Positions 1 to 64,000 of a stretch of 64,000 nucleotides of DNA are shown here, in pieces. Numbering within the stretch: position 1 is the first letter of the stretch; each line of letters opens with the position of its first letter. The DNA comes from an uncultured bacterium (GTDB lineage: Bacteria > Omnitrophota > Omnitrophia > Omnitrophales > Aquincolibacteriaceae). The position numbers and the translations under genes are program-made. Under the pieces are notes generated by a model. The model was not told the DNA's origin and did no database searches. It was given only the letters and a program-made list of their open reading frames with translations. The stretch lies in assembly GCA_964508905.1 (NCBI GenBank), contig CAZDVO010000001.1, positions 81,374-145,373 on the forward strand, given 5' to 3'.

Positions 1-452
1 AAGTTCCTGATTTTGAGATGATCTTTCTCGGGGCCGGTCCGGACGAAGGACTTATCCGCGACGCGGAGGAACGGCACGATTGGATCCATTATGAAGGGCC
101 GCGTTTCGAAAGAGAAAAGGTCCCTTATTGCATGCTCTCAAAGCTTCTACTCATGCCCGGCCTCGTGGGGCTTGTGATCCTCGATGCCTTCGCGCTCGGA
201 ATCCCTTTGATCACGACCTCCGTCCCTTACCATTCTCCCGAGATCGAATATCTTGAGAACGGAGTGAACGGTGAGGTCGTGACCCCGGCCGACGATCCGG
301 AAGCCTACGCATTGCGGGTAGCCTTTCTATTAAAGCATGAAGACGCCCGGAGGGTTCTCGTGGAAGGCTGCCGTTGTGCCGCGAATAAATACACAATCGA
401 AACGATGGCTGAAAATTTTTTCAGAGGTGTTTGTGCTGCAGTAGGAAAGTAA
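1..452 (+). CDS. glycosyltransferase, C-terminal fragment (gene starts upstream of the window)
   Basis: ORF runs off the 5' edge; the translated C-terminus resembles a GT1/GT4 donor-binding half; GT context downstream. Confidence 0.45.
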   Translation, partial: VPDFEMIFLGAGPDEGLIRDAEERHDWIHYEGPRFEREKVPYCMLSKLLLMPGLVGLVILDAFALGIPLITTSVPYHSPEIEYLENGVNGEVVTPADDPEAYALRVAFLLKHEDARRVLVEGCRCAANKYTIETMAENFFRGVCAAVGK

Positions 453-467
453 AAAGGTGGAAAAATT

Positions 468-1661
468 GTGAAGATTCTGATAGTCCACAATAAGTATCGG
501 TTCAGAGGAGGCGAAGATAGCGTTGTTGAAAACGAAATAGCAGCTCTGCGCTTAAACGGGCACGAAGTACGAACCTATTTGAGAACTAACGATGAAGCAA
601 AAGGATTGCTTGCCCGGCTCAAACTTCCGATTTCAGCGATATGGTCATTTCGCACTTATCAAGAGATCAACGCGACAATCCAAGATTTCAAGCCAGACGT
701 GATGCATGTGCACAATACATGGATGGCGATCTCGCCCTCATGTTATTGGGCAGCAAAAAAAAATGGCATTCCTGTCGTGCAGACATTGCATAACTACCGG
801 TTGTTTTGTCCGGCCGCGACCTTTTTTCGCGAAGGGCACGTTTGCGAAGAGTGCGGCGGCAAGTTCTTCCCGTGGCCCGGAGTATGGCATCGATGCTACC
901 GAGGGTCCTTTTTAAGCACGCTTTTAGTTGCCGTGACCATTACGGTCCACAGAGCGATTGCGACGTGGCGGAAAACCATAGATATTTACGTTGCGCTTAC
1001 AAACTTCTGCAAAACCAAAATGGCTGTTTACGGATTAAAGAAGAACGCAGTTTCCGTTAAACCAAATTTTATTGCTCTGGACCCCGGCAAACCGATCGAA
1101 AAGTCGGGAAAATACGCTGTTTTTGTTGGAAGGCTATCACAAGAAAAAGGGGTCAGGTGCTTGTTTGATGCGATGCGCTTATTAAAAGGGATCCCGATCA
1201 AGATAGTGGGAACTGGACCGTTAGCCTCGGAAGCTTGCGAAAAAGTTCGAGGTTTTGATAAAAACGATATAGAGCTCCTTGGAGAAAAAAACCACGCAGA
1301 GGCCATGGCTCTTATCCGGGGCAGCTGTTTTATGATAGTTCCTTCTGTTTGCTATGAATGTTTTCCTATGGTTATTGCGGAATCTTTTGCTTGCGGCAAA
1401 GCGGTCGTTGCCTCCAAGATAGGCTCTTTGGAGAATATCGTGGAAGACGGGAAAACGGGACGGTTGTTCGAACCAGGAAATGCCGAATCCCTGGCGGCAG
1501 CCATCAAGTGGATGTTCGAGAACCCTGAGGATTGTGCGGAGATGGGAAGATGCGCGCGCGATAAGTTTGAAAAAGAATATTCTTCCTCAAGGAATATGGA
1601 GATATTAAAAAGCATTTATGAGACTGCTATTGCACGAGAAGCAGACAGGAGGCGCCGTTGA
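468..1661 (+). CDS. glycosyltransferase, GT1/GT4 family
   Basis: 397 aa; GTG start after AAGGTGG; C-terminal half has the typical GT4 E-x7-E-like region (FPMVIAESFACGKAVVASKIGSLENIV). Confidence 0.7.
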   Translation: MKILIVHNKYRFRGGEDSVVENEIAALRLNGHEVRTYLRTNDEAKGLLARLKLPISAIWSFRTYQEINATIQDFKPDVMHVHNTWMAISPSCYWAAKKNGIPVVQTLHNYRLFCPAATFFREGHVCEECGGKFFPWPGVWHRCYRGSFLSTLLVAVTITVHRAIATWRKTIDIYVALTNFCKTKMAVYGLKKNAVSVKPNFIALDPGKPIEKSGKYAVFVGRLSQEKGVRCLFDAMRLLKGIPIKIVGTGPLASEACEKVRGFDKNDIELLGEKNHAEAMALIRGSCFMIVPSVCYECFPMVIAESFACGKAVVASKIGSLENIVEDGKTGRLFEPGNAESLAAAIKWMFENPEDCAEMGRCARDKFEKEYSSSRNMEILKSIYETAIAREADRRRR

Positions 1662-2893
1662 GAATCGGAATCGCGGGTCCGGTCGCGACCGAAGATGTTT
1701 CAAGCCATCTGAGCGATGGCGGCAAGGACCTTCCGCGGGGGTATGGGGGAGCGTCTCTGCTGGGAACGCTGATCTCCACGTTGATCGAACGGGGACACGA
1801 GGTCTCTGCGTATACCCTGGACGCCGTCTCGCCTTCGATTCGGCAAACAGTGATCGCGACCGGCCCCTCCTTCAAGCTCTATATAGTGCCTTTTCGCCCG
1901 CATTCCTTACGGTTCAACGGTAAACGATTGGGGCGGATGCTGGATTTTTTTAAAGAGGAACGCGAAGCGCTTCGTCGGGCCATGGAGACGGACAAACCGG
2001 ACGTCGTGCACGCCCACTGGAGTTATGAATTTGCTTTGGCTGCCATTGAGACAAAGATGCCCCATCTAATTACTTGCCACGATTCTCCGCTAAAAGTTCT
2101 CAGATATATTCCCACAATATATCGGCTAGGAAAGTTTTTTATGGCAAAAGAAGTTTTTAAAAAAGGGCGAGCCTTCACAACAGTTTCAGAATATTTAAAA
2201 GAAGAGATCCAGAGATACACAAGAGTTCCCATAGATGTTGTTCCAAACCCAGCTCCCAACGGTTTATTTAAAAACACATTTGTGGAACGAAGGGGGTGTT
2301 TTGATTCTGAACGGCCGAAGATAGCAATGATTTTGAATGGTTGGCAAGCGAGGAAAAATCCAAAACCTGCTATTAGGGCTTTCGCATTGTTACGAGAGAG
2401 ATTTCCTGTCGCAAAGCTCTATTTGTTTGGTAATGATTTTGGTCCTGGAGGAAGAGCGCAGCGTTGGGCGCAGAAAAATAAAATAGGTGAAGGATTGGTT
2501 TTTTGTGGGTTCAAACAAAATGAAGATCTCTTGAAAAATCTCGCGTCTATGGATCTTTTATTGCACCCAGCGCTTGAGGAATCCTTCGGTATGTGTCTCG
2601 TCGAAGCGATGGCGATGGGAATCCCAGTAATTGGTGGGGATAAAAGCGGAGCTGTCCCCTGGGTTCTGGATTACGGTAAGGCGGGAGAGTTAGTAGACGT
2701 TCAGTCCGAAACAGACATTCATCATGGCATGATCAGAATTATTACCGATAAAGCAAGGTATGCTTCTTTGACCAACGCAGCTCGGGGACGAGCTCAAAAA
2801 CTGTTTAGCCCCATGGTTGTGGCGGAAGCTTATGAGAAAAAATATGCCATGGCAATGATACAAGCTGCAACAACGATAAAAGAGGAAAAATGA
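1658..2893 (+). CDS. glycosyltransferase, GT1/GT4 family
   Basis: 411 aa; TTG start overlapping the upstream stop; GT4-like C-terminal motif ([35 protein letters not shown]). Confidence 0.7.
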
Positions 2894-3513
2894 TAAAAAA
2901 GATTCTTCGAATTAGCCAATACCCGAAATATCTACGTTTTTTATTTTGGCGTGTTTTTGTATTCTTAAAAATGAGAAGTAACGGAGTTAAAATTGGTTCT
3001 GGAGTAACATTTTATGGTTTTCCGATAGTTTCCCTGTCAAAGCAAGGAATGATTACCATTGGAGATGGGTGTTCGCTTTGCTCGTCGTCTGAGTTTACGG
3101 CTCTTGGCGTTAATCATCCCGTGATTTTGAGGTTGCTACGACCGGGGGCCTCAATCCGTATTGGCGCTCATACAGGTATCAGCGGGGGGGTGATTTGCGC
3201 TGCGGCGTCGGTCGAGATCGGGAACAACGTGCTGTTGGGGGCGAACGTGACTATCGTGGATACGGATTTCCACGCGATAAAAGCCGACGGACGGCGATAC
3301 AATGCCGACCCCAAAGATATCAAGACCGAAGCGGTGTTTATCGAGGACAATGTTTTTATCGGCGCGAACACGATCGTTTTGAAAGGAGCGAAGATTGGCA
3401 AGAATAGCGTGATCGGCGCCGGGTCGGTGGTGACCGGAACGATCCCTTCGGATGTAATTGCGGCGGGAAACCCGGCCAAAGTGATAAAGCCTCTTTCACA
3501 GATAGCGTCTTGA
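2890..3513 (+). CDS. hexapeptide-repeat O-acetyltransferase (left-handed beta-helix; WbbJ/CysE-like)
   Basis: 207 aa; ATGA start/stop overlap; repeated [LIV]G-x-x-x-x hexapeptide units in the C-terminal half ([34 protein letters not shown]...). Confidence 0.7.
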
Positions 3514-3583
3514 GCAGAACACGGGAACCTTTGTTTTTTCAAGAGGCGGCGAGCGGAAAGATAAACGGGGAAGGAGATCGGGG

Positions 3584-4444
3584 ATGTCTGTTTCGGATGC
3601 TACTCTGACAAAGCTACAAAAAGTGGAGACGGCGATGCTCAGAGAGATCGTCCGCGTTTGCGAAAAAGAACGGATCCGCTATTTCTTAATCGGTGGGTCC
3701 GCTCTTGGCGCGGTCCGGCATGGCGGATTTATCCCTTGGGATGACGATATCGACATCGGCATGCCAAGGCCGGATTACGAGAAGTTTCTTTCGCTGGCCC
3801 CGAAAGAATTGCCTAGGGATCTCTTTTTGCAGACCCCTGAGACCGACCCGGATTATCCGCTGACTTTCGCCAAGGTCCGGAAGACCGATACCTCTTTTAT
3901 TGAAACGAAATACGCCCATCTCAGGATGAACCACGGCGTGTATGTCGATCTGTTTCCTTTGGACGGGGCTTCGAAACACCCCCTCGCGCAAAAGATTGAC
4001 GCCTGGCTTTTCACGATCCATCGGGAGGCGATCCTTTTAAAGCTCGGGGTCAAGCGGAGGATCTTCCCGAAGATCGTTCCCTCTCTGGTGTACGCAATTT
4101 TCCCGCTGAAATATCTGCGGGAGAAGATCGAGAAGCTGATGCGGAAATACGATTACGGTGAAAGCGGTCTGGTCCATAATTGGAACGGGCGATGGGGGAG
4201 AAGGGAGACCGTACCGCTGGGTTTTTTCGGAGAGGGGTGCCCGATAAGATTTGAGGGATTGGAAGTGAGGATCCCCGCGGATCATGATGGATATTTGAGG
4301 TCGCTTTACGGTGATTACATTGCGCTCCCTCCCGAAGAAGAAAGAAAAAGCCCCCATCTTCCTGAAAACATGGACCTTGAACACTCATACGCCAAGCAAA
4401 AGGGAAACGACCATGAAAAGAATTTTGACCTACGGCACCTTTGA
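3584..4444 (+). CDS. LicD-family phosphotransferase (transfers phospho-alcohol from a CDP-alcohol donor)
   Basis: 286 aa; N-terminal LicD signature FLIGGSALGAVRHGGFIPWDDDIDIGM; RBS GAAGGAG. Confidence 0.7.
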   Translation: MSVSDATLTKLQKVETAMLREIVRVCEKERIRYFLIGGSALGAVRHGGFIPWDDDIDIGMPRPDYEKFLSLAPKELPRDLFLQTPETDPDYPLTFAKVRKTDTSFIETKYAHLRMNHGVYVDLFPLDGASKHPLAQKIDAWLFTIHREAILLKLGVKRRIFPKIVPSLVYAIFPLKYLREKIEKLMRKYDYGESGLVHNWNGRWGRRETVPLGFFGEGCPIRFEGLEVRIPADHDGYLRSLYGDYIALPPEEERKSPHLPENMDLEHSYAKQKGNDHEKNFDLRHL

Positions 4445-4805
4445 TCTGTTGCATTACGGGCACATCGAGCTTTTGCGTCGCGCTCGGGCGCTCGGGGATT
4501 ATCTTGTCGTGGGACTTTCGGATGATGGATTTAATGCGCAAAAGAAAAAGGTCTGTTATTTCAGCTACGAACAAAGAAAAGCCCTTTTGGAAGCCATTCG
4601 ATATGTGGACCTGGTGATTCCCGAGCGTTCCTGGGAACAAAAAAAAGAAGATGTTAAAACATATCAGATCGATTGTTTTGTGATGGGGGATGACTGGCGC
4701 GGCAAATTCGATTTCTTGAAGGAACGCTGTGAAGTTGTGTACCTCTCAAGAACGCCGGAAATATCAACGACAAAGATCAAAAGCGACCTTGGGAATGAAA
4801 GATAA
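4413..4805 (+). CDS. tagD: glycerol-3-phosphate cytidylyltransferase (CDP-glycerol synthase)
   Basis: 130 aa from the internal ATG; MKRILTYGTFDLLHYGHIELLRRA carries the HxGH nucleotidyltransferase motif; typical TagD/Gct size. Confidence 0.75.
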   Translation: MKRILTYGTFDLLHYGHIELLRRARALGDYLVVGLSDDGFNAQKKKVCYFSYEQRKALLEAIRYVDLVIPERSWEQKKEDVKTYQIDCFVMGDDWRGKFDFLKERCEVVYLSRTPEISTTKIKSDLGNER

Positions 4806-4943
4806 TTTTTTCTCAAGAAAGCGCGCCTTCCCTGGAGCCGGCAAGACTGGAGAGCTCTCAAGGAAAGGCGGAGTTGCGAGATTTTCGAAGAGCAGTATCG
4901 AAAGGGTGTTTTCAAATAATGCAGAAATTTCGGAGGTAAAGGA

Positions 4944-5930
4944 ATGAGCCTAAACAAGATCGCGGTTGTTGGCGCAGGCGCTTGGGGCACTACGATGGCC
5001 AACCACCTGGCGAGTAAAGCTCAAGAGGTGCGCCTCTGGACCGATCAAAAGGACACTCTGTCGGCGGTGCTGGAAAGAAGGTGTAACGAGCGTTATTTGC
5101 CCGGGGTAAACTTGAACTCCAAAATCCAAGCGACCGATGATATGGCGGCGGCGGCGCAGGGATGCGGCCTTATTGTTTGGGCGCTTCCGGTTCAACATCT
5201 TCGCAAACGCTTGAAACAGTTCCGCCCATTTTTAACCAACAATATGATGGCGATCAACCTGGGCAAAGGGATAGAAGAAAAAACATGGGCGAGACCTTCT
5301 GAGATCCTGACGGAAGAGTACGGGAAGTTTCAAACGGTGGGTTCTCTTATGGGACCCAATATCGCGAAAGAGGTCGCACAAGGTCTTTTTGCCGAAGCCA
5401 CTCTGGCGCTTTCTAATTTTCGCTTTTTGGACAGTCTTCAACCGGTGTTTTCTTCGGATCAGTTCAAGGTCGTTGGCAGTTCGGACCTGACCGGCGTGGA
5501 GCTCGCAGGTGCGCTGAAGAACATCGTGGCGATCGCGGCGGGAATGTGCGACGGCTTTGCGGTGGGAGTGAACACCAAGTCCATTATTGTGGCCAAGGGA
5601 TTGAACGAGATGCGGCGGATCGGCGTGGCCTTAGGTGCTAATCCGGATTCTTTTTTAAGCGAAAGCACCTTAGGGGATCTTCTTACGTCTTGTTTTAGCG
5701 CGAGCGGCCGGAACCGGTGCTTTGGAGAAAGTCTGGCTAAGGGGCGCTCTCCTCAGGATGCCATGGAAGATCTGGCTGGCCGCGTCGCCGAGGGCGTTGC
5801 GACGTGTCATGCATGCCAGGAGCTTAGCGACCGGCTTCGGCTTCAACTCCCGATAATCGGAAGCCTTAGCCGACTTTTGCGAGGCGGGATGGATGCTCGC
5901 GAATGTCTGGAGGAGATGAAGCAGGCCTAG
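4944..5930 (+). CDS. gpsA: NAD(P)H-dependent glycerol-3-phosphate dehydrogenase
   Basis: 328 aa; N-terminal Rossmann motif VVGAGAWGTTMANHLA; GpsA-like throughout; RBS GGAGG. Confidence 0.85.
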   Translation: MSLNKIAVVGAGAWGTTMANHLASKAQEVRLWTDQKDTLSAVLERRCNERYLPGVNLNSKIQATDDMAAAAQGCGLIVWALPVQHLRKRLKQFRPFLTNNMMAINLGKGIEEKTWARPSEILTEEYGKFQTVGSLMGPNIAKEVAQGLFAEATLALSNFRFLDSLQPVFSSDQFKVVGSSDLTGVELAGALKNIVAIAAGMCDGFAVGVNTKSIIVAKGLNEMRRIGVALGANPDSFLSESTLGDLLTSCFSASGRNRCFGESLAKGRSPQDAMEDLAGRVAEGVATCHACQELSDRLRLQLPIIGSLSRLLRGGMDARECLEEMKQA

Positions 5931-6003
5931 GGCGCCGCTAGCGGAGAACATAAGCGGGACAAAGACAAAAGAACCGTTCATCGGCATAGCCGGAGAGGGT
6001 GAA

Positions 6004-7044
6004 GTGGAGAAACAGCGGTGGGTAGACGTTTTAAAAGGGATCGCGATCCTGCTTGTGGTGGTAGGGCACGTCGCGGGAGGGGAGTTACGCAACGTGATCT
6101 ACATGTTTCACATGCCGCTTTTCTTTTTTATCAGCGGGTTTTTATTCCGCCCGGAAAAAGATACTGGGAGATATATTGTAAAAAAAACGGTCCATCTCCT
6201 TATTCCCTATGCTGTTTTTTTAACCCTGTTGAATTCAAGGGATGCCATGAAAGCGATAGTGCGTTTGGGGTCCGATCCTTCCCTCGACTTTTTCTTCCTG
6301 TGCGTTGAGGGTTTTGCCCGCCAAGTTTACGGCGGAGTGATGCTGACCGGTGTTACGAGCGTGTTTTGGTTTGTGACATGCCTCTTTTTTACGCAGCAAA
6401 CGTTCAATTTTTTTGTGAACCGATACAAAACAAAAACAGTGCTTACCATCCTGGTCATGGCCTATCTGGCGAGCATGATGAATGCCTCGTATGTTCCGCA
6501 ATTAAAACTTCCGTTCGCCTTGAATACGGTCCTGGCGGCACTGCCTTTTTTTGGCGCCGGTTATTTCGGAAAAGATCATTTTGAAAAGGGATGGGTCCGG
6601 GGCGTCTTGCTGTCGATGTTCTTCCTCGAAGCGTTCCTTGCGATGGGATTCCACATAAGTTTTGATTACAACATGAAATATGCGAAATACGGGGCCGTGA
6701 TTGTTTCCTTTCTGGTGGCCCTTGGGGGAATTGAGCTCTGCGTTTGGGTCGCGCGAATCGCCAGCGTTGTCTCAGGCGCGGGTGTGATGCTTTCCTTGCT
6801 GGGGGGATCGTCGCTAGTGATCATGTTTTTGCACCAGGCGATACAGTACGGCATGCTGGATAGCGGGTTCCGGCCCCTGCATCTTCAGATCGTGCGGATC
6901 GTTTTTTCAACAGGGATCCCTGTCTTGTTATGCCTTTTTTTAAAGAAGGCCGCCTGGGCGAGGATCCTTTTTTTGGGGAGCTATAACGATTTTGTTTGTT
7001 GGATTGAGCAGCGAAGAAGAAAGCCGGAAGGAAACTCTTTGTGA
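6004..7044 (+). CDS. acyltransferase family 3 (OatA/WecH-like) integral membrane O-acyltransferase
   Basis: 346 aa; polytopic; N-terminal VDVLKGIAILLVVVGHV typical of acyltransferase_3; GTG start. Confidence 0.6.
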   Translation: MEKQRWVDVLKGIAILLVVVGHVAGGELRNVIYMFHMPLFFFISGFLFRPEKDTGRYIVKKTVHLLIPYAVFLTLLNSRDAMKAIVRLGSDPSLDFFFLCVEGFARQVYGGVMLTGVTSVFWFVTCLFFTQQTFNFFVNRYKTKTVLTILVMAYLASMMNASYVPQLKLPFALNTVLAALPFFGAGYFGKDHFEKGWVRGVLLSMFFLEAFLAMGFHISFDYNMKYAKYGAVIVSFLVALGGIELCVWVARIASVVSGAGVMLSLLGGSSLVIMFLHQAIQYGMLDSGFRPLHLQIVRIVFSTGIPVLLCLFLKKAAWARILFLGSYNDFVCWIEQRRRKPEGNSL

Positions 7045-7143
7045 GTGCCGGCGAGCACTGTCTCCAGACTAAAAGGGGTTTCGCGGCAGAGCTGCGCGGC
7101 CACGTTTAGGCGAACTGGCTGAGTCAAAGAAACGAGAGAACGA

Positions 7144-8091
7144 ATGGGATTTCTGCAGATCTTTTTAGCCGCGGAGCAACGCATCAAACGATTATTGATT
7201 GCGCTCGGGCTCGTGTCTAAACCCAGGCAACTGGATGCCAGCGACTATCATAAACCCGTGGCCTCTGTGGCGGAAGGGAACAATCTGATCAAAAGGATGT
7301 TATCTTCTCAGGGCGCGGGTTGTGTCCTGAGGATGGGGGCCACTGAAACGCAATGTTGTGCTTATTATCACAGACACGCGAATAACAAAAAAAGGCGTTA
7401 TTCCCTGGCCTCAAGGCGGAACATGTGTTTTTATAGCGGTTTTTTTCCATCGGAGAATGACCTGCTGGACCGGTTCGCGAGACGGTACCTGACCGATCTT
7501 GGAATGGCGGACGGGCTGGCTCTTTTAAGATATGGCGGAGAAAACATTCTCGCGGAAAAGAATTGTCCCAACGCGGATCTCATGCCTTTGAGATCTCTTG
7601 AGCCATGGTTCTCTGAGGATCCCTGGACCGGTCTTTTGAAAGGGAAAAAGGTGCTGGTGGTTCATCCCTTCGAAAAAACGATCCGTCAACAGTTTGGAAA
7701 AAGAGAGTATCTTTTTTCCAACAAGAACATCCTTCCGGATTTCCAGTTAAGAACGCTCAAAGCCGTTCAAACGATAGCCGGAGAAAAGTCTGAATACAAA
7801 ACGTGGTTCGAAGCCCTGGATTCCATGTGTCAGAAGATCAGCGCAATGGATTTTGATATAGCCATCATTGGGGCCGGAGCCTATGGGCTACCTTTGGCAG
7901 TCTATGTTAAAAGCATAGGGAAAAAAGCCGTTCATATGGGGGGAGTGACCCAGCTTCTTTTTGGGATCAAAGGAAAAAGATGGGATAACGAGCCATCACG
8001 AAATTGGCTGTACAATGAATACTGGGTCAGGCCCAAGGAGGACGAGATCCCCCCCAAAAAGGAACTTGTTGAGGGCGGATGTTATTGGTGA
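7144..8091 (+). CDS. hypothetical protein, possibly a GT-D/DUF1792-like glycosyltransferase
   Basis: 315 aa soluble protein inside the polysaccharide locus; weak resemblance to DUF1792 (R-x-G-x-x-E segment, IIGAGAYG); not confirmable without a search. Confidence 0.3.
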   Translation: MGFLQIFLAAEQRIKRLLIALGLVSKPRQLDASDYHKPVASVAEGNNLIKRMLSSQGAGCVLRMGATETQCCAYYHRHANNKKRRYSLASRRNMCFYSGFFPSENDLLDRFARRYLTDLGMADGLALLRYGGENILAEKNCPNADLMPLRSLEPWFSEDPWTGLLKGKKVLVVHPFEKTIRQQFGKREYLFSNKNILPDFQLRTLKAVQTIAGEKSEYKTWFEALDSMCQKISAMDFDIAIIGAGAYGLPLAVYVKSIGKKAVHMGGVTQLLFGIKGKRWDNEPSRNWLYNEYWVRPKEDEIPPKKELVEGGCYW

Positions 8092-8154
8092 CCCCGCCAT
8101 CAAAAGGGCGGACGTGCTTTGTCGGTAAAAAATGTTTTGGGGGAAAAGGCTACT

Positions 8155-9450
8155 ATGTTTTTTCGAAATAAGTCTTCACTTGTTTTGACCATACTCCTGT
8201 TGGTTGGTTTCGGCGCGATCCTGACAACGGCCTTGGCGCCAAGAGACTTTTCGCTGGGCTCGCTCGGCTCGCCGAACCCGGAAGTTGGCCGCGGCGTAGC
8301 GGACACTGTTAGCAGGGGGCTTGTCGCGGGCATCCTTTTTTTGTGCGGGATTGCGATCCTCAGGTCCGGGGTGGGGAGAAAATTCCACAAACGGGAAGAA
8401 TTCCAACTCTGGTTCTTTTATCTGTTGTTCTTTTTCACCACCGTCGTTTGTTCGGCATTGTTCGGCAAGGTGCCGGGTTTTAGGACGCAAATGCTGTATG
8501 CCCCGTTAGTTTTTTTTACGATGTACAGGGCTCCCGGGATCCCGAAGGAAGATCTTACAGCGGTCACCAAGGTCGTTTTGTTCGCGTTTATGTATGGAAG
8601 CATTCTGGCGATGTTCATAGCCCCCGACTTTGCCAAATACAGGAATTATAAGAGTTATTTACCCGGCATAGATTTCAGGTTGTACGGCGTCGCCCCGCAC
8701 GCGAACAGTCTCGGTCCAATAGCCATTTCAGCTTTGGGCATGGAGATCATAGCGCCGAGCCGGAACGTGATAAGGATAACGAATCTGGTAACGGCCTGTA
8801 CCGTGTTGATCTTGGCGCAGTCCAAGACCGTATGGGCCTGCGCCGTGCTTATCGGATTGTATTTTTTCATCCTTAAGGTGAATCAGCTCTTGAGACGACG
8901 GAAAACGATCCATGTGAAATGGCGGGGTTTTTCTTTTTACGTTTTTTTTGTAATGGTGGCAGTTGCGTTTGCGGCAAGCTTTATCGATCTTTCGCAGTAC
9001 GAGCGGGGAAAAGAGATACTTTCGCTAACGGGCCGGACCACGATCTGGAATATCACTATGGAGATCTGGAAGGAGAACCCGTGGTTCGGCTACGGGGTGA
9101 ACCTGTGGAACCTGTCCTTTCGCAGCCATTATAGCCTTGCGGCGGCGGGGCAGGCCCATAATCAATTCGTACACATCTTGGGCATGTCCGGAATGGTCGG
9201 GTTTACAGGGTTTGTGATATACATAGGGGCGCTTTATCGGGCTACGATGAAAGTTGCCGCGAAAACGCCGGTCCCGTTCCTTTTTCTGATCGTGATCCTG
9301 ATGTCTTGCATGACGGAAGCCCCCCTGAACAATTTCCATATTTTAACGACGGCTTTTTCTCTGCATGTTTTGTTGTTCGCGCACCTTATTCAGGCTTTCA
9401 GAAGTGAAGATGTTGGCCGCGACGGGTTGACGAAGAAGGTCTCGGTTTAG
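8155..9450 (+). CDS. O-antigen ligase / Wzy-family polytopic membrane protein
   Basis: about 430 aa with many TM helices; Wzy_C-like region (AHNQFVHILGMSGMVGFTGFVIYIGALY); the ORF could start at TTG 8119 but ATG 8155 is preferred. Confidence 0.6.
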   Translation: MFFRNKSSLVLTILLLVGFGAILTTALAPRDFSLGSLGSPNPEVGRGVADTVSRGLVAGILFLCGIAILRSGVGRKFHKREEFQLWFFYLLFFFTTVVCSALFGKVPGFRTQMLYAPLVFFTMYRAPGIPKEDLTAVTKVVLFAFMYGSILAMFIAPDFAKYRNYKSYLPGIDFRLYGVAPHANSLGPIAISALGMEIIAPSRNVIRITNLVTACTVLILAQSKTVWACAVLIGLYFFILKVNQLLRRRKTIHVKWRGFSFYVFFVMVAVAFAASFIDLSQYERGKEILSLTGRTTIWNITMEIWKENPWFGYGVNLWNLSFRSHYSLAAAGQAHNQFVHILGMSGMVGFTGFVIYIGALYRATMKVAAKTPVPFLFLIVILMSCMTEAPLNNFHILTTAFSLHVLLFAHLIQAFRSEDVGRDGLTKKVSV

Positions 9451-9499
9451 AACGAATATATAAAAAAGATCTTAAACAAAATAAAACGGATGTTGTTTG

Positions 9500-10738
9500 A
9501 TGAAAAAAGTCCTGTTGTCCGCTTTTGCCTGCGATCCTTTTAAAGGGTCAGAGCCCGCTTGTGGATGGAACTGGGCCGTAGGTCTGGCTCAAAAAAAGTA
9601 TGAGGTCCATTGCCTGACCCGCGGGACCAATCGCCCGGCGATCGAGCGGCATCCGGGGTCCTCCAACGTTTATTTTCATTACGTATCTCTCCCGTTCGGG
9701 TTCGAGGGTCTGTATAAGCTATCCCAGGCTGGAATGTATTTTTATTATTTCTTATGGCAGTGGCTGGCGTATCGGGTCGCGATAAAGTTGCACAAGCGTC
9801 TGAATTTCGATCTTGCGCATCATGTAAGCTGGGGCAATTTTTTTTGCGGATCTTTTCTGTACAAATTGCCAATCCCGCTCCTTTTCGGGCCGGCCGGAAG
9901 CGGACAGCGCGCGCCCGCTGTTTTCAAAGACTATTTTCTGTCGGGATGGTCGGCAGAGCTCAAGCGGGAGTTGGCGGCGAAGCTGTTGCTTCGTTTCAAT
10001 CCAGCCTGTTCCAGGATGATCCGCGCGGCGAAGGCTGTGATCGTGTCGAATCGCGAGACCCTGGAATTGGCGGAACGGAACGGCGCAAAGAATCCATACC
10101 TCTCGCTTGACGTAGCAATCCCCGCAGATTTTTTTCCTCCATCGTTCCCCGAACGGAAACGCGAGGAAGGACGGCTGAAGCTTCTGTGGACCGGGAGGTT
10201 CTTGCCGCGGAAAGGCCTGCCGCTCGTCCTCGAGGTGATGAAAGAACTGCGACCGTTCCCGGAGATCACACTGACCATAGTCGGGGATGGCGAGGTCCGA
10301 GCGGATGTTGAGAAACGTGTTAAGGCCGGAAACTTGGAACAAAGCGTTCGACTGGCCGGAAGTGTATCGCATCAGGAGATTCGTTCCTTCTACGCCTCCC
10401 ACGACGTCTTCTTTTTCACCTCCCTGAGAGATTCCTGCCCCTCGCAGCTGATCGAAGCTATGGCTTACGGCCTTCCTGTCGTGACGCTCGATCTCCACGG
10501 ACAGGCGGTGATCGTCTCGGAGCGGACAGGCATTAAAGTGCCGGTCACGTCACCGGAGAAGGTTATCCAAGGTCTTGCTGGGGCGATCCTCGACCTTTTC
10601 GGGAACCCTGCGCGGTATAACGCAATGAGCCGGGCCGCTTATGATTTTGCCAATCAACAAACGTGGGAACGTAAAATCGAAGAGATAACTTCACAGTTCT
10701 ACACTAAAAGACAGAAAACCATTTCAAAAGAGTCTTGA
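9500..10738 (+). CDS. glycosyltransferase, GT1/GT4 family
   Basis: 412 aa; C-terminal GT4 signature (FFFTSLRDSCPSQLIEAMAYGLPVVT). Confidence 0.7.
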   Translation: MKKVLLSAFACDPFKGSEPACGWNWAVGLAQKKYEVHCLTRGTNRPAIERHPGSSNVYFHYVSLPFGFEGLYKLSQAGMYFYYFLWQWLAYRVAIKLHKRLNFDLAHHVSWGNFFCGSFLYKLPIPLLFGPAGSGQRAPAVFKDYFLSGWSAELKRELAAKLLLRFNPACSRMIRAAKAVIVSNRETLELAERNGAKNPYLSLDVAIPADFFPPSFPERKREEGRLKLLWTGRFLPRKGLPLVLEVMKELRPFPEITLTIVGDGEVRADVEKRVKAGNLEQSVRLAGSVSHQEIRSFYASHDVFFFTSLRDSCPSQLIEAMAYGLPVVTLDLHGQAVIVSERTGIKVPVTSPEKVIQGLAGAILDLFGNPARYNAMSRAAYDFANQQTWERKIEEITSQFYTKRQKTISKES

Positions 10739-10749
10739 AGAGGGAGAAG

Positions 10750-11535
10750 ATGAAAAACTGTCCCGTTTTTGTAAGCTCGGCCGATGTTTATTCCGATCTG
10801 TGGTTCCTTTTTTTTGATTTGTTCAAAAAAAACTGGCCGGAATACACGGGCGATATTTATTTAAATACGGAAGAAAAACAGTTCCGCTATGAAGGGTTGA
10901 ATATCAAATGTACTAATGTTGGGAAAAGAGGATGTTTTGGTAAAACCTTTCGAGCGGGATTGGAACAGATAGAGTCATCCTGCGTGCTATTGATTATGGT
11001 AGATTACCTTTTTATGGGGAAGGTTAATGACCAACGGTTGCAAGATTGCTTTCGTTGTTTCCAAAAGAACGATCTAGATTCTCTTTGTTTGTTTCCTGTT
11101 GACTACACGCGGAGCACTTACCTTGATAATGGAATAAACATTGTTATCCCACCCTCGAAAGATATGTTTAGCCTCCAGAGCGCTTTTTGGAAAAAACAGA
11201 TATTGCGAGAGATGGTTTTGCCACACGAAAACCCATGGTTGGCGGAATGGTATGGCACGAGACGCGCCAATGTGGAGAAAATAAAATTAGGCTATACGAC
11301 AAACGACAAACCCATCCCATATTTTGCTCGGGGGGCTCTGCATTCCGCGCGATGGAACGAACCAATCGTGCCTTTCTTAAAAAAATCCGGTTATGAAGTG
11401 GATTTTTCTAAACGGGGTATTTTTATAAAAAAACCAGTGACGCTTTTCATGAGAGCGAAAGGGCGGGTAGAAACTTTTATCCCCCGCTACTTGTCAAATC
11501 TGGATTTGTTGAAGAGGAAATATTTTAAAAAATGA
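10750..11535 (+). CDS. hypothetical protein encoded by a low-GC gene, possibly a GT-A-like sugar transferase
   Basis: 261 aa from the ATG after GAGGGAG; strikingly AT-rich (about 38% GC) against 55-60% in the flanks; no recognisable motif beyond a possible D-x-D-like segment (IMVDYLF). Confidence 0.3.
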   Translation: MKNCPVFVSSADVYSDLWFLFFDLFKKNWPEYTGDIYLNTEEKQFRYEGLNIKCTNVGKRGCFGKTFRAGLEQIESSCVLLIMVDYLFMGKVNDQRLQDCFRCFQKNDLDSLCLFPVDYTRSTYLDNGINIVIPPSKDMFSLQSAFWKKQILREMVLPHENPWLAEWYGTRRANVEKIKLGYTTNDKPIPYFARGALHSARWNEPIVPFLKKSGYEVDFSKRGIFIKKPVTLFMRAKGRVETFIPRYLSNLDLLKRKYFKK

Positions 11536-11822
11536 TTTTAGACAGTATGTCTGTATAAAAGATCAAAATGTTTTAACAGGCTGGCGATAAGGGTTAAAAA
11601 GAGCAGGTTTGAAGCTGTTTTCTTTAGGAGGGAATTTCCCAGAACGATAATGGCGAGAGAAGGTAAAAACAATTATAAACGAGTATTTTGCTGTTTTTTT
11701 GGAGAAAGGAACCTTCTCCAGCTTGAAAATAGTGGAAAAGCGTTGTCATGCTGAGCGCTTTCAAAGTCGCTTAGATGTAAGACGAATGCAGAGAATAGAA
11801 GGTTTAAGCGGAAGGAGAAAGG

Positions 11823-13685
11823 ATGTATCTCAAGGGTGTTATCCCCGAGACGTTTGAAAGAAAGAAGGGGGTTGAAAATTTAAACAAGGCAAGAGCTTTT
11901 TTTCGTAGAACGGGACTGCGCCTGCGCCATTTTGCTCCTCCGGTATTTTTTGCGCTTATTGCAGCGGCGTTTGAAGGGGTGGGGTTTGCCTTGTTGGTTC
12001 CTGTAACGCAAGGGGTGATCAGCGGGAATTTCGATTTCTTGGGAAAATACCCTTTGTTGCAGAAGATTATTGTTTTCGTCCGGGGATGGCACGGATTTTT
12101 GGGGCTGCAGACGGATGTGGTCGTTCTCGTAGGGCTTATTCTTTTTGCGATGTTTTTCAAGAACACATTCAATTACCTTTCCACGCTTGCCGCGGCCCGA
12201 CAGATGGTGCGATTTTCGAATGATCTTCGAAAGGTTATTTTTAGCCGTTATTTGCAGTTTGGTGTGGGGTATTTTCACAAGAAAAGCATCGGGCATCTGC
12301 ACCAGGTTTTGGTGACTTTTGTTCAAATGCTTGGCAAGGAGTTTACCGAGGTCCAGCAATGCGTCTATCAGGGATCCACTCTGTTGATCTATTTGGGGAT
12401 CATGCTGTGGATCTCTCAATCTATGACGCTTTTTACCGTGATCGCTTTTCCTCTCCTTTATCTGGCCTTGCACAGTTTGATTCAGAAGCTCAAACGGTCC
12501 TCATCCTCTTATTCCAAACAATTCATGGATCTCAGCAAAAAGATCGCCAACAGTCTTTCTTGCACGCCTCTGATCAAGGCCTGTAGCTCCGAGACGCAGG
12601 AGCTCAAGTGGTTCTGTTTTGCAAGTAGCCGGGTGGCGGATTGTGAATTTCGGGTAGAGAAAAAAAGACTTCTTGTACAGCCGCTCCAAGAGGTTATCCT
12701 TCTGATCGTCATCTTGATCCTGGTGGCAGCGATGGCCTTTATCGCGTCGGTTTCGCCGGCGGAAAATCGTGTGGCAGGGTTTCTTGTTTTTTTCGTTGTC
12801 TTGCGGCGCGCGGCTTTCTCTTTTGGTGTTTTTAACCGTATTCAGGCGGCGCTTGCGGTGATGAAGGGGCCGCTAAGCGAGATTGAGGGAGTTCTAAACG
12901 ACGATGAAAAATATTATGTTTCAAGCGGAGAAAAAAAATTCACCTTATTCAAGGAAGGCTTCGAGGTACGAGGACTTAATTTTTCATTCTCAGCCGATAC
13001 TCGGGAAATCCTTTCGGATATCTGTTTAAAGATCCCGAAGGGGAAAAGGATCGCGCTTGTAGGGCCAACCGGCGCGGGAAAGACAACCCTGGTCCATCTT
13101 CTGATGCGGCTCTATGATGCCCCTCCCGGAACGATCTATCTGGATGGTACAGATATCCGGGATTATGAGACGGGATCGCTTCATGAGAAAATGGCACTGA
13201 TCAGCCAGGAAGCGTATCTTTTTAACGCTTCACTCCGGATCAATCTTATCTACGGTCTTCGTCGGGAAGTTTCCGAAGAGGAGATCGTTGCGGCACTTGA
13301 CCTGGCGCGGCTCACAGAGTTGATCGCTCACCAAGCGGATGGGTTGGATGCCGAGATCGGGGAGCGTGGGATTAAACTGTCCGGGGGAGAAAAACAAAGA
13401 CTTTCTATTGCGAGGGCTATCCTCCGCCGACCTGAGATATTGATTTTGGACGAAGCTACAAGTTCTCTGGATACCGTTACGGAGCAGCAGATTCAGGAAG
13501 CTCTCGATGTGGTTGTTCGCGGTCGCACGGCGATTATTATTGCGCACCGTCTTTCCACTATCAAGAATGTGGATAAGATTGTCGTGGTAGAAGATGGGCG
13601 CGTTACGGAAGAAGGTTCTTTGGAAGAACTTCTTGCCCAACGGGGTAAGTTTCAACAGCTTTGGGAAGCCCAGAAGTTTTTCTGA
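11823..13685 (+). CDS. ABC exporter, fused permease-ATPase (MsbA/lipid or glycan flippase type)
   Basis: 620 aa; six N-terminal TM helices; Walker A GPTGAGKTT, ABC signature LSGGEKQR, Walker B ILILDEAT; RBS AAGGAGAAAGG. Confidence 0.8.
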   Translation: MYLKGVIPETFERKKGVENLNKARAFFRRTGLRLRHFAPPVFFALIAAAFEGVGFALLVPVTQGVISGNFDFLGKYPLLQKIIVFVRGWHGFLGLQTDVVVLVGLILFAMFFKNTFNYLSTLAAARQMVRFSNDLRKVIFSRYLQFGVGYFHKKSIGHLHQVLVTFVQMLGKEFTEVQQCVYQGSTLLIYLGIMLWISQSMTLFTVIAFPLLYLALHSLIQKLKRSSSSYSKQFMDLSKKIANSLSCTPLIKACSSETQELKWFCFASSRVADCEFRVEKKRLLVQPLQEVILLIVILILVAAMAFIASVSPAENRVAGFLVFFVVLRRAAFSFGVFNRIQAALAVMKGPLSEIEGVLNDDEKYYVSSGEKKFTLFKEGFEVRGLNFSFSADTREILSDICLKIPKGKRIALVGPTGAGKTTLVHLLMRLYDAPPGTIYLDGTDIRDYETGSLHEKMALISQEAYLFNASLRINLIYGLRREVSEEEIVAALDLARLTELIAHQADGLDAEIGERGIKLSGGEKQRLSIARAILRRPEILILDEATSSLDTVTEQQIQEALDVVVRGRTAIIIAHRLSTIKNVDKIVVVEDGRVTEEGSLEELLAQRGKFQQLWEAQKFF

Positions 13686-13732
13686 TTTTTTAATGACCAA
13701 GGCGGGCGAGTTTTCTCCAAAAGCCTTTGTTT

Positions 13733-13760
13733 TTGCTTTTCCTTCCAAAATCCGTATAAT
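13733..13760 (+). promoter_or_regulatory. sigma70-like promoter (TTGCTT-N16-TATAAT) upstream of tRNA-Arg
   Basis: hexamers read directly; would give a leader of about 180 nt before the tRNA. Confidence 0.3.
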
Positions 13761-13943
13761 GACGCCCTCCTAGAGATAGTGTTGTTGCTGAAATACCGCT
13801 AGAGTGAAACCCATCGACCGGCGGGAGGTGAAGTTGCAACCCCATGAATCTCTAAGTATAACGGATATAATAATTTATGATTCATGCGCCCGCCCAACAG
13901 GGGTTGGGTGCAAATACGCGTTATAGAAAGAATCGAGAGATTT

Positions 13944-14017
13944 GCGCCCGTAGCTCAATTGGATAGAGCACGACACTACGGATGTCGGGGTTGCAGGTTC
14001 AACTCCTGCCGGGCGCG
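13944..14017 (+). tRNA. tRNA-Arg (anticodon ACG)
   Basis: 74 nt cloverleaf folded by hand: acceptor GCGCCCG/CGGGCGC, anticodon loop CTACGGA, T-loop TTCAACT; CCA not encoded. Confidence 0.9.
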
Positions 14018-14026
14018 ATTTTAAAA

Positions 14027-14058
14027 GGCATCGTTCTTTAGGGGACGATGCCTTTTTA
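14027..14058 (+). terminator. rho-independent terminator
   Basis: GGCATCGT-N10-ACGATGCC stem followed by TTTTT. Confidence 0.6.
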
Positions 14059-14172
14059 TGTAATATCGCGGCTTTTCCCAAGCTTTTTGTGATGACCGCT
14101 CTCGGAAAATCCCTATAATAAGCCCCGCTTGATGTCATTATGGTGAACAGCTTTCGGTCAGAAGCAGGTTCC

Positions 14173-14679
14173 ATGGAAAAACCCCATCACGAACATTTTA
14201 TGAAGGAAGCGATCAAGCAGGCCATGATCGCTCTCGACAAGGGGGAAGTCCCGGTAGGCGCGGTAGTGGTTTGGAAGAATAAAATCATTGCAAGGGCTTA
14301 CAATCAGATGGAGATGCTTCGAGACCCAACGGCTCATGCTGAAATGATAGCCTTAACCCAGGCCTCTGAGATGCTAAGCCAAATCCCTGAGGCGAAGCCT
14401 GCGAACGGGCGGGAACATCGGGGATCGTTAGAGGGTGCAACGCTTTACGTGACTCTCGAGCCATGCCCTATGTGTGCTGGGGCCCTTGTGATGACGAAAT
14501 GCACCAGCCTTGTGTACGGCGCGCGTGACGCGAAAGCGGGGGCGTGCCACAGCCTTTTCCGTATCACGGAAGATGATCGGCTCAATCATCGCGTTAAGGT
14601 GACAGGCGGGGTAATGGTGGATGATGCGAAGTTTTTGCTCTCGGAATTCTTCAAGAATTTAAGAAAAGAGAAAAGATGA
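14173..14679 (+). CDS. tadA: tRNA-specific adenosine deaminase (A34 to I34)
   Basis: CDA-fold zinc motifs HAE (TAHAEMIAL) and PCxxC (LEPCPMCAGAL); TadA-like length, with one internal insertion. Confidence 0.85.
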   Translation: MEKPHHEHFMKEAIKQAMIALDKGEVPVGAVVVWKNKIIARAYNQMEMLRDPTAHAEMIALTQASEMLSQIPEAKPANGREHRGSLEGATLYVTLEPCPMCAGALVMTKCTSLVYGARDAKAGACHSLFRITEDDRLNHRVKVTGGVMVDDAKFLLSEFFKNLRKEKR

Positions 14680-14728
14680 AGGGCGAGCCAATGGCCCTGC
14701 GTTTTTGTTGGAAGATCACCGGTTTCGG

Positions 14729-14815
14729 GGAGAGGTGGCAGAGCGGTTGAATGCGGCGGTCTTGAAAACCGCTAGGCTCGCAAGGGTCTCGGGGGTTCGA
14801 ATCCCTCCCTCTCCG
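14729..14815 (+). tRNA. tRNA-Ser (anticodon TGA)
   Basis: 87 nt class II tRNA with long variable arm; 3-bp D stem; anticodon loop CTTGAAA; T-loop TTCGAAT; CCA not encoded. Confidence 0.9.
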
Positions 14816-14978
14816 TTTTTCTCAATGAAAAACGACCTTGCCGTCGAGATTAAGGGAAATCTCGTTCGACAAGGCCGCTGGCTTCGGGGAGGGACTCGAA
14901 GGGAGCCCTGTTTTGAAATAGAACTCGATGTTCTGTTTCAAGGGCGGGTGGCCGACCCGAAGCGGAAGCGAAGGGCGC

Positions 14979-15001
14979 CGAATCCCTCCCTCTCCGTTTT
15001 T
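14979..15001 (+). repeat. 23-bp perfect direct repeat of the 3' end of tRNA-Ser(TGA) (GAATCCCTCCCTCTCCGTTTTTC), exactly 180 bp downstream of the original
   Basis: identical 23-mer at 14799-14821 and 14979-15001; the upstream flank of copy 2 retains degenerate T-arm-like sequence (GGGCGCCGAATCC vs GGGGGTTCGAATCC). Confidence 0.6.
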
Positions 15002-15057
15002 CCTGTCCTAAGGATGTTGTGAAATTTGAATGGATCTAAAGAAGGAGCCGAGGACAC

Positions 15058-15597
15058 ATGAAATACAAACTTGTGCCTGTTCTGAAAAAGAACGATATTC
15101 CTAAGGCTTACCGAGATAATCCCATCGGATTGCTTTTGGAATATCATAATCTCGCGCGCCCTTTTGAAAGGTATGATCAAGCGAAACTGCTTATCGGCAT
15201 GTGTATGGACAATCGCAAGCACCTTCATATACCGGATAATTTCGCTTTTATCATCCGGTCCGGCGGCGCCAATCTTCGTTATAGTGAATTCAAGGTCTCT
15301 TATGCGATCGGCGTGGGGAGGGTGAGGCACATCGCTTTGATCGGGCATAATCACTGCGCGATGGGAAATCTGATCGCACGGAAGAAGGAATTTATTAGTG
15401 GGTTGGTTCGGAATGCAGGATGGACTCGGGAATCCGCGGAAGAGCATTTTATGAATTTGGCTCCGATGCATGAGATCGGCAACGAGATCGATTTCGTGAT
15501 GAGCGAAGCTGCCCGGTTGAGCAAGAGATATCCCAAGATCAAGATCGCACCGCTGTATTATCGTGTCGAAGATAATCGGCTGTACTGCATCCGATAG
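15058..15597 (+). CDS. beta-class carbonic anhydrase-like protein
   Basis: 179 aa; C-x-D-x-R (CMDNR) and H-x-x-C (GHNHCAMG) zinc-ligand motifs plus SGGAN segment, as in beta-CAs. Confidence 0.45.
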   Translation: MKYKLVPVLKKNDIPKAYRDNPIGLLLEYHNLARPFERYDQAKLLIGMCMDNRKHLHIPDNFAFIIRSGGANLRYSEFKVSYAIGVGRVRHIALIGHNHCAMGNLIARKKEFISGLVRNAGWTRESAEEHFMNLAPMHEIGNEIDFVMSEAARLSKRYPKIKIAPLYYRVEDNRLYCIR

Positions 15598-15771
15598 ACA
15601 TCCAGACCTCCCCTTCCCAATGTTTCGTTGTTCTTCCCGGGACAGCGCAAACGTTTTTTTCTGTTCGCGAGTTTGACCTACAGCTTCTGTTGGGGTGTGT
15701 GCGGATATTTTTTTAAAGGCCTAGGGACGAAAAGCCGAAACACTGAGGGACCCAAACCTCAAGGAGCGATT

Positions 15772-16143
15772 ATGACCCATGCCCAAGATCACGATAAACG
15801 ATATCAGGAGAGAAGACGTTTCGCTCGAGCGAATATTTATGCGATCACGCGATACTTTTGTCCATTACGTGATACGGAAGTAGGTGTTCAGACGCGTATT
15901 TCTGATATCTCGGAGGGCGGGGCCTTGCTCGTTACTTTTATGGAAGGCGTTCCTGTGGGATCTCCGGTTCGCATGAGTTTTGTCCTGCCCGAAGAGGGTC
16001 GATTGATTGCCGTGGAAGGAATGACGCGACATACCGGCATTTTAGATAAAGACCTTTTCCGCTCCGGGGTTGAGTTTCTCAAGATCAAGAAAAAGGACCT
16101 ACTTGCTATTCGCGATTACGTCGCTCTCCACAAAAAAAAGTAA
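15772..16143 (+). CDS. PilZ-domain (c-di-GMP-binding) protein
   Basis: 123 aa from the ATG after AAGGAG; PilZ motifs RxxxR (QERRRFAR) and DxSxGG (DISEGGA). Confidence 0.6.
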   Translation: MTHAQDHDKRYQERRRFARANIYAITRYFCPLRDTEVGVQTRISDISEGGALLVTFMEGVPVGSPVRMSFVLPEEGRLIAVEGMTRHTGILDKDLFRSGVEFLKIKKKDLLAIRDYVALHKKK

Positions 16144-16227
16144 GGCGCGCATTTTCCGAGCCTGATGGAAGTATCCCCCCCCAATATTTTTTAAAGATGC
16201 GGAAGCTTTTCGCCAGGATCGAGCGGC

Positions 16228-16599
16228 TTATCTGGGTCGGCCAATTATGTCCTTTACGAAGTGATCCAGCAAGGTTTCGAGGTTGATCGGCTTTGTGAGG
16301 TATTCCGAGATCCCCAGAAGCATCATTTTTTTAGCCACGTCTGTATCCTGGCTGGCGGTGAGCGCCACCACAGGCAGGTTGGGGAATTCTTCGCGGATCA
16401 GGCGGAGGACCTCGATACCATCCATGCCGGGGAGTCCGATATCGAGGATCACGAGGGAGGGGATCTCTTTTTTAATGAGCGCCAAACCGTCGGGACCGTT
16501 GAGAGCGAAAGAGGCGCAGTAGCCCGCATCGAAGAGGGTTTCAGTGACCATTTTGCAGATCTCAGGCTCATCATCAATGATAAGGATCTTCTTAGGCAC
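16228..16599 (-). CDS. single-domain response regulator (CheY-like receiver)
   Basis: 124 aa; GTG start after AGGAGG; KKILIIDDEP...LDIGLPGMDG...ALTA...KP receiver signature. Confidence 0.75.
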   Translation of the reverse strand: MPKKILIIDDEPEICKMVTETLFDAGYCASFALNGPDGLALIKKEIPSLVILDIGLPGMDGIEVLRLIREEFPNLPVVALTASQDTDVAKKMMLLGISEYLTKPINLETLLDHFVKDIIGRPR

Positions 16600-16750
16600 G
16601 GGGTCACCTCCTGTCTGTTGGCTATTATAAAACAGGCTCGCGGGTGGCTCCAAGGTTAATCCTTCAAAAAGCTAGGTAAATACGGTTTTTTGTATCGCCA
16701 ACAGACGGAGGGATTGGTAAGATAGCCGCAGTTCATCCTGAGGGCGAATC

Positions 16751-17731
16751 ATGATTACCAGTTTTTTTTACAAAAAAGGCGGACAGATCGAGACCAATCT
16801 TTCGCGTGCACGGCTTCTTTCCGCGCTCAACGAAAAAGACGGTCTCTTGTGGGTCGATTTTGAAGATCCCAGTGAGTTTGAAAGCGATACGCTTGTTGAG
16901 ATCTTTAACTTTCACCCCCTAGCGGTCGAGGATTGCATCAACGAGCATTCCGAGCCAAAAGTCGATGACTATGAAGAGTACCTTTTTTTAGTCGTTCACG
17001 CCTTGACAATGGTTCAAAACAACGGTCAAAAAGAACTTTCCACACTGGAATTGAATCTCTTTCTGGGAGCGAATTATGTGGTGACCTTTCATAAAGTTCC
17101 GCTTGAGAGCGTGACTCAGGATATTTTAAAGACGCAGCAGAAACCGGTTGGGATGATGAGTTCCGGCGCGGATCTTTTGGCCCACACCCTTTTGGACCAT
17201 TTGGTGGACCGATATCTTCCGGCCCTCCACCAGTATGAAGACAAGGTCGATCTTCTTGAAAAAGACATTTTTAATAAGAGTCCTTCCCAAGAGAAGCTCG
17301 CGACGCTTCTTCAGCTGAAACAGGACATATCGACTCTCCGTCGCATTGTGGCTCCCCAACGGGATACCATCCACTTTTTGACCCGTAATGCGGGACATCT
17401 GATCAAAAATAAGCATCTGATCTATTTTCGGGATATCAGTGACCATCTTTTTCGGATTGCGGCGCTTGCCAACGGGATGCATGACCACCTCACCAGCATG
17501 CTGGAAGTCTATTTTTCTTATCTTTCCAGTGAACTGAATATTGTCATGAAACGTCTGACCGTGGTTGCCACGCTGACGATGCCTTCCGTTATGATCGCCA
17601 GCATCTATGGCATGAATTTTCGGGTGATTCCGGGAACTACGCATGAATTCGGTTTTTGGTGGGTCATGATCCTGACGGCGGCAGTTACGGCGGGAATGTT
17701 CTTCTGGATGCGGATCAAGAAGTGGATGTGA
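16751..17731 (+). CDS. corA: magnesium/cobalt transporter CorA
   Basis: 326 aa; C-terminal two TM helices with the YGMNF signature. Confidence 0.8.
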   Translation: MITSFFYKKGGQIETNLSRARLLSALNEKDGLLWVDFEDPSEFESDTLVEIFNFHPLAVEDCINEHSEPKVDDYEEYLFLVVHALTMVQNNGQKELSTLELNLFLGANYVVTFHKVPLESVTQDILKTQQKPVGMMSSGADLLAHTLLDHLVDRYLPALHQYEDKVDLLEKDIFNKSPSQEKLATLLQLKQDISTLRRIVAPQRDTIHFLTRNAGHLIKNKHLIYFRDISDHLFRIAALANGMHDHLTSMLEVYFSYLSSELNIVMKRLTVVATLTMPSVMIASIYGMNFRVIPGTTHEFGFWWVMILTAAVTAGMFFWMRIKKWM

Positions 17732-17815
17732 TCACGAACCACGTGTTATGTGCCATGGTCCACGGATGGCAAAGAGTCTTTGCGGTCCGTGCAATAGACT
17801 GCCTCTCTCGATAAA

Positions 17816-18889
17816 ATGAAAACCCTCTACGGTGCCACCCCTGATGAGATCGAGGCCATCGTTCTTTCTGAGGGGTTACCCAAATATCGGGCTTCTCAGC
17901 TTTCAGAATGGATCTATCACAAACATATCCTGACGTGGAGCGAAGCTAAAAATCTGCCTCAGACGGCTATCCAGCAGCTTTCCCGAAAGGTTTCGCTCAC
18001 CTCTTTGGAAGTTTCCGAAGAAAAAAAAGCCGCAGTAGGAGGTTCTTCTAAATTTCTCTTTAAGACAGTCGACGGACACTTCCTGGAAAGCGTCTTAATT
18101 GCGCAAAAGGACGTTGCCGATTCCGAAGAAGATGAGGAAGTGGGTGGTCGTCAAACCGTGTGTGTTTCAACCCAGTTGGGTTGTAAGGTCCGCTGCGCCT
18201 TTTGTGCCAGCGGGCGAAGCCCTTTTATCCGCAATCTCACGGCGGGGGAGATCGTGGAACAGGTTGCGAGGATTGCCCGGATAACAGGCCGAAAGATCAC
18301 GAATGTCGTTTTTATGGGAATGGGCGAACCTCTGGATAATTTTGATGCTACGCTCAAGGCCGTTCGTATCTTGATCGAGCCGTGGGGGTTCGCGTTCAGC
18401 GCGCGAAGGATCACGGTCTCGACCTCGGGGTTGACGCCGAAGATTCTGGATTTTGTTAAAGCCGTCGATGGGCGCGTTCGGCTTTCCGTGTCGCTCCACT
18501 CCAGCATTGATGACGTTCGCAGTACGCTGGTTCCGATCAACCGACGTTACCCGCTCAAAGATCTTGCGAGCGCTCTTCGGAAGATCAATCAGGATCTGAA
18601 GCGTGAGATCACATTTGAATATACCCTGATCCCGGAAGTGAACGATTCGACCGAAGAAGCTGAAGGCGTGGCGATCATTGCTAAACCCCTTCACGCTAAG
18701 ATCAATGTAATTCCCTATAACCCGATCGCGGAATTTCCGCACAAAGCCCCCACTCTGGAACAAGCGGAGCGGTTTTGTGGCGAACTTGAGCGGCGCGGTC
18801 TTCGCGTGATGCTGCGCCGGACCGAAGGCCGTGATATTGATGCCGCGTGCGGCCAACTCAGGCTTGACCGCTCGATTCGGCAAGCCTGA
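17816..18889 (+). CDS. rlmN: 23S rRNA A2503 / tRNA A37 C2-methyltransferase (radical SAM)
   Basis: 357 aa; radical-SAM CxxxCxxC (CAFCASG); RlmN-like N-terminus. Confidence 0.8.
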   Translation: MKTLYGATPDEIEAIVLSEGLPKYRASQLSEWIYHKHILTWSEAKNLPQTAIQQLSRKVSLTSLEVSEEKKAAVGGSSKFLFKTVDGHFLESVLIAQKDVADSEEDEEVGGRQTVCVSTQLGCKVRCAFCASGRSPFIRNLTAGEIVEQVARIARITGRKITNVVFMGMGEPLDNFDATLKAVRILIEPWGFAFSARRITVSTSGLTPKILDFVKAVDGRVRLSVSLHSSIDDVRSTLVPINRRYPLKDLASALRKINQDLKREITFEYTLIPEVNDSTEEAEGVAIIAKPLHAKINVIPYNPIAEFPHKAPTLEQAERFCGELERRGLRVMLRRTEGRDIDAACGQLRLDRSIRQA

Positions 18890-18915
18890 GCCGGGACACA
18901 GGACTTGTCCTCTGC

Positions 18916-19458
18916 TTAATGTTCCAGGAGGCTCGGGATTCGGTCGCTACCTGGGATGGCGGAAGGAGGAGGGGGGAGGGCGCTTTCTGAAAGCTTGCTG
19001 ATGAGCTTGCGAAGCATCCGCCGTTCGTAGTCAATTTTTCCCATCACGCTTTCACAGGTGGGTGTTTTCAGATAGCCCAGTTCTAAAGAGATCTCCACCT
19101 GTGTTTCCAGCTCAGCGCAAGATCCGGCGGCGATGTTGAGGAACCTCTGGTAGTCTTTGGTGGCTCTTCGGCTGTGTCCCTCACTGATGTTGCTAGGGAT
19201 AGAGATTGACGCTCTGCGCATTTGAGTTGTCAGGCCATACATCTCTTCGTTTGGGAAAAGGCGCGTGAGCTTATAGGTTTCAGCGACGATTTCTTTTCCG
19301 AGTCGCCATATTTTTAAGTCTCTAAAGTTCTGGATCGCTTTTTTATTAAGCTCATTCGGAGAGATATTTGCCGGTTTCTTGTTTTCATGCGTGGCTGGAG
19401 AAACACGACTCTCGTTCCCTATCTTTCGAAATCCCTGACTGTATCCTTTATTATTCAT
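18916..19458 (-). CDS. four-helix-bundle protein (23S rRNA intervening-sequence protein family) with an N-terminal extension
   Basis: ATG preceded by AGGAGGATTT; C-terminal about 120 aa match the family signature (...IAAGSCAELETQVEISLELGYL...). Confidence 0.55.
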   Translation of the reverse strand: MNNKGYSQGFRKIGNESRVSPATHENKKPANISPNELNKKAIQNFRDLKIWRLGKEIVAETYKLTRLFPNEEMYGLTTQMRRASISIPSNISEGHSRRATKDYQRFLNIAAGSCAELETQVEISLELGYLKTPTCESVMGKIDYERRMLRKLISKLSESALPPPPSAIPGSDRIPSLLEH

Positions 19459-19501
19459 AAATCCTCCTATTTTTGATTGTTTTTGCGCCATCCTCCATCC
19501 A

Positions 19502-21160
19502 TCATCCACCCTCCTTTTCGTGGTATGCCCACAATTTGTTGAATTTAGGATGCTCACGGTAAAGGAGCTCGAGCTGTTGCGAGAAGAATCCATCCGTCAT
19601 GCCGTCGAGCAGTGACGACAGCTCATCCAAGCGCAGCCGGTTCTCGAGATGTTCCTGTTCCGAGGCCGGTGGCGTGAAAACGAGGTCGATCTGAAGGCGG
19701 CGCCGCTCATAGTAAATACGCGTTGCTTCCGAGAGCAGGTCGTTGCGGAGTTCCACCATCATCTTTTCGCGTGAATCGATCGATGTTTGATCGGAGCTGT
19801 ACAACATGTCCCCAAGGTCCCAACTGACATCGGCATCCCAACTTTTGCTCTTGTCTTCCGGGCCGGTAATATATTTGCCGCTGTAGGTCGTGACGGAGTC
19901 GTTCCGGTTCAGGCTTTTTCCAAAAGAGAAAGAGGGAAGCAGTCCCGCGACCCGGGAGAGAGCATGCCATCGTTTGATCTTGGAATTCGCGACATCCGCA
20001 TAGCGGATGACATGCTGATGGATCTCACGCGCCGAAGGCTCCAGGGAGATCAGTTCTTTAAAAAGAGAAAGCGTTTCTTTCGAAGGCTGGTAGAGTCTCA
20101 ACGCCGCTCCTCCTTTTGGCGTAAGGCCTTCGAGGGGATATTGAACAAATCCGTCCTTGGTGATGGCGATCAGCTTTGCTTCGTTCACAACGGCGATGCT
20201 TTGAGCTTCATTCCGGGCCAGCCCCTCAAAAAGAGCGGACCATCGCTGTGCCGAGGCCTCGTAGGCATAGACCCCTCTCGGAGTAGCCGCATAGAAGCAG
20301 TCCGTTTTGGATGCGTAGGCGAGTTGCCGAATGGAAATGCTCTGCAGCCCGTTTCTTGAAAGAGGCTCCCACCGGTGCCCGCCATCAAGGCTTCGAAAAG
20401 CGCCTTTTTCTGTCGCTAAAAATAATTCCTGGGGGTTTCTTTTTGAGGCGATGAGATCATGGATCTTGAGATCGTAAGAGAGTGGGTCTTCAAGAGAGCC
20501 GGAATCATCATTTTCTGATACGGAAAGTTCGACGCTGCTTTGAGAAAGATCCAGGATGGGACGGGCGGTGTTTTCAGGTAATGCCAAATGAAGCGTGTTT
20601 TCACTGGCGATAAACAGTCGGCCATGCTCAAAGACAACGAGCGGAACGGGTTTTGACGTGCGGAATATGGGCGAGAGGGACCATGTTTGACCGGCTGTCT
20701 TGGTTTCCAGAAGTCCGTGGCGGGTCCCCAGGAGCCAATGATTCGGATTTTTGGGATCCAGGGCGAAGGCGAGAGGCTCTTTAGCAGAGTCTTTGTAGAT
20801 CATCCGCCAGGACCGATCTGTCAGATTTCCCATAAAAACATGGCGTGTTGTGACCGCGAACACGAAATCCGGTAAAACAGGAAAAGAAAAGATCTTTTTG
20901 ATCGGTGTATTTCCATCACCCTGACACCAAAGAGATTTCCACCCTGGTTCATTGCCGCCTTCGAAGATCTGTTGTTTTGAGGCGACCAGAAATTTCGAGG
21001 CATCGAGCGGATGAGCCGTCAGGCAAGTGAGAGAGCTTCCCGCGAGGGAGGGCTGCGCCGGTTTTTGCCATTCGGCGGGAGATGGGGTCTGAAATCCTAA
21101 CAGGCAAAGGACGAGCAGGGCAAAGCCTGCCCCTAAAAGCTTCTTATGGCGGGTTTTCAT
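19502..21160 (-). CDS. secreted BNR/Asp-box repeat protein with an uncharacterised C-terminal domain
   Basis: about 550 aa; signal peptide MKTRHKKLLGAGFALLVLCLLG; Asp-box S-x-D-x-G-x-T-W-like repeats (KTAGQTWS, SLDGGHRWE). Confidence 0.5.
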   Translation of the reverse strand: MKTRHKKLLGAGFALLVLCLLGFQTPSPAEWQKPAQPSLAGSSLTCLTAHPLDASKFLVASKQQIFEGGNEPGWKSLWCQGDGNTPIKKIFSFPVLPDFVFAVTTRHVFMGNLTDRSWRMIYKDSAKEPLAFALDPKNPNHWLLGTRHGLLETKTAGQTWSLSPIFRTSKPVPLVVFEHGRLFIASENTLHLALPENTARPILDLSQSSVELSVSENDDSGSLEDPLSYDLKIHDLIASKRNPQELFLATEKGAFRSLDGGHRWEPLSRNGLQSISIRQLAYASKTDCFYAATPRGVYAYEASAQRWSALFEGLARNEAQSIAVVNEAKLIAITKDGFVQYPLEGLTPKGGAALRLYQPSKETLSLFKELISLEPSAREIHQHVIRYADVANSKIKRWHALSRVAGLLPSFSFGKSLNRNDSVTTYSGKYITGPEDKSKSWDADVSWDLGDMLYSSDQTSIDSREKMMVELRNDLLSEATRIYYERRRLQIDLVFTPPASEQEHLENRLRLDELSSLLDGMTDGFFSQQLELLYREHPKFNKLWAYHEKEGG

Positions 21161-21441
21161 AGCGGCATCTCCTATATGTGTAATAATCATATAATATATT
21201 CATATTATGTAAATATGTCAATTGTTTCGTGGTTTCTCCTCAAAGAGACATCCCCCCATCTTTTATTCCAAGCTTAAAGGGGAGGTAAGGACTAAAAATA
21301 ACCGTTTTAAAAGGTCAAAAGAGAGGATTAAAACGATTCATGATGGTTTTTCTTAGAGAAGATCAGACGCATTGTGCCATCCAGGTTTTTTTGATATAGT
21401 GCCGCACGTTTTAATTCCGAAAAATAGAAAGGCAGAGAACT

Positions 21442-22536
21442 ATGGGTTTTAAGTGCGGGATCGTCGGTCTTCCGAATGTCGGCAAGTCCACTATTTTTAA
21501 CGCGATCGCCAAAGCGCATGCCGCGGCGTCGAACTATCCTTTTTGCACGATCGAGCCGAATGTGGGGATGGTTCCGGTCCCCGATCCGCGGCTTTGGGAG
21601 CTGAGCAAGCTCTATAATCCGCAGAAGACGACGCCAACCACAGTAGAGTTTTATGACATCGCGGGACTTGTCGCCGGGGCATCGAAAGGGGAGGGGCTCG
21701 GCAATCAATTCCTGGGACACATCAAAGAAGTGGAGGCCATTCTTCATGTGGTTCGCTGCTTTGAGGATCCGAACATTGTCCACGTTTCCGGCTCGATCGA
21801 TCCGGCGCGCGATATTGACGTGATCGATACGGAACTTTGCCTCAAAGACCTTGATACCATCAACGCCCGCTACACCAAAACCGAAAAGCTCGCGAAGGCC
21901 GGAGACAAAGAAGCCAAAGAGCAGATGCCCGCTTATGAAAAGGTCAAAAAAGCGCTTGAGGACGGAACGCCCTTAAGAGGGATCGGCCTGACGGAAGAAG
22001 AAAAAAAACTTGTGAAGGATATGGCGTTCCTGACCCTTAAGCCCGTGCTTTATTGCGCCAACGTTGCGGAAAAGGACCTCCCGGGCGGCGGGCCTTTCGT
22101 GGATCTTTTGCGTCAACGCGCGGCCAAAGAGGGTGCCGAAGTGGTCGTGATCTCCGGGAAGGTGGAATCCGAATTGATCGATCTTTCCGAAGAAGACCAG
22201 CAGGTTTTCCTGAAAGATCTCGGGTTAGAAGAACCGGGGCTTAATTCGCTGATCCGGACCGGGTACAAGGCGCTCCAGTTGATCACTTATTTTACAGCGG
22301 GAGAAAAAGAAGTGCGCGCGTGGACCGTTCGTAAGGGCTCCAAGGCGCCTCAGGCCGCAGGGGTCATTCATTCCGATTTTGAGCGAGGGTTTATTCGCGC
22401 CGAAGTGATGCGCTATGAAGACCTTCTCAAATACGGTTCCCAGCCGGCAGTGAAAGAAAAGGGCCTGCTTCGCGTTGAAGGTAAGGAATACGAGACTCAA
22501 GACGGCGACGTCATGCTTTTTCGCTTTAGCGTCTGA
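21442..22536 (+). CDS. ychF: ribosome-binding ATPase YchF (Obg-family)
   Basis: 364 aa; G1 GLPNVGKST; YchF-specific C-terminal TGS-like region. Confidence 0.9.
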   Translation: MGFKCGIVGLPNVGKSTIFNAIAKAHAAASNYPFCTIEPNVGMVPVPDPRLWELSKLYNPQKTTPTTVEFYDIAGLVAGASKGEGLGNQFLGHIKEVEAILHVVRCFEDPNIVHVSGSIDPARDIDVIDTELCLKDLDTINARYTKTEKLAKAGDKEAKEQMPAYEKVKKALEDGTPLRGIGLTEEEKKLVKDMAFLTLKPVLYCANVAEKDLPGGGPFVDLLRQRAAKEGAEVVVISGKVESELIDLSEEDQQVFLKDLGLEEPGLNSLIRTGYKALQLITYFTAGEKEVRAWTVRKGSKAPQAAGVIHSDFERGFIRAEVMRYEDLLKYGSQPAVKEKGLLRVEGKEYETQDGDVMLFRFSV

Positions 22537-22622
22537 TCCGGGATATAGCAAGACCCCCAGAGGGGAAGTAAAACGGTTATCCGTTCCCCGTTTACTGTTT
22601 CCCGTATATAATACCCGCCACT

Positions 22623-23300
22623 ATGAAACACAATCCTTTCTATTCGATCTATCGTGATTTTAAGGCGTGCTTTGAGCGCGATCCCGCCGCACGGACGCCG
22701 CTTGGCGCGCTCGAGGTTCTTTTTCTTTATTCGGGACTGCACGCGGTTCTCTTATACCGTTTTGCCCATGTTCTTTACAGACTGCGCGTCCCTTTTATCC
22801 CGAGGCTGATCTCCCAGATCGCGCGATTTCTGACCGGTGTGGAGATCCATCCTGGCGCGAAGATCGCCCCCGGGTTTTTTATCGATCACGGCATGGGGGT
22901 TGTGATCGGGGAGACGACGGAGATCGGTGAGAATGTGACGATCTATCAAGGCGTGACGTTGGGTGGTACCGGCAAAGAACGCGGGAAAAGGCATCCGACG
23001 CTTGGCCACAATGTGGTGGTGGGTGTCGGGGCCAAAGTCCTCGGCAATATCAAGATCGGTGACCACGTGAAGATCGGCGGGGGTTCGGTCGTCATCCATT
23101 CCGTGCCGGATCATTGCACCGTGGTCGGTGTTCCGGCTGAGATCGTTCGGATCGACGGCAAAAAGGTCGAAGACGTGGATCTTGAACACGGGGACCTCCC
23201 GGATCCTGTCCGGGAACTCAAGAACCGTGTCCGTGAACTTCAAAAAGAAGTCGAGGCCATTGAAGCGCAGCATAAGGGCCAAAACCTCAAAAAGGATTAG
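22623..23300 (+). CDS. cysE: serine O-acetyltransferase with a C-terminal coiled-coil tail
   Basis: 225 aa; SATase N-terminal helix region plus hexapeptide repeats (GAKIAPGFFIDHGMGVVIGETTEIGENVTIYQGVTLGG). Confidence 0.7.
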   Translation: MKHNPFYSIYRDFKACFERDPAARTPLGALEVLFLYSGLHAVLLYRFAHVLYRLRVPFIPRLISQIARFLTGVEIHPGAKIAPGFFIDHGMGVVIGETTEIGENVTIYQGVTLGGTGKERGKRHPTLGHNVVVGVGAKVLGNIKIGDHVKIGGGSVVIHSVPDHCTVVGVPAEIVRIDGKKVEDVDLEHGDLPDPVRELKNRVRELQKEVEAIEAQHKGQNLKKD

Positions 23301-23333
23301 CGTGCGATTCAGGTGTTACGCTCTATTCCCTCT

Positions 23334-23747
23334 ATGAAAAAAGGTAAGGTCTATTCCGACGGTGGCGCACGAGGCAATCCTGGGCCCGCGGCGATCGGGG
23401 TCTTGGTCTGTGATGACGAAGACCATAAGCTTTCCGATCACGGCGAAACGATCGGGGAGACCACGAACAATGTCGCCGAATACACCGCGGTGGTTCGCGG
23501 ATTGACCTTGGCTTCCGAGCTGGGTCTTACCGAAGCGGATTACTTTCTCGATAGCGAACTCGTTGCGCGGCAACTTTCCGGGATTTATCGCCTCAAGGCG
23601 GAGCATCTCAAGCCGTTCTTTATTCAGGTCAAAGAGCTTGAGAAGAAATTCAAACGGATCACCTATTTTCATGTGCCGCGGGAACATCCCAAGATCAAAC
23701 ATGTGGATCGGCTCGTGAATCTCGCGCTCGACCGGGCGGGACACTGA
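23334..23747 (+). CDS. RNase H type 1-like small protein
   Basis: 137 aa; DGGARGNPGPAAIG...ETTNNVAEY catalytic-core pattern of RNase HI-like domains. Confidence 0.6.
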   Translation: MKKGKVYSDGGARGNPGPAAIGVLVCDDEDHKLSDHGETIGETTNNVAEYTAVVRGLTLASELGLTEADYFLDSELVARQLSGIYRLKAEHLKPFFIQVKELEKKFKRITYFHVPREHPKIKHVDRLVNLALDRAGH

Positions 23748-23750
23748 TGC

Positions 23751-23819
23751 GCACAACGGACAACGCGCAAAGCTCAACGAATTCGTTGCGCGTAGAACGT
23801 CGCGCGTTGCGCGAGGTTT
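23751..23819. repeat. GC-rich imperfect palindrome (REP-like) with a CAACGCGCAA core; contains the perfect palindrome CAACGAATTCGTTG
   Basis: read directly; a related palindromic element built from CAACGC units lies at 50333-50402. Confidence 0.3.
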
Positions 23820-23823
23820 AGAT

Positions 23824-24165
23824 ATGGCAACAGCGCTGATTGGAATATTGGGTGGCTTTTTAGGTGGGCTTTTTGGAGTAGGCGGCGGGACGATTTTTGT
23901 GCCGCTTTTGATGCTCTTAAAGGGGTTTGATATCCATCGGGCGGTCGGGACCTCGCTCTTGATCATTATCTTTACAGCGTTGTCTGGAGCAGTCTTCCAT
24001 GGCAAGGCAGGAATGGTTGATTGGCAGACCGCGGTCATTTTAGGAATTTTTAGTGTTCTCGGCGTTTGGCTAGGGACCCAGTTGTCGCTAAAGATCGATG
24101 CCTTGTTGCTCCAGCGCGCCTTTGCTGTTTTTCTTGTGGTAATTGCCGTTAAGATCTTTTTTTAA
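23824..24165 (+). CDS. TauE/SafE (DUF81)-family membrane protein, half-size
   Basis: 113 aa, about 4 TM helices; G-rich first helix (ILGGFLGGLFGVGGGTIFVPLL) typical of TauE/SafE. Confidence 0.4.
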   Translation: MATALIGILGGFLGGLFGVGGGTIFVPLLMLLKGFDIHRAVGTSLLIIIFTALSGAVFHGKAGMVDWQTAVILGIFSVLGVWLGTQLSLKIDALLLQRAFAVFLVVIAVKIFF

Positions 24166-24194
24166 ACCATCCTGCTCATTTCAAAGGAGGAATC

Positions 24195-25718
24195 ATGAAA
24201 GTTTTATTGACGGGTTTGACGAAATCGGCTCCCAAAGCAGATCTTTTTGTGGCCGGGTATTTTAAAGGAGAAAAAAGCCTTCCGTCCCTGAAAAAGATCG
24301 AATCGGTATTCTCCAAGGCGGTTGAAGCGGCCCTGGCGAAAAAACGTTTTGAAGGAAAACCCGGAGAAGTTTTTAGTTCTTATCAGGCGGGATACGGTCA
24401 AGCGCAGGAAATCGCGCTGCTTGGGATGGGTTCAAAAAAAGATCTCAAAGTCGCTTCGTTGCGAAAGGCTGTTGGAAATCTGGTCGGGTTTGCGACGAGC
24501 CGCAAAGCCGCGAAGGTTCGCGTGCTTCTTGATTCTTTTGTGACCGAGAACGTTTCTGCGGAGGAAGTCGCGAAGATCTTCACGGAGGTCTCTTTTTTGG
24601 CAGCCTATCGCTTTACGGAATACAAAACGAAAAAAGAAGACGCCTCCAAAACTCCCGCCTCGATCGAACTGGTGACTGGGGATAAAGGGGTAGTGGCCTC
24701 TGCCAAGGCGGGGATGGTGCGCGCCGAGAAGATCGCCAAGGCGGTGATCTTTGCCCGAGACCTGAACAACGAACCGGGCAATGTGATGACGGCTGTGAGG
24801 CTTGCCGAGGAAGCCAGGAAGATCGCAGAAGCGAAAAAGTTGAAATATGAAGTCCTGGGCCTCGAAGAGCTGAAGGCCCTTGGGATGAACGGGATCCTTG
24901 CCGTGAATCAGGGGAGCGTGACGCCTCCAGCTCTGATCATCATGGAATATGGCGAGGAGCACAAGGCGAACGGGACCGTTTGTTTGGTGGGCAAAGGGGT
25001 GACCTTTGATACCGGCGGGATCTCGATCAAGCCGTCGAAGGGGATGGAGGAAATGAAGTATGACAAGTCCGGCGCGATCGCGGTCGTCGCGACGATGGGG
25101 CTTGTGGCGGAACTAAAATTAAAACTGCACGTTGTCGGTCTCGCGCCTTCGGTTGAAAATAATGTGGCGAACGATCCGCAGCGTCCGGGAGATATCATCC
25201 GGATGTACAACAAAAAGACCGTGGAAGTGATGAATACGGACGCCGAAGGACGGCTTATCCTGGCGGACGCGCTTTCTTACTGCGAAAAATACAAGCCGAC
25301 CGCGATCATCGATGCGGCCACGCTGACGGGGATGTGTCATCACACGTTCGGCGATAAGACCTGTGGGATACTGGGGACCGATCAGAAGCTGATCGATGCC
25401 ATCCGGAATGCCGGGGAAAAGGTCGGGGAGCGTTGCTGGCAGCTTCCTCTTTGGGAAGAATACGGCGAGGCCGTGAAATCTCATCATTCCGATCTGAAAA
25501 ATGTTGGTGACGGTTATGCCGGAACCATTACGGCCGCCATGTTTCTTAAGGAATTCGTTCCGGCCAAAACACCATGGGTGCATCTGGACATTGCGGGGAC
25601 CGCTTATTGTTCCGCTAATCGCTTTGATTGCGTCAAAGGAGCCAATGGCTTCGGCGTGCGTCTTTTCGCGGAAGTCCTTTCAAATTGGGGGCTGGAGAGT
25701 TTCTCCCAGGCCGCCTAA
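24195..25718 (+). CDS. pepA: leucyl aminopeptidase (M17)
   Basis: 507 aa; M17 active-site signature NTDAEGRL; RBS GGAGG. Confidence 0.85.
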   Translation: MKVLLTGLTKSAPKADLFVAGYFKGEKSLPSLKKIESVFSKAVEAALAKKRFEGKPGEVFSSYQAGYGQAQEIALLGMGSKKDLKVASLRKAVGNLVGFATSRKAAKVRVLLDSFVTENVSAEEVAKIFTEVSFLAAYRFTEYKTKKEDASKTPASIELVTGDKGVVASAKAGMVRAEKIAKAVIFARDLNNEPGNVMTAVRLAEEARKIAEAKKLKYEVLGLEELKALGMNGILAVNQGSVTPPALIIMEYGEEHKANGTVCLVGKGVTFDTGGISIKPSKGMEEMKYDKSGAIAVVATMGLVAELKLKLHVVGLAPSVENNVANDPQRPGDIIRMYNKKTVEVMNTDAEGRLILADALSYCEKYKPTAIIDAATLTGMCHHTFGDKTCGILGTDQKLIDAIRNAGEKVGERCWQLPLWEEYGEAVKSHHSDLKNVGDGYAGTITAAMFLKEFVPAKTPWVHLDIAGTAYCSANRFDCVKGANGFGVRLFAEVLSNWGLESFSQAA

Positions 25719-25778
25719 GCGGTAAAGATTTCGTCAAAAAAGCCGTAACATCGAGCGTTAGGATAAGGAGAAAGAGCT

Positions 25779-26219
25779 ATGAAGAAAATCCTCGCTTGTT
25801 TTACCGTTTTTTTGATGATCTCGTCCATACTGTGCCGCCCCGCGCTTGCGGTCGGGGGGAAACAATTCGGGGCGTCGCTTCTTTTGCCGACCACGGGTCA
25901 GGCCTTGAATGGTGAGATCGGTGCGACCAAAACCAAGATCATGGCAGGGGTCGAAGTGGCCGCGGTGACCGCGACCATTCTTCTCGCGACGCTGACCTCC
26001 GGCGGGCTTTTTTGGATCGGTCTCGCTCCCTTGCTTGCCAATCACGCCTGGAGCGCCACGGATGCCTTCAAAAGCGCTCGCCGGGCGAATACGGAGAACG
26101 ACCCGTACATCCAGCAGCAGCTTTCATCCGCTCAAAGAACCCTGGATCTTTCCCGTCAAAGCCGTTTCGATAGGGAATCCGACATTCGCCAGAGGATCTT
26201 GAATTCGAGCGAACAATAG
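25779..26219 (+). CDS. hypothetical secreted/membrane protein
   Basis: 146 aa; signal peptide plus hydrophobic segment; sits in an otherwise empty intergenic stretch and is followed by a terminator. Confidence 0.35.
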   Translation: MKKILACFTVFLMISSILCRPALAVGGKQFGASLLLPTTGQALNGEIGATKTKIMAGVEVAAVTATILLATLTSGGLFWIGLAPLLANHAWSATDAFKSARRANTENDPYIQQQLSSAQRTLDLSRQSRFDRESDIRQRILNSSEQ

Positions 26220-26267
26220 AAAATAAGAGCCGCGCTCTTTGATTTTCTGATAGTGTGAAGGCCTGGT

Positions 26268-26300
26268 CCGTGGGATCAGGCCTTTTTTTTCAACCCGAAA
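26268..26300 (+). terminator. rho-independent terminator
   Basis: AGGCCTGGTCC...GATCAGGCCT hairpin followed by a T8 run. Confidence 0.45.
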
Positions 26301-26306
26301 GGATGT

Positions 26307-27635
26307 ATGAAAGATTCTCACCGAAGACTCGCGCTTTCGCAGCTACGTATTGCCACCGAAGTGTGGCAGGGCGTCAAAAATGACACGATGCCCGCGGATC
26401 GCTGGCTAGCGCGCTATTTTTATCAAAACCGTAAAAAGATCGGTTCCCGGGACCGCAGATTCATTTCCGAGACCATTTATTCGATCTTTCGGCACAAGAG
26501 TTTTCTGGAAGCTTGGGTCGAGAAGGCGAAGCCCCGGCCGGTCATGAACGACCTTGAGACAGCGGAATGCCTCTGCCTTTTTGCCGCCGCGAAGGAAGGG
26601 CTTCTCTCCAAAGAAGATTTTCAGGATACCTTTCAGCAGAGCGGGCGTCTCTATGCCGCATTGACTGAACACCTTCTCCCCGAAGAGGGACAAAAATCCA
26701 AAGAAGAGATGATGGCACGGCTTTATTCGTTTCCCCTGTGGCTGATCGAACACTGGGTCCAGGTTTTTGGCGTTGTGGAGACGGAGCGTCTTTTGGGTTT
26801 TTTCCAGCAGCGACCACTTTTGGTGCTTCGCGCGAACACCTTGAAGATCAGCCGCAAAAGGCTCGTAGACCTTTTTCGACGGATGGGCGTCGAGGCGAAT
26901 TCCACGACCCGTTCTTATTTTGGTCTTATTCTGCAGGAGCGGCGTAATGTGTTCGATACGCCTGCTTTCCGCGATGGATGGTTCGAAGTTCAGGATGAAG
27001 GGAGTCAGATGGTCTGTCAAACCATGGATCCCAAGCCAGGGGAAAGCGTTTGGGATGTCTGCGCAGGAGGCGGAGGGAAAAGCCTTCTCTTGGCCGCGAT
27101 GATGGAGAATAAGGGTCGTATTGTGGCGACGGATCTTCGATCCTACAAATTGGAAGAACTCAAAAAAAGAGCAAAACGCGCCGGGATCTTTAATATTTTC
27201 CCTGCTGAGCTCGAGCGGATCGGAGAACTCAAACTGGCCCAAAGGGGTTTTGATAAGATCCTTGTCGATGCGCCTTGTTCCGGTACGGGAACCTTGGGTC
27301 GCAATCCGGACGCGAAATGGAAAGTCAATTCTTCATGGTTTGAGGCTCTTCCGAAGGAACAGCTCGGGATCCTCGAAAAAGCGTTACCGCATCTTGCCGA
27401 GACCGGGAAACTTTATTATGCTACGTGTTCGGTGGAGGCAGCGGAGAACGAAGAGGTTGCAAAGGCTTTTTTAGCCGCGCATCCCGAAATGGAACTGGTC
27501 CCGTGCGGTGAGGCGGGTGAACCGTTCTTCAAGCTTTGGCCGCCTGAAAGCGGCACAGATGGTTTTTTTCTAGCGGTTTTCCAAAAAGTTCATGCTGGAC
27601 CTATGATGGAGAAAGAGACATGGAAAAAAAGATAG
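26307..27635 (+). CDS. rsmB: 16S rRNA m5C methyltransferase (NOL1/NOP2/Sun family)
   Basis: 442 aa; SAM motif VWDVCAGGGGKS and DAPCSGTG catalytic motif. Confidence 0.8.
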   Translation: MKDSHRRLALSQLRIATEVWQGVKNDTMPADRWLARYFYQNRKKIGSRDRRFISETIYSIFRHKSFLEAWVEKAKPRPVMNDLETAECLCLFAAAKEGLLSKEDFQDTFQQSGRLYAALTEHLLPEEGQKSKEEMMARLYSFPLWLIEHWVQVFGVVETERLLGFFQQRPLLVLRANTLKISRKRLVDLFRRMGVEANSTTRSYFGLILQERRNVFDTPAFRDGWFEVQDEGSQMVCQTMDPKPGESVWDVCAGGGGKSLLLAAMMENKGRIVATDLRSYKLEELKKRAKRAGIFNIFPAELERIGELKLAQRGFDKILVDAPCSGTGTLGRNPDAKWKVNSSWFEALPKEQLGILEKALPHLAETGKLYYATCSVEAAENEEVAKAFLAAHPEMELVPCGEAGEPFFKLWPPESGTDGFFLAVFQKVHAGPMMEKETWKKR

Positions 27636-27994
27636 TGGCGATGTTCCTTGTGGTTTTTTTTCTCGGGGGAACGGCGCTTTTTGCGGAGAAGCCCGGAGAG
27701 CCTTTTAAAGATAGCGGATTCAAACAAGTTGCGAAGCTTGAAGGACGTGGGTGGCTGAATATCCTGACCTGTCCGGCGGAACTTGTGTATACGCTCAAGG
27801 CGGAACCTCAAGCTCATCCCAAAGCCTGGCCCGCTACTTATATTCCGCGATTTTTTGGCAATATCGTGACGAGGCTGACCTCCGGGATCAATGACATTCT
27901 GGTTCTACCTTGGGGCGTTCCTTTTTCCGCGGATGCAACCCCGCTGACCCGGAGATTTGATCTCCCAGATTATGTTTGGCAAAAAGACCTGTAA
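27620..27994 (+). CDS. small secreted protein, paralogue A of a three-member family in this window
   Basis: 124 aa; signal peptide; shares a K-x-G-[RQ]-G-[LW]-x-N...D[IL]...G...G...P pattern with 31778-32119 and 29403-29924. Confidence 0.5.
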   Translation: MEKKIVAMFLVVFFLGGTALFAEKPGEPFKDSGFKQVAKLEGRGWLNILTCPAELVYTLKAEPQAHPKAWPATYIPRFFGNIVTRLTSGINDILVLPWGVPFSADATPLTRRFDLPDYVWQKDL

Positions 27995-28023
27995 CAGCGC
28001 ATAGTTCCCGAGCGATTCTTCCC

Positions 28024-28782
28024 ATGAAAACCAATCAGACCGCAGTGATCCTTGTCTGCCCTGAAAACCCCGACAACATTGGGGCCGTTGCCCGAGCTGT
28101 CAAGAATATGGGTTTTTCAGATCTTCGTTTGGTGACTCCGCCCCAAAGATGGCGCACGAAGGCCAGAAAGATGGCGGTGTCTGCCGAGGACGTGCTTAAG
28201 CGGGCTCTTGTTTTTTCATCGCTTCAGAAAGCCGTATCTGATCTCGGTACTGTGGTCGGAACCTCGCGTCGGGGGGGTGGACATCGGGGAGTTTTCCTTC
28301 CTTTCGACGCCGGAATCTCGAAGCTCCGGACGGCAACGTTTCGTCAGAAGGTGGGTATCGTTTTTGGGCGGGAATCGAAGGGGCTCTCGAATGATGAAAG
28401 CGCTTTATGCGATTATTTGGTCACGATCCCGACCGGAGCGGTATACCCATCCCTGAATCTTGCTCAGGCAGTGATGGTGATGCTTTTTGCGCTCATTTGG
28501 CATCAGCGAGAAAAAACGGCTCCGGTGCTCGAACGGGCTCTCGATAAAAAAGGGATCGAAGAAGCAGTGGCCCACTTTGAGCAGGCGCTTCATGTACTGG
28601 GCTATCGTAGGGGGGGGGCGGATCTTCTGCCAAGGATATTGAAAACCCTGCGGGGTCTCGTTAAGAGGGCCGGACTTTTAGAGCCTGAAGCGCAGATGAT
28701 CAAAGGGCTTTCGCGGCGGATCCGAGAAAAAGTTTTGAGTTGTCCGCGGAGCCCGGGTAGAATGAACAAAAAGGAGTCATAG
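28024..28782 (+). CDS. SpoU/TrmH-family RNA 2'-O-methyltransferase (TrmJ-like)
   Basis: 252 aa from the internal ATG; TrmJ-like N-terminus VILVCPENPDNIGAVARAVKNMGF. Confidence 0.65.
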   Translation: MKTNQTAVILVCPENPDNIGAVARAVKNMGFSDLRLVTPPQRWRTKARKMAVSAEDVLKRALVFSSLQKAVSDLGTVVGTSRRGGGHRGVFLPFDAGISKLRTATFRQKVGIVFGRESKGLSNDESALCDYLVTIPTGAVYPSLNLAQAVMVMLFALIWHQREKTAPVLERALDKKGIEEAVAHFEQALHVLGYRRGGADLLPRILKTLRGLVKRAGLLEPEAQMIKGLSRRIREKVLSCPRSPGRMNKKES

Positions 28783-28785
28783 ATC

Positions 28786-29331
28786 ATGGATGAACGAACG
28801 CTCAAAGAAGAACTTTTGAAGTTGATCCAGGAAAAAGCTGTAGTTCGTGGGGAGCGCAGGCTGGCGTCCGGAAAGATCTCTCAATACTACATTGATGGCA
28901 AGCAGGTAACGCTTGATGCTCAGGGACTCTTTCTGATGGCAAAAGTGATCCTGCATATGGCGCAAGCGGCCGGTGCTGATGCGGTAGGCGGGCCAACGCT
29001 GGGGGCCGATCCTATCGCTGCGGCTGTTTCCGTTCTAAGTTCTCAGAGCGGAAAACCCCTCAAAGCGTTTATTGTCCGCAAAGAAGCAAAAGATCATGGG
29101 ATGCAAAAGATGATCGAAGGGCCTCTTCTTGCTGAAGGCGACAAGATCGTGATGCTTGAGGATGTGATCACCACGGGCGGATCTGTGCTGAAGGCGATTA
29201 AAGAAGTGGAAAAGCTTGGCGCCAAGGTTGTGAAGACGATTTGTCTCGTGGACCGGAATGAAGGTGCGGCGGAGGTTCTTGCCAATTACAATTATTCCCC
29301 GATCTTTACCCTTCGAGAGCTAGGTCTTTAA
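28786..29331 (+). CDS. pyrE: orotate phosphoribosyltransferase
   Basis: 181 aa; PRPP-binding motif VMLEDVITTGGS. Confidence 0.85.
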   Translation: MDERTLKEELLKLIQEKAVVRGERRLASGKISQYYIDGKQVTLDAQGLFLMAKVILHMAQAAGADAVGGPTLGADPIAAAVSVLSSQSGKPLKAFIVRKEAKDHGMQKMIEGPLLAEGDKIVMLEDVITTGGSVLKAIKEVEKLGAKVVKTICLVDRNEGAAEVLANYNYSPIFTLRELGL

Positions 29332-29353
29332 ATTTTAGAGAAGCAGGAAGACA

Positions 29354-29390
29354 TAAAAAAAGCCCCGCCAAATGGCGGGGCTTTTTTATT
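29354..29390. terminator. bidirectional rho-independent terminator
   Basis: A7-GCCCCGCC-AAAT-GGCGGGGC-T6; sits between convergent genes. Confidence 0.6.
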
Positions 29391-29402
29391 TTAAAGGACT
29401 AC

Positions 29403-29924
29403 TTATTTCTTTACGTAATCGTAAGGATTGTGCTTTTTGGCCACTTTGACCGGAGCCGGCTTTGCTTCGGAGACCGTTACGATCGGTTCCTGAGAAGCGG
29501 TTTCCGTCACAGCGGGAACCATGGCCGCTGCGACCGGAGCCTGGATCGGCTCGACGACCTCAGGGGATTCTTCTAAGCAGTTCTCATAGGATTTTGAGAC
29601 AGGGAAGCCGTTGAAGCCCGGAACCCAGAAAAGGGCTACGTCAACGATACCGGAACTTGCGCGGAGTGCCGTGCAGCCGAGACCTCCGGCCATACCCGTG
29701 AGCGTCCCGATGAAAGGCGTTTCGGTCTTTGTTTTGCTGACGGTCTGGACGACGATATCCACGGGGCTGGTCGCAGCATTAACAAGACCGCGGCCGAACA
29801 TCCCGCCTGTTTTTTCTTTATAGTTTTCCGACGATGCCATTTCCCAAACATCCTTTGCAAAGCTCATCGGGACCAGCAAAAAAGCGCAGATCACAAGAGC
29901 CAGCAATACCTTTGCTTTCTTCAT
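29403..29924 (-). CDS. small secreted protein, paralogue C, with a Pro/Ala/Val-rich C-terminal tail
   Basis: 173 aa from the ATG after GGGAGG; signal peptide MKKAKVLLALVICAFLLVPMSFA; shared family pattern (see 27620-27994). Confidence 0.5.
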   Translation of the reverse strand: MKKAKVLLALVICAFLLVPMSFAKDVWEMASSENYKEKTGGMFGRGLVNAATSPVDIVVQTVSKTKTETPFIGTLTGMAGGLGCTALRASSGIVDVALFWVPGFNGFPVSKSYENCLEESPEVVEPIQAPVAAAMVPAVTETASQEPIVTVSEAKPAPVKVAKKHNPYDYVKK

Positions 29925-29993
29925 GAACAACCTCCCTTTTTTAGAAAAGTTCGAGTAGGACCAAAAGGTTTGAAAGCGGTCTCTCAGGAACAA

Positions 29994-30200
29994 CAGGGTT
30001 AAATATTACAATGAATAAAAATAACAAGCAATAATATTTTTTTGATTTATCGCCATCTTTTGTAAGCGCATTAAATACAAAGGTTTACATGAAATTAGCA
30101 AAAGCGTAAAAACTAGCAACTATTGACAATTTATAGTATGTAGGATAGGTTATGTTGTAGTATATAGCTATAATGGACTCTGAAATAGCAATACTAAACA
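29994..30200 (+). promoter_or_regulatory. AT-rich (about 28% GC) island with several promoter-like hexamers (TTGACA..., TATAAT) upstream of a small HTH gene
   Basis: composition and hexamers read directly. Confidence 0.3.
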
Positions 30201-30212
30201 AGGAGGGATAGA

Positions 30213-30437
30213 GTGGAACAGCCGAAAGAGCAACAGAGTGCGGAGTACCAATATCCCCGCCGCGAGAGAACTCAGATCATGACGCCTAAGGAAGCGGCGA
30301 AGTATCTGGGATTCCATCTCGTGACGATCTATCGTTTGCTGAAGAAGGGTGAGGTTCCGGCAACGAAGATCGGCGGACAGTGGCGTTTCAAAAAAGACGT
30401 CCTGGATGCCTGGTTGACCGATCGCATGAACCAATAA
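30213..30437 (+). CDS. excisionase-family helix-turn-helix DNA-binding protein
   Basis: 74 aa; GTG start 5 nt after AAGGAGGG; AAKYLGFHLVTIYRLLKKGEVPATKIGGQWRFKKDVLDAWL matches the excisionase-type HTH domain pattern. Confidence 0.6.
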   Translation: MEQPKEQQSAEYQYPRRERTQIMTPKEAAKYLGFHLVTIYRLLKKGEVPATKIGGQWRFKKDVLDAWLTDRMNQ

Positions 30438-30457
30438 GGATCTTGGGGCTGATCACG

Positions 30458-30473
30458 GTTATCCTCGGATAAC
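30458..30473. promoter_or_regulatory. perfect 7-bp inverted repeat GTTATCC-tc-GGATAAC just downstream of the HTH gene
   Basis: read directly; candidate protein-binding site. Confidence 0.25.
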
Positions 30474-30539
30474 ATATTGCAGGTGAGTTGAGCCCGTAGG
30501 TTCCTCGTATTTTGCTTAGACCCTTGTGGGGACAGGGAT

Positions 30540-31592
30540 CTAAGACGTTTTTCCGCGCAGTAAGGATCGTCCGATCTTTCTGTGCGGGGCTGGCATGGCG
30601 GTTTTTCCAAGCTTTGTGAGCGGGAACCATTTTCCGTGCCGCCCTTCCGGTTTTTCAGCGAGACACGGCAACGTGTAAACGTCCAAAAAGATCCTGTATT
30701 TTGTGAAAGCGTGTTGGACGGTGAATGCTATTTTCGGATCTCTCCCCCGAGCGCAGGGTTCGGCCAGTAGGGCGGCCTTCTGATCCCAGAAAGGGAACAT
30801 CCAAAGCCCTCCCCAGCGGCCTTCCGTAGGTTGTTTTTCAAGCCAGACCTCATTGCGATTATTTTTCAATACAAGCGCAGCCATGCGGCGTTTCTCATAC
30901 AGATCTCTTCCGGAGCGCGCGGGGTAAAGGATCTCTTCCCGCGTAGTGTGGGCGATGCAGCTTTTTTTTACGGGGCAACTATGACAGAGGGGTGTCAGAG
31001 GAAAACAGACAGTTGCACCCAATTCCATAAGCGCCTGGTTCAGATCACCGGGATTTCTGACGGGAAGTAGCGAGGCGGCGAGTTCCCAGAGCTTTTCCCG
31101 GGTCCCAGACTTATCCACGCTTTGCGCTACGGCGAAAATCCGCGTTAGGATGCGAATGACGTTACCATCCAGAACGGGGGCTTTCTCTCCGAAGGCAATG
31201 CTCGCGATCGCTCCTGCTGTATAACGGCCGATGCCGGGGAGCTCTTTCAGCTTGTCCGCTGTTTGAGGGATCTTGCCTCCAAAGTCTTTCAATATGATCC
31301 GAGCGGCTTGATGGAACATTCTGACTCGGCGATAGTAACCAAGGCCAGCCCAAAAGCGAAGCGCTTCACCGAGAGGAGCCTTTGCGAATACACTCAAGGA
31401 GGGAAATCGTTTGATCCAGCGGCTGTAATAGGGAATAACTGTCGCGACCTGGGTTTGTTGCAACATGATCTCGGAGACCCATATTTTGTAGGGATCGTGC
31501 GTGCGTCTCCAGGGAAGGTCCCTTTTGTGGCGGGAGTACCAGCGGAGAAGAGGTCTTGTAATTTTCAAAAGCGCGACAGAGGGCGTTTTCAT
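30540..31592 (-). CDS. mutY: A/G-specific adenine DNA glycosylase
   Basis: 350 aa; HhH-GPD core, 4Fe-4S cysteine cluster (C-x6-C-x2-C-x5-C) and a C-terminal NUDIX-like domain. Confidence 0.8.
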   Translation of the reverse strand: MKTPSVALLKITRPLLRWYSRHKRDLPWRRTHDPYKIWVSEIMLQQTQVATVIPYYSRWIKRFPSLSVFAKAPLGEALRFWAGLGYYRRVRMFHQAARIILKDFGGKIPQTADKLKELPGIGRYTAGAIASIAFGEKAPVLDGNVIRILTRIFAVAQSVDKSGTREKLWELAASLLPVRNPGDLNQALMELGATVCFPLTPLCHSCPVKKSCIAHTTREEILYPARSGRDLYEKRRMAALVLKNNRNEVWLEKQPTEGRWGGLWMFPFWDQKAALLAEPCARGRDPKIAFTVQHAFTKYRIFLDVYTLPCLAEKPEGRHGKWFPLTKLGKTAMPAPHRKIGRSLLRGKTS

Positions 31593-31777
31593 GGGCGGTA
31601 TGATAGCGGGTCGACGCTAGGGCGGCAAGGGACTCTGATAAAAGAGACGGGAAGAGAGGAAAAGGATGATACCCTCCCCCCACCGCATTAGAGGTTGTCG
31701 GTCACCATCACTTATGGCAGAATAAAAACAAGCAAATGGCAACATGCAGGGTTCTAAAAACCAAGGGAGGAAAAGCA

Positions 31778-32119
31778 ATGAAAAAGATCATGAGTCTGGT
31801 AATGGTTCTTTCGATGCTTCTCGCACCGGTGGCATTTGCAGCAAGTCCGTGGACTGAAGAGAAGGGCTATGGGGACAAGATCTCCGGCAAGCTTCAGTAT
31901 GGTCTGACCAACACGCTCCTCGGCTGGATCGATATTTTCGCGACGCCGAATGAGTATGCCAATGAAGGCAAGAATGTGTGGGCGGGCGTTGGCCAAGGGC
32001 TCGTCGATGCCGTGACGAACACGGTGGGTGGTGCGATCCAGTTGGTGACTTTTCCGATCCCTGCGGATCTTCCGCTCCCAAATGGTGGGGTGGATATTAG
32101 CGGTACCGCGAAGAAGTAA
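31778..32119 (+). CDS. small secreted protein, paralogue B
   Basis: 113 aa; ATG after AGGGAGG; signal peptide MKKIMSLVMVLSMLLAPVAFA; shared family pattern. Confidence 0.5.
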   Translation: MKKIMSLVMVLSMLLAPVAFAASPWTEEKGYGDKISGKLQYGLTNTLLGWIDIFATPNEYANEGKNVWAGVGQGLVDAVTNTVGGAIQLVTFPIPADLPLPNGGVDISGTAKK

Positions 32120-32140
32120 TCAAGAACACTGCATGTTGAA

Positions 32141-32175
32141 AGCGCCGGGCTTTGTGCCCGGCGCTTTTTATTTTT
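32141..32175 (+). terminator. rho-independent terminator
   Basis: AGCGCCGGGC-TTTGT-GCCCGGCGCT followed by a T-run. Confidence 0.6.
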
Positions 32176-32256
32176 AATTCGTTTGTTTTTCTCCCACCCT
32201 TGGATGGTCGCGACTTGCTTGCGATCTCGAGAGAGTTTTTTTCGAGTTAGAGACGA

Positions 32257-33045
32257 TCAGTTCGAGCAAGCGAATGGGGCCAGAGCCCGGAGCATTTCCT
32301 GATGGATCTGACCGTTTGTCGCCAGGTTCTGTAGGCCTAGGAGCGTAAGGGGACTTCCCGAAAAGTCTGTGAGCTTACCTCCCGCCTCTTCGACGATCAT
32401 CATGCCAGCGGCTTTATCCCAAGGAGATAGTTTCATTTCGTAGTAGCCGTCGAAACGGCCACAAGCAACATAGCAAAGGTCGATCGCGGCCGATCCGCCG
32501 CGGCGTATCCCTTGAATCTGGGTCAGGAAAACCCGAAGCATGTTCAAGTAGGTGTCCGGGTCGTTCTTTCGATCGTAGGGAAATCCTGTGGCCAGTAGCG
32601 ATTCCGAAAGAGTCCGGGTCTTGGATACATGGATGGGACGATTGTTCAAAAAGGCACCTTGGCCGCGTTCAGCAAAGAAAAGTTCTTTCCGGAATGGGTC
32701 AAAAACCCCTCCCATGATGAGCTGCCCGCTTTTTTCGAGACCGATCGAAACGGATACGATCGGAAATCCATGAGCAAAATTCGTTGTTCCATCGATCGGG
32801 TCAATGATCCAGCGGTATTCCGATCCGGAGATGGCGGGAGATTCTTCCGCAAGGATCGAGTGGTCGGGAAAGCGTCTCAAAAGGAGGTCGACCACGGCTT
32901 TTTCCGAGGCTTTATCGATCTCGGTAACGAGGTTGAACTCGCCCTTTTTGGTGATCTTTTGTTCCTTTCCGAAATGAGAGCGGATGATCTTGCCGGCCTT
33001 GTCGAGAGCTTCCAAGAGCGTACTTTTAATTTTGGAGGTCTTCAT
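32257..33045 (-). CDS. inositol monophosphatase family protein (SuhB/IMPase-like)
   Basis: about 262 aa; IMPase motifs DPIDGT and WIIDPIDGTTNF-like; the metal-binding D-x-x-D region is present. Confidence 0.7.
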   Translation of the reverse strand: MKTSKIKSTLLEALDKAGKIIRSHFGKEQKITKKGEFNLVTEIDKASEKAVVDLLLRRFPDHSILAEESPAISGSEYRWIIDPIDGTTNFAHGFPIVSVSIGLEKSGQLIMGGVFDPFRKELFFAERGQGAFLNNRPIHVSKTRTLSESLLATGFPYDRKNDPDTYLNMLRVFLTQIQGIRRGGSAAIDLCYVACGRFDGYYEMKLSPWDKAAGMMIVEEAGGKLTDFSGSPLTLLGLQNLATNGQIHQEMLRALAPFACSN

Positions 33046-33161
33046 ATAAAATAAGAGCCCTTTGGGTGGTTTAGCTGACCATTTGCCCGCCATTGTAGCG
33101 GAAGCCCAAAAGGAGCGCAATCTTCTCAAAGATCTATAACCCTAGAGAGTCGAGGCATTTC

Positions 33162-34247
33162 ATGAAATCCTATAATGTCACTTTGATCCCCGGAGATGGT
33201 GTCGGCCCCGAGCTTGCGGAAGCCGCCAAGGCTTGCCTTGAAGCCACAGGAGTTAAATTTAATTGGGATGTCCAAACCGCCGGAATGGACGTGATGGCGG
33301 CAGAAGGGACGCCTCTTCCGGACCGGGTGATCGAATCTATTCGAAAGAACAAGATCGCTATCAAATCGCCTTTGACGACGCCCGTTGGTACCGGGTTCCG
33401 TTCGGTGAACGTGGCCCTCCGCAAGGAGCTTGATCTTTACGCATGTCTCCGCCCTTGCAAATCCTACGCCGGCGTTCGTTCCCGGTATACGAATATCGAT
33501 CTTGTGATCGTTCGTGAGAACACAGAAGACCTTTACGCGGGGATCGAGTTCCAGAAGGGATCCTCCGAAGCGGTTGAGCTGATCGAGCACATCGAAAGAA
33601 TGTCCAAGAAAAAGATCCGTCCGGATTCGGGCATCAGTATCAAACCGATCTCCGTGGCCGGGACGGAGCGTATTGTGAAGTTTGCTTTTGATTATGCGAA
33701 GGCGAATCAACGGAAAAAAGTGACAGCGGTTCACAAGGCCAATATCATGAAGTTTTCAGACGGATTGTTCCTCGAAGTCGCGCGCGAAGTAGCCAAAAAG
33801 TATCCCGGGATCGAATTTGAGGATCGGATCGTTGATAACATGTGCATGCAGCTTGTCCAGAAGCCCGAGCTTTATGATGTGCTCGTTCTCCCGAATCTCT
33901 ACGGAGATATTATTTCGGACCTGTGCGCCGGGCTTGTGGGGGGGTTGGGAGTCGCTCCAGGCGCCAATATCGGAACGAACGGCGCGCTTTTTGAAGCGAC
34001 CCATGGTTCTGCGCCAAAATACAAAGGCATGAACAAACTGAACCCGACGGCGGTCATCCTGTCGGGGGTTCTGATGCTTCGCCATTTGGGAGAGGTTGAA
34101 GCGGCGGCGCGCCTTGAGAAAGCTGTGGCGGATGTGATCCGCGAAGGAAAAGATGTGACCTATGATCTTAAGGACGACCGCAATGATCCTTCGGCCGTTG
34201 GCACGAGGGAAATGGGCGAAGCCATTATTCGAAAGCTGAGGGGGTAA
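33162..34247 (+). CDS. icd: isocitrate/isopropylmalate dehydrogenase family; NAD-dependent isocitrate dehydrogenase is the likely product given the TCA context
   Basis: 361 aa; N-terminus [12 protein letters not shown] and the [10 protein letters not shown] segment, both typical of the family; adjacent to mdh, acnA and gltA. Confidence 0.6.
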
Positions 34248-34248
34248 C

Positions 34249-35178
34249 ATGGGCAAGGCCAAGGTCACCGTTGTAGGCGCCGGTTTTGTTGGTGCGACGA
34301 CGGCGCAGCGACTGATCGAGAAAGAAATTGCCGATGTCGTGTTGGTAGACGTCGTTGAGGGGCTCGCCGCGGGCAAGGCTTTGGACATGATGGAGTCTGC
34401 TTCGGTCGAAGGTTTTTCTTCGAGGATCATCGGGACGCATCGTTATGAAGAGACCGCCGGCTCGGACGTGATCGTGATCACGGCGGGTTTTGCCCGGAAA
34501 CCCGGCATGAGCCGCGACGATCTTCTTTTTAAGAACGCAGAGATCGTAGGCGGCATCGTAACGGAGAGCATAAAGTATTCTCCCCGCGCGGTCATCGTGA
34601 TGGTGACGAACCCGCTGGATGTCATGACTTGGCTTGCGTGGAAGAAGTCCGGATTTCCCGCCGAAAGAGTGATCGGTATGGCGGGCGAGCTTGATTCCTC
34701 GCGGTATGCGTACTTTCTTGCTGAGGCTACCGGTGTCGAGGCGAAAGATGTAAAGGCGATTGTTTTGGGCGGGCACGGCGATCAGATGGTTCCTGTGCCG
34801 CAACACGCTGTGGTCCTTGGGAAACCGGTTGAAAGTTTGATGGATGCGGCAAAGATCGAAGCGATCAACCAGAGGACGCGGGATGGGGGCGCGGAGATCG
34901 TGAAGCTTTTGAAGACGGGGAGCGCTTTTTATGCCCCCTCGTCCGCTGTGGTTAGAACCGTGCGCGCGATCTTGGAGGATGCCGGCGAGGTGATCCCCTC
35001 CTGCGTCTATTTGACGGGTGCCTATGGCTTAAAGGACGTTTACTGCGGGGTTCCGGTGAAGCTCGGTCGCGGTGGCGTCAAACAAGTGGTGGAATTGCCT
35101 CTTACCGAAGGGCAGAAAAGATCGCTACACGCCTCGGCTGAGGACGTTCGGCAGAATTTTCTTAAGCTGAAATTTTAA
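34249..35178 (+). CDS. mdh: malate dehydrogenase (LDH-like type)
   Basis: 309 aa; KVTVVGAGFVGATTA Rossmann motif; GGHGDQMVP active-site region. Confidence 0.85.
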   Translation: MGKAKVTVVGAGFVGATTAQRLIEKEIADVVLVDVVEGLAAGKALDMMESASVEGFSSRIIGTHRYEETAGSDVIVITAGFARKPGMSRDDLLFKNAEIVGGIVTESIKYSPRAVIVMVTNPLDVMTWLAWKKSGFPAERVIGMAGELDSSRYAYFLAEATGVEAKDVKAIVLGGHGDQMVPVPQHAVVLGKPVESLMDAAKIEAINQRTRDGGAEIVKLLKTGSAFYAPSSAVVRTVRAILEDAGEVIPSCVYLTGAYGLKDVYCGVPVKLGRGGVKQVVELPLTEGQKRSLHASAEDVRQNFLKLKF

Positions 35179-35259
35179 GAAGAATGTTAGTCTTGTCGGG
35201 CCAGTGTACAGGCCTTAAAAAAAGTAAGCGCCATTTTTAAATGCTAAAGGGATCTTCTG

Positions 35260-37953
35260 ATGAGTCTGCTGAATAGCTTTGGAAGCAAGGTGACGTTGAA
35301 GATCGCGTCCAAGGAGTACACGATCTATCGCCTTCGGGCGTTGCAGGAATGCGGGATCGCGAAGGTCCAGAGGTTGCCTTTCTCGATCCGGGTGTTGCTG
35401 GAGAATCTGTTGCGGAACGAGGACGGCAAGAACGTCACAAGAAAAGATATCGAACGTCTTGCCACTTGGGACCCGGCGCGCAAGAGCGAACACGAGATCG
35501 CCTTTACTCCAGCCCGAGTGTTGTTGCAGGACTTTACCGGGGTCCCGGCGGTCGTCGATCTTGCGGCGATGAGGGAAGCGATGGTTAAAATGGGCGGAGA
35601 TCCGAAAAAGATCAATCCGCTCCAACCGGTCGATCTCGTGATCGATCATTCGGTGCAGACAGATTTTTTTGGGAGCCCGGAAGCTTTTTCGAAGAACATC
35701 ACCCGGGAGTTCGAGCGCAATCAGGAGCGCTATCAGTTCCTGAAGTGGGGCCAACAGGCTTTCCATAACTTTCGCGTTGTTCCTCCCGCGACGGGCATTA
35801 TCCATCAGGTCAATCTCGAATATCTTTCTCCCGTGATCTTCAGCCGTAAGGAGGGAGGGAAGACCTTTCTCTATCCGGATACGTTGGTTGGGACGGATTC
35901 TCACACCACGATGATCAACGGGCTTGGCGTGCTAGGGTGGGGCGTTGGGGGGATCGAAGCGGAAGCCGCCATGCTCGGTCAACCGATCTCGATGTTGATC
36001 CCGGAAGTGGTGGGAGTGAAGTTTTCCGGAAAACTGGCGGAGGGCGTGACCGCAACCGATCTGGTGCTCACCGTGACCCAGATGCTCCGCAAAAAGGGGG
36101 TTGTCGGGAAATTCGTGGAATTTTTTGGCTCCGGCGTTGGCGAATTATCTCTGGCGGACCGGGCGGTGGTGTCGAACATGGCGCCTGAATATGGCGCCAC
36201 GGCGGGATTTTTCCCGGTGGACCAGGAAACGTTGAATTTTCTCCGTCTGACAGGGCGCAGCGATGAACAAGTCAAGCTGGCGGAGACTTATCTCAAGGAG
36301 CAGGGGCTTTTCCGTGAGGGCGGAGATGAGCGGATCGTTTATTCAGATACCCTCGAGGTCGATCTCGCGAGCGTTGTCCCGAGCCTTGCGGGACCGAAGC
36401 GGCCGCAGGACCGGGTGACGGTGAAGGAGGTTAAACCGTCCTTCACCAAACTTCTCGGTGAAACCGTAAAGAGCAAAGCGGATCTGAAGAAAAAAGCTTT
36501 TATCGATTTTTCTGGAGAAAAATGTGAGTTGGCCCAGGGCGCCGTAGTGATTGCATCGATCACGAGCTGCACGAACACCTCAAGCCCGTCAGTGATGCTA
36601 GCGGCGGGGATCCTGGCGAAGAAAGCACTGCAGAAAGGGTTGACCGTAAAACCCTGGGTCAAGACCAGCCTTGCGCCGGGATCGCAAGTGGTCACGGACT
36701 ATCTTGCGGCGAGTGGTCTTCTTTCCTGTCTCGAGGTCCTAAAGTTCAATCTGGTGGGGTATGGCTGTATGACGTGTATCGGGAATTCAGGGCCGTTGCC
36801 CGAACCTGTGTCGCAAGCGATCAAAGCCAATGATCTGGTGGTTGTCTCGGTCCTTTCCGGGAACCGGAATTTCGAAGGGCGCGTGCATGCCCAGGTCCGG
36901 GCCAACTATCTCGCGTCCCCGCCGCTGGTGGTGGCCTATGCGATCGCGGGTACCATGATGATCGATCTGGAGAAAGATCCGCTTGGGACCGGAAAAAACG
37001 GGAAACCCGTTTATCTGAAGGATATATGGCCTAGCACGGCTGAGATCCGAGAGGCGATGAAGAGCGTGGACCCCGTGATGTTCCGCAATCGTTACCGAAA
37101 TGTTTTTGAGGGTAACGAAGCGTGGCGGGCTTTGGGCGCTCCCTCGGGCGATACCTTTGTGTGGGACAAAAAATCGACCTATGTCAAACATCCGCCCTAT
37201 TTCAAAAAAATGCCGGCGATGCCGACGGAGCTTAAAGATATCAAGGCCGCCCGCGTTCTGGCCGTTCTGGGTGATTCGATCACGACGGACCATATTTCTC
37301 CAGCGGGGTCCATTAAGGTGGACAGTCCTGCCGGGAAGTATCTGGTAGAGCAGGGTGTTCCTCCCGGCGAGTTCAATTCCTATGGATCGCGCCGCGGGAA
37401 TCATGAGGTGATGATGCGCGGGACGTTTGCCAACATCCGTTTGAGGAATCTTCTGGTCCCGGGGGTTGAGGGTGGGATGACCCGTTATTTCCCGGAAGGG
37501 AAGGCCAAACCGATGACTCTCTCGATCTTTGATGCCGCCATGAAATACAAAGAAGAAGACCGTCCTCTCATCATTGTGGCAGGCAAAGAATACGGTTCGG
37601 GTTCTTCACGAGATTGGGCGGCTAAGGGACCGGCGCTTCTCGGGGTTCGCGCGGTGATCGCGGAAAGCTACGAGAGGATCCACCGGAGCAACTTGATCGG
37701 CATGGGGATCCTTCCCCTGCAGTTCTTCCAGGGCCAGAATAGCGCCTCTTTTAAATTGACGGGGGAAGAGCGTTACTCGATCGAAGGAGTGGCCAAGGGC
37801 CTTAAGCCCGGCAAGATCCTTACCGTGAAGACCGTGCAGGGCAGTACGGAAAAGATCTTTGAAGCGGTCTGCCGCATCGACACACCGATCGAACTGGAAT
37901 ATTATCGGCATGGTGGCATTTTGCAATATGTGCTTCGGCAACTGTTGAAGTAG
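35260..37953 (+). CDS. acnA: aconitate hydratase A
   Basis: 897 aa; Fe-S cluster cysteines ([19 protein letters not shown]); SGNRNFEGR motif. Confidence 0.9.
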
Positions 37954-38009
37954 CTCGAAAACCTTTCGCAAAGGCGAAAGGCGGCTAGCGGGATTCGGGG
38001 GAAACGATC

Positions 38010-38369
38010 ATGAAAAAAAATATTGAAAAACGGGCTCGGGTCCGGTTCCGTGTTCCAACCCTGGTCAAACATAAGAAGATCCCGAATGCCATTGCCTATC
38101 GCGTGGCGAACATCAGAGATATTAGCGTGATCGGCATCGCATTTCTGGCCGATCGGGCGGTTCCTCCGGGATCTTCTCTGGAACTTCGTTTTCTGGACCC
38201 CGAGGGAGAGATCCTTGTGACGGAGGGGCAGGTGGTAAACTGCCGGCAGGTCTCCAAACGGCCGAGCTCTTTTCGGGTCGGCGTGCGTTTTGGCCACGTC
38301 TCTGGAGAAGCGCTTGATACGCTGACAAAGGCGGAAGCTTATTTTCTGGAACATAAAAAGAAAAAATGA
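38010..38369 (+). CDS. PilZ-domain protein
   Basis: 119 aa; RARVRFR (RxxxR) and D-I-S-x-x-G (RDISVIGIAF) motifs. Confidence 0.5.
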   Translation: MKKNIEKRARVRFRVPTLVKHKKIPNAIAYRVANIRDISVIGIAFLADRAVPPGSSLELRFLDPEGEILVTEGQVVNCRQVSKRPSSFRVGVRFGHVSGEALDTLTKAEAYFLEHKKKK

Positions 38370-38469
38370 GATACGCCTAGCCGCTATCGCTGAATTCTGA
38401 GGTTATTTTTGAAGCTTTGAGTATAATACCCGCGCTTTTAGGGAACTTTTTAAGGGAGAGGATGAAAGC

Positions 38470-39624
38470 ATGCCAAACAAGAAAAAAGAGCCTTCGAGCG
38501 CTTCGAAGCTGATCAAGGGGTTGGAGGGTGTCGTTGCAGCTCAGACGTCGCTCAGCGATGTGGACGGAGAGAATGGACGCCTTCTTTACCGTGGGCTTCC
38601 GATCGGAGAGCTTGTTGAAAAATCCCACTTTGAAGAAGTTGCTTACCTTCTCTGGTTCGCTAAGCTTCCGAACGCGGCGGAGTTGGAAGCTTTCAAAGAA
38701 ACCCTGAAGGCCCAGAGGCCCTTGTCGGAAGCGGCCATGAATGTTTTAAGGGCGCTTCCCCGCGAAGCTCATCCGATGAGCATTCTTCGCACGATGTGTT
38801 CATTGATGGGGACGCTGGATCCTCGCGCCCATATCGTGAATCCCGAAGAGTCCCAGCGTAAGGCCTACCATTTGACGGGGGTATTCCCGACGATCATCGC
38901 GGCGTTTTATCGGCTTCGGGAAGGAAAAGAACCCATTGTTCCGGACATGAGCCTTTCGCATGCCGCAAATTTTCTTTACATGCTCAGTGGGAAAAAACCG
39001 ACGCCTGAAATGGAAAAAGCTCTTGATGCATACTTGATCCTTTTGGCAGACCACGGATTGAACGCCTCGACGTTTGCGGCGCGCGTGACGACCGGAACCC
39101 TCTCGAACCTTTATTCGGCGGTGACTTCTGCCGTCGGCACTCTGGCGGGGGAACTTCACGGTGCGGCGAATCAATACGCAATGGAAATGATCCTTGAGAT
39201 CGGGGCTCCCTCGAACGCGGCGAGTTACGTCAACAAGCTTTTGGATGAGAAAAAGAAGGTCATGGGATTCGGGCACCGGATCTATAAAACGCGTGATCCG
39301 CGGGCGGAAGCTTTTCGTCAGATCGCGGCGGATCTTTGTGTGAAGGCCGGGAAGACGGAGTGGATGGAGATCGCGGCCCACGTTGAAAAGGTCATGATGG
39401 ATCGGAAAAATATCCCCTGCAACGTGGATTTTTTCTCAGCGCCCGTTCTCTACGTGTTGGGATTTCCGCCGGACTTCTTTACCACCGTTTTTGCGGCAAG
39501 CCGCGTGGCCGGATGGAGCGGACATATTATCGAGCAACAGCTTGATAACCGTTTGATCCGCCCGCTGGCGGAATATATCGGGCCGCAGGAGCAGTATTAC
39601 ATCCCGAGCGAACAGCGCGTCTAG
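38470..39624 (+). CDS. gltA: citrate synthase
   Basis: 384 aa; GFGHRIYK active-site motif; DHG catalytic region (LILLADHGLNAST). Confidence 0.85.
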   Translation: MPNKKKEPSSASKLIKGLEGVVAAQTSLSDVDGENGRLLYRGLPIGELVEKSHFEEVAYLLWFAKLPNAAELEAFKETLKAQRPLSEAAMNVLRALPREAHPMSILRTMCSLMGTLDPRAHIVNPEESQRKAYHLTGVFPTIIAAFYRLREGKEPIVPDMSLSHAANFLYMLSGKKPTPEMEKALDAYLILLADHGLNASTFAARVTTGTLSNLYSAVTSAVGTLAGELHGAANQYAMEMILEIGAPSNAASYVNKLLDEKKKVMGFGHRIYKTRDPRAEAFRQIAADLCVKAGKTEWMEIAAHVEKVMMDRKNIPCNVDFFSAPVLYVLGFPPDFFTTVFAASRVAGWSGHIIEQQLDNRLIRPLAEYIGPQEQYYIPSEQRV

Positions 39625-39704
39625 TCCGGCAGGTCCGGGAAGTAAGATTTCCGGAAAAAACCGTCGGGCCTTTGCCGGGATAAAAAGGAAAGCTGGGTCT
39701 GACC

Positions 39705-41069
39705 ATGGCCTCAAACCTTGATTATGCCTATGATCAATATTTGAAGGCTCAAGAAACCCGAGCCCTTCCCGCGATCCTTCATTTTCAAGAGAAGTTAAAA
39801 ACCCCCGCTTTTGCTTACGGCCGCTTTACCGTTCCCGCGTTCTACAAGGCGTATTTTGTCACGCCCAAACAGCAGCACCTTCTCAAACGCGTCGCGGCGA
39901 CATTCTCTCAGATCCTCAACAAGACCGCGCGTTTCTATTTCGAAGAAACACAGATGCGCGCCCGTTTCGGTCTTTCTCCGGAAGCTGAGGAACTGATCCG
40001 TATCGATCCTGGCTATTCTCAGCACGTCGTGTTCAGCCGTTTCGACGCGCTTCTGGAGGGCGAAAGCCTGAAGCTTCTGGAATTCAATAGCGACGTTCCT
40101 GCGGGCGCAGCCTATGCGGATCAATTAGAAGCAGCCCTTCTTTCCGACGAGCTTTTTAAACCATTCGCGGAAGAAAATCATTTGGCGGCAAGCGAACGCG
40201 TTCAGGGGATCCTCTCGACGTTGTTGGCAGTCTATGAAGAATTCGGGGGCTATGAGACGCCGCAGATCGCGATCGTGGCCTGGCGGCATGCCCGAGCGTT
40301 GGCGGCTTTTGAACATATGAAGCGGTATTTTGAATCCAAAGGATACAAAACCGTTGTAGCGGATCCTCGGGAGCTTCAGTACAAGGGAGGGAAGCTCTAT
40401 CACAAGGGATTTCGCGTCCACCTTGCTTATCGAGCCATCGCCTTTGAAGAGATATTGGAGCGTCTCGATGAGGTCCAGGATCTTCTGCGGGCCTACAAAG
40501 ACAAGGCGGTCTGTCTGGTCAATCCGCTACGGTCAAGGCTTGCATCCAGCAAATCGATCGTTTCTCTCCTGACGACGCCGGAATGCGACCGCTATTTCAC
40601 GGAAAATGAGAATGACATGAAACGGCAGCATCTTCCCTGGACCCGATGTTTATCCGACGCGGAAGATTTTTATGGGCACCGGAAGGTTTTTTTGATCGAT
40701 TTTTTAAAAGATGAAAAGGATACGGTCGTGCTCAAACCTTCGGGGTCGAGCCATGGCCCGCGGCGGGTTTATATCGGACGTGAGACGCCGGATGGAGATT
40801 GGAACGCGGCCGTGGACCGGGCCCTGAAGGAGCAGGATTGGGTCATCCAGGAGCAAGTCCCGGTGCCTCTGATGACGGTGCCCGAGGGGGTGAACCAGAA
40901 GCTGGATTTTGCTTACAAAAAACATAATTTTAATTTATTAGTGTCCGGTGGAAAATACGCCGGAGGTTTTGTGCGACTAAGCGATGAAAGCGTGGTCAAT
41001 GTCGGAACGGGGGGCGGGCTGATGCCGGCTTTGTGGACCGATGTCGCGCCCGATCATTTTGGGGCTTGA
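39705..41069 (+). CDS. circularly permuted ATP-grasp (type 2)-like amidoligase family protein
   Basis: 454 aa; an E-x-N motif (LEFNSD) sits in the N-terminal third, which fits a permuted ATP-grasp; remainder matches remembered family features only loosely. Confidence 0.4.
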   Translation: MASNLDYAYDQYLKAQETRALPAILHFQEKLKTPAFAYGRFTVPAFYKAYFVTPKQQHLLKRVAATFSQILNKTARFYFEETQMRARFGLSPEAEELIRIDPGYSQHVVFSRFDALLEGESLKLLEFNSDVPAGAAYADQLEAALLSDELFKPFAEENHLAASERVQGILSTLLAVYEEFGGYETPQIAIVAWRHARALAAFEHMKRYFESKGYKTVVADPRELQYKGGKLYHKGFRVHLAYRAIAFEEILERLDEVQDLLRAYKDKAVCLVNPLRSRLASSKSIVSLLTTPECDRYFTENENDMKRQHLPWTRCLSDAEDFYGHRKVFLIDFLKDEKDTVVLKPSGSSHGPRRVYIGRETPDGDWNAAVDRALKEQDWVIQEQVPVPLMTVPEGVNQKLDFAYKKHNFNLLVSGGKYAGGFVRLSDESVVNVGTGGGLMPALWTDVAPDHFGA

Positions 41070-41122
41070 ACCGTCGTCATGCTCGGTGTAGGCTTAGCTT
41101 CGGTAGCGATCCTGAGGGGAAA

Positions 41123-41536
41123 ATGGAACCCGTGAAAAACAGAAAGATCTTTTCGAAGGCGGAAGCCGAAGCGTTGCTTCCCGAGCTAGAGAGCCGGTTG
41201 AAGGACCTTCATCAAAAAAAGGACGCTTATAATCGCGTTCATGATTCTCTTTTCATGCACGAACTCCTCTGCGATGCTGAACGATCCCAAGGGTTTTCAG
41301 AGGGGACGGAAGATCTTGAAACAAGTATGTTCGCCCTCGAAGAAGCGATCGAAGCTCTCGCGAAAGATGTTGAGGCGATCTTCGCTTTGGGGTGCTTTCT
41401 TCGGCACATCGAAAAGGGAATTATCGAGTTTCACGGTGTTCATGAAGGGCGAGATGTGTTTTTTTTATGGCGTCGCGGTGAACCCATCATCACCCGTTAC
41501 CGGCTTCCTCGGGAAAAGACAGAAAAAAAGCTCTGA
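41123..41536 (+). CDS. hypothetical protein (possibly a DUF2203-like partner of the ATP-grasp protein)
   Basis: 137 aa from the ATG after GAGGGGAAA; charged/coiled N-terminus; no recognisable catalytic motif. Confidence 0.35.
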   Translation: MEPVKNRKIFSKAEAEALLPELESRLKDLHQKKDAYNRVHDSLFMHELLCDAERSQGFSEGTEDLETSMFALEEAIEALAKDVEAIFALGCFLRHIEKGIIEFHGVHEGRDVFFLWRRGEPIITRYRLPREKTEKKL

Positions 41537-41608
41537 ACCCAAAGTTTCCCCATTCGACTTCCTGCCGCACGAGATGCTAACCGTTTCAAATCTCCAAAGA
41601 GGGGCTGT

Positions 41609-42820
41609 CTAAGCGCGCACCCATTCTGTCTTTTCGGGCGGGACCATATCCGGTAAGGGATCCAACGAGGGATCAAGGCTGTTTAGCGCATCGTAAGGGT
41701 TGGGGGATTCTTCGACGGGTAGTGATATGTCTTCCGGTGGTGTTTCCGGGGTCGGCGTCGCTTTCGGGGCGGGAGGCGCTGAAACGGGTTCTGTGGAAGG
41801 TACCGGCTGTGGTGATGTTGCCGGCAGTGTAGCTTTTGGGGCAGGCGGTTCTTCTTTTTTCGGGACGACTTTCTCGACCTGTTTTGGGGCTTTTTCCGGA
41901 ACGGGGGAAGCTTTCCTGGGCTTGGCGGTGGGAGCGGGCTGGCTCTGAACGCTTTTGGCCGCTTCCACCGATGGCTTGGGGGGCGGGGGCGTTCGGGCAG
42001 CGAAGCGAGGGTTCTTTTCATCAAGAAAAACCTCTTTCGTCCCTTGAGGGACCCTTAGCACGAATTCCATAGGATCCATGTCGTCCAAGGCTTTTAGCGC
42101 AACGAAGAAGATGGCGCTTCCTTTTCGTTTCTCGCTGGAAAGGATCGTGATCTTTTTCGGGAAAATGATCGAATGGAAAGCCCCCACGCGCATCGGGATC
42201 TCCCGGAAATCATAGCGCTGGATCTCTGTTTCAGGACGGCCCTTCGGATCATAAAAGATCTCACCGAGGACATCCCCTTCAGAGGAAAGATAAAGTTTTC
42301 GGGCCAAGGCGCCCTTGGCGTCCCGCTGGCTGTAGACGTCGAGGCTGGTGAGCGCCGGGTTGGCGCGGTCGATCTTGGCACGGCGGGGGTCTACGGCGAG
42401 CGGCTTGAGTGCCCGGTAGAGGTCCCGGACCTGCAGATGACTTTCGATCTCGGGAGAATCTTCGAGGTCGAAGATCGTTCCATGATAAACGGTTTGCTGA
42501 GAGGGAAGGTAAAGATCGAACCGGCGGTCGAATGAGCGAAAAGCGAAGACCAGCTCGTCCCGCGTGTCCACGCAGCTGAGGAACATGCGTTCTTCCAGGC
42601 GATGGTAAAGAAGCTCTCCACTGCACATGGCGCGGGCGTGGTCTGCTCCGGCAAAAAAGAGGAGAATGTCCGCGCGGAGCGCGACCCACCGGTAATGGCG
42701 GGAAGCGATCTTGTGAAGAAGTTCTTCAACCTCGGGAGGAGCGGAGGCCTGTCCGGATGGAACGGCTACGGATAAGGCAAAGAAAACTCCGACAAGCAGG
42801 GAGCAGAGCAGGCGGCGCAT
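41609..42820 (-). CDS. secreted protein with a Pro/Ala/Lys-rich low-complexity C-terminal tail
   Basis: about 403 aa from the internal ATG; signal peptide MRRLLCSLLVGVFFALSVAVPSG; last about 120 aa are a PxxP/KA-rich linker-like tail; start overlaps the upstream stop. Confidence 0.4.
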   Translation of the reverse strand: MRRLLCSLLVGVFFALSVAVPSGQASAPPEVEELLHKIASRHYRWVALRADILLFFAGADHARAMCSGELLYHRLEERMFLSCVDTRDELVFAFRSFDRRFDLYLPSQQTVYHGTIFDLEDSPEIESHLQVRDLYRALKPLAVDPRRAKIDRANPALTSLDVYSQRDAKGALARKLYLSSEGDVLGEIFYDPKGRPETEIQRYDFREIPMRVGAFHSIIFPKKITILSSEKRKGSAIFFVALKALDDMDPMEFVLRVPQGTKEVFLDEKNPRFAARTPPPPKPSVEAAKSVQSQPAPTAKPRKASPVPEKAPKQVEKVVPKKEEPPAPKATLPATSPQPVPSTEPVSAPPAPKATPTPETPPEDISLPVEESPNPYDALNSLDPSLDPLPDMVPPEKTEWVRA

Positions 42821-42822
42821 GC

Positions 42823-43437
42823 CTAGCTCTGCGGCGTTTCGGAGAGGATCTTTTTTGTGTGAAGGATGCGTTGAATGGCCGTTAGATGTGTGCCCACGAG
42901 CAGGATCACGAGCACCCACTTCAGAAGCGGGGTGACAAGTGTGCCGATGATCAGCAGGATCACCCGCTCTGCTCTTCCAAAACGGCCGACGCCGCAATCT
43001 TTGATGAAGTTTTCAGCGCGCGCCTTGGCATAGCTTACCGTGATAGATCCGAGGATTACGCCGAGCGTGACGAAGAAAAAGAAGATCTCGCCGTTCCGGG
43101 CAAAATAAGCCGCGAGGCCCGCGAATACAAAGAAATCCGCGTAACGGTCCATGACTGAATCCAGAAATGCCCCGAACGGGGTCATCTTCCCCGTTGTGCG
43201 GGCCAGGAGGCCGTCCAGGAGATCGGCCGCTCCCGAGATGAAAAGCATGATCCCGCCGAGGAAGAGATAACCCTTGGCGTAGATCACGCCGGTCAGGAGA
43301 CTGAGTGCCGCGCCCGCGAGGGTCAGCTGGTTGGGTGTGATCCCCTGGGCCTTGAGGAACGATACGATCGCATTCGCGATCGGTTCCACCTTGGGGTACA
43401 CCGTTTCACGCAGGGACATAGGGCCTACCGGGGACAA
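42823..43437 (-). CDS. CDP-alcohol phosphatidyltransferase, likely phosphatidylinositol-phosphate synthase
   Basis: 204 aa membrane protein; full D-G-x2-A-R-x8-G-x3-D-x3-D motif (DGLLARTTGKMTPFGAFLDSVMD); overlaps the ino1 stop. Confidence 0.65.
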   Translation of the reverse strand: MSPVGPMSLRETVYPKVEPIANAIVSFLKAQGITPNQLTLAGAALSLLTGVIYAKGYLFLGGIMLFISGAADLLDGLLARTTGKMTPFGAFLDSVMDRYADFFVFAGLAAYFARNGEIFFFFVTLGVILGSITVSYAKARAENFIKDCGVGRFGRAERVILLIIGTLVTPLLKWVLVILLVGTHLTAIQRILHTKKILSETPQS

Positions 43438-44540
43438 GTTCCCTGGATGAACTTGCGGACCAGTTCTTTGGCTTCATAGTCCACGATCTGTTTGGGTGGA
43501 TGTTTCATCGTATAGGCCGACATGGAGATGAGCGGTCCGCCGATCTTGCGGTCCCGGGCGATCTTGCATGCGCGGATGGCGTCGATGGAGCAGCCCGCGC
43601 TGTTCGGCGAGTCCTCGACGGACAGGCGCATTTCCGCCGTGACGGGGAAACCGCCGAAACCGCGTCCTTCGATTCGAAGGTAGCAGACCTTGTTATCGTT
43701 TTGCCAGGGAACATAGTCCGAAGGGCCGATATGGATATTATCCTCATCCAGCGGAACATCCAGCTGGCTTTGGACGGCGGATGTTTTGGATATCTTTTTG
43801 GATTCCAGGCGGGCGCGGTTAAGCATGTTCAGGAAGTCCGTGTTCCCGCCCGTATTGAGCTGGTAAGTCCGGTCGATCTTGACGCCGCGGTCCATAAAAA
43901 GTTTTGCGAGGGTGCGGTGTGTGACCGTTGCGCCGATCTGGGCTTTGATATCATCGCCGACACAGGGGATGCGCTTGGCTTCAAACCGCTTGGCCCAAGC
44001 CGGGTTGGAAACAATAAAGACCGGCATACAGTTGATGAGACTGACGCCTGTTTTCAGGCAGGCTTCAGCGTAGAACTCGGTCGCTTTTTGAGAACCGACG
44101 GGGAGGTAGTTGATAAGGACCTCGGCGCCGCTTTCTTTGAGGATTTTCTCGACGTTACAGGGTTTTCTGTCGGAGGGGAGGAAGGTGCGGTCGTCCTTGT
44201 AATGAGCCATGTGTTCCGAGCAACCGTCCAAAATGTGGCCCATTTCGACGATGACCTTGCTTTTGGGGACGGGACCGATGGACCAAACGCAGTTCGGCTT
44301 TGCCTTCAACGCAACATCAAGACGCTCGCCCACCTTCCGCCGGTCGATATCAAAAGCCGCCACCACCTCGATATCGTGGGGGAAATAGCCGCCGACATCG
44401 TAATTCATCAATCCAAAGCACTCGACGGGCTTCTTTTTACCGCCTTTTTGGTTGGCCAGGGACCGATAGTATTCAATCCCTTGGATGAGTGACGCCGCAC
44501 AATTCCCAGCGCCCACAATAGCGATCTTGATCTTCCCCAT
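43425..44540 (-). CDS. ino1: myo-inositol-1-phosphate synthase (short archaeal/bacterial type)
   Basis: 371 aa; N-terminal NAD-binding IAIVGAGNCASSL-like motif (KIAIVGAGNCAASLIQGIEYY); RBS AGGAGG. Confidence 0.8.
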   Translation of the reverse strand: MGKIKIAIVGAGNCAASLIQGIEYYRSLANQKGGKKKPVECFGLMNYDVGGYFPHDIEVVAAFDIDRRKVGERLDVALKAKPNCVWSIGPVPKSKVIVEMGHILDGCSEHMAHYKDDRTFLPSDRKPCNVEKILKESGAEVLINYLPVGSQKATEFYAEACLKTGVSLINCMPVFIVSNPAWAKRFEAKRIPCVGDDIKAQIGATVTHRTLAKLFMDRGVKIDRTYQLNTGGNTDFLNMLNRARLESKKISKTSAVQSQLDVPLDEDNIHIGPSDYVPWQNDNKVCYLRIEGRGFGGFPVTAEMRLSVEDSPNSAGCSIDAIRACKIARDRKIGGPLISMSAYTMKHPPKQIVDYEAKELVRKFIQGTCPR

Positions 44541-44780
44541 GAATTCCTCCTCTTGATTTTAAAATGAGAACGACGAAATCCTCGATAGGCGGCAGATTAT
44601 GATAGCAGTAAGTTATTGGAAATCAAGCGAAACGAGGCTGTTCTAAGCAATTTTGGCAGTTGGAGTTATGGCTGTTACGTCCGATAACCCTCTATTTTTT
44701 TGAGCTTTTCAGCCGATTTTTTTGTGCTAAAATGCCGTCCATTCCATTTATTCATGCCACCTCAAGACAGGAGTTTTTTT

Positions 44781-45101
44781 ATGCCGTCCTATGAAGATTT
44801 CCAGAAACTAGAGATCAAAATAGCCGAAATCGAGACTGTCACCCCTCATCCCAATGCGGATCGCCTCTATGTTTTGGGGTTAAAGGTTGGAGAAGTTCGC
44901 AAACAGATCGTTGCCGGAATTCGGGCCCACTACACGGAGGACCAGCTCAAAGGGAAAAAGATCGTCATTATCGATAATCTGGACCCGGCCGTGATCCGCG
45001 GGGTCGAATCCCAGGGAATGTTGCTCGCGGCGTCCGACGCCTCAGGGTTAACGCTAGTGGTCCCCGAGCGTCCGATCTCGGATGGCGCGAAGGTGAAATA
45101 A
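44781..45101 (+). CDS. tRNA-binding domain protein (CsaA/Myf/EMAP-like OB fold)
   Basis: 106 aa; LEIKIAEIETVTPHPNADRLYVLGLKVG...VVPE pattern of the tRNA-binding arm domain. Confidence 0.6.
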   Translation: MPSYEDFQKLEIKIAEIETVTPHPNADRLYVLGLKVGEVRKQIVAGIRAHYTEDQLKGKKIVIIDNLDPAVIRGVESQGMLLAASDASGLTLVVPERPISDGAKVK

Positions 45102-45172
45102 CCGAAGATCCTTCTCCCGTAAGGAGGCATCTTCTTGTCAAACCCAAAGACGTATGCTACCATCCCGTCTCT

Positions 45173-46510
45173 ATGAAAACAGCACAAGCCTCCGCCGGAT
45201 CCCGTACGAAGCTCGATTTTCAGCCTTTTAAGGCATGGCGTTACGACCCCGCGCGCGTGGATGTCTCAACGGTGCTGGCGCCTCCTTATGATGTTATTTC
45301 CTCAGAGAAACAGCAGAAGCTGTATGACCGCTCTCTCTATAATTGCATTCGTCTCATCCTGAATAAAAAAGATCCTTCGGATAACGACAAGATCAATGGC
45401 TATACGCGTGCTCGCGATGCCTTTCAAGAATGGCAAAAGCAGGGCATCCTGACGCAGGAAAAGGAACCTTCCTTCTATATCTATCGCCAAACCTTCAAGG
45501 ATCCCGCGACCGGCGAGGTCAAAAACCGTTCGGCCCTGCTGGGCCGTGTTCGGCTGGAACCCTTTGAAAAAGGGATCATCGTTCCTCATGAGAAGACCCT
45601 AAGCGGACCCAAGGTGGACCGGATGCGTCTTCTTAAGACCGTCCAAACGAATTTTTCGCCGGTATTCGGCCTCTACAAGGACCAAGATTCTAAAGTGGGC
45701 AGCGTGATCTGTGATCCCAAGAGCGCTACGCCGATCTTTGAGGCCGAAGATGACGATAAGATCTTGCACACGCTTTTGGTCGTGAAAGATCCCGTCCTGG
45801 TTGAAAAGCTGCATACCGCGCTGGAATCCAAACAGGTCTATATTGCCGATGGTCATCATCGCTATGAAACGGCGCTTGAATATGCCCGTCTTAAACGTGA
45901 AGAACTTGGCGCGTCGCCTTCCGATCGCTTTGCCTTCGATTATATGTACATGGCGCTGGTGAGTTTTAACGATCCAGGGTTCATTGTGTTGCCGACCCAC
46001 CGCATCCTTCTCGATCTTGGGATGAGCGATGCCGACGCGCTCAAGCGGCTTGAAGGTTATTTCAGCATTACAAAGGCGTCGCTTAAAGAGATCGAGACCA
46101 TGGTGCTTTCAAAATCCACGGACCCCATGACGTTCGGCTTGACGCTTAAGTCCGGCGGGGCTTATCTTTTGAAGCTGCTGGATAAGGCGAAGGCGCGGCA
46201 AAAAGTCGCTCAAGAAAAGCCGGACGTTTGGTTCGATCTGAACGTGAACATGCTCGGGCATCTGATCTTCGCGAAGCTGTTGGATCTTCCGGAAACTAAA
46301 TGGGAATCGGTGCTTCGCTTCGATCACACGGTTGAAGGGACAATGGATCTGATGAAGAAAGAAAATGCCCAAGCGGCCTTTTTTCTGCAGGCTCCGGAAG
46401 TTGGTATGCTGGAGAAAATGGGTGCCGTGAATGAACGCATGCCGCAGAAATCCACCTATTTTTATCCGAAGCTCGCGACTGGGCTTATTTTTCATTCGCA
46501 CAAAGAATAA
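45173..46510 (+). CDS. DUF1015-like conserved hypothetical protein
   Basis: 445 aa; N-terminal FQPFKAWRY...LAPPYDVIS resembles the DUF1015 signature as remembered; a TTGTCA-N17-TACCAT promoter lies upstream. Confidence 0.4.
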   Translation: MKTAQASAGSRTKLDFQPFKAWRYDPARVDVSTVLAPPYDVISSEKQQKLYDRSLYNCIRLILNKKDPSDNDKINGYTRARDAFQEWQKQGILTQEKEPSFYIYRQTFKDPATGEVKNRSALLGRVRLEPFEKGIIVPHEKTLSGPKVDRMRLLKTVQTNFSPVFGLYKDQDSKVGSVICDPKSATPIFEAEDDDKILHTLLVVKDPVLVEKLHTALESKQVYIADGHHRYETALEYARLKREELGASPSDRFAFDYMYMALVSFNDPGFIVLPTHRILLDLGMSDADALKRLEGYFSITKASLKEIETMVLSKSTDPMTFGLTLKSGGAYLLKLLDKAKARQKVAQEKPDVWFDLNVNMLGHLIFAKLLDLPETKWESVLRFDHTVEGTMDLMKKENAQAAFFLQAPEVGMLEKMGAVNERMPQKSTYFYPKLATGLIFHSHKE

Positions 46511-46552
46511 TCCCAGTTTTTCCGCAGCGTCGGAACTTTACCTCGGGATCTT

Positions 46553-47929
46553 ATGTCGCTTCTGATCGAGACCCTTCGTTCCCGCAAGACTCCCTGGGAG
46601 ATTTTTCAAGAAGTCTACGCTCGTTCTCCCCAATGTTTTTTTCTCGATTCTCCCCAATACGCGCCGCCTGACCAGGTTTACTCTTACCTAGGGATGGACT
46701 CTGAACTGGAGATCCGATTAAAAAGGGGCATTCTGTCCGTCCGGGGTGCTTTCCGCGGAGATTTTACGGGCGCCCGGACAATCGAGGTGCTTCGGGATCT
46801 TCTGAGGAAATACGCGATACGGGAGCCGGCTCGCCATCCGTTCTTCACGGGCGGGTTCGTTGGGTATTTCGGTTACGAAACGGCGGACCTCTGCGACAAG
46901 ATCCGTTTTCGTTCAAAACCGTCTCCGGCGATGCCGCAGATCTATCTCGGGCTTTTTCGGCAGGTGATCGTGTATGACCATCGGAAGCGCGTCTACTTCC
47001 TTGTGGCCCACGCGCGGCAGAGGGCGGTTGCGCGCCAAGTGATCCGGAAGATGAAATGTTTTTTTGAAGAGACCATCCCCAGAAGACGAAGCTTCCGGAT
47101 GAAGAAGTTCTCGGCAGAGATGACGAAGCCCGAGTTCAAGACGATGGTGAAAAAGGCCAAGGACTACATCGCGGCGGGGGATATCTATCAGGCGAATTTG
47201 TCACAGCGGTTCTCCTTCGATTATGAAGGTTCTTCTCTCGAGCTTTACGGGAAGCTCCGGCAGATCAATCCTTCGCCTTTCTCCTGTTTTTTGAAAGCGG
47301 GGGACCTCGAGGTCGTGAGCGCGTCCCCGGAACGTTTGATCCGGAAAAAGGGGAGGTTGTGTGAGACGCGTCCGATTGCGGGCACCTGCCCGGCGAAGGG
47401 CTCCCGGCGTCAGCTTCGCGCGTGGCGGAAAAAACTTCTCGCAAATGACAAAGAGCGGGCGGAGCATCTGATGCTCGTGGATCTGGAACGGAACGACCTG
47501 GGGCGCGTCTGCGATTACCGTTCCGTGAAGGTCGAAGAATTCATGACGCTCGAGAGATATTCCCATGTGGTGCATCTTGTGTCCAAGGTTACGGGGAAAT
47601 TACAGCCCGGGAAAGATGCCTGGGATGTGCTTCGCGCGATATTCCCCGGGGGGACGATCACGGGATGTCCCAAGATCCGCTGCATGGAGATCATTGATGA
47701 GCTGGAGCCCGTGCGCCGCGGTCTCTACACGGGTTCCTTGGGCTATATCGATCTCCATGGGAATATGGACCTCAATATTGTTATTCGGACGATCTTGTTA
47801 CAGCGGGGGAAAGGGCATCTTCAGGTCGGCGCCGGGATTGTGTACGACTCGGACCCCGAAAAGGAATATCGAGAAACGCTTCATAAGGCCAAGGCGCTGG
47901 TGCTGGCGCTCTGGCAGGCGGGGCGGTGA
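46553..47929 (+). CDS. pabB: aminodeoxychorismate synthase component I (chorismate-binding enzyme family)
   Basis: 458 aa; chorismate-binding motifs (PGGTITGCPK, SPERLI); followed by a class IV aminotransferase and folC. Confidence 0.7.
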   Translation: MSLLIETLRSRKTPWEIFQEVYARSPQCFFLDSPQYAPPDQVYSYLGMDSELEIRLKRGILSVRGAFRGDFTGARTIEVLRDLLRKYAIREPARHPFFTGGFVGYFGYETADLCDKIRFRSKPSPAMPQIYLGLFRQVIVYDHRKRVYFLVAHARQRAVARQVIRKMKCFFEETIPRRRSFRMKKFSAEMTKPEFKTMVKKAKDYIAAGDIYQANLSQRFSFDYEGSSLELYGKLRQINPSPFSCFLKAGDLEVVSASPERLIRKKGRLCETRPIAGTCPAKGSRRQLRAWRKKLLANDKERAEHLMLVDLERNDLGRVCDYRSVKVEEFMTLERYSHVVHLVSKVTGKLQPGKDAWDVLRAIFPGGTITGCPKIRCMEIIDELEPVRRGLYTGSLGYIDLHGNMDLNIVIRTILLQRGKGHLQVGAGIVYDSDPEKEYRETLHKAKALVLALWQAGR

Positions 47930-47933
47930 AGGT

Positions 47934-48788
47934 ATGAGCTATCAGATCTATCAATGCGGTAAAGCGGTGACGGGGGCCATGCCGTTTGATGCATTGCGGA
48001 CCGAGGCTGTGGGTATTTTTGAAAGCATGAGAGCTTACAATGGGAAGGTCCATCTTGTAGAGGATCATCTCGACCGGCTTTTGGAATCAGCGAAGACCGT
48101 CGGGTATCGACCATGTCCCTCGAGAAAAGCATTGCTCCGGGAGTTGGCCTTGGCGCTTCGAGCGTCCGGCGAAAAGGAATGTTACGTTCGTCTGACCTTA
48201 TGGGAAGGACGCACGTTCGTGATCCTGGGACACCGGGAACATTCGCGCGAGATCTACGAAAAAGGCGTCGCCCTCAAGACGGCCTCGTTCCCGCGCGGCG
48301 GGCCGAACACATTCCCCTGGCAAGCCAAGGCGTCGGTGTACCAGCAGGCCGTACTGGCAAGCGCCGAGCCACATCCGGATAGGATCTACGATTGGGTGTT
48401 CCTCGACATGGAGAATTTTCTTACGGAAACGCGCGTCGGCAATCTTTTTATCGTGAAATACGCTTCCGGGAACGGACGCAGGGCCGTTACCCTGCTGACG
48501 CCGCCGGAGCATCTAATCTTGAATGGAGTGACCCGGAGGTTTGTGTTAAAATGCGCCCTCGATCTGGATTTTCGGGTACAGCAAGTTCCCCTGACGCGGC
48601 ATGATTTTTTCAACGCAGACGAGGCCTTCCTTACCAATACTTCCTGGGAAGTGCTGCCGGTCCGTGAGTTGGATGGCCGCCTGATCGGTTCGGGGAAGCC
48701 CGGCCCCGTCACTTTAAGCTTACACCGTTTTTTTAAAAGGAGGGTTCAAGAAGATGTTACGTCCCGTCGTCCGCCGCGCGCTCATTAG
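47934..48788 (+). CDS. pabC: aminotransferase class IV; aminodeoxychorismate lyase inferred from context
   Basis: 284 aa from the internal ATG directly after the pabB stop; class IV fold features (ESMRAYNGKV, TNTSWEVLPV). Confidence 0.55.
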   Translation: MSYQIYQCGKAVTGAMPFDALRTEAVGIFESMRAYNGKVHLVEDHLDRLLESAKTVGYRPCPSRKALLRELALALRASGEKECYVRLTLWEGRTFVILGHREHSREIYEKGVALKTASFPRGGPNTFPWQAKASVYQQAVLASAEPHPDRIYDWVFLDMENFLTETRVGNLFIVKYASGNGRRAVTLLTPPEHLILNGVTRRFVLKCALDLDFRVQQVPLTRHDFFNADEAFLTNTSWEVLPVRELDGRLIGSGKPGPVTLSLHRFFKRRVQEDVTSRRPPRAH

Positions 48789-50331
48789 CGTTTCCGATAA
48801 AACAGGCCTTATCACTTTTGCCAAGACGCTGCATAAACACCGTGTTGAGATCCTCTCGACGGGAGGGACCCTGAAAGCGCTGAAAGAGGCCAAGATTCCG
48901 GCCATGGCGGTGGAAGATTATACCGGTTTTCCCGAGATGCTCGATGGGCGGGTGAAAACGCTGCATCCCAAGATCCACGGCGGGCTTCTTTTCCTTCGCG
49001 GCAAAAAGAGCCATCAACAGCAGGCTAAGGCGCACGGCATCAAGCCCATTGATCTTGTGGTCGTGAACCTCTACCCGTTCGAGGCGGCGACGAGCAAAGG
49101 GGACCTGAGCCTCGATGAAGCCAAAGAATTCATCGATATCGGCGGGCCGTCGATGCTCCGCTCCGCGGCGAAGAATTTCCAGTCGGTGACGGTGATCACC
49201 GATGTCGCGGATTATGAGCGTGTGGCCCAAGAGTTGGACGCGCACAAAGGTTGCGTGACGGATGAAACGCGACTGGCGCTTTCCCAGAAGGTGTTTGAGA
49301 AGACTTCCGCGTACGATGCCGTGATCAGCCAATACATGGCCCGCTTCAAGAAAAAGACGGGCGAGGCCCCGGCGCTTCCGCCGCAATTCGTTTTTCATTT
49401 CAAGAAAGCCCAAGACCTTCGTTATGGCGAAAACCCACATCAGAAGGCCGCCTACTACATTCCGACCACGCATAAGGCCGCGGCTTCGTGGACCCAGCTT
49501 CACGGCAAAGAGCTTTCCTTCAATAACCTGATGGACGTGGATGCGACGTTGGACGTGTTGGCGGAATTCAGCGCACCGGCCGCGTGCGTGATCAAGCACA
49601 ACAACCCTTGCGGCATTTCTCAAGACACGCAGGCCCTTGTCGCGGTGGAAAAAGCGATCGAAGGCGATATTCTTTCCGCGTTTGGCGGGATCGTCGGCAT
49701 CAACCGCTGCTGTGACCGCAAGATCGCGAAGAAGGTCCTGGAGAAGCTGGCGTTCTTTGAAGTGTTGGTCGCGCCGTCCTTCAAGCCGGGCGCGTTGAAA
49801 TTGCTCAAGGCCCGCAAGAATCTCCGGTTGATCGAAGTCCATCAGTTCCGCGACGAGAATCTCTACGACGTCAAGTTCCTCCGCACCGGGATCCTGGTGC
49901 AGGAAAAGAACCGGCCCATCAAGGAACATCTCGCGGAGCTCAAGAAGAACCTGAAGTTCGTGACCAAGGCCAAGCTTTCGGAGAAGGAAACCGAAGAGCT
50001 GATCTTCGCGTTCCAGTGCTCCAAGGTCGTGAAGTCGAACGCGATCGTGTTGACTCAGGGCAAACGCACGGTCGGGATCGGCGCGGGTCAGATGTCGCGC
50101 GTGGATTCGGTGCAGATCGCGATCCAGAAGGCGGGTTATTTGACCGAAGGCGCGATGCTCGGCAGCGACGCCTTTTTCCCGATGCCGGATTCCATTGAAG
50201 CGGCGGCGAAGCACAAGATCAAGGCGATCATCCAGCCCGGCGGGTCGATCCGCGACGCGGATGTGATCGCGGCCTGCGACAAGGCCGGGATCGCGATGGC
50301 CTTTACCGGTGAGCGGCATTTCAAACATTAA
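48754..50331 (+). CDS. purH: bifunctional AICAR transformylase / IMP cyclohydrolase
   Basis: 525 aa; MGS-like N-terminus ALISVSDKTGL...LSTGGT. Confidence 0.9.
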   Translation: MLRPVVRRALISVSDKTGLITFAKTLHKHRVEILSTGGTLKALKEAKIPAMAVEDYTGFPEMLDGRVKTLHPKIHGGLLFLRGKKSHQQQAKAHGIKPIDLVVVNLYPFEAATSKGDLSLDEAKEFIDIGGPSMLRSAAKNFQSVTVITDVADYERVAQELDAHKGCVTDETRLALSQKVFEKTSAYDAVISQYMARFKKKTGEAPALPPQFVFHFKKAQDLRYGENPHQKAAYYIPTTHKAAASWTQLHGKELSFNNLMDVDATLDVLAEFSAPAACVIKHNNPCGISQDTQALVAVEKAIEGDILSAFGGIVGINRCCDRKIAKKVLEKLAFFEVLVAPSFKPGALKLLKARKNLRLIEVHQFRDENLYDVKFLRTGILVQEKNRPIKEHLAELKKNLKFVTKAKLSEKETEELIFAFQCSKVVKSNAIVLTQGKRTVGIGAGQMSRVDSVQIAIQKAGYLTEGAMLGSDAFFPMPDSIEAAAKHKIKAIIQPGGSIRDADVIAACDKAGIAMAFTGERHFKH

Positions 50332-50332
50332 T

Positions 50333-50402
50333 TGCGTGCAACGCGCAACGCACAACGCTGGGCGTAAAACCCCTCGCTGTGCGTTGCCCGTTGTGCGTTG
50401 TG
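50333..50402. repeat. long GC-rich hairpin / REP-like element built from CAACGC repeats
   Basis: arms TGCGTGCAACGCGCAACGCACAACG and CGTTGCCCGTTGTGCGTTGTG; shares CAACGCGCAA with 23751-23819. Confidence 0.3.
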
Positions 50403-50409
50403 CCAAACA

Positions 50410-51663
50410 ATGAATTACTCCCAAGCCCTACATTTTCTTCGCTCGTTCACTGATCTCGAAAAACTTTCCCGGCTTCCCCAGAATCCTTTCTTTAACCTCA
50501 AACGGATGAAGTATCTGCTCCGGGCGGACGGTCATCCCGAGAAAAAATTCTTTCCCATTCTGATCGCCGGTACGGCGGGGAAAGGCTCGACGGGATTTTT
50601 TTTGGAGTCGATCCTGAAGGCCAATGGTGTCCGGGCGGGCTACTATCATTCCCCTCATGTCGAAGATCCCCGCGAGAGGATACGAGTTGGTGGGGTCATG
50701 ACCTCGACAAAGGCCTGGGTTGAGGGCCTTTCCGGGATCCGCCAACTGCTCAAGCGGCACCCATTGCCGGCCCGGCTCGGCGCGCTGACCTATTTTGAGA
50801 TCCTGACCTTCCTCGCGATCCGTGTTTTCGCGAAGGCGGGTGTTCAGGTCGGGATCTTTGAGATCGGGTTGGGCGGCCGTCTTGACGCGACGAATGTACT
50901 CAAGGCGCCGCTTGTTATCCTGACCCGGATCCATTTGGATCACGAAGCTTTTCTAGGACGGACGGTCGCGAAGATCGCGGCCGAGAAAGCTGCGATCATT
51001 AAATTCCGGGGACAGGTTGTGATCGGCGAGCAATTCCCGGAAGCGTTCCGGGTGATACAGAAGGCGGTGAGGCGCAACAAAGGAATGCTCTGGGAAGCAA
51101 GCCCTGTCCGAGGGATCCCTTTGGGCCTCGCGGGGGATTTCCAAAGAACAAACGCCGGCGTTGCCTTGAAGGCGGCGGAAGTGCTCGCGGAGCGGTTCGG
51201 TTTCACTTTCAGCCGGGATCTTTCTCTTCAGGGATTAAGATCGAAAAATTGGAAAGGGCGAATGGAGTTTTTTCGTCATGGGGGACGTCTTTTTATTCTG
51301 GATGGAGCCCACAATCCGATCTCGGTCAAAGCGTTGGTTCGATCGCTTCAAAAGGATTTTGGGACAAAAAAAGACGCGTGGCTTGTCTTTGGTGCCATGA
51401 ACGACAAGAACAGCCGCGAGATGCTCCGGATCTTTAGCCGCTTTTTTTCAAAAGTGATCCTGACCGGCGTCAGCGGTTCCCGGGCAAAATCCATTCCGGC
51501 GCTTCTTCGCGAAGCGAACGCCCTTTTTCCGTGCGTGCTGACGGCGGCTTCTGCGGCCGAGGCGTTAGCGATCCTTAAAAAGATCCGGGGGCGCGAGAGG
51601 GCTGTTGTGAGCGGCTCGTTCTATCTTGTGGGAGAGGCCAGGAGGCTCTTGAGGCATGGCTAA
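50410..51663 (+). CDS. folC: folylpolyglutamate synthase / dihydrofolate synthase (Mur ligase family)
   Basis: 417 aa; P-loop AGTAGKGST; Mur-ligase middle and C-terminal domains; the ORF could start at 50398 but that lies inside the hairpin. Confidence 0.75.
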   Translation: MNYSQALHFLRSFTDLEKLSRLPQNPFFNLKRMKYLLRADGHPEKKFFPILIAGTAGKGSTGFFLESILKANGVRAGYYHSPHVEDPRERIRVGGVMTSTKAWVEGLSGIRQLLKRHPLPARLGALTYFEILTFLAIRVFAKAGVQVGIFEIGLGGRLDATNVLKAPLVILTRIHLDHEAFLGRTVAKIAAEKAAIIKFRGQVVIGEQFPEAFRVIQKAVRRNKGMLWEASPVRGIPLGLAGDFQRTNAGVALKAAEVLAERFGFTFSRDLSLQGLRSKNWKGRMEFFRHGGRLFILDGAHNPISVKALVRSLQKDFGTKKDAWLVFGAMNDKNSREMLRIFSRFFSKVILTGVSGSRAKSIPALLREANALFPCVLTAASAAEALAILKKIRGRERAVVSGSFYLVGEARRLLRHG

Positions 51664-53047
51664 GCTCGAGTTCGATGATACGATCGCCGCGATCGCGACC
51701 CCGGCGGGAGAAGGTGGAATCGCCGTGATCCGCGTGAGCGGGCCCGCGGCCTTTCAGGCGGTTGAAAAGAATTTTATTTCCCGTGATCCGGCCAAGTTGA
51801 GCGAGCGGCCGGCGAACACGATCCATTGGGGAAAGATCACCGGTTCCGACGGGGCCCTGGTGGACCAGGTTCTCGTGAGCCTTTTTCGGGCACCACAATC
51901 CTACACGGGCCAGGATGTGGTTGAGATCAGTTGTCACGGTGGTTTCGCGGTCACCCAAAAGGTCCTGGGGCTTCTGCTGGCTGCCGGAGCGCGCCATGCC
52001 GAGCCGGGGGAATTCACGCGGCGTGCCTTTTTGAACGGGAAGCTTGATCTCACCCAGGCCGAGGCCGTTCTGGATCTGATCCACGCCAAGAGCGAGCGCT
52101 CGCTGGATATCGCGGTCCGGCAACTTACAGGATCGCTTTCCCGCACGCTCAAGGGGTTAAAAGAAGAACTGATGCGGCTTTTGGCGCACATGGAAGCCTA
52201 TCTGGATTTTCCTGAGGAGGATCTGGCGGTCGATGTCGTCTCGGGCATGCAGGCCCAGTTCACGGTGACGCAGGAAAAGATCCGCGCGCTCGTCGCCGGA
52301 TTCGAAAAAAATCAAATGATCCGCGAAGGGGTGCTCATCACGCTTGCGGGAAAACCGAATGTTGGCAAGTCTTCGATCTTCAACGCGTTCCTGGAACGTG
52401 ACCGGGCGCTTGTCTCCGAGTTGCCGCATACGACGCGCGATCATCTGGAGGAAGCGCTCGAGATCCGTGGGTTTTATGTGCGGCTTCGCGACACGGCGGG
52501 GCTTATTGCAACGCCGGAACATCCTCTTGAGAAAATGGGGATGGACCGGACACTTGGAGCGTTGCGCGAGAGCGACATCGTTCTCTATGCCGTGGACGGT
52601 TCCCGGCCATTGACGGAAGAAGACCGCCATGTTTTTCGAAATATTCCAGACGACAAACAAACGATCGTTCTCGTGAATAAATCGGACCTCGCCTCCGAGG
52701 TGTCCGAGAAAGCCTTGCGCGATCTGGCGAAGGGATCACCGCTTTTTAAAGTTTCCGCAAAGACGCGGGAAGGGTTCCAGTCGCTCGAGGAGCAGATCGC
52801 CCGTTTGCTTGAGGAGGAGACATCGGAGGCGGGAGAGCGCATCACAAAGTTGCGGCACAAGCAAGCGCTGGAGATCGCTTGGGAGGCGCTTCGCCGGGCT
52901 GAGGATTCCTTCCAGAAGAAAGTATCATTGGAATTTGTGACGCCGGACCTTCGCGTCGCGCTTGAAGCGATGAAAGAATTGACCGGAGAGGTCTATTCCG
53001 AAGATCTTCTCGATGTGATCTTTTCGGAATTTTGCATCGGTAAATAA
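51656..53047 (+). CDS. mnmE: tRNA modification GTPase MnmE
   Basis: 463 aa; G domain GKPNVGKSS; C-terminal CIGK; start overlaps the folC stop. Confidence 0.9.
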   Translation: MAKLEFDDTIAAIATPAGEGGIAVIRVSGPAAFQAVEKNFISRDPAKLSERPANTIHWGKITGSDGALVDQVLVSLFRAPQSYTGQDVVEISCHGGFAVTQKVLGLLLAAGARHAEPGEFTRRAFLNGKLDLTQAEAVLDLIHAKSERSLDIAVRQLTGSLSRTLKGLKEELMRLLAHMEAYLDFPEEDLAVDVVSGMQAQFTVTQEKIRALVAGFEKNQMIREGVLITLAGKPNVGKSSIFNAFLERDRALVSELPHTTRDHLEEALEIRGFYVRLRDTAGLIATPEHPLEKMGMDRTLGALRESDIVLYAVDGSRPLTEEDRHVFRNIPDDKQTIVLVNKSDLASEVSEKALRDLAKGSPLFKVSAKTREGFQSLEEQIARLLEEETSEAGERITKLRHKQALEIAWEALRRAEDSFQKKVSLEFVTPDLRVALEAMKELTGEVYSEDLLDVIFSEFCIGK

Positions 53048-53084
53048 ATTTTCCACGCGCTGCCAAAAAAATCTTAATAAGCGT

Positions 53085-53112
53085 TTGACTTCAAAAATTT
53101 CTGAGCTAGAAT
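53085..53112 (+). promoter_or_regulatory. sigma70-like promoter TTGACT-N16-TAGAAT upstream of nrdJ
   Basis: hexamers read directly; gives a leader of about 270 nt. Confidence 0.4.
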
Positions 53113-53297
53113 CCCACACGCTGAAGGGGCGAGCCAAGAAAAACAAAATCATTCGCTCTCTCCACGAACCATTTTTGAAATGATAGCCCATCTTTAAGGA
53201 TCCCTGCCGGAACGGTGCCCGGGGTAAGCCATGAGAGCTTGCTAGCCGGTGCCGCAAGACAATCCAGAAAAAAGTAAAAGGTTAAACTTTTGCGGTA

Positions 53298-53314
53298 AGC
53301 ACTATATATGGTGG
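53298..53314 (+). promoter_or_regulatory. candidate NrdR box (gCACTATATATGGTGg)
   Basis: 13/16 match to the acaCwAtATaTwGtgt palindrome as remembered; a weaker second site lies about 34 bp downstream. Confidence 0.35.
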
Positions 53315-53384
53315 CTACAGCAAAAAAAACAACGACATATAGTAATATTTAATAAGCTTTTAAAAAGATTGATAGGAGCCAAAC

Positions 53385-56300
53385 ATGATCAAGACAGAGG
53401 AATCCTTACGCGGACAGGTTGTAGCGGGGGCCGGAAAAGGCCTTTCTTTCAAACGGTTTTTTACCAAAGCGGGGACGCATCCTCTTGACGAGATCAAGTA
53501 TGCAAAGCGCAGTTCGGTGATCACCAACCCCGATGGTTCGGTGGTTTTTAAGATGGACAATGTGGAGGTCCCGGAGAGCTGGAGCCAGCTCGCGACCGAT
53601 ATTATCGTCTCCAAGTATTTTCGCAAGGCCGGGGTTCCCGAGACCGGCTCTGAAGTGAGCGCGCGGCAGGTGGTGCTGCGCATCGCGCGCGCGATCCGCG
53701 CCGCCGGCGAGAGGCTCGGCGGTTATTTTAAGACCGCGGAAGACGCGCAGGTCTTCGAAGAGGAGATGTTGCATCTTCTGATCCAGCAGAAGTGCGCGTT
53801 CAATTCTCCCGTGTGGTTCAATTGCGGGATGGACCTTTACGGTATCAAGGGAAGCGGCGGTAATTTTTATTGGGATCCCGTGACCGACACGATCCGCGAG
53901 GCCACGGATTCTTATTCTCACCCGCAATGCTCGGCCTGCTTCATCCAGTCCGTCGATGACAATCTGATGTCGATCTTTGATCTTCTTAAGAACGAAGCGC
54001 GGCTCTTCAAATTTGGCTCCGGAACGGGGACGAATTTTTCAAAACTGCGGGGCCGACAGGAAAAACTTTCCAGCGGCGGGACCTCCTCGGGGCTTATGTC
54101 CTTTCTTGAAGTGTTGGACCGCGGCGCCGGAGCGACGAAATCCGGAGGCACGACGCGTCGGGCGGCCAAGATGGTGTGCCTCGATCTGGATCATCCGGAG
54201 ATCATGGATTTCATCAACTGGAAAGTTCGTGAAGAAAAGAAAGTCGCGGCGCTGATCGCCGCGGGTTATTCGTCTGATTTTAACGGAGAGGCGTATAAGA
54301 CCGTGGCTGGCCAGAACTCGAATAATTCGGTGCGGATTTCCGATGAGTTCATGAAGGCTTATTTGAATGACGGGAAATGGCAGACGCGTTTTAGAACGAC
54401 CGGAGATGTCTGCGAGACCTTTCAGGCCAAGGACATGATGGACCAGGTCGCGTATGCCGCGTGGGCGTGCGCCGATCCGGGCGTTCAGTTCGATACAACG
54501 ATCAACGATTGGCATACTTGCGCGAACACCGATCGCATTCGCGCGTCCAATCCCTGCTCAGAGTTCATGTTCCTGGATGATTCCGCCTGCAATCTGGCGT
54601 CGATCAACGTGATGAAATATCTCCGGCCCGACGGCACCTTTGACGTGGATGGATTTCGACATACCGTGCGGGTCTATATCACCGCGATGGATATTCTTGT
54701 GGATTCCGCGTCCTATCCGACGGAGCAGATCGCACGCAACAGCCACACCTACCGGCCGCTCGGGATCGGTTACGCCAATCTCGGCAGTTTGCTCATGGTG
54801 AGCGGCATCCCTTACGATAGCCCCAAGGCTTCCGCTGTTTGCGGCGCATTGACGGCGATCCTCACGGGACATGCCTACAAGACCTCCGCGGAACTTGCGG
54901 CCGCGAAGGGGACCTTTGTGGATTACAAAAAAAATGAAAGCTCCATGCTTCGAGTGATCGAAAAACACCGGACAGCGGCGCACAAGATATCCCAGGAGCA
55001 CTGCTGGCAGACGCTTCTGGTCGCGGCCCATGAAGATTGGCAGGAGGCTCTCGAGGCGGGGAAGCGGCACGGCTATCGGAATGCTCAGGTGTCGGTGATC
55101 GCGCCGACGGGGACGATCGGGCTTTTGATGGATTGCGACACGACCGGGATCGAGCCGGATTTTGCCCTGGTGAAGTTCAAGAAACTTGCCGGGGGGGGCT
55201 ATTTCAAGATCATCAATCAATGCGTACCCCAGGCGCTACAGAAGCTCGGTTATTCGGAGACCGAGATCCAGGGGATCGTCGAATATATTCAGGGAACGTC
55301 GCGGCTTGAAGGAACGCCGTGGATCAACCGCGCGACATTGGCCGCCAAGGGGTTCACCGCGGCGGAACTCGATAAGATCGAAGCGATGCTTCCTTCTGTC
55401 TTTGATCTGAGCTTTGCTTTCACCAAATGGACCTTGGGCGAAGAGACCCTGAAACGACTCGGCTTTAAGTCGGAGGATTACAGTCATCTTCGTTTTAACG
55501 TGCTAGAGGCTCTCGGGTTTTCACATGCGGAGATCGAGGAAGCGAACAACGTGATCTGCGGCATGATGACGATCGAGGGCGCGCCGCATCTGAAACCGGA
55601 ACATTTGCCGGTCTTCGATTGCGCGAACAAGTGCGGTAAATACGGAAAACGCTTTCTTGAGCCGATGACCCACGTGCGTATGATGGCGGCCGCGCAGCCT
55701 TTTATTTCCGGCGCGATCTCCAAGACCGTCAATCTTCCGCATGAAAGCACTGTGGAAGAGATCAAAAAGATCTATGTAGAATCCTGGAAAATGGGGCTTA
55801 AGGCCGTCGCGCTTTACCGGGACGGGTCGAAGCTTTCGCAGCCGTTGAACACCAAATCCGGGGATTCTGCCTCCGACAAAAAGGCCGAGAAGAAAACCGA
55901 GGCCCAGGCGACGCACCCTCCTGCGCTGGAACGGCGCCGCCTTCCAAAGAAACGCGAGGGGATCACGGTGGAATCCCGTGTTGGCGGACAGAAGGTCTAT
56001 CTCCGCACCGGGGAGTACAGCGACGGCTCCCTGGGGGAGATCTTTATCGATATGCATAAGGAAGGCGCGGCATTCCGGTCCATGATGAACTGTTTTGCGA
56101 TCGCGGTCTCGCTGGGGCTTCAGTACGGTGTTCCGCTCGATGAATTCGTGAACATCTTTACGTTCACGCGCTTCGAGCCGCAGGGGCTCGTGGACCACCC
56201 GAACATCAAGCTCTCAACGTCCATCGTGGATTATATTTTCCGCGTACTCGGGATGGAATATCTTGGGCTGACGGAGTTCGTGCAGGTCCCCCCCGCGCCC

Positions 56301-56549
56301 GAAACCTTGCAGATCCACAAGCGGACCGTGGCCGCCCTCGCGGCCCGGCAGCTCATCGAAGCGCCCCTGACCAAGGAGACATCCGCCAAGCCGGTGAAGA
56401 GCGGTTCCGTGGCCGCGGCCGGCGCCAATGAACATCTGTCGAATATGATGGGAGATGCTCCTTTTTGTACGAATTGCGGTCACGTGACCGTGCGAAGCGG
56501 TTCCTGCTATAAATGTCTCAACTGCGGGAACAGCATGGGCTGTTCCTGA
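53385..56549 (+). CDS. nrdJ: adenosylcobalamin-dependent ribonucleotide reductase, class II, long monomeric form
   Basis: 1054 aa; N-terminal ATP-cone-like region; class II core (NPCSEF, CNL active-site cysteines); C-terminal CxxC...CxxC zinc-ribbon tail. Confidence 0.85.
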
Positions 56550-56552
56550 TCT

Positions 56553-56585
56553 TTCTCTTACCGCGAGCCCCCTCTCCGGGGGCTC
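56553..56585 (+). terminator. rho-independent terminator
   Basis: GCGAGCCCC-CTCTCC-GGGGGCTCGC followed by TTTT. Confidence 0.6.
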
Positions 56586-56712
56586 GCTTTTCTCCCCCAC
56601 TTAGGTTTCGAGTTTTTTTTCCGATAAACGTTGGGTGGGATTCAGCTTTATTCACCGGGAAGGATTCCCTATACTGCTTCCTATGCACGCCTGTAAAGGT
56701 AACGGGGATGTG

Positions 56713-58413
56713 ATGAGGAAAATTTTATCGTTCATTTGCCTTAGCGCGGTCATTTCTCTGATGGGGAGGAGCGCGTTTGCGGCGAATGAAGATCGTGCTA
56801 CCCATGGAGGCGCCTCCGCCGCTGTCGTTGATTCCAAAGCAAGGAATCAGGCGGAAGAAATGTTGTTCCAGCCCAAAGCCCAAAAGCCGCTCGCTTTTGA
56901 AGAAGATGAAGAAGTAACCCCTTCCGAGTCCGGCCCCTCCTTTGTTGCAAAAAAGATAGTGCTCGAGGGAGATGTTCTAGTCCCGGCCGCTGAATATGAG
57001 CCGTTGCTCAAAAAAGTTGAGGGCCGGACGATCCATCTTTCCGATCTGCAACGGTTAGCCAATCAATTAGAGCAGCTTTTTCGCGCCAAGGGCTACATTG
57101 CTGTCGTGCTCATCCCTCCTCAAAAAATGGAAAAGCAGGAGCTCCGGCTCAAAGCGGTGACTTCCCGCATGGGGCGGCTGTCCGTAGAGAGGAATCGGTA
57201 CTATAGTGCCTGGCGTACGCAGGCTTATTGGATGACGCCTCAAGGGGAGGTTCTCAGCTATGATAAGATCCGCGACAATGTCATGGATATGAATGAGAAC
57301 CCGGATCGCACCGTGAAGCCGATCCTGCGTGCGGGCGTGGAACGCGGTACGACCGATGTGGTGTTGAACGTGGAAGATCAGTTCCCGATCCACTTCGGGA
57401 CCTCTTTTGATAACCAGGGGGTGAAACTCACGGGGAAGGATCGTCCGGGATTTACACTGCGGAACAATAACATGTTGGGGCTGGACGATACGTTCTTGAT
57501 CGGGACGGTGTTCGGCAAGGACTTTGGAGCCCTTTATCTTTATCACCTGGTCCCGATCACGGATTTTGGAACCAAATTTATCTGGTCGATCAGTCATGCG
57601 CAGGTGAATCCCAAAAAGGAATATTCCGATTACGGCATTAACGGGACTTCCGAGACCTACAGCCTTGCGCTGCAGCAGCGCGTGATCCGGACCGAGAAAT
57701 ATTCGGGCAATGTTACATTGGGTTTTGATTTTAAAGAAAAACATACTCGGTCCCAGAGCGTGACCACGGCCTGGGATAAAGAGCGGGTGATTTCGCTGAA
57801 GGGGGATTTTCAGGCGCGTGACCGCTGGGGGGGCTGGGCGCTCGGGCAAGGGGTCGCTTTTGGAATGCCGAACCGTGACGACAATTGGCCGCTTGCTTCC
57901 GGGCAGGGCGAGCATTCGTTCTTTAAGTATTCCTATTCCATGACGAGGGTCACACGGCTTCCCTGGCGCACGAAAGCGATCTGGGATGTTCAGGGGCAAT
58001 ATACGCCCGACATGCTCTTGCCCCAGGAACAGCTTTTTCTTGGCGGCGCCCGTTCGATCCGTGGATATCCGGAAAGTGATTACGGCGCGGACAGCGGGTT
58101 TCAGTCCCGTCTGGATTACATGCTTCCGCCTTACGGGATGCCCGAAACCTGGAAAATGCCTCTGGATACGATCCCTCTGAAGGATCAGATCAATCTGATC
58201 GCGTTTTTTGATATGGGTTACGGACGGAACACGACCCCGCTGATCGATGATGAAAAAGTTTCGGATTTTCTGGCGGGCGTTGGAGGCGGATTTGAACTCC
58301 GCTTTCGTAAATACGCTTCAGCGCGGATGGAGTGGGGTGTTCCGGTGGGTGATAAGCCGATCACTGAGGGCGGGCGTTCGCAACTTCATTTTACGTTCAA
58401 TCTCAATTACTAG
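56713..58413 (+). CDS. ShlB/FhaC (TpsB)-family outer-membrane beta-barrel protein with a POTRA domain
   Basis: about 566 aa; signal peptide; POTRA-like segment; C-terminal beta-barrel ending in aromatic ...FTFNLNY; no TpsA partner seen nearby. Confidence 0.45.
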   Translation: MRKILSFICLSAVISLMGRSAFAANEDRATHGGASAAVVDSKARNQAEEMLFQPKAQKPLAFEEDEEVTPSESGPSFVAKKIVLEGDVLVPAAEYEPLLKKVEGRTIHLSDLQRLANQLEQLFRAKGYIAVVLIPPQKMEKQELRLKAVTSRMGRLSVERNRYYSAWRTQAYWMTPQGEVLSYDKIRDNVMDMNENPDRTVKPILRAGVERGTTDVVLNVEDQFPIHFGTSFDNQGVKLTGKDRPGFTLRNNNMLGLDDTFLIGTVFGKDFGALYLYHLVPITDFGTKFIWSISHAQVNPKKEYSDYGINGTSETYSLALQQRVIRTEKYSGNVTLGFDFKEKHTRSQSVTTAWDKERVISLKGDFQARDRWGGWALGQGVAFGMPNRDDNWPLASGQGEHSFFKYSYSMTRVTRLPWRTKAIWDVQGQYTPDMLLPQEQLFLGGARSIRGYPESDYGADSGFQSRLDYMLPPYGMPETWKMPLDTIPLKDQINLIAFFDMGYGRNTTPLIDDEKVSDFLAGVGGGFELRFRKYASARMEWGVPVGDKPITEGGRSQLHFTFNLNY

Positions 58414-58528
58414 AGGACCGGTCGCGTATTGCCGGTGACATGGTTCGTTTTTCCGTCACGGGATTCCGTGGGAGGTAAGTCTTTTTTAACGTCATCATGC
58501 CATTCTTCGAAACAGGGTCCCTGTTCTT

Positions 58529-60298
58529 ATGAGCGCCCACGAGCCGATTGAAGCAACCGAGAAACTTTTTACCCGCACCCGTTCCCGCGCCTATCAAGGA
58601 TGGGCCCGTTTTGGGATCTACGTTCTGATCGTCGGGGTTTTCGCCCTATTGCTGGGCACGCATCGTCTGGATCGCCTTGAAGATCGCGCGCGCGATACCT
58701 TCCTCAAATCCATTGCTTGGGGACAGGTCCGTCCGGATATCGCCCTGATCGAGATCTCCAGAGCCGCGCTGGATGAGATTGGAGCTTGGCCCTGGCCGCG
58801 AAGCTATTACGCGATCATGGCACGTCTCTTAAGCGAATGGAAAGCCGCGGCGATCGTTCTGGACCTGGATCTTTCGGAGACGACCGATCCCAAGAACGAT
58901 CAAGACCTCCTGGGCGTTCTTGAAAAGATCACGACCCCTGTTTATCTTCCGGTGGAATTGAAAGACCAGAAGGAGAAAAAATTCTGGCTTCATGGGATGC
59001 CGGTGGTGCTTGAAACGAACGAGGGGAAAAAACAATGGGTTTACGCCCTTCCGGAATTCAGGAAAGCCGCCCGTGGTGTCGGGCACAGTTATCTCGAGCC
59101 CGATGAGGACGGGATCTTGAGGCGGTTCACGCCGTTCATCACGGAAGGCAAGGATCGGCATCTTTTCCTGCCGTTGCGCGTGGCCTTCGATCAGATGAAA
59201 AAACCGCTGCCCCTTGCCGGCGAGTGGGGGCCTTTCGCGGATTTTCAAGGGAAGGTGTTGATCCCTTGGAGCCGGGATTGGGATCGCGAAGTGTCGCGCT
59301 ATAATTATGCTGAATTGATCCATAGTTTTTATGCCGTTCAGAACCAGCTCCGCCCGGTCATCGATCCCGCGAAGATCGCCGGCAAGATCTGCTTTGTGGG
59401 CCCCACGGTGGCCGGTGCTACCGAGCTCAAGATCACGCCGCTCGAAGCTTCGTGCCCGCGTATCGATATCTACGCGCAGGTCCTGAATGCCGCCATGACC
59501 GGAGATTGGGTGCGGCCGGTCCCCGCCTGGGGGAATATGGTTTGTCTCCTTGCGATCGGCGCGGCGACGACCGTTCTTTTTATGGTTTTTCATGGAACGA
59601 TCGCACTCGTGGGGGCCTTGCTGCTTGCTTTAGGATGGATAGGATTCTGTTTCGGGGTCTTTGCCCAATGGCATCTTTGGTTTTATGTCGTGCAGCCGGT
59701 CCTTCTCATGCTCTGTCTTTTTATCTTTTCCGCGATCTATGCCCAGATGACGGTGACGCGTGAAAAATCCCATCTCTTCCATCTCGCGACCCGCGACGGA
59801 TTGACCGAACTTTATGTGATCCGTCACTTCCGGCTGATCATGAACCAGATCGTCCGGGAGGTCAGCCTGCGTAAGGAGCCTCTCGCGGTGATCCTTCTCG
59901 ACATCGACTATTTCAAGAAGATCAATGATACCTACGGGCATCCGGCGGGGGACATGGTCCTCAAAAAAACAGCCGAAGTCCTGTTGTCTTTTATCCGGAA
60001 ACGCCGCCCGTTCCGGGAGATCGATTTCGCGGCCCGATATGGGGGCGAAGAGTTCATCATCATGTTGCGCAAGGCCGGGCTCCAGGAGGCCGCGGGGGTT
60101 GCCGCGGAGCGCATCCGGAAGAAGATCGAAGAAACGAAATTTGAATGGGAAGGCAAGCTGATCCCCGTAACAATCAGTCTGGGCGTGGCTGTGCTTCATT
60201 CCGGTGAAAATGTTCCGGACCCCATGGTCCATCGCGCGGATGCCGCGCTTTACCGGGCGAAGGAATCCGGCCGCAATCGCGTTTGCCGGGAAGACTAG
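58529..60298 (+). CDS. CHASE2 sensor domain diguanylate cyclase (GGDEF)
   Basis: 589 aa; N-terminal TM plus periplasmic CHASE2-like region, a cluster of TM helices, then GGDEF with RYGGEEF. Confidence 0.75.
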   Translation: MSAHEPIEATEKLFTRTRSRAYQGWARFGIYVLIVGVFALLLGTHRLDRLEDRARDTFLKSIAWGQVRPDIALIEISRAALDEIGAWPWPRSYYAIMARLLSEWKAAAIVLDLDLSETTDPKNDQDLLGVLEKITTPVYLPVELKDQKEKKFWLHGMPVVLETNEGKKQWVYALPEFRKAARGVGHSYLEPDEDGILRRFTPFITEGKDRHLFLPLRVAFDQMKKPLPLAGEWGPFADFQGKVLIPWSRDWDREVSRYNYAELIHSFYAVQNQLRPVIDPAKIAGKICFVGPTVAGATELKITPLEASCPRIDIYAQVLNAAMTGDWVRPVPAWGNMVCLLAIGAATTVLFMVFHGTIALVGALLLALGWIGFCFGVFAQWHLWFYVVQPVLLMLCLFIFSAIYAQMTVTREKSHLFHLATRDGLTELYVIRHFRLIMNQIVREVSLRKEPLAVILLDIDYFKKINDTYGHPAGDMVLKKTAEVLLSFIRKRRPFREIDFAARYGGEEFIIMLRKAGLQEAAGVAAERIRKKIEETKFEWEGKLIPVTISLGVAVLHSGENVPDPMVHRADAALYRAKESGRNRVCRED

Positions 60299-60393
60299 GC
60301 CCCTTTTCCCGCCTTGACCAATTCTCTGGAAAACAATACACTCTAGCCTCCCATCGCCAGGATTTTGCGTTACAGCCTGGATTATCTCGTCGC

Positions 60394-60483
60394 GGAGAGG
60401 TGGCAGAGTGGTCGAATGCGGCGGTCTCGAAAACCGTTATCCTCGCAAGGGGATCGGGGGTTCGAATCCCTCCCTCTCCGCCA
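60394..60483 (+). tRNA. tRNA-Ser (anticodon CGA), CCA encoded
   Basis: class II tRNA; acceptor and T arm identical to tRNA-Ser(TGA) at 14729; anticodon loop CTCGAAA; 3' CCA present in the DNA. Confidence 0.9.
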
Positions 60484-60686
60484 TTGATTCTATGGATCAA
60501 TGACGGTCAAAGCGGCGCATAAGGAAAGCCTCGTTCGGCAGACGCTGCGGAAGTTTATGTCATCAATGATTGTTGATCATAGGTGAACTGCGGCTTGCTT
60601 TAAGTACCGCTTGAAATCGGGTTCCTTTTCCCGCATCATAGGCGCACCTTCCGGAAGATTTTCCTGACAGGCAATCGAGAGAGACC

Positions 60687-62369
60687 ATGGATTATTTGAT
60701 CTTCGCTAGAAAATTCAGGCCGCAGACCTTCGATGAGATCGTGGGGCAGGAGACCATTACCACGACCTTGAAAAATGCGATCCGCCAGGAAAGAGTGCCG
60801 CAGAGTTTCCTCTTTTCGGGCCCCCGCGGCGTGGGGAAGACTTCGACGGCGCGTATTCTTGCCAAGGCGTTAAATTGCAAAGACGGACCCACCGAGACGC
60901 CGTGCGGAAAATGCGTTTCTTGCAAAGAGATCGAACAGGGAAGTTCTATGGATGTCCTCGAGATCGACGGCGCGTCGAACCGCGGCATCGAAGAGATCCG
61001 CGGCCTTCGCGAAACCGTGAAATTCAAGCCGTCCGCCGGTAATTTCAAGATCTACATCATTGACGAAGTCCATATGCTTACGACCGAAGCGTTCAACGCG
61101 CTCCTCAAGACGCTGGAAGAACCGCCCTCCCATGTGAAATTCATTTTTGCGACAACGGAGGCTTACAAGGTTCCGCTGACCATCCTTTCGCGTTGCCAGC
61201 GATTTCAGTTCAAGCGCATCTCGGTGGCGGAAGTGGCTGAAAAGCTTGGGAAGATCGCCCAGAAAGAAAAGCTCAAATACGAAAAGAACGCCTTGCTTAT
61301 GATCGCCAAAGCCACAGAAGGCGCTTTGCGCGATGCGGAAAGCCTTCTCGATCAGCTCGCGAGTTTTTCGGACGGGGAGATCAAAGAAGCGGATGTGCTC
61401 ACGCTGCTTGGACTTGCTTCCGAGACCCTCTACGTGGACGTGTTGAACGCGATCCGAGGCAAGAAGGGGGATGAGATCTTTGGTCTCGTCAAAAAACTTT
61501 ATGAAGAAGGCGCTGATCTCGGTCAGTTCGCCAAAGGGCTCTTTGAGGTGTTCCGGCATCTGTTGGTGTTAAAAACAGCACCCAAGGCGGATGCATTGAT
61601 CGACGCGAGCTCGGAAATGCTCAAAAAATTGCGCGGCCTCGCAGAAGATTTTTCAGCGGGAGAACTTCTTCTCGCGCTTTCCATACTTCAAAACCTGCAA
61701 GTCCAGCTTCGCCGCCCTGTAGCGACTCCCAAGCTTTTAGCGGAAGCCGCGCTTCTCAAACTCGTTTATCTGGACGGGCTCAAACCGGTGGAGACTTTGA
61801 TCCAAAGCGCTGCCTCCGGCGCGCGAGCGCTTCCTGTGGCTCCGGTGGCGGAAAAAAAAACAATAAAGCCGGTTTCGATCGAAATGCCGACTCTGTCCGG
61901 TGAAGATGTTCCGCGCGAGGTTCCGACCCCCGTGTCCCTAAATCCCGCGGCGGTTCATGTTTCGCGGGGCGAGAGCGTTCAAGAGGGTCTGACCTTGAAT
62001 GATGTGGAGCGGGTGTGGCCGCAGGTGATCGAATGCGTCAAGGCCAAGAGGATGTCGCTGAGCCTTTATCTTTCCGAGGCTGAGCCTGCCGAGTTGGACG
62101 GGATGGTGATCGTGCTGGGGCTTCCTTCCGAATTCCGCTTCCACAAGGAAATGCTCGAGAAAGAAACCAACAAGCAGTTCATCGAAGAGGCTTTTTCGCA
62201 AGCGCTGGGGCATAAGGTCCGGATCCAGTGTGTGGTGACCGAGCGCGAAGGGGCGATCCAGGAGGCGGCGCCGGGAACGGTTTCCGCTTCGAAAGATGAG
62301 GATGTCCCGGATATCGTTTCAAAGGCCCTCGAGATCTTCGATGGTTCCAAAGTGATCCGCAAAGACTGA
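60687..62369 (+). CDS. dnaX: DNA polymerase III subunits gamma/tau
   Basis: 560 aa; AAA+ Walker A GPRGVGKTS; zinc module CGKCVSCKE; SRC motif; internal A9 run at 61852-61860. Confidence 0.9.
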   Translation: MDYLIFARKFRPQTFDEIVGQETITTTLKNAIRQERVPQSFLFSGPRGVGKTSTARILAKALNCKDGPTETPCGKCVSCKEIEQGSSMDVLEIDGASNRGIEEIRGLRETVKFKPSAGNFKIYIIDEVHMLTTEAFNALLKTLEEPPSHVKFIFATTEAYKVPLTILSRCQRFQFKRISVAEVAEKLGKIAQKEKLKYEKNALLMIAKATEGALRDAESLLDQLASFSDGEIKEADVLTLLGLASETLYVDVLNAIRGKKGDEIFGLVKKLYEEGADLGQFAKGLFEVFRHLLVLKTAPKADALIDASSEMLKKLRGLAEDFSAGELLLALSILQNLQVQLRRPVATPKLLAEAALLKLVYLDGLKPVETLIQSAASGARALPVAPVAEKKTIKPVSIEMPTLSGEDVPREVPTPVSLNPAAVHVSRGESVQEGLTLNDVERVWPQVIECVKAKRMSLSLYLSEAEPAELDGMVIVLGLPSEFRFHKEMLEKETNKQFIEEAFSQALGHKVRIQCVVTEREGAIQEAAPGTVSASKDEDVPDIVSKALEIFDGSKVIRKD

Positions 62370-62424
62370 AAGCGCTAGCCCCGTTTTATTGAGAAGCAGG
62401 TAACGAACGCCGAATAAAGGAATC

Positions 62425-63024
62425 ATGAAAGCTTATTCCGAGATCATGACGCGATTGGTCGAGTCGCTTTCCCGTCTGCCCGGGATCGGCAAGCGTTCGG
62501 CGGAGCGGATCGTTTTTCATCTCCTTAAGACCCCCAAAGAAGAAGCGCTTCTGCTAGGCGAGCTTGTGAAACAGCTTCGTGAGCAGGTGGTGTTTTGCGG
62601 TGTCTGCCATAACTTCTCCGATCAGAAACTTTGCCACATTTGCTCCGATCCGGGGAGAGATGCTGGGTTGATCTGCGTTGTGGAAGACCCGAAAGATGTT
62701 GCGGCCATCGAAAAGACAGGCGGGCATCCCGGCGTTTACCATGTTCTTCTGGGCGCCCTTTCGCCGTTGGATGGGATCGGGCCGGACCAGATCTGTATCG
62801 CGGATCTTCTCGAGCGTGTGAAACAGAAAAAAGTTCGTGAAGTGATCCTCGCGACCAATCCCAACACGGAAGGGGACACCACGGCGCTTTATCTCGCCAA
62901 GGTTCTCGCGCCTCTGAAGGTTAAGGTGACGCGGCTCGCGCGCGGGATCCCCGTAGGCAGTCATATTGAATATACCGATCAGGCGACACTTTCCCGGGCG
63001 CTTACGGGACGGCATCTCGTATGA
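62425..63024 (+). CDS. recR: recombination protein RecR
   Basis: 199 aa; HhH LPGIGKRSAERI; C4 zinc finger CGVCHNFSDQKLCHIC; Toprim. Confidence 0.9.
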   Translation: MKAYSEIMTRLVESLSRLPGIGKRSAERIVFHLLKTPKEEALLLGELVKQLREQVVFCGVCHNFSDQKLCHICSDPGRDAGLICVVEDPKDVAAIEKTGGHPGVYHVLLGALSPLDGIGPDQICIADLLERVKQKKVREVILATNPNTEGDTTALYLAKVLAPLKVKVTRLARGIPVGSHIEYTDQATLSRALTGRHLV

Positions 63025-63836
63025 TCCGCTCCTTGAAGGGCATTACGGCGCTTGTCACAGGAGCCTCCTCGGGGATCGGTAAGGCCTTTGCCCGCGAACT
63101 GGCGGGGCAGGGAGCGCATCTCATTCTTGTTTCACGGAATCTCCAGCGCTTGGAGCAGGAAGCCAAGGATCTGAGGATCCGCTTTTGTGTCAAAGTCCAT
63201 GTCTTTCCGGCGGATCTGACCCAGCCTGGAAAATGCCGCGAACTTTTCGACGGGATCGTCAGAAGCGGGCTTTCGGTCGATCTGCTCGTGAATAATGCCG
63301 GGGTGGCTCATTACGGGCCTTTTGAAACGATGAACTCGGAAGCGGCCGCTTCGATCGTGGAGCTGAACGTTCGCGCGCTGACGGAACTGACCCATCTTTT
63401 CCTTCCTCGCATGCTTGAACGAAAGAGCGGCGGGGTCTTGAATGTCGCTTCCACGGCAGGATTTCAGCCGATCCCCTGTTTGGCGCTTTATGCAGCCAGC
63501 AAGGCGTTCGTGCTGAATTTTTCCGAGGCGCTTTGGTCGGAATGCAAGGATCGGGGCGTTCGGGTCTTTTGTCTTTGCCCCGGGAATACCATCACCCGGT
63601 TTCATCAGACGGCAGGGATCGACAGGCAGCGGATGTTCTTCAGCGCTTCGGCTCTGGACGTGGCGCGTTTCGGGCTTCGGAAATTCTTGAGATCGAACCG
63701 CCCTTCGGCGATCTATGGGTTTTGGAACAAGCTGATGATCTATGTCGAGAGGCTTTCGCCGAGACGGTTAACGGTTTTTTTTACAAGGCTTATGTACAAG
63801 CCCAGCCACGCGGCACAAGACCCCGCTTCTCGATAG
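63021..63836 (+). CDS. short-chain dehydrogenase/reductase
   Basis: 271 aa; TGASSGIG cofactor motif; YAASK catalytic motif. Confidence 0.7.
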   Translation: MIRSLKGITALVTGASSGIGKAFARELAGQGAHLILVSRNLQRLEQEAKDLRIRFCVKVHVFPADLTQPGKCRELFDGIVRSGLSVDLLVNNAGVAHYGPFETMNSEAAASIVELNVRALTELTHLFLPRMLERKSGGVLNVASTAGFQPIPCLALYAASKAFVLNFSEALWSECKDRGVRVFCLCPGNTITRFHQTAGIDRQRMFFSASALDVARFGLRKFLRSNRPSAIYGFWNKLMIYVERLSPRRLTVFFTRLMYKPSHAAQDPASR

Positions 63837-63918
63837 AAGAAGTTCAGGGGATGGCGTGAATTTGAAAAGTTGCGTCCCTTCCCTTCCTTCGTTAGAATAC
63901 CCCCTCGCTGAAAGTTAC

Positions 63919-63989
63919 GCGGGCATAGCTTAATGGTAAAGTCTCAGCCTTCCAAGCTGACTATGCGGGTTCGATTCCCGCTGCCCGCT
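63919..63989 (+). tRNA. tRNA-Gly (anticodon TCC)
   Basis: 71 nt cloverleaf: acceptor GCGGGCA/TGCCCGC, anticodon loop CTTCCAA, T-loop TTCGATT. Confidence 0.9.
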
Positions 63990-64000
63990 GATTTCCAATG

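What the first reader, a model, noticed from the sequence alone, without database searches (positions are those of the whole stretch)
27620..32119. Three paralogous small secreted proteins scattered among housekeeping genes within 4.5 kb
ORFs 27620-27994 (+), 29403-29924 (-) and 31778-32119 (+) each have a signal peptide and a shared about 70-aa core: K-x-G-[RQ/K]-G-[LW]-x-N-x-L, then an acidic-hydrophobic [DE][IL] segment, then two or three glycine-centred turns and a terminal F/W-P. One copy carries an extra Pro/Ala/Val-rich tail. Each has its own RBS and most have their own terminator. The pattern resembles the small proteins found associated with exosortase systems, but I cannot confirm that from memory. 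A locally expanded family of exported mini-proteins like this often marks surface-layer, pilin-like or sorting-signal proteins.
Basis: seen in the sequence. Interest (0 to 1): 0.55.

Follow-up and report, generated by a model that had tools for sequence, protein, structure and literature searches.

The report
Three exported TIGR04073 helix-hairpin mini-proteins
Three small exported proteins in an Omnitrophota genome are ancient relatives of one another from a known but uncharacterised bacterial family (TIGR04073), and the family's helical core unexpectedly resembles the membrane-binding tail region of the human lipid-transfer proteins VPS13A and VPS13C.

Summary
The three ORFs are real genes at the stated coordinates. 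Each has a Sec-type signal peptide and a strong ribosome-binding site. B (29403-29924, -) and C (31778-32119, +) match NCBIfam TIGR04073, "exosortase system-associated protein", at E 1e-12 and 2.5e-7, both just under the curated cutoff. A (27620-27994, +) is a divergent relative, linked to B by profile-profile comparison (E 9e-7) and by the same predicted helix topology. This is not a local expansion, though. A, B and C are separate orthologue groups that hold fixed positions in a conserved housekeeping block (PepA-RsmB-A-SpoU-PyrE-B-HTH-MutY-C-SuhB-ICDH) across about 30 Omnitrophota species. No exosortase or PEP-CTERM gene lies in the 64-kb window. AlphaFold predicts an antiparallel pair of long amphipathic helices rich in small residues. 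A diverse family profile hits only human VPS13C and VPS13A in the PDB (E 8e-6), in their C-terminal amphipathic-helix (ATG2_C) region; shuffle and reciprocal-search controls support the match. My best reading is that these are periplasmic helix hairpins that bind membrane surfaces. B adds a flexible tail ending in an invariant Y-V-K-K. Function remains untested.

The parts
27620..27994 (+). Gene A (124 aa): divergent A-type relative of the TIGR04073 family. Signal peptide aa 1-22, mature domain aa 23-124 ending in the conserved TPLTRRFDLPDYVW.
   Evidence: ORF. 87 orthologues, all Omnitrophota where named. Alignment A2. hhalign to the B group gives E 9e-7. Family HMM E 1.6e-3, third of 1055 ORFs. 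AF2 helices 9-27, 29-43 and 49-77.
27620..27685 (+). Signal peptide of A (MEKKIVAMFLVVFFLGGTALFA | EK).
   Evidence: Read directly from the sequence. LFA-A/E is conserved in the orthologues.
27608..27611 (+). Ribosome-binding site of A (GGAG, 8 nt before the ATG), lying inside the 3' end of rsmB. A overlaps the rsmB stop by 16 nt.
   Evidence: The same 16-nt overlap occurs in locus L001.
29403..29924 (-). Gene B (173 aa): B-type TIGR04073-family protein.
   Evidence: TIGR04073 at 47.6-48 bits, E 1e-12. Orthologues are named TIGR04073 by JGI. Alignment A3.
29856..29924 (-). Signal peptide of B (MKKAKVLLALVICAFLLVPMSFA | KD).
   Evidence: Read directly from the sequence. FAKD is invariant in 32 orthologues.
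29568..29855 (-). Core domain of B (mature residues 1-96). Helices 12-29, 32-44 and 47-74, then an ordered aromatic/Pro-rich segment FWVPGFNGFPV...NCLEE.
   Evidence: AF2 pLDDT is at least 90 for residues 1-90. Conservation.
29418..29567 (-). Pro/Ala/Val/Gln/Glu-rich tail of B, variable in sequence and length, with lower model confidence and no regular secondary structure predicted.
   Evidence: Alignment A3. pLDDT 58-82.
29406..29417 (-). Invariant C-terminus of B, Y-V-K-K (aromatic-x-K(K)-COOH).
   Evidence: 119 of 120 orthologues end in YVKK. 16 of 24 diverse B-type representatives end in [YWF]-x-K(K).
29931..29937 (-). Ribosome-binding site of B (AGGGAGG, 6 nt before the ATG).
29356..29387 (-). 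Intrinsic terminator after B (14-bp stem with 8 GC pairs, followed by a T-run).
31778..32119 (+). Gene C (113 aa): C-type TIGR04073-family protein. Signal peptide aa 1-21 (31778-31840).
   Evidence: TIGR04073 at 30.7 bits, E 2.5e-7. Family HMM E 3e-37. Orthologues are named TIGR04073 by NCBI. Alignment A4.
31765..31770 (+). Ribosome-binding site of C (GGGAGG, 7 nt before the ATG).
32138..32168 (+). Intrinsic terminator after C (13-bp stem with 9 GC pairs, followed by a T-run).

Best explanation
A, B and C are three anciently diverged paralogues of one family of small Sec-exported proteins, NCBIfam/TIGRFAM TIGR04073, encoded in a Candidatus Omnitrophota genome. SHOWN: each has a signal-peptidase-I-type leader. 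B and C match the family model, and A is a divergent relative of B. Each type forms its own orthologue group and keeps its place in a conserved housekeeping gene block across many Omnitrophota species. Their conservation is mixed (median identity B 67%, C 71%, A 50%): B and C sit within the range of the slower-evolving neighbouring enzymes, and A is the least conserved gene of the block. PREDICTED: the core of about 75-90 aa folds into an antiparallel pair of long helices rich in Gly, Ala, Ser and Thr. The first helix is kinked at a conserved T-S/x-P, and an aromatic/Pro-rich strap follows the pair. No segment is hydrophobic enough to span a membrane. SHOWN: the family profile has specific, control-tested sequence similarity to the C-terminal amphipathic-helix region (ATG2_C / ATG_C) of human VPS13C and VPS13A. 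That region is described as two repeats of an antiparallel helix pair of about 75 aa, and it binds lipid droplets and bilayers with packing defects. INFERRED MECHANISM: after export, the hairpins lie on the periplasmic face of the inner or outer membrane through their amphipathic helices. There they act as non-enzymatic envelope factors that sense, stabilise or tether the membrane surface. B adds a flexible Pro/Ala-rich spacer and an invariant C-terminal Y-V-K-K that probably docks to a second envelope component. A is co-translated with rsmB. B and C are monocistronic, each with its own terminator.
For: Family membership: (117 of 126 diverse relatives hit TIGR04073). Homology of A; divergent A orthologues in L021 and L022 themselves hit the family HMM; helix topology is the same in the AF2 models of A and B. 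Ancient paralogy and synteny: identical gene order in L001; 38 species loci, all Omnitrophota where named; A-type present in 31 of 36 and C-type in 22 of 30 loci with enough flank, at near-constant spacing; identity table. Only three copies in the window. Fold: B has mean pLDDT 85.5 and at least 90 across the core. Amphipathicity is comparable to the VPS13C fragment (muH 0.4-0.65 against 0.47), and there is no TM-grade segment. VPS13 link: the A6 profile against 177,635 PDB sequences hits only VPS13C (E 8.4e-6) and VPS13A (1.4e-5), with a second weaker repeat about 90 aa upstream. Separate C-type and B-type profiles each return VPS13C and VPS13A as their top two hits (E 1.3e-4 and 0.095). 5000 shuffles of the fragment reach at most 9.6-12.4 bits against 32-33 bits for the real sequence. 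In the reciprocal phmmer search with the 51-aa human fragment against 12,331 sequences, the top ~70 hits are all family members. hhalign gives 96% probability and E 3e-9; window C against the fragment gives z 6.0, with 0 of 2000 shuffles reaching it. Function of ATG2_C: PMC7613979, PMC12081312, PMC13430412.
Confidence: 0.5

Rival explanations
1. They are accessory components of a PEP-CTERM/exosortase protein-sorting system, as the family name says. They would act with an exosortase encoded elsewhere in the genome, for example as periplasmic partners in handling sorted proteins or exopolysaccharide.
For: B and C match TIGR04073, 'exosortase system-associated protein'. JGI and NCBI name the orthologues accordingly. 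The window holds a polysaccharide/O-antigen-type cluster at 468-13685 with GT4 glycosyltransferases, LicD, Wzy_C and an ABC exporter. This reading does not exclude membrane binding.
Against: To my knowledge the name rests on phylogenetic profiling, not on experiment (this is from memory). No exosortase or PEP-CTERM gene is in the 64-kb window, in the annotated flanks of an orthologous B locus, or in three unrelated family contexts. The flanks of the other species loci were checked for gene order only. The three genes are embedded in housekeeping synteny, and one is inside the rsmB operon. No paper links Omnitrophota with PEP-CTERM. Absence from about 3% of a genome proves little.
Confidence: 0.2
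2. They are soluble periplasmic helical-bundle proteins, such as small chaperones or stress proteins in the manner of Spy, CpxP or ZraP, or subunits of a homo-oligomer. On this view the VPS13 resemblance is convergence of Gly-rich helices.
Against: There is no sequence or fold match to Spy, CpxP or any solved periplasmic chaperone. The VPS13 similarity is order-specific rather than compositional and is reciprocal. 7 of 150 family representatives carry a lipobox-like motif, which would place them at a membrane.
Confidence: 0.15
3. B is an envelope tether. Its helical head binds a membrane, and its invariant C-terminal Lys is cross-linked to peptidoglycan, as the C-terminal Y-R-K of Braun's lipoprotein is cross-linked by L,D-transpeptidases.
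For: The tail varies in sequence and length but ends in aromatic-x-K(K)-COOH in 119 of 120 orthologues and 16 of 24 diverse B-type representatives. That pattern is typical of a terminal recognition motif. Lpp ends in Y-R-K with the Lys linked to mDAP (from memory, not checked here).
Against: There is no lipobox. No L,D-transpeptidase gene was seen in the block. A and C lack the motif. Resemblance over three residues is weak evidence.
Confidence: 0.1
4. A is not a true relative. Its resemblance to B comes from the signal peptide and from chance in a short helical protein, so there are only two paralogues.
For: A has no TIGR04073 hit, and only 4 of 31 A orthologues hit it weakly (best E 0.008). 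A-C similarity is at noise. The AF2 model of A is only moderately confident (pLDDT 72.5).
Against: With signal peptides removed, A-B still gives blastp E 1.3e-4 with 0 of 1000 shuffles reaching the score, and hhalign gives E 9e-7 over 76 collinear columns. A is the third-best of 1055 ORFs for the broad family HMM, with a 500-fold gap in E-value to the next. hhalign to the diverse family gives E 6e-5. Divergent A orthologues hit the family HMM at 20-23 bits. Helix order and lengths match those of B.
Confidence: 0.1

Closest known systems
NCBIfam/TIGRFAM TIGR04073, 'exosortase system-associated protein, TIGR04073 family'
   Same: Proteins of about 110-130 aa with a signal peptide and a core of about 75 aa. 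B and C align to model positions 6-68 and 3-66 of 75 at E 1e-12 and 2.5e-7. 117 of 126 diverse relatives hit the model. Orthologues already carry this name in JGI and NCBI records.
   Different: Scores of the window proteins are below the curated 50-bit cutoff, and A is not detected at all. In Omnitrophota the family has split into three fixed orthologue types embedded in housekeeping synteny. B-type members carry a long tail ending in YVKK. No exosortase context was found.
ATG_C / ATG2_C region of eukaryotic VPS13 and ATG2 bridge-like lipid-transfer proteins (amphipathic helix pairs that bind lipid droplets and membranes with packing defects)
   Same: The unit is an antiparallel helix pair of about 75 aa (PMC7613979; AF2). 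The shared motif runs G-x-T-x-I-x-T-x-P-[VI]-E ... G-x-G-x-G-L-V-x-A-V ... G-G-I-[VI]-D. Profile, reciprocal and shuffle tests support it. Amphipathicity is similar.
   Different: The bacterial proteins are stand-alone, Sec-exported and single-unit. They are not a cytosolic C-terminal appendage of a giant RBG protein. There is no Pfam PF09333 hit, the match spans only about 50 residues, and no structural comparison is possible because the VPS13 region is unresolved (PMC13430412). Homology as against convergence is undecided.
Braun's lipoprotein Lpp (comparison for B's tail only)
   Same: Small exported envelope protein whose C-terminus is aromatic-x-Lys-COOH (Lpp: Y-R-K, from memory; B: Y-V-K-K).
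   Different: B has no lipobox or lipid anchor and no coiled-coil. Its spacer is low-complexity and variable in length. Peptidoglycan linkage is untested.
PEP-CTERM proteins (exosortase substrates)
   Same: Exported proteins, and the family name ties them to the same system.
   Different: There is no C-terminal PEP motif, TM helix or Arg cluster in A, B, C or any ORF of the window. They are not substrates.

Membership tests
TIGR04073 (exosortase system-associated protein family) | Whole-protein score at or above the curated NCBIfam cutoff (50 bits) | tested here: not met
   B scores 47.6 bits (48.0 for the mature form), C scores 30.7 and A has no hit. The E-values (1e-12 and 2.5e-7) are nevertheless highly significant.
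TIGR04073 (exosortase system-associated protein family) | Statistically significant homology to the family domain | tested here: met
   B and C: plus a family HMM from 150 representatives at 2.5e-22 and 3.4e-37. 117 of 126 relatives hit TIGR04073. A is linked only through profiles: E 9e-7 to the B group, and 1.6e-3 and 6e-5 to the family.
TIGR04073 (exosortase system-associated protein family) | Small protein (about 110-130 aa) with an N-terminal signal peptide | tested here: met
   A is 124 aa and C is 113 aa. B is 173 aa because of its tail. The A-x-A leaders are read from the sequence and conserved in orthologues. 125 of 150 representatives have a leader-like N-terminus, and the median length is 130 aa.
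TIGR04073 (exosortase system-associated protein family) | Co-occurrence with an exosortase/PEP-CTERM system in the same genome | tested here: inconclusive
   None was found in the 64-kb window, in the annotated flanks of an orthologous B locus, or in three other contexts. Whole genomes could not be read with these tools.
ATG_C / ATG2_C amphipathic-helix region of VPS13/ATG2 | Match to Pfam ATG_C (PF09333) | tested here: not met
   None of 126 family members hits it at E up to 10. The 40-51-aa VPS13 fragments also return no Pfam family, so this test has little power.
ATG_C / ATG2_C amphipathic-helix region of VPS13/ATG2 | Significant, specific sequence similarity to the VPS13 C-terminal helix-pair repeat | tested here: met
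   E 8e-6 against the PDB with VPS13C and VPS13A as the only hits, shuffle control 0 of 5000, reciprocal search specific, hhalign 96%.
ATG_C / ATG2_C amphipathic-helix region of VPS13/ATG2 | Antiparallel pair of amphipathic helices of about 75 aa | tested here: met
   AF2 models of B and A. Hydrophobic moments are comparable to the VPS13C fragment. The description of ATG_C is from PMC7613979.
ATG_C / ATG2_C amphipathic-helix region of VPS13/ATG2 | Located at the C-terminal end of a repeating-beta-groove lipid-transfer protein | tested here: not met
   A, B and C are stand-alone exported proteins of 113-173 aa.
ATG_C / ATG2_C amphipathic-helix region of VPS13/ATG2 | Binds lipid monolayers or bilayers with packing defects | not testable with these tools
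   This needs liposome or cell experiments. It has been shown for VPS13C ATG2_C in PMC12081312 and PMC13430412.
PEP-CTERM sorting substrates | C-terminal PEP motif followed by a hydrophobic helix and a basic cluster | tested here: not met
   A regex scan of all six-frame ORFs of the window found 0 hits. The C-termini of A, B and C are ...VWQKDL...DYVKK and ...SGTAKK.
Type IV pilin-like proteins | Class III leader (G | F/M-T-L-x-E) and a hydrophobic N-terminal helix in the mature protein | tested here: not met
   The leaders are SPase-I type, and the mature N-termini are polar (EKPGE, KDVWE, ASPWT). Only a sub-threshold TrbC hit appears, at E 0.035.
Braun lipoprotein (Lpp)-type peptidoglycan-linked proteins | Lipobox with Cys at +1, C-terminal Lys, and a covalent peptidoglycan link | tested here: inconclusive
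   The lipobox is absent (feature not met). The C-terminal aromatic-x-K(K) is present and conserved in B-type members. Peptidoglycan linkage cannot be tested here.

The most novel reading that the evidence does not exclude
TIGR04073 is the prokaryotic, stand-alone, periplasm-exported counterpart of the ATG_C/ATG2_C helix-pair module that eukaryotic VPS13 and ATG2 use to dock on lipid surfaces. The similarity would then reflect common ancestry. These bacterial mini-proteins would be sensors or binders of membrane packing defects in the diderm envelope. B-type members would additionally be tethered to a second envelope layer through their invariant C-terminal Lys.
Probability: 0.3. Interest if true: 0.7.

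Novelty: new member of a known kind. Interest (0 to 1): 0.42.

Why it matters
On the plain reading this is ordinary. Two things go beyond that. First, the trio is a fixed and fairly well conserved feature of a core housekeeping block across Omnitrophota, and one copy overlaps the end of rsmB. That points to a basic envelope role rather than an accessory island, and it questions the 'exosortase-associated' label for this phylum. Second, the reproducible similarity to the ATG2_C amphipathic helices of VPS13A and VPS13C gives the family its first testable mechanism: binding to membrane surfaces with packing defects. If the similarity is homology, it also offers a candidate bacterial source for a module of the eukaryotic bridge-like lipid-transfer proteins, whose beta-groove core is already traced to bacteria.

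Tried and rejected
- Pfam scans of A, B, C and of 126 family members found nothing above noise.
- The afdb50 fold library was not available.
It worked only with the B orthologue alignment, so the loci retrieved are biased towards Omnitrophota.
- Narrow orthologue profiles (A3, A4, A7) against PDB sequences gave only noise.
- A Pfam scan of the VPS13 fragments gave no family, so the matched stretch could not be formally assigned to PF09333.
- A phmmer search with the VPS13C fragment against the PDB found only VPS13A and VPS13C, plus weak alpha-synuclein noise. A proper reverse ATG_C profile therefore could not be built.
- Extending beyond the window to look for an exosortase failed. One end protein was not on record, and the other was found only on short contigs.
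- Cluster look-ups for taxonomy of 20 diverse representatives gave Omnitrophota or no name.
- Literature searches for TIGR04073, 'exosortase system-associated', exosortase with Omnitrophota, and PEP-CTERM with Omnitrophica returned nothing relevant.
- Considered and rejected: PEP-CTERM substrates, pilins, S-layer proteins, integral membrane hairpins (no TM-grade segment), and a recent tandem or local expansion.

Full report
**1. What is there**

The region holds three short ORFs among recognisable housekeeping genes.
- Upstream of A are a leucyl aminopeptidase gene (24195-25718), a 146-aa exported protein gene (25779-26219) and rsmB (26307-27635).
- A is at 27620-27994 (+).
- A SpoU-type RNA methyltransferase gene follows (ORF from 27976, probable ATG at 28024, ending at 28782), then pyrE (28786-29331).
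- B is at 29403-29924 (-).
- Next come a 74-aa excisionase-family HTH gene (30213-30437) and mutY (30540-31592, -).
- C is at 31778-32119 (+).
- Downstream are an inositol monophosphatase gene (32257-33129, -), an isocitrate dehydrogenase gene and a malate dehydrogenase gene.

Orthologue alignments fix the start codons at 27620, 29924 and 31778. Each protein begins with Lys/Glu-Lys, a hydrophobic core and an A-x-A cleavage site. None has a lipobox.

Ribosome-binding sites are GGAG, AGGGAGG and GGGAGG, 6-8 nt upstream of the starts. B and C are each followed by a 13-14-bp GC-rich hairpin and a T-run. A has no terminator. It overlaps the rsmB stop codon by 16 nt, and the same overlap is present in another species.

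**2. Are the three related?**

With signal peptides included, every pair gives blastp E of 2e-4 to 3e-6, but much of that signal comes from the leaders.

On mature sequences the picture changes:
- A-B stays significant: E 1.3e-4, z 4.8, and 0 of 1000 shuffles reach the score.
- B-C is marginal: z 3.0.
- A-C is at noise.

Profile methods settle the question.
- NCBIfam TIGR04073 ("exosortase system-associated protein") matches B at 47.6 bits (E 1.3e-12) and C at 30.7 bits (E 2.5e-7). The curated cutoff is 50 bits. A is not matched.
- Orthologue-group profiles with leaders removed give A-B 91% probability, E 9e-7, over 76 collinear columns.
- A profile of the B and C cores, searched against 1.84 billion representatives, found 739 proteins at E <= 1e-3 and 153 at E <= 1e-10. 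Of 126 sequences scanned (mature B and C plus 124 of the best representatives), 117 hit TIGR04073.
- An HMM built from the 150 best representatives was run against all 1055 six-frame ORFs of the window. It ranks C (3.4e-37), B (2.5e-22) and A (1.6e-3) on top, with the next ORF at 0.86.
- hhalign of the A group against the diverse family gives E 6e-5.
- Divergent A orthologues in L021 and L022 themselves hit the family HMM.

B and C are therefore clear family members, and A is a divergent third type. There is no fourth copy in the 64 kb.

**3. Not a local expansion**

Homologue searches returned 87, 221 and 253 relatives for A, B and C. All that carry an organism name are Candidatus Omnitrophota, apart from one short contig labelled Geobacteraceae that is probably mis-binned.

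The locus of a B orthologue with only 66% identity shows the same gene order throughout: PepA, 146-aa gene, RsmB, A, SpoU, PyrE, B, HTH, MutY, C, SuhB, ICDH.

A scan of one genome per GTDB species found 38 loci with a B-type gene, at 45-81% identity.
- An A-type gene lies about 2 kb downstream in 31 of 36 loci with enough flank.
- A C-type gene lies about 2 kb upstream in 22 of 30.

Median identity to the window is 67% for B, 71% for C and 50% for A. The neighbours score 76% (PepA), 64% (SpoU methylase), 63% (MutY) and 86% (PyrE).

The three types are thus old, separately maintained genes under purifying selection, fixed within a core housekeeping block.

**4. The exosortase question**

The family name is the only link. 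No ORF in the window has a PEP-CTERM tail.

The polysaccharide cluster at 468-13685 encodes GT4 glycosyltransferases, a hexapeptide transferase, LicD, an acyltransferase, a Wzy_C protein and an ABC exporter, but no exosortase. Ten further less obvious proteins gave none either. They include a weak BamA-like hit, a GGDEF protein and CorA.

Family members in three unrelated contexts sit next to a cytochrome oxidase operon, an MFS transporter and an alginate-export-like gene respectively, not next to exosortases.

Whole genomes could not be inspected, so the association is neither confirmed nor refuted. No paper in the library mentions the family.

**5. Fold**

AlphaFold2 with a 126-sequence alignment gives mature B a mean pLDDT of 85.5, with at least 90 across residues 1-90. 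The model shows:
- helices at 12-29 and 32-44, which form one long helix kinked at the conserved T-S-P;
- an antiparallel helix at 47-74;
- an ordered aromatic/Pro strap (FWVPGFNGFPV);
- a tail of lower confidence with no regular secondary structure until a short C-terminal helix.

Mature A (pLDDT 72.5) has the same order of elements, with helices at 9-27, 29-43 and 49-77.

The helices are rich in Gly, Ala, Ser and Thr and are moderately amphipathic (muH 0.4-0.65). None is hydrophobic enough to span a bilayer.

**6. An unexpected relative**

The diverse family profile, searched against all 177,635 distinct PDB sequences, hits only human VPS13C (E 8.4e-6, residues 3528-3578, with a weaker second match at 3439-3478) and VPS13A (E 1.4e-5).

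The aligned stretch runs from the kink through the third helix. The family consensus is lGWtelftePve...GlgkGl.nav.dtvgGalhlvTF. VPS13C reads GGVTGIITKPVEG...GIGKGLVGAVARPTGGIVDMASSTF.

Several controls support the match.
- 5000 shuffles of the fragment that preserve composition reach at most 9.6-12.4 bits, against 32-33 bits for the real sequence.
- Separate profiles of C-type and B-type representatives each return VPS13C and VPS13A as their top two PDB hits, at E 1.3e-4 and 0.095.
- A reciprocal phmmer search with the 51-aa human fragment, against 12,181 six-frame Omnitrophota ORFs plus 150 representatives, gives only family members among the top ~70 hits. The window's C ORF is one of them.
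- hhalign gives 96% probability and E 3e-9 over 45 columns. Window C against the fragment scores z 6.0, and 0 of 2000 shuffles reach it.

By its position just before the terminal PH domain, this is the region the VPS13 literature calls ATG2_C or ATG_C.
- It binds lipid droplets and membranes with packing defects (PMC12081312, PMC13430412).
- It is invisible in cryo-EM without membrane, which explains why no fold match appeared.

There are caveats.
- The match covers about 50 residues.
- Narrow orthologue profiles do not see it.
- Pfam ATG_C is not hit by any family member.
- Pfam returned nothing for the fragments themselves, so I could not formally confirm the domain boundaries.
- Convergence between Gly-rich amphipathic helices is not excluded.

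**7. The tail of B**

After the core, B-type proteins carry a Pro/Ala/Val/Gln/Glu-rich segment that varies in length and sequence. It nevertheless ends in aromatic-x-K(K)-COOH in 119 of 120 orthologues (YVKK) and in 16 of 24 diverse B-type representatives (YVKK, YVK, YIK, TWKK, YTK, WSK).

A variable spacer with an invariant terminus suggests a terminal docking or attachment motif. It recalls the Y-R-K terminus through which Braun's lipoprotein is linked to peptidoglycan. That comparison is from memory and is untested.

**8. Interpretation**

Shown:
- These are three anciently diverged members of the TIGR04073 family.
- Each carries a Sec-type signal peptide, so export is expected.
- They sit in conserved housekeeping synteny across Omnitrophota.

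Predicted:
- The core is a hairpin of amphipathic helices.

Inferred, at about 0.5 confidence overall:
- The proteins work on the periplasmic face of a membrane, in the way the ATG2_C helices work on organelle surfaces.
- B additionally reaches a second envelope partner through its tail.

Rivals:
- A true exosortase accessory role (0.2, and not exclusive of the above).
- A soluble periplasmic bundle or chaperone (0.15).
- A peptidoglycan tether role for B (0.1).
- A being unrelated to the family (0.1).

**9. Verdict**

The genes are new members of a known, uncharacterised family, and A-type is a divergent subtype that the curated model misses. Interest is moderate. It would rise if the VPS13/ATG2 link proves to be homology.

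Noticed in passing
window 25779-26219 (+): A 146-aa protein with a signal peptide, a Gly/Ala-rich hydrophobic segment and a charged C-terminal helix. It has its own strong terminator (26257-26285). It keeps the same position (between pepA and rsmB) across Omnitrophota, with median identity 74%. It has no Pfam or NCBIfam family and is not a TIGR04073 relative.
   Followed up: partly
window 30213-30437 (+) and intergenic 29925-30212: A 74-aa excisionase-family HTH protein (TIGR01764, E 8.5e-18). It is among the two most conserved genes of the block (median 88% identity, equal to ICDH). It is transcribed divergently from B across a 288-bp AT-rich spacer. An HTH match is still detected in most of the divergent species loci that have lost the mutY or C match. 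It is a candidate regulator of B. I did not look for operator sites.
   Followed up: partly
window 27620-27635: Gene A overlaps the last 16 nt of rsmB, and its ribosome-binding site lies inside rsmB. The same 16-nt overlap occurs in locus L001 (12283-12298). An exported mini-protein therefore appears to be translationally coupled to a 16S rRNA methyltransferase.
   Followed up: partly
window 468-13685: Polysaccharide or O-antigen-type gene cluster: three GT4 glycosyltransferases, a hexapeptide acyltransferase, LicD, an Acyl_transf_3 protein, a GT-D-like protein, a Wzy_C ligase/polymerase and an MsbA-like ABC exporter. It contains no exosortase.
   Followed up: partly
proteins P0190 and P0208: Proteins identical or 98% identical to window C and B are deposited as 'Geobacteraceae bacterium' (locus tags PHG20_09280 and PHG20_09295, contig of 4390 bp). 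Every other named relative is Omnitrophota. The short contig is probably mis-binned.
   Followed up: no
L043 9651-10921; L034 4731-5141 and 11321-11680: Other arrangements of the family occur. L043 has a tandem pair (112 aa followed directly by a 306-aa member with a long tail). In one divergent Omnitrophota species (L034), two C-type copies flank B, and no A-type gene was detected in the 20-kb locus.
   Followed up: partly
window 56635-58413 (+) and 58529-60298 (+): A 592-aa exported protein with a weak BamA/Omp85 match (E 3.8e-7, far below cutoff), which is consistent with a diderm envelope. It is followed by a membrane GGDEF diguanylate cyclase.
   Followed up: no
window 13943-14018, 14729-14815, 60394-60483, 63919-63989: Four tRNA genes (Arg-ACG, Ser-TGA, Ser-CGA, Gly-TCC). 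The long 'ORFs' listed at 14705-15022 and 60283-60522 overlap the two tRNA-Ser genes and are probably not coding.
   Followed up: no
family representatives P0341, P0362, P0376, P0378, P0417, P0435, P0456: 7 of 150 diverse family representatives carry a lipobox-like motif instead of an A-x-A site, for example P0362 with FFSGC. Some members are therefore probably lipid-anchored.
   Followed up: no

What the first reader, a model, noticed from the sequence alone, without database searches (positions are those of the whole stretch)
41609..44540. Translationally coupled operon ino1 - CDP-alcohol phosphatidyltransferase - secreted Pro-rich protein: a candidate bacterial phosphatidylinositol pathway
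A short archaeal/bacterial-type myo-inositol-1-phosphate synthase overlaps (ATGA-type) a 204-aa CDP-alcohol phosphatidyltransferase carrying the complete D-G-x2-A-R...G-x3-D-x3-D motif. That gene in turn overlaps a 400-aa exported protein whose last about 120 residues are a Pro/Ala/Lys-rich linker. Known bacterial PI synthesis (actinobacteria, some Bacteroidetes) condenses inositol-1-phosphate with CDP-diacylglycerol through exactly such a transferase, then dephosphorylates; an IMPase-family phosphatase is encoded 9 kb away at 32257. No cytidylyltransferase domain is fused, which argues against the thermophile di-myo-inositol-phosphate route. Inositol lipids are rare in bacteria, and the co-transcribed secreted protein could be a lipid-binding or carrier partner.
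Basis: partly seen in the sequence, partly recalled or inferred. Interest (0 to 1): 0.55.

Follow-up and report, generated by a model that had tools for sequence, protein, structure and literature searches.

The report
Inositol-lipid operon with LolA-like partner
An uncultured Omnitrophota bacterium carries a tight three-gene operon whose first two genes should make an inositol phospholipid, and whose third encodes a periplasmic lipid-carrier-fold protein found only next to that lipid synthase, so it is probably a carrier dedicated to that rare lipid.

Summary
The three minus-strand genes are packed with gaps of 5 and 2 nt; they do not overlap ATGA-style.

- **Gene 1 (43425-44540)** is a myo-inositol-phosphate synthase, 52% identical to M. 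tuberculosis Ino1.
- **Gene 2 (42823-43419)** is a CDP-alcohol phosphotransferase of the PIP/AIP-synthase type. It has the full signature and all four inositol-phosphate pocket residues. PgsA and DIPPS models score poorly.

X is restricted to Omnitrophota. It lay directly downstream of the transferase in 45 of 45 X-anchored loci and in 43 of 47 transferase-anchored species loci. Eight of those loci have no synthase gene nearby.

More distant relatives of X are LolB-like lipoproteins. Two of the six with readable contexts also sit beside inositol genes, in different gene orders.

The best reading is a two-step phosphatidylinositol pathway plus a dedicated periplasmic carrier or receptor for its product. 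The IMPase gene 9 kb away shows no link to the operon. The pathway is known; the LolA-like partner appears undescribed. All of this is inference from sequence, with no biochemistry.

The parts
44599..44626 (-). Promoter-like site (TTGATT-16-TATCAT, with TG) about 60 nt upstream of the first gene
   Evidence: It is the only minus-strand promoter-like match in 41300-44800. Such matches are not enriched over shuffles (2 found, 1.5 expected), so this is weak evidence.
44546..44551 (-). Shine-Dalgarno AGGAGG, 5 nt before the ATG of the synthase gene
   Evidence: Read directly from the sequence.
43425..44540 (-). myo-Inositol-1-phosphate (inositol-3-phosphate) synthase, 371 aa
   Evidence: Pfam PF01658, 126 bits. 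TIGR03450, 425 bits over the full model length. M. tuberculosis Ino1 (1gr0), 383 bits and 52% identity over residues 3-367.
42823..43419 (-). CDP-alcohol phosphotransferase of the phosphatidylinositol-phosphate / archaetidylinositol-phosphate synthase type, 198 aa (an alternative TTG start at 43437 gives 204 aa)
   Evidence: NCBIfam and PDB hits. Signature D66..D91 and pocket residues S129, K132, R152, R184, which correspond to MtPIPS S132, K135, R155, R195.
41609..42820 (-). Gene X: exported LolA/LolB-superfamily protein with a disordered tail, 403 aa
   Evidence: No Pfam or NCBIfam hit. 111 homologues, and every source name given is Omnitrophota. Structure models. Fold searches.
42746..42820 (-). 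Signal peptide of X (about residues 1-25, MRRLLCSLLVGVFFALSVAVPSGQA). The cleavage site was judged by eye. There is no conserved lipobox.
   Evidence: Sequence. Low-confidence N-terminal helix in the models. 174 of 184 family members lack a lipobox Cys.
41981..42739 (-). LolA/LolB-like beta-barrel domain of X (residues about 28-280). It includes the family-specific segment G114-T-I-F-D-L-E-D-S-P-E-I-E-S-H128 and the helix DLYRALKP.
41612..41980 (-). Pro/Ala/Lys/Glu-rich C-terminal tail of X (residues 281-403), predicted disordered
   Evidence: Composition. pLDDT mostly below 50 in the full-length model. The tail is present in about half of the family (97 of 184 members exceed 310 aa).
41663..41680 (-). 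Conserved near-C-terminal motif S-L-D-P-S-L (family consensus TTLDPSVxPS)
   Evidence: Alignment. Found in 78 of 184 family members and only once in the window. Function unknown.

Best explanation
This is an inositol-phospholipid operon of a Candidatus Omnitrophota bacterium.

- **Step 1 (assigned by homology).** The synthase cyclises glucose-6-phosphate to L-myo-inositol-1-phosphate.
- **Step 2 (assigned by homology plus substrate-pocket residues).** The membrane transferase condenses that product with a CDP-activated lipid to give phosphatidylinositol phosphate. The donor is presumably CDP-diacylglycerol.
- **Step 3 (inferred).** A phosphatase not encoded here removes the phosphate to give phosphatidylinositol.
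- **Step 4 (inferred from fold, export signal and gene linkage).** Protein X is secreted to the periplasm as a soluble LolA/LolB-fold protein. It takes the acyl chains of this inositol lipid, or a derivative, into its half-barrel cavity. Its family-specific acidic/His segment may read the head group. It then carries or hands the lipid over towards the outer membrane.

In this clade the disordered Pro-rich tail, with its conserved end motif, may act as a tether or docking arm.

X appears to descend from LolB-like lipoproteins. It has lost their lipid anchor and occurs only directly behind the transferase gene.
For: **Enzyme identities**
- Family and structure hits.
- The full CDP-alcohol signature and S129/K132/R152/R184 are conserved across the Omnitrophota transferases. 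The signature residues, K132, R149, R152 and R184 are invariant in a 24-sequence alignment; S129 is at least 90% conserved. They correspond to residues whose mutation cripples MtPIPS.
- Positions lining the lipid groove (MtPIPS M69, L70, P153) are small here (L67, L68, A150). This fits a lipid donor.

**Fold of X**
- Confident model.
- Distant sequence relatives reach the Pfam LolA_like and DUF4292 thresholds.

**Linkage**
- 45 of 45 X-anchored loci have the transferase immediately upstream on the same strand.
- 43 of 47 informative Omnitrophota species loci found through the transferase have X immediately downstream. The gap is mostly -1 to +3 nt.
- Eight loci keep transferase-X although the synthase gene is absent from the locus.
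- Neighbouring genes are inserted or lost around the unit.

**Independent arrangements among the distant lipoprotein relatives**
- L133: transferase, then a long-type synthase, then an X-like gene.
- L132: synthase, then an X-like gene.

**Precedents**
- LolA2/LolB2 are encoded in flexirubin operons, and Bacteroidota LolB1 requires a disordered C-terminal domain.
- LprG handles PI-anchored glycolipids in mycobacteria.
- In Desulfobacterales, related transferase genes sit next to a YhdP-family protein.
Against: - No lipid binding, localisation or lipid product has been measured. Omnitrophota are uncultured.
- The whole neighbourhood (tRNA_bind, DUF1015, DUF2203, GSP_synth) is syntenic across the phylum. 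Part of the adjacency is therefore inherited, not selected.
- X-like lipoproteins occupy the same genomic slot in genomes that have no inositol genes there (L129, L134).
- Others pair with canonical LolA or with a LolC/E-like permease (L130, L128). The ancestral role was therefore probably lipoprotein sorting.
- Four Omnitrophota species keep synthase-transferase without X (L028, L046, L047, L055).
- The transferase scores below the curated cut-offs of both the PIP-synthase and AIP-synthase models.
- I could not map the conserved polar residues onto the cavity, because model coordinates are not exposed.
Confidence: 0.5

Rival explanations
1. X is simply this lineage's general lipoprotein-sorting factor, a LolA or LolB analogue. 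Its position behind the transferase is inherited synteny with no specific link to inositol lipid. The first two genes still make PIP/PI.
For: - Fold.
- Distant relatives are lipoproteins next to LolA (L130) or a LolC/E-like permease (L128).
- Relatives also sit in the same slot without inositol genes (L129, L134).
- Strong phylum-wide synteny of the flanks.
Against: - The soluble X subfamily was never found away from the transferase (45 of 45).
- It differs sharply from the lipoprotein relatives. There is a score gap (full-length members mostly above 140 bits, against 76 bits or less), the lipobox is lost, and a conserved acidic/His segment is gained.
- X is dispensable in four species that keep the enzymes.
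- Two different gene orders, one with a non-orthologous synthase type, again join an X-like gene to inositol genes.
Confidence: 0.25
2. The transferase does not make diacyl-PIP. It uses another donor or acceptor. Candidates are an ether or isoprenoid CDP-lipid (archaetidylinositol-phosphate-like), or a soluble CDP-alcohol that would give an inositol-phosphodiester solute.
For: - The best NCBIfam model is the archaeal AIP synthase (154 bits, against 123 for bacterial PIP synthase), and both scores are below cut-off.
- MtPIPS D31, implicated in CDP-DAG binding, is Asn here.
Against: - No cytidylyltransferase domain or gene lies in or beside the operon. The DIPPS model scores only 68 of the 580 bits required.
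- The lipid-groove positions are small residues, as in lipid-using PIPS.
- The host is a bacterium.
- A lipid-carrier-fold partner fits a lipid product.
Confidence: 0.08
3. X is not a carrier but an enzyme or processing factor built on the LolA fold, as VioE is. It could be the missing PIP phosphatase or a head-group-modifying activity acting on the periplasmic face.
For: - X has an unusually large set of invariant polar residues for a carrier: E77, D98, D118, S127, H128, D133, K139, D183, E187, R202.
- No phosphatase is encoded in the operon.
Against: - No known phosphatase motif or family hit.
- PIP is made at the cytoplasmic face, whereas X is exported.
- Four species have the enzymes without X.
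- The closest fold matches are all carriers or receptors.
Confidence: 0.07

Closest known systems
Actinobacterial two-step PI synthesis: Ino1 plus PgsA1/PIP synthase (M. tuberculosis, Renibacterium salmoninarum)
   Same: - Same two enzyme families.
- The synthase is 52% identical to Mtb Ino1.
- The transferase shares the signature and the inositol-phosphate pocket residues.
- In both systems the PIP phosphatase is not encoded with the synthase genes (for the known system).
   Different: - Different phylum.
- The transferase scores below the curated PIPS cut-off.
- No PimA-type mannosyltransferase sits beside it. Chloroflexota loci L061 and L069 do have one.
- A LolA-fold gene is fused into the operon instead.
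Bacteroides thetaiotaomicron inositol-lipid cluster BT_1522-BT_1526 (Heaver et al. 2022, PMC9246714)
   Same: A bacterial cluster that pairs MIPS with a PIP synthase.
   Different: - The BT cluster includes a PgpA-like PIP phosphatase and an inositol-phosphoceramide synthase. Neither is present here.
- The BT_1523-type model scores only 88 of the 350 bits required.
- No LolA-like partner is mentioned in the passages of that paper I retrieved.
LolA2/LolB2 of Flavobacterium johnsoniae, encoded in the flexirubin operon, and Bacteroidota LolB1 (PMC11885536; P. gingivalis LolB 9tpm, PMC13103446)
   Same: - LolA/LolB-fold paralogues encoded inside a biosynthetic locus for an outer-membrane lipid, and proposed to be dedicated to it.
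[quoted passage not shown]
   Different: - X has no direct Pfam hit and no lipobox.
- The proposed cargo is a glycerophospholipid, not a pigment.
- There is a single gene, not a LolA/LolB pair.
- The flexirubin role is itself untested.
Mycobacterial LprG (and LppX)
   Same: An envelope lipid-binding protein that moves PI-anchored glycolipids (PIM, LM, LAM) outward. This is a functional analogy to the proposed role of X.
   Different: - LprG is a lipoprotein and is encoded with an MFS pump, not with the PI synthase.
- X is therefore not a member of that family.

Membership tests
myo-Inositol-1-phosphate synthase (Pfam PF01658; Ino1) | Catalytic Inos-1-P_synth domain above the curated threshold | tested here: met
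   126.4 bits against a cut-off of 27, covering the whole profile 1-107.
myo-Inositol-1-phosphate synthase (Pfam PF01658; Ino1) | End-to-end similarity to a solved, characterised enzyme, including the N-terminal NAD-binding GxGNCA(A/S)S motif and the Lys-rich LESKKISKT segment | tested here: met
   1gr0 (M. tuberculosis Ino1): 383 bits, residues 3-367 aligned, 52% identity. Both segments are conserved or identical. I did not map individual catalytic residue numbers from the literature.
myo-Inositol-1-phosphate synthase (Pfam PF01658; Ino1) | NCBIfam equivalog TIGR03450 (mycothiol-type INO1) cut-off | tested here: not met
   425.5 bits against a cut-off of 638. The protein belongs to the enzyme family but not to that actinobacterial equivalog.
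Phosphatidylinositol-phosphate / archaetidylinositol-phosphate synthase (class I CDP-alcohol phosphotransferase) | Eight-residue signature D1xxD2G1xxAR...G2xxxD3xxxD4 | tested here: met
   D66-L-L-D69-G70-L-L-A73-R74 ... G83-A-F-L-D87-S-V-M-D91. It is invariant in 24 Omnitrophota homologues.
Phosphatidylinositol-phosphate / archaetidylinositol-phosphate synthase (class I CDP-alcohol phosphotransferase) | Inositol-phosphate pocket: two Arg (MtPIPS R155, R195; RsPIPS R153, R191) plus Ser132 and Lys135. The paper states that the two Arg are absent from eukaryotic PI synthases. | tested here: met
   These align to R152, R184, S129 and K132 of the window protein. K132, R149, R152 and R184 are invariant, and S129 is at least 90% conserved.
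Phosphatidylinositol-phosphate / archaetidylinositol-phosphate synthase (class I CDP-alcohol phosphotransferase) | Curated equivalog score (NF045883 PIPS, 170; NF040950 AIPS, 180) | tested here: not met
   123.2 and 153.9 bits. These are the closest families, but the protein forms a separate clade below both cut-offs.
Phosphatidylinositol-phosphate / archaetidylinositol-phosphate synthase (class I CDP-alcohol phosphotransferase) | Lipid donor (CDP-diacylglycerol or CDP-archaeol) and PIP as the product | not testable with these tools
   Indirect only. The groove positions equivalent to MtPIPS M69, L70 and P153 are small residues: L67, L68, A150.
PgsA (phosphatidylglycerophosphate synthase) | TIGR00560 / PRK10832 equivalog score | tested here: not met
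   31.2 bits against 109, and 22.6 bits against 304. Several public annotations of homologues as PgsA are probably wrong.
[quoted passage not shown] | Fused or adjacent CTP:inositol-1-phosphate cytidylyltransferase, plus the DIPPS equivalog score | tested here: not met
   The protein is 198 aa with a single domain. NF041135 scores 68 bits against 580. No cytidylyltransferase is present in the operon or in related loci.
LolA/LolB superfamily (Pfam clan with LolA, LolB, LolA_like, DUF4292, DUF1329) | Unclosed antiparallel beta-barrel with an N-terminal helix and internal lid helices | tested here: met
LolA/LolB superfamily (Pfam clan with LolA, LolB, LolA_like, DUF4292, DUF1329) | Direct profile hit to a member family | tested here: not met
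   No Pfam or NCBIfam hit at E <= 0.01. The link is only transitive. Distant relatives found with the X profile reach LolA_like (49 and 43.5 bits against 30) and DUF4292 (37.5 bits against 23).
LolB (outer-membrane lipoprotein receptor) | N-terminal lipobox Cys (lipid anchor) | tested here: not met
   The window protein has no lipobox at the cleavage region. 174 of 184 full-length family members lack one, whereas most distant relatives carry one.
LolA (periplasmic lipoprotein chaperone) | Functional pairing with LolCDE and LolB, with lipoprotein acyl chains as cargo | not testable with these tools
   No LolA homologue or X paralogue occurs in the 64-kb window. The rest of the genome was not available.
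LprG/LppX mycobacterial glycolipid carriers | Lipoprotein anchor and the LppX/LprG fold as closest structural relatives | tested here: not met

The most novel reading that the evidence does not exclude
X gave up the N-terminal lipoprotein anchor of its ancestors because it is held on, or inserted into, the outer membrane through the operon's own inositol lipid. The attachment could be a very tight head-group-specific complex or a covalent link. Either would be a bacterial counterpart of PI-based protein anchoring. The Pro-rich tail and its conserved T-L-D-P-S-V end motif would be the attachment or docking element.
Probability: 0.05. Interest if true: 0.9.

Novelty: new variant of a known kind. 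Interest (0 to 1): 0.5.

Why it matters
Inositol phospholipids are rare in bacteria. Their synthesis is characterised mainly in Actinobacteria and Bacteroidetes.

This locus extends the pathway to Omnitrophota, an uncultured phylum. It also ties the pathway to a dedicated LolA/LolB-fold periplasmic protein.

How individual phospholipid species reach the outer membrane is still being worked out. From general knowledge, the AsmA-like bridges such as YhdP were recognised only recently. A soluble, head-group-specific LolA-type carrier for a glycerophospholipid would be a new route.

The idea can be tested without growing the organism. The three genes could be expressed in E. coli, which makes no PI. 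The parallel transferase-NUDIX-YhdP arrangement in Desulfobacterales suggests that pairing inositol-lipid synthesis with its own envelope transport is a recurring solution.

On a practical level, many public annotations call these transferases PgsA, which is probably incorrect.

Tried and rejected
- **IMPase at 32257 as the PIP phosphatase: rejected.** It is a generic family member and is separated from the operon by icd, mdh, acn and citrate synthase. It does not appear in the related loci I inspected.
- **PgsA and DIPPS identities for the transferase: rejected** on model scores and domain content.
- **Profile search seeded with the most divergent X members**. It returned only the same family.
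- **Exhaustive search of 1.84 billion representatives**. It gave 145 hits in all, so the family really is small.
- **AFDB50 fold library:** not available.
- **Full-length AlphaFold run,** to see whether the conserved C-terminal motif docks onto the barrel. The tail stayed disordered (pLDDT about 45-55), so it gave no information.
- **Rfam scan**. It found only four tRNAs and no RNA element in or before the operon.
- **Promoter and terminator scan**. One plausible promoter lies upstream of gene 1, but match counts are no higher than in shuffled sequence.
- **Search for a LolA homologue or an X paralogue in the window**: none found.
- **Classical GPI-type C-terminal signal in X:** not present. 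The C-termini have no hydrophobic tail.
- **Literature searches** for Omnitrophota or Omnitrophica with inositol, and for LolA-like with phosphatidylinositol. They found nothing relevant in the held library, which is not all of the literature.
- **Phylogenetic tree of the transferase:** not built. Reference sequences could not be imported, so curated-model scores and pocket residues stand in for it.


Full report
**Observation**

The region 41609-44540 holds three minus-strand ORFs. They are bounded by a convergent DUF2203 gene (41033-41536, +) and a divergent tRNA-binding-domain gene (44700-45101, +). An AGGAGG sits 5 nt before the first ATG. A single promoter-like site lies at 44626-44599, though such matches are no commoner than in shuffled sequence.

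The junctions read TAG-gccct-ATG and TAG-gc-ATG. The genes are therefore 5 and 2 nt apart, not overlapping. An overlap appears only if the transferase starts at TTG 43437. Gene callers on identical contigs, and nearly all homologues, use the 198-aa ATG form.

**Organism**

Every homologue that carries a source name is from Candidatus Omnitrophota or Omnitrophica MAGs. Contigs identical to the window occur in two public runs.

**Gene 1**

- Pfam Inos-1-P_synth scores 126 bits, and TIGR03450 aligns over its whole length at 425 bits. That is below the 638-bit equivalog cut-off, which is tuned to actinobacterial mycothiol producers.
- The best solved relative is M. tuberculosis Ino1 (1gr0): 383 bits, residues 3-367, 52% identity. 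The NAD motif and an identical LESKKISKT stretch are included.
- The next-best solved match, a five-membered-cyclitol-phosphate synthase, scores far lower at 177 bits.

I take this gene to be a genuine inositol-phosphate synthase.

**Gene 2**

- NCBIfam ranks archaetidylinositol-phosphate synthase first (154 bits), then bacterial PIP synthase (123), the BT_1523 type (88), DIPPS (68) and PgsA (31). None reaches its curated cut-off.
- The best solved relatives are the PIP synthases of Renibacterium (5d91/5d92, E about 3e-20) and M. tuberculosis (6h53).
- Clarke et al. 2015 showed that two arginines (MtPIPS R155, R195), with S132 and K135, form the inositol-phosphate pocket. [quoted passage not shown]
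- By alignment these four residues are R152, R184, S129 and K132 here. The two arginines and K132 are invariant and S129 is at least 90% conserved across 24 Omnitrophota homologues, and the eight signature residues are all invariant.
- Positions that line the lipid groove in MtPIPS (M69, L70, P153) are small residues here (L67, L68, A150). One presumed CDP-DAG contact, D31, is Asn.
- There is no cytidylyltransferase domain or gene.

Conclusion: this is an inositol-phosphate-using phosphatidyltransferase from a clade of its own. The lipid donor cannot be read from sequence.

**Gene 3 (X)**

- It has no Pfam or NCBIfam hit.
- 111 homologues were found by word-seeded search. Only 145 hits at E <= 1e-3 came from an exhaustive HMMER pass over 1.84 billion cluster representatives.
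- An AlphaFold model of residues 1-285, built with a 111-sequence alignment, is confident (pLDDT 87, pTM 0.80). It shows an N-terminal helix, about 13 strands and two short internal helices.
- The C-terminal 123 residues are 26% proline and are predicted disordered in the full-length model. About half the family has such a tail. A near-terminal T-L-D-P-S-V motif recurs in 78 of 184 members.

**Linkage**

- *Starting from X.* All seven loci retrieved by exact-protein look-up have the transferase immediately upstream on the same strand. So do all 38 informative metagenome loci found with an X profile. None has X alone. Some of these loci are near-duplicates.
- *Starting from the transferase in one genome per GTDB species.* 49 Omnitrophota loci were retrieved. 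X follows directly in 43 of the 47 informative ones, usually with a gap of -1 to +3 nt.
- Eight of those have no synthase gene within 5 kb upstream. There the tRNA_bind gene abuts the transferase, yet they keep transferase-X.
- Four species keep synthase-transferase without X (L028, L046, L047, L055).
- The flanks are broadly syntenic across the phylum, with blocks inserted or lost around the unit. Part of the adjacency is therefore inheritance.

**Distant relatives**

Below the core family there is a second tier of full-length relatives. Their whole-library E-values run from 1e-16 to 1e-4, at 35-76 bits.

- They weakly or clearly match Pfam LolA_like and DUF4292.
- Most carry a lipobox cysteine, and they lack X's acidic/His segment.

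Seven contexts could be read:

| Locus | Context |
|---|---|
| L129, L134 | Same Omnitrophota slot, no inositol genes |
| L130 | Followed by a canonical LolA, with a 4-nt overlap |
| L128 | Followed by a MacB_PCD/FtsX (LolC/E-like) permease |
| L132 | Directly after a synthase 81% identical to the window's |
| L133 | Transferase (43% identical), then a long-type 476-aa synthase, then the X-like lipoprotein |
| (P0323, no locus) | Uninformative |

My reading is that X descends from LolB-like lipoproteins of the Lol pathway. Genes of this fold family have been joined to inositol-lipid genes more than once. The subfamily that sits directly behind the transferase lost its lipid anchor and acquired a conserved polar segment: G-S-I-F-D-L-E-D-S-P-x-I-E-S-H, then H-L-K-x-x-D-L-Y-R-A-L-K-P. 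The DLYRA core is kept even in the most divergent members.

**Mechanism**

The assignments of synthase and transferase are made by homology. Removal of the phosphate, flipping of the lipid, and uptake by X are inferred. I favour X as a soluble periplasmic carrier or receptor for the inositol lipid, with the tail as a tether.

Three precedents support this:
- LolA2/LolB2 are encoded in flexirubin operons and proposed to serve that lipid.
- Bacteroidota LolB1 requires a disordered C-terminal domain.
- LprG moves PI-anchored glycolipids in mycobacteria.

A parallel was also seen here. In Desulfobacterales, related transferase genes are followed by a NUDIX gene and a YhdP-family gene.

**Rivals**

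- The generic Lol-factor reading is the strongest rival, at about 0.25.
- An alternative donor or acceptor for the transferase is less likely.
- An enzymatic X is also less likely.

**Known versus new**

The enzyme pair is the known bacterial/archaeal two-step route. The protein X, its exclusive pairing with the transferase and its apparent derivation from LolB-like lipoproteins were not found in the literature held here. I rate the locus as a new variant of a known kind.

**Limits**

- There are no experimental data.
- No complete genome was available, so the presence of a canonical Lol set and of a PIP phosphatase is unknown.
- No model coordinates were available, so the cavity and the polar segment could not be related in space.
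- No phylogenetic tree was built.

Noticed in passing
L056 2557-7063; likewise L058, L059, L060, L062, and partly L065 and L071: In Desulfobacterales MAGs a PIPS-like transferase gene is followed on the same strand, with overlapping ends, by a Zn-ribbon NUDIX gene. Next comes a roughly 1130-aa YhdP-family protein (Pfam YhdP 112.5 bits against a cut-off of 46). From general knowledge this family is implicated in phospholipid transport between the two membranes. No synthase gene lies nearby.
   Followed up: partly
L035-L038, L041, L052-L054 (transferase at about 4998-5600 in each): Eight Omnitrophota species keep the transferase-X pair, but the synthase gene is missing from the locus and the tRNA_bind gene abuts the transferase. 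The source of inositol phosphate in these genomes is unknown.
   Followed up: partly
L133 168-3136 and L132 16-1424: Lipoprotein-type distant relatives of X sit next to inositol genes in other orders. One is transferase, then a long NAD_binding_5-type synthase (476 aa), then X-like. The other is a short synthase (81% identical to the window's), then X-like, with no transferase between them.
   Followed up: partly
L130 5001-6481; L128 1377-3307: Other lipoprotein-type relatives of X are co-directional with a canonical LolA (4-nt overlap) or with a MacB_PCD/FtsX permease. This points to a Lol-pathway origin for the family.
   Followed up: partly
L061 3-2288; L069 3714-5555: Two Chloroflexota-type MAGs (Dehalococcoidia L061, Chloroflexia L069) place a GT4 glycosyltransferase (the family that includes PimA) directly upstream of the PIPS-like gene. 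In L061 a synthase gene fragment precedes it. This resembles the actinobacterial PI-mannoside arrangement.
   Followed up: partly
L075 3439-8320; L083 3292-8188 (also L077, L080): In Planctomycetota the order is rpsT, synthase, a longer PIPS-like gene (266-286 aa), a UbiE/COQ5-family methyltransferase, and then a 619-aa polytopic membrane protein with no Pfam hit. All are on one strand.
   Followed up: no
window 41663-41680 (X residues 381-386): A conserved near-C-terminal motif [ST]-L-D-P-S-[VL]-x-P-S follows the Pro-rich linker. It is shared by 78 of 184 family members and is unique in the window. I recognise no matching sorting signal.
   Followed up: partly
window 33162-39624: A TCA block lies on the plus strand between the IMPase gene and the operon: isocitrate dehydrogenase (33162-34247), malate/lactate dehydrogenase (34249-35178), aconitase (35260-37953) and type II citrate synthase (38470-39624). 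In related genomes succinyl-CoA ligase subunit genes join this neighbourhood.
   Followed up: partly
window 39705-41536 and 44700-46510: The conserved neighbours of the operon across Omnitrophota have unclear function. They are a glutathionylspermidine-synthase-like ATP-grasp protein, DUF2203, a small tRNA-binding-domain protein and DUF1015. In other species an agmatine/polyamine block (PvlArgDC, CN_hydrolase, PAD_porph) and Fpg are inserted next to X.
   Followed up: no
homologues listed: Many public records annotate the Omnitrophota transferase as CDP-diacylglycerol-glycerol-3-phosphate 3-phosphatidyltransferase or PgsA. The curated models contradict this (pgsA 31 bits against 154 for AIP synthase).
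   Followed up: yes
window 1-64000: GC skew is positive in almost every 2-kb bin, so the cumulative skew rises steadily. This suggests that the window lies within one replichore. Four tRNA genes lie at 13944, 14729, 60394 and 63919.
   Followed up: no

What the first reader, a model, noticed from the sequence alone, without database searches (positions are those of the whole stretch)
61852..61860. A9 homopolymer inside dnaX at codon about 390: candidate slippage site for making the short gamma subunit
dnaX contains GCG-GAAAAAAAAA-CAATAAAG. One extra A (transcriptional slippage or a -1 ribosomal shift) gives ...NNKAGFDRNADSVR-stop, 15 codons later. One fewer A gives KKQ-stop immediately (CAA TAA). 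Either way a truncated product of about 392-407 aa ends just after domain III, which is the position where gamma ends in E. coli (AAAAAAG frameshift) and Thermus thermophilus (A9 transcriptional slippage). No downstream stimulatory hairpin is obvious, which favours the Thermus-type transcriptional mechanism.
Basis: partly seen in the sequence, partly recalled or inferred. Interest (0 to 1): 0.5.

Follow-up and report, generated by a model that had tools for sequence, protein, structure and literature searches.

The report
Slippery A9 tract in dnaX
A run of nine A's in the clamp-loader gene dnaX of an uncultured Omnitrophota bacterium is conserved as DNA rather than as protein, so it is very probably a Thermus-type slippage site that yields a short (gamma) as well as a full-length (tau) protein: a well-supported but unsurprising new example of a known trick.

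Summary
An exact A9 run lies at 61852-61860 inside a 560-codon dnaX (60687-62369), 13-16 codons after domain III. A10 mRNA would give a 405-aa product and A8 mRNA a 392-aa product.

In 26 distinct Omnitrophota orthologues the run is the only conserved island in a hypervariable linker. Twenty-one of them keep exactly A9.
- The two Lys codons are the only conserved Lys columns in the gene that never use AAG.
- The following codon changes amino acid (T/S/N/I) but keeps its first A.
- Codon 393 uses rare NTA codons in 13 of 16 Leu/Val/Ile cases (background 7%), which makes a TAA in the +1 frame.
- The -1 frame is closed at a fixed distance by TAG, TGA or TAA.

A second Omnitrophota lineage keeps an exact A9 in a different codon phase. 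No Shine-Dalgarno-like element, no conserved hairpin and no Rfam dnaX frameshift element is present.

Best reading: programmed transcriptional slippage of the Thermus thermophilus type. A contribution from -1 ribosomal shifting on A_AAA_AAA is not excluded, and there is no RNA or protein evidence.

Similar A9-A12 runs recur in the dnaX linker of other phyla. This is a new member of a known kind, of modest interest.

The parts
60687..62369 (+). dnaX ORF (560 aa), encoding full-length tau in one uninterrupted frame
   Evidence: ORF list. Pfam DnaX domains. Residues 1-362 align with E. coli DnaX 1-359 at E = 1e-82. Homologues are named DNA polymerase III gamma/tau of Candidatus Omnitrophota.
61380..61805 (+). 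Coding region of DnaX domain III (residues 232-373), the last domain shared by gamma and tau
   Evidence: Pfam PF12169 match at residues 232-373. The run starts 13 codons after the end of the domain I-III alignment.
61852..61860 (+). A9 homopolymer: the proposed RNA polymerase slippage site. It also contains the in-phase heptamer A_AAA_AAA at 61853-61859.
   Evidence: Sequence. Exact A9 in 21 of 26 distinct close orthologues, and the only conserved island in the linker. Lys codons 390 and 391 are 100% AAA, unlike the other 36 conserved Lys columns. A second clade has an exact A9 in phase 0.
61864..61866 (+). TAA in the +1 frame. It would terminate translation of A8 or A11 transcripts after EKKQ or EKKKQ, giving gamma of 392 or 393 aa.
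   Evidence: In orthologues, codon 393 is NTA in 13 of 16 Leu/Val/Ile cases against a 7% background, which creates this TAA.
61901..61903 (+). TGA in the -1 frame. It would terminate translation of A10 transcripts, or of -1 shifted ribosomes, after EKKNNKAGFDRNADSVR, giving gamma of 405 aa.
   Evidence: In 12 of 23 orthologues the -1 frame stop lies exactly 8 codons after EKK and is TAG, TGA or TAA. In this window it lies 14 codons after.
61983..62282 (+). Coding region of the tau-specific C-terminal domain (DnaX_C, residues 433-532), which the short product would lack
   Evidence: Pfam PF20964 match at residues 433-532.

Best explanation
The A9 tract is a programmed transcriptional slippage site of the Thermus thermophilus dnaX type.

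Proposed mechanism (inferred):
1. While RNA polymerase transcribes the nine A's (T9 in the template), the rA:dT hybrid can realign. The mRNA population then carries A8, A9, A10, A11 and so on.
2. A9 and A12 transcripts are translated into full-length tau (560 or 561 aa).
3. A8 and A11 transcripts run into the TAA at 61864-61866, giving 392-393 aa.
4. A10 transcripts run into the TGA at 61901-61903, giving 405 aa.
5. All the short products contain domains I-III and lack the tau-specific C-terminal domain, so they are gamma-like clamp-loader subunits.

Shown here: the tract, its nucleotide-level conservation, its exact length, the selected stops in both non-zero frames, and the absence of ribosomal-frameshift stimulators.

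Inferred: that slippage actually occurs, how efficient it is, and that a gamma protein is made and used.
For: 1. Gene and position. The ORF is DnaX, and the run lies 13-16 codons after domain III.

2. Nucleotide-level conservation. The linker has a mean column identity of 41%, and the only invariant or nearly invariant block is G-A9-C. Of 26 distinct close orthologues, 21 have exactly A9. More distant members (P0066, P0070, P0071, at 60-66% identity) also have A9, and P0057 has A10.

3. Codon control on the same tree. Among 38 conserved Lys columns, only 390 and 391 are 100% AAA. Background usage in these genes is AAA 57% and GAA 60%. The fourth codon varies in amino acid (T, S, N, I) but keeps A as its first base.

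4. Phase independence. A second Omnitrophota lineage (L121, L122, L124, L126, L127, L129-L131) has an exact A9 in the linker in phase 0, with unrelated flanks. In most of these sequences both shifted frames stop within 2-7 codons. Other A8/A9 runs in the same genes have far more distant stops.

5. Both non-zero frames are closed by selection. Codon 393 is a rare NTA codon in 13 of 16 Leu/Val/Ile cases against a 7% background. Binomial p is about 4e-13 if the sequences are treated as independent. This makes a +1-frame TAA. The -1 frame stop sits exactly 8 codons downstream in 12 of 23 sequences and uses all three stop codons.

6. No ribosomal-frameshift stimulators. RNAalifold predicts 0 pairs both upstream and downstream. 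Downstream folds have z-scores from -1.24 to +0.59. GGAG occurs upstream in only 2 of 26 sequences. There is no Rfam hit at the site.

7. Genome context. A/T runs in the window drop sharply at length 9 (22 runs of 8, 2 of 9, none longer). This matches the published threshold for selection against slippage-prone runs (PMC1088944).

8. Precedent. T. thermophilus dnaX uses an A9 with nearby stops in both non-zero frames (PMC5009743; PMC1088944). A_AAA_AAA is much less shift-prone for ribosomes than A_AAA_AAG in E. coli.
Against: - There are no transcript or protein data for this organism, which is an uncultured Omnitrophota bacterium known from metagenomes.
- Five of 26 close orthologues have a broken or shortened run (L086, L087, L095, L104, L108). 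Other Omnitrophota lack it entirely (L001-L003, L015, L116, L118, L119, L132). The device is therefore dispensable.
- The run contains an in-phase A_AAA_AAA heptamer, so ribosomal -1 shifting could produce the 405-aa product without any RNA editing.
- A second A9 sits in an ordinary glycosyltransferase gene in the same window (755-763). A9 is therefore tolerated at least once with no evident function.
- In this particular window the -1 frame stop lies 14 codons away, which is not unusual for the gene (33% of positions have an equally near stop).
- The p-values treat related sequences as independent.
Confidence: 0.7

Rival explanations
1. Gamma is made by -1 programmed ribosomal frameshifting, or by ribosome sliding on poly(A), at the in-phase heptamer A_AAA_AAA (61853-61859). 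Transcripts are faithful. Shifted ribosomes read AAC AAT AAA and onward, and stop at the TGA at 61901.
For: The heptamer is in the correct phase for tandem -1 slippage of two tRNA-Lys, and every A9, whatever its phase, contains one such heptamer. The -1 frame stop is positionally conserved in orthologues. E. coli dnaX uses this class of mechanism.
Against: - No upstream SD-like element is conserved.
- No downstream structure is conserved or unusually stable.
- No match to the Rfam dnaX frameshift element was found.
- The heptamer is the weaker A_AAA_AAA rather than A_AAA_AAG (PMC5009743).
- Tandem slippage does not need the 9th A, yet it is kept while the amino acid changes.
- The +1-frame TAA is under clear selection, and a -1-only mechanism does not explain that.
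Confidence: 0.15
2. The run has no recoding role. EKK(T) is a conserved peptide motif in the tau linker, or the AAA codons are kept for some other reason such as local translation speed. Any slippage would be tolerated noise.
For: A8 runs are common in this genome, and another A9 occurs in a glycosyltransferase gene. Some orthologues have lost the perfect run and still carry an intact dnaX. Gamma is dispensable in several bacteria (PMC5009743; bioRxiv 10.1101/2022.11.10.516041).
Against: - A peptide motif does not explain 100% AAA at both Lys codons when the other conserved Lys columns mix AAA and AAG.
- It does not explain retention of the 9th A across T, S, N and I codons.
- It does not explain the exact A9 in another codon phase, encoding KKK, in a second lineage.
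- It does not explain the rare NTA codons that build a +1-frame TAA.
- It does not explain the restriction of A>=9 runs to the dnaX linker across phyla: 0 in 80.9 kb of domains I-III against 11 in 12.9 kb of linker.
Confidence: 0.07
3. The tract acts at the DNA level as a replication-slippage (phase-variation) switch that toggles cells between making tau and making only a truncated DnaX.
For: Homopolymers of this length are mutationally unstable. L104 shows an A8 with a compensating 1-nt insertion a few bases upstream, which is evidence of a past DNA-level indel.
Against: Tau is essential, so a tau-off state would be lethal. Every assembled orthologue keeps the tau frame open, and L104 does so only through a compensating change. 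No A8 or A10 allele that truncates the ORF was seen among the Omnitrophota loci examined.
Confidence: 0.03

Closest known systems
Thermus thermophilus dnaX programmed transcriptional slippage (Larsen et al. 2000 PNAS 97:1683, as summarised in PMC5009743 and PMC1088944)
   Same: - An exact A9 run in the sense strand.
- A single uninterrupted tau ORF.
[quoted passage not shown]
- A short product that lacks the tau-specific C-terminus.
- No apparent need for RNA structure.
   Different: The phylum differs (Omnitrophota against Deinococcota). [quoted passage not shown] The flanking sequence is unrelated, so the origin is probably independent. Nothing here has been shown experimentally.
Escherichia coli dnaX -1 programmed ribosomal frameshift (A_AAA_AAG, upstream SD-like element, downstream stem-loop; Rfam RF00382)
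   Same: The gene is the same. The outcome is the same: a gamma that ends after domain III and lacks the C-terminal domains. Both use an A-rich lysine-codon shift site, and an in-phase X_XXY_YYZ heptamer is present.
   Different: The heptamer is A_AAA_AAA, not A_AAA_AAG. There is no SD-like element, no conserved or stable hairpin and no Rfam hit. The -1 stop lies 14 codons away rather than 1. The +1 frame is also closed by selection.
Two-ORF dnaX genes with A10 (A7-A9 in three of them) in Chlorobi and others, where slippage is needed to make tau (Antonov et al. 2013, PMC3711429)
   Same: A poly-A tract sits at the gamma/tau boundary of dnaX and is predicted to act by transcriptional realignment. 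A Fibrobacterales locus of this form turned up in the survey here (L078).
   Different: Here the standard frame encodes tau and slippage gives the short product. In the two-ORF form the standard frame ends as gamma and slippage is needed for tau.
Caulobacter crescentus DnaX processing by ClpXP
   Same: Two DnaX forms come from one gene.
   Different: That mechanism is post-translational proteolysis with no nucleotide-level signal. It would not explain a conserved A9.

Membership tests
Thermus-type dnaX transcriptional slippage | Homopolymeric A run of about 9 in the sense strand of dnaX, downstream of domain III | tested here: met
   A9 at 61852-61860, 13 codons after the end of the domain I-III alignment.
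Thermus-type dnaX transcriptional slippage | Tau encoded by one uninterrupted ORF running through the tract | tested here: met
   A 560-aa ORF at 60687-62369 with DnaX_C downstream of the run.
Thermus-type dnaX transcriptional slippage | Stop codons close by in both non-zero frames | tested here: met
   The +1 frame TAA lies 1 codon after the run and the -1 frame TGA 14 codons after. Orthologues show selected NTA-A codons (13 of 16 against a 7% background) and a positionally conserved -1 stop.
Thermus-type dnaX transcriptional slippage | Tract conserved as nucleotides beyond what the protein requires | tested here: met
   21 of 26 orthologues have an exact A9. Codons 390 and 391 are the only 100% AAA Lys columns. 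A second clade has an exact A9 in another phase.
Thermus-type dnaX transcriptional slippage | mRNA population heterogeneous in the number of A's | not testable with these tools
   No transcript data are available for this uncultured organism.
Thermus-type dnaX transcriptional slippage | Two protein products (tau and gamma) detected | not testable with these tools
   Needs western blot or mass spectrometry.
E. coli-type dnaX -1 ribosomal frameshift (RF00382) | In-phase slippery heptamer A_AAA_AAG | tested here: inconclusive
   An in-phase heptamer exists, but it is A_AAA_AAA (61853-61859), which is reported to be much less shift-prone in E. coli (PMC5009743).
E. coli-type dnaX -1 ribosomal frameshift (RF00382) | Upstream Shine-Dalgarno-like stimulator | tested here: not met
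   GGAG occurs in 2 of 26 orthologues. Median anti-SD duplex energy is -2.9 kcal/mol, against -7.4 for AGGGAG. The window has only GGTGG (-6.2).
E. coli-type dnaX -1 ribosomal frameshift (RF00382) | Downstream stimulatory stem-loop | tested here: not met
   RNAalifold predicts 0 pairs. The window's downstream 55 nt fold with z = +0.39, and eight orthologues fold with z from -1.24 to +0.59. There is no Rfam match at E <= 1.
E. coli-type dnaX -1 ribosomal frameshift (RF00382) | -1 frame stop immediately after the shift site | tested here: not met
   14 codons in the window and mostly 8 in orthologues.
Two-ORF dnaX (slippage required for tau) | Zero frame terminates at or just after the poly-A tract, and tau needs a frame change | tested here: not met
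   The zero frame continues for 172 codons from the run to the tau stop.
Caulobacter-type proteolytic gamma | Gamma generated by ClpXP cleavage of tau | not testable with these tools
   There is no sequence signature to test. This mechanism is not excluded as an additional route.

The most novel reading that the evidence does not exclude
Poly-A transcriptional slippage, rather than E. coli-style ribosomal frameshifting, may be the commonest way bacteria make gamma. It would have arisen repeatedly and independently. Two Omnitrophota lineages carry an exact A9 in different codon phases. In a sample of about 70 diverse dnaX genes, A>=9 runs occur only after domain III: 0 in 80.9 kb of domains I-III, 11 in 12.9 kb of linker and 3 in 27 kb of C-terminal region. 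The lineages involved are Ignavibacteriota, Leptospira, Bacteroidota, Desulfobacterota, Planctomycetota and Fibrobacterota. If this holds, rare-codon choices that build stops in both shifted frames would give a purely computational signature for truncating slippage sites. Baranov et al. 2005 regarded such sites as hard to detect by comparative analysis.
Probability: 0.3. Interest if true: 0.5.

Novelty: new member of a known kind. Interest (0 to 1): 0.3.

Why it matters
It extends the Thermus-type route to the gamma clamp-loader subunit to an uncultured phylum, Omnitrophota, for which no dnaX recoding has been reported.

It adds comparative evidence that two DnaX forms are selected for, a point whose biological reason is still debated.

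In practice it tells annotators that this dnaX should carry a second, shorter product.

It also shows that truncating slippage sites can be recognised from synonymous-codon signatures, namely an all-AAA run and rare NTA codons that create an out-of-frame stop. It does not change how the mechanism is understood.

Tried and rejected
It returned only distant dnaX genes (53% identity or less), so it was useless for close orthologues. I reused it later as a cross-phylum survey.
- Close orthologues were recovered instead by a metagenome scan with a C-terminal-domain alignment and by four exact-protein look-ups.
- Rfam at E <= 1 found no dnaX frameshift element, only tRNAs and chance hits.
- RNAalifold on 23 sequences upstream and downstream of the run gave no pairs. 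Single-sequence folds were no better than shuffles. I therefore dropped the small GCCGG...CCGGU hairpin that starts 7 nt after the run in this window.
- The upstream GGTGG in the window was considered as an SD-like stimulator and rejected because it is not conserved.
- The primary Thermus paper (PMC26496) is not held, so its content is cited through reviews.
- I considered asking whether A8 or A10 versions of the protein exist in public assemblies. I did not run this, because a hit could not be told apart from homopolymer sequencing error.
- MAFFT misaligned L112. Run-anchored coordinates were used for the counts.

Full report
**1. The observation**

The window reads GCG GAA AAA AAA ACA ATA AAG around the finding. 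The nine A's occupy exactly 61852-61860, with a G before and a C after. They lie in the + strand ORF 60687-62369 (560 aa).

Pfam identifies the product as DnaX. It has the clamp-loader AAA+ module, the lid, gamma/tau domain III (residues 232-373) and the tau C-terminal domain DnaX_C (433-532). Residues 1-362 align with E. coli DnaX 1-359 at E = 1e-82. The best database homologues are DNA polymerase III gamma/tau proteins of Candidatus Omnitrophota MAGs.

The run covers E389, K390, K391 and the first base of T392. It starts 13 codons after the end of the domain I-III alignment.
- One extra A gives ...EKKNNKAGFDRNADSVR, then TGA at 61901-61903. The product is 405 aa.
- One fewer A gives ...EKKQ, then TAA at 61864-61866. 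The product is 392 aa.

**2. Is it more than chance?**

As a homopolymer alone it is only mildly unusual. The 52%-GC window contains 22 A/T runs of exactly 8. A8 matches number 26 against 13.5 expected.

The length distribution has a cliff, however. Successive length ratios are 0.34-0.55 from 3 to 8, then 0.09 at 8->9 (22 runs against 2), and nothing at 10 or more. Nine is the length at which Baranov et al. found selection against slippage-prone runs in many bacterial genomes (PMC1088944). The dnaX run is one of only two exceptions in 64 kb.

**3. Orthologues**

A protein search gave more than 70 homologues at 60-95% identity. In these, E-K-K-(T/S/N/I) is an island in an otherwise unalignable linker. 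Every alternative at the fourth position is a codon that starts with A.

DNA for orthologues came from a metagenome scan seeded with the clade-specific C-terminal domain and from exact-protein look-ups. Among 26 distinct close sequences:
- 21 have exactly A9 in the same place and phase.
- L086 has A8C.
- L104 has A8 with a compensating 1-nt insertion just upstream.
- L087 has AAAAAGAAA.
- L108 has AAAGAAAAA.
- L095 has GAG AAA AAA ACG, the only synonymous interruption.

In the MAFFT alignment the linker averages 41% column identity. The only invariant or nearly invariant block is G-A9-C. Deeper members (P0066, P0070, P0071) also have A9, and P0057 has A10.

**4. Nucleotide or amino-acid constraint?**

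Outside the run these dnaX genes use AAA for 57% of Lys codons and GAA for 60% of Glu codons. On the same alignment and the same tree, there are 38 columns where Lys is conserved. Only columns 390 and 391 are 100% AAA (23/23 and 22/22). The others mix AAA and AAG freely. For example, the KK at residues 259-260 is AAG AAG in this window but part of an A8 run in several relatives.

A second Omnitrophota lineage has a C-terminal domain only 42-48% identical to this one (L121, L122, L124, L126, L127, L129-L131). It too has an exact A9 in the linker, 27-39 codons after domain III. There the run is in phase 0 (AAA AAA AAA) and the flanks are unrelated.

Conservation of length irrespective of codon phase points to a signal read as nucleic acid.

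**5. The shifted frames**

In the +1 frame (A8 or A11 mRNA), 13 of the 27 dnaX sequences compared have a TAA one codon after the run. Only 6-11% of positions in the same genes have an equally near stop.

This TAA is built by codon 393 ending in TA followed by a codon that starts with A. Codon 393 varies among Leu, Val and Ile, yet it is CTA, GTA or ATA in 13 of 16 cases. Such NTA codons make up 7% of Leu/Val/Ile codons elsewhere in these genes. Binomial p is about 4e-13, overstated because the sequences are related. One of the three exceptions, L108, is also a lineage with a broken run.

In the -1 frame (A10 mRNA or -1 shifted ribosomes), the stop lies exactly 8 codons after EKK in 12 of 23 sequences. 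It is TAG, TGA or TAA in different lineages.

In most of the phase-0 sequences both shifted frames stop within 2-7 codons. Other A8/A9 runs in the same genes run on for 13-117 codons.

Selection on stops in both non-zero frames is the arrangement described for T. thermophilus dnaX (PMC5009743; PMC1088944). A purely -1 ribosomal mechanism does not predict it.

**6. Ribosomal-frameshift stimulators**

E. coli dnaX needs A_AAA_AAG, an upstream SD-like element and a downstream stem-loop. Here:
- The heptamer is A_AAA_AAA, which is reported as much less shift-prone.
- Rfam finds no dnaX frameshift element at E <= 1.
- RNAalifold finds no pairs in 23 sequences, either downstream or upstream.
- Downstream 55-nt folds of nine sequences are no more stable than shuffles, with z from -1.24 to +0.59. 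The 141-nt region of the window gives z = -0.19.
- GGAG occurs upstream in only 2 of 26 sequences.

**7. Mechanism**

The best-supported reading is programmed transcriptional slippage on the A9 (T9 template). It would give a mixed mRNA population: tau from A9 and A12 transcripts, and gamma-like products of 392-405 aa from the rest.

The short products keep domains I-III. That corresponds to the crystallised E. coli gamma core of 1-373. They lose DnaX_C.

I put this at about 0.7. A ribosomal -1 shift or sliding on the in-phase A_AAA_AAA remains possible, alone or alongside slippage (0.15). A non-recoding explanation is unlikely (0.07). DNA-level phase variation is very unlikely (0.03).

The device is not universal. 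Five close orthologues have degraded runs, and other Omnitrophota have none. This fits reports that gamma is dispensable in some bacteria.

**8. Comparison and novelty**

Thermus A9 slippage is established, and predicted A10 sites in two-ORF dnaX genes are already in the literature. No held paper mentions dnaX together with Omnitrophota.

The accidental cross-phylum sample shows that the theme is widespread. A>=9 runs are absent from 80.9 kb of domain I-III coding sequence. They occur 11 times in 12.9 kb of the 60-codon linker and 3 times in 27 kb of the C-terminal region. The lineages are Ignavibacteriota, Leptospira, Bacteroidota, Desulfobacterota, Planctomycetota and Fibrobacterota. One Fibrobacterales locus (L078) is of the two-ORF type.

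The finding is therefore a new, well-supported member of a known kind. Specialists would not be surprised. Interest is 0.3.

Noticed in passing
window 755-763 (ORF 468-1661, +): This is the only other A9 run in the window. It lies about 96 codons into a GT4-family glycosyltransferase (Pfam Glycos_transf_1 and Glyco_transf_4) and reads GCA AAA AAA AAT (A-K-K-N). An extra A would stop translation after 13 codons and a missing A after 53. Whether the run is conserved or used was not examined.
   Followed up: partly
whole window: The A/T homopolymer length distribution has a sharp cut-off: 49 runs of 7, 22 of 8, 2 of 9 and none longer. The step ratio is 0.09 at 8->9 against about 0.45 for shorter steps. 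This suggests genome-wide selection against runs of 9 or more in this organism.
   Followed up: partly
L001-L080 (diverse phyla), e.g. L007, L012, L018, L033, L038, L052, L059, L069, L075, L078: A9-A12 runs recur in the 60 codons after DnaX domain III in Ignavibacteriota, Leptospira biflexa, Bacteroidota, Desulfobacterota, Planctomycetota and Fibrobacterota. Domains I-III of the same genes have none: 11 runs in 12.9 kb against 0 in 80.9 kb. In L078 (Fibrobacterales) the zero frame ends 5 codons after an A10, and +1A opens 182 codons. That is the two-ORF form of Antonov et al. 2013.
   Followed up: partly
L045 and L063 (Trichlorobacter and Deltaproteobacteria MAGs): An A10 run lies 142-153 codons after domain III, only 41 codons before the tau stop. 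This position is closer to the 'seven-eighths' location described for Thermus than to the linker position seen in Omnitrophota.
   Followed up: no
L104:2329-2340 (metagenome contig Ga0114951_10000044): This orthologue has A8 instead of A9, together with a 1-nt insertion a few bases upstream (gttgg against gtgg). The tau frame is preserved and the peptide reads VGKKT. It looks like a compensated DNA-level indel at the tract.
   Followed up: no
L138:1468-1477 (P0057, Logan SRR30949865): This orthologue has an in-frame A10 (GAA AAA AAA AAT, giving EKKN). Its stops in both shifted frames are further away, at 13-17 codons counted from the Glu codon.
   Followed up: no
L121 codon 36 and L127/L128 codon 335: Some members of the second Omnitrophota lineage carry additional A9 runs inside the essential domains I-III of dnaX. 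Their shifted-frame stops are distant, at 13-117 codons counted from the start of the run. A9 is therefore not always avoided in those genomes.
   Followed up: no
window 62370-62424 and L139-L143: recR (62425-63024) follows dnaX directly after a 55-nt spacer. No ybaB/ebfC gene lies between them, unlike the common dnaX-ybaB-recR arrangement (that arrangement is from my own knowledge). The same adjacency is seen in relatives.
   Followed up: no
window 60394-60483 and 60484-60686: tRNA-Ser(CGA) lies about 200 nt upstream of dnaX. The spacer between them gave no significant Rfam match, and in particular no SRP RNA.
   Followed up: no
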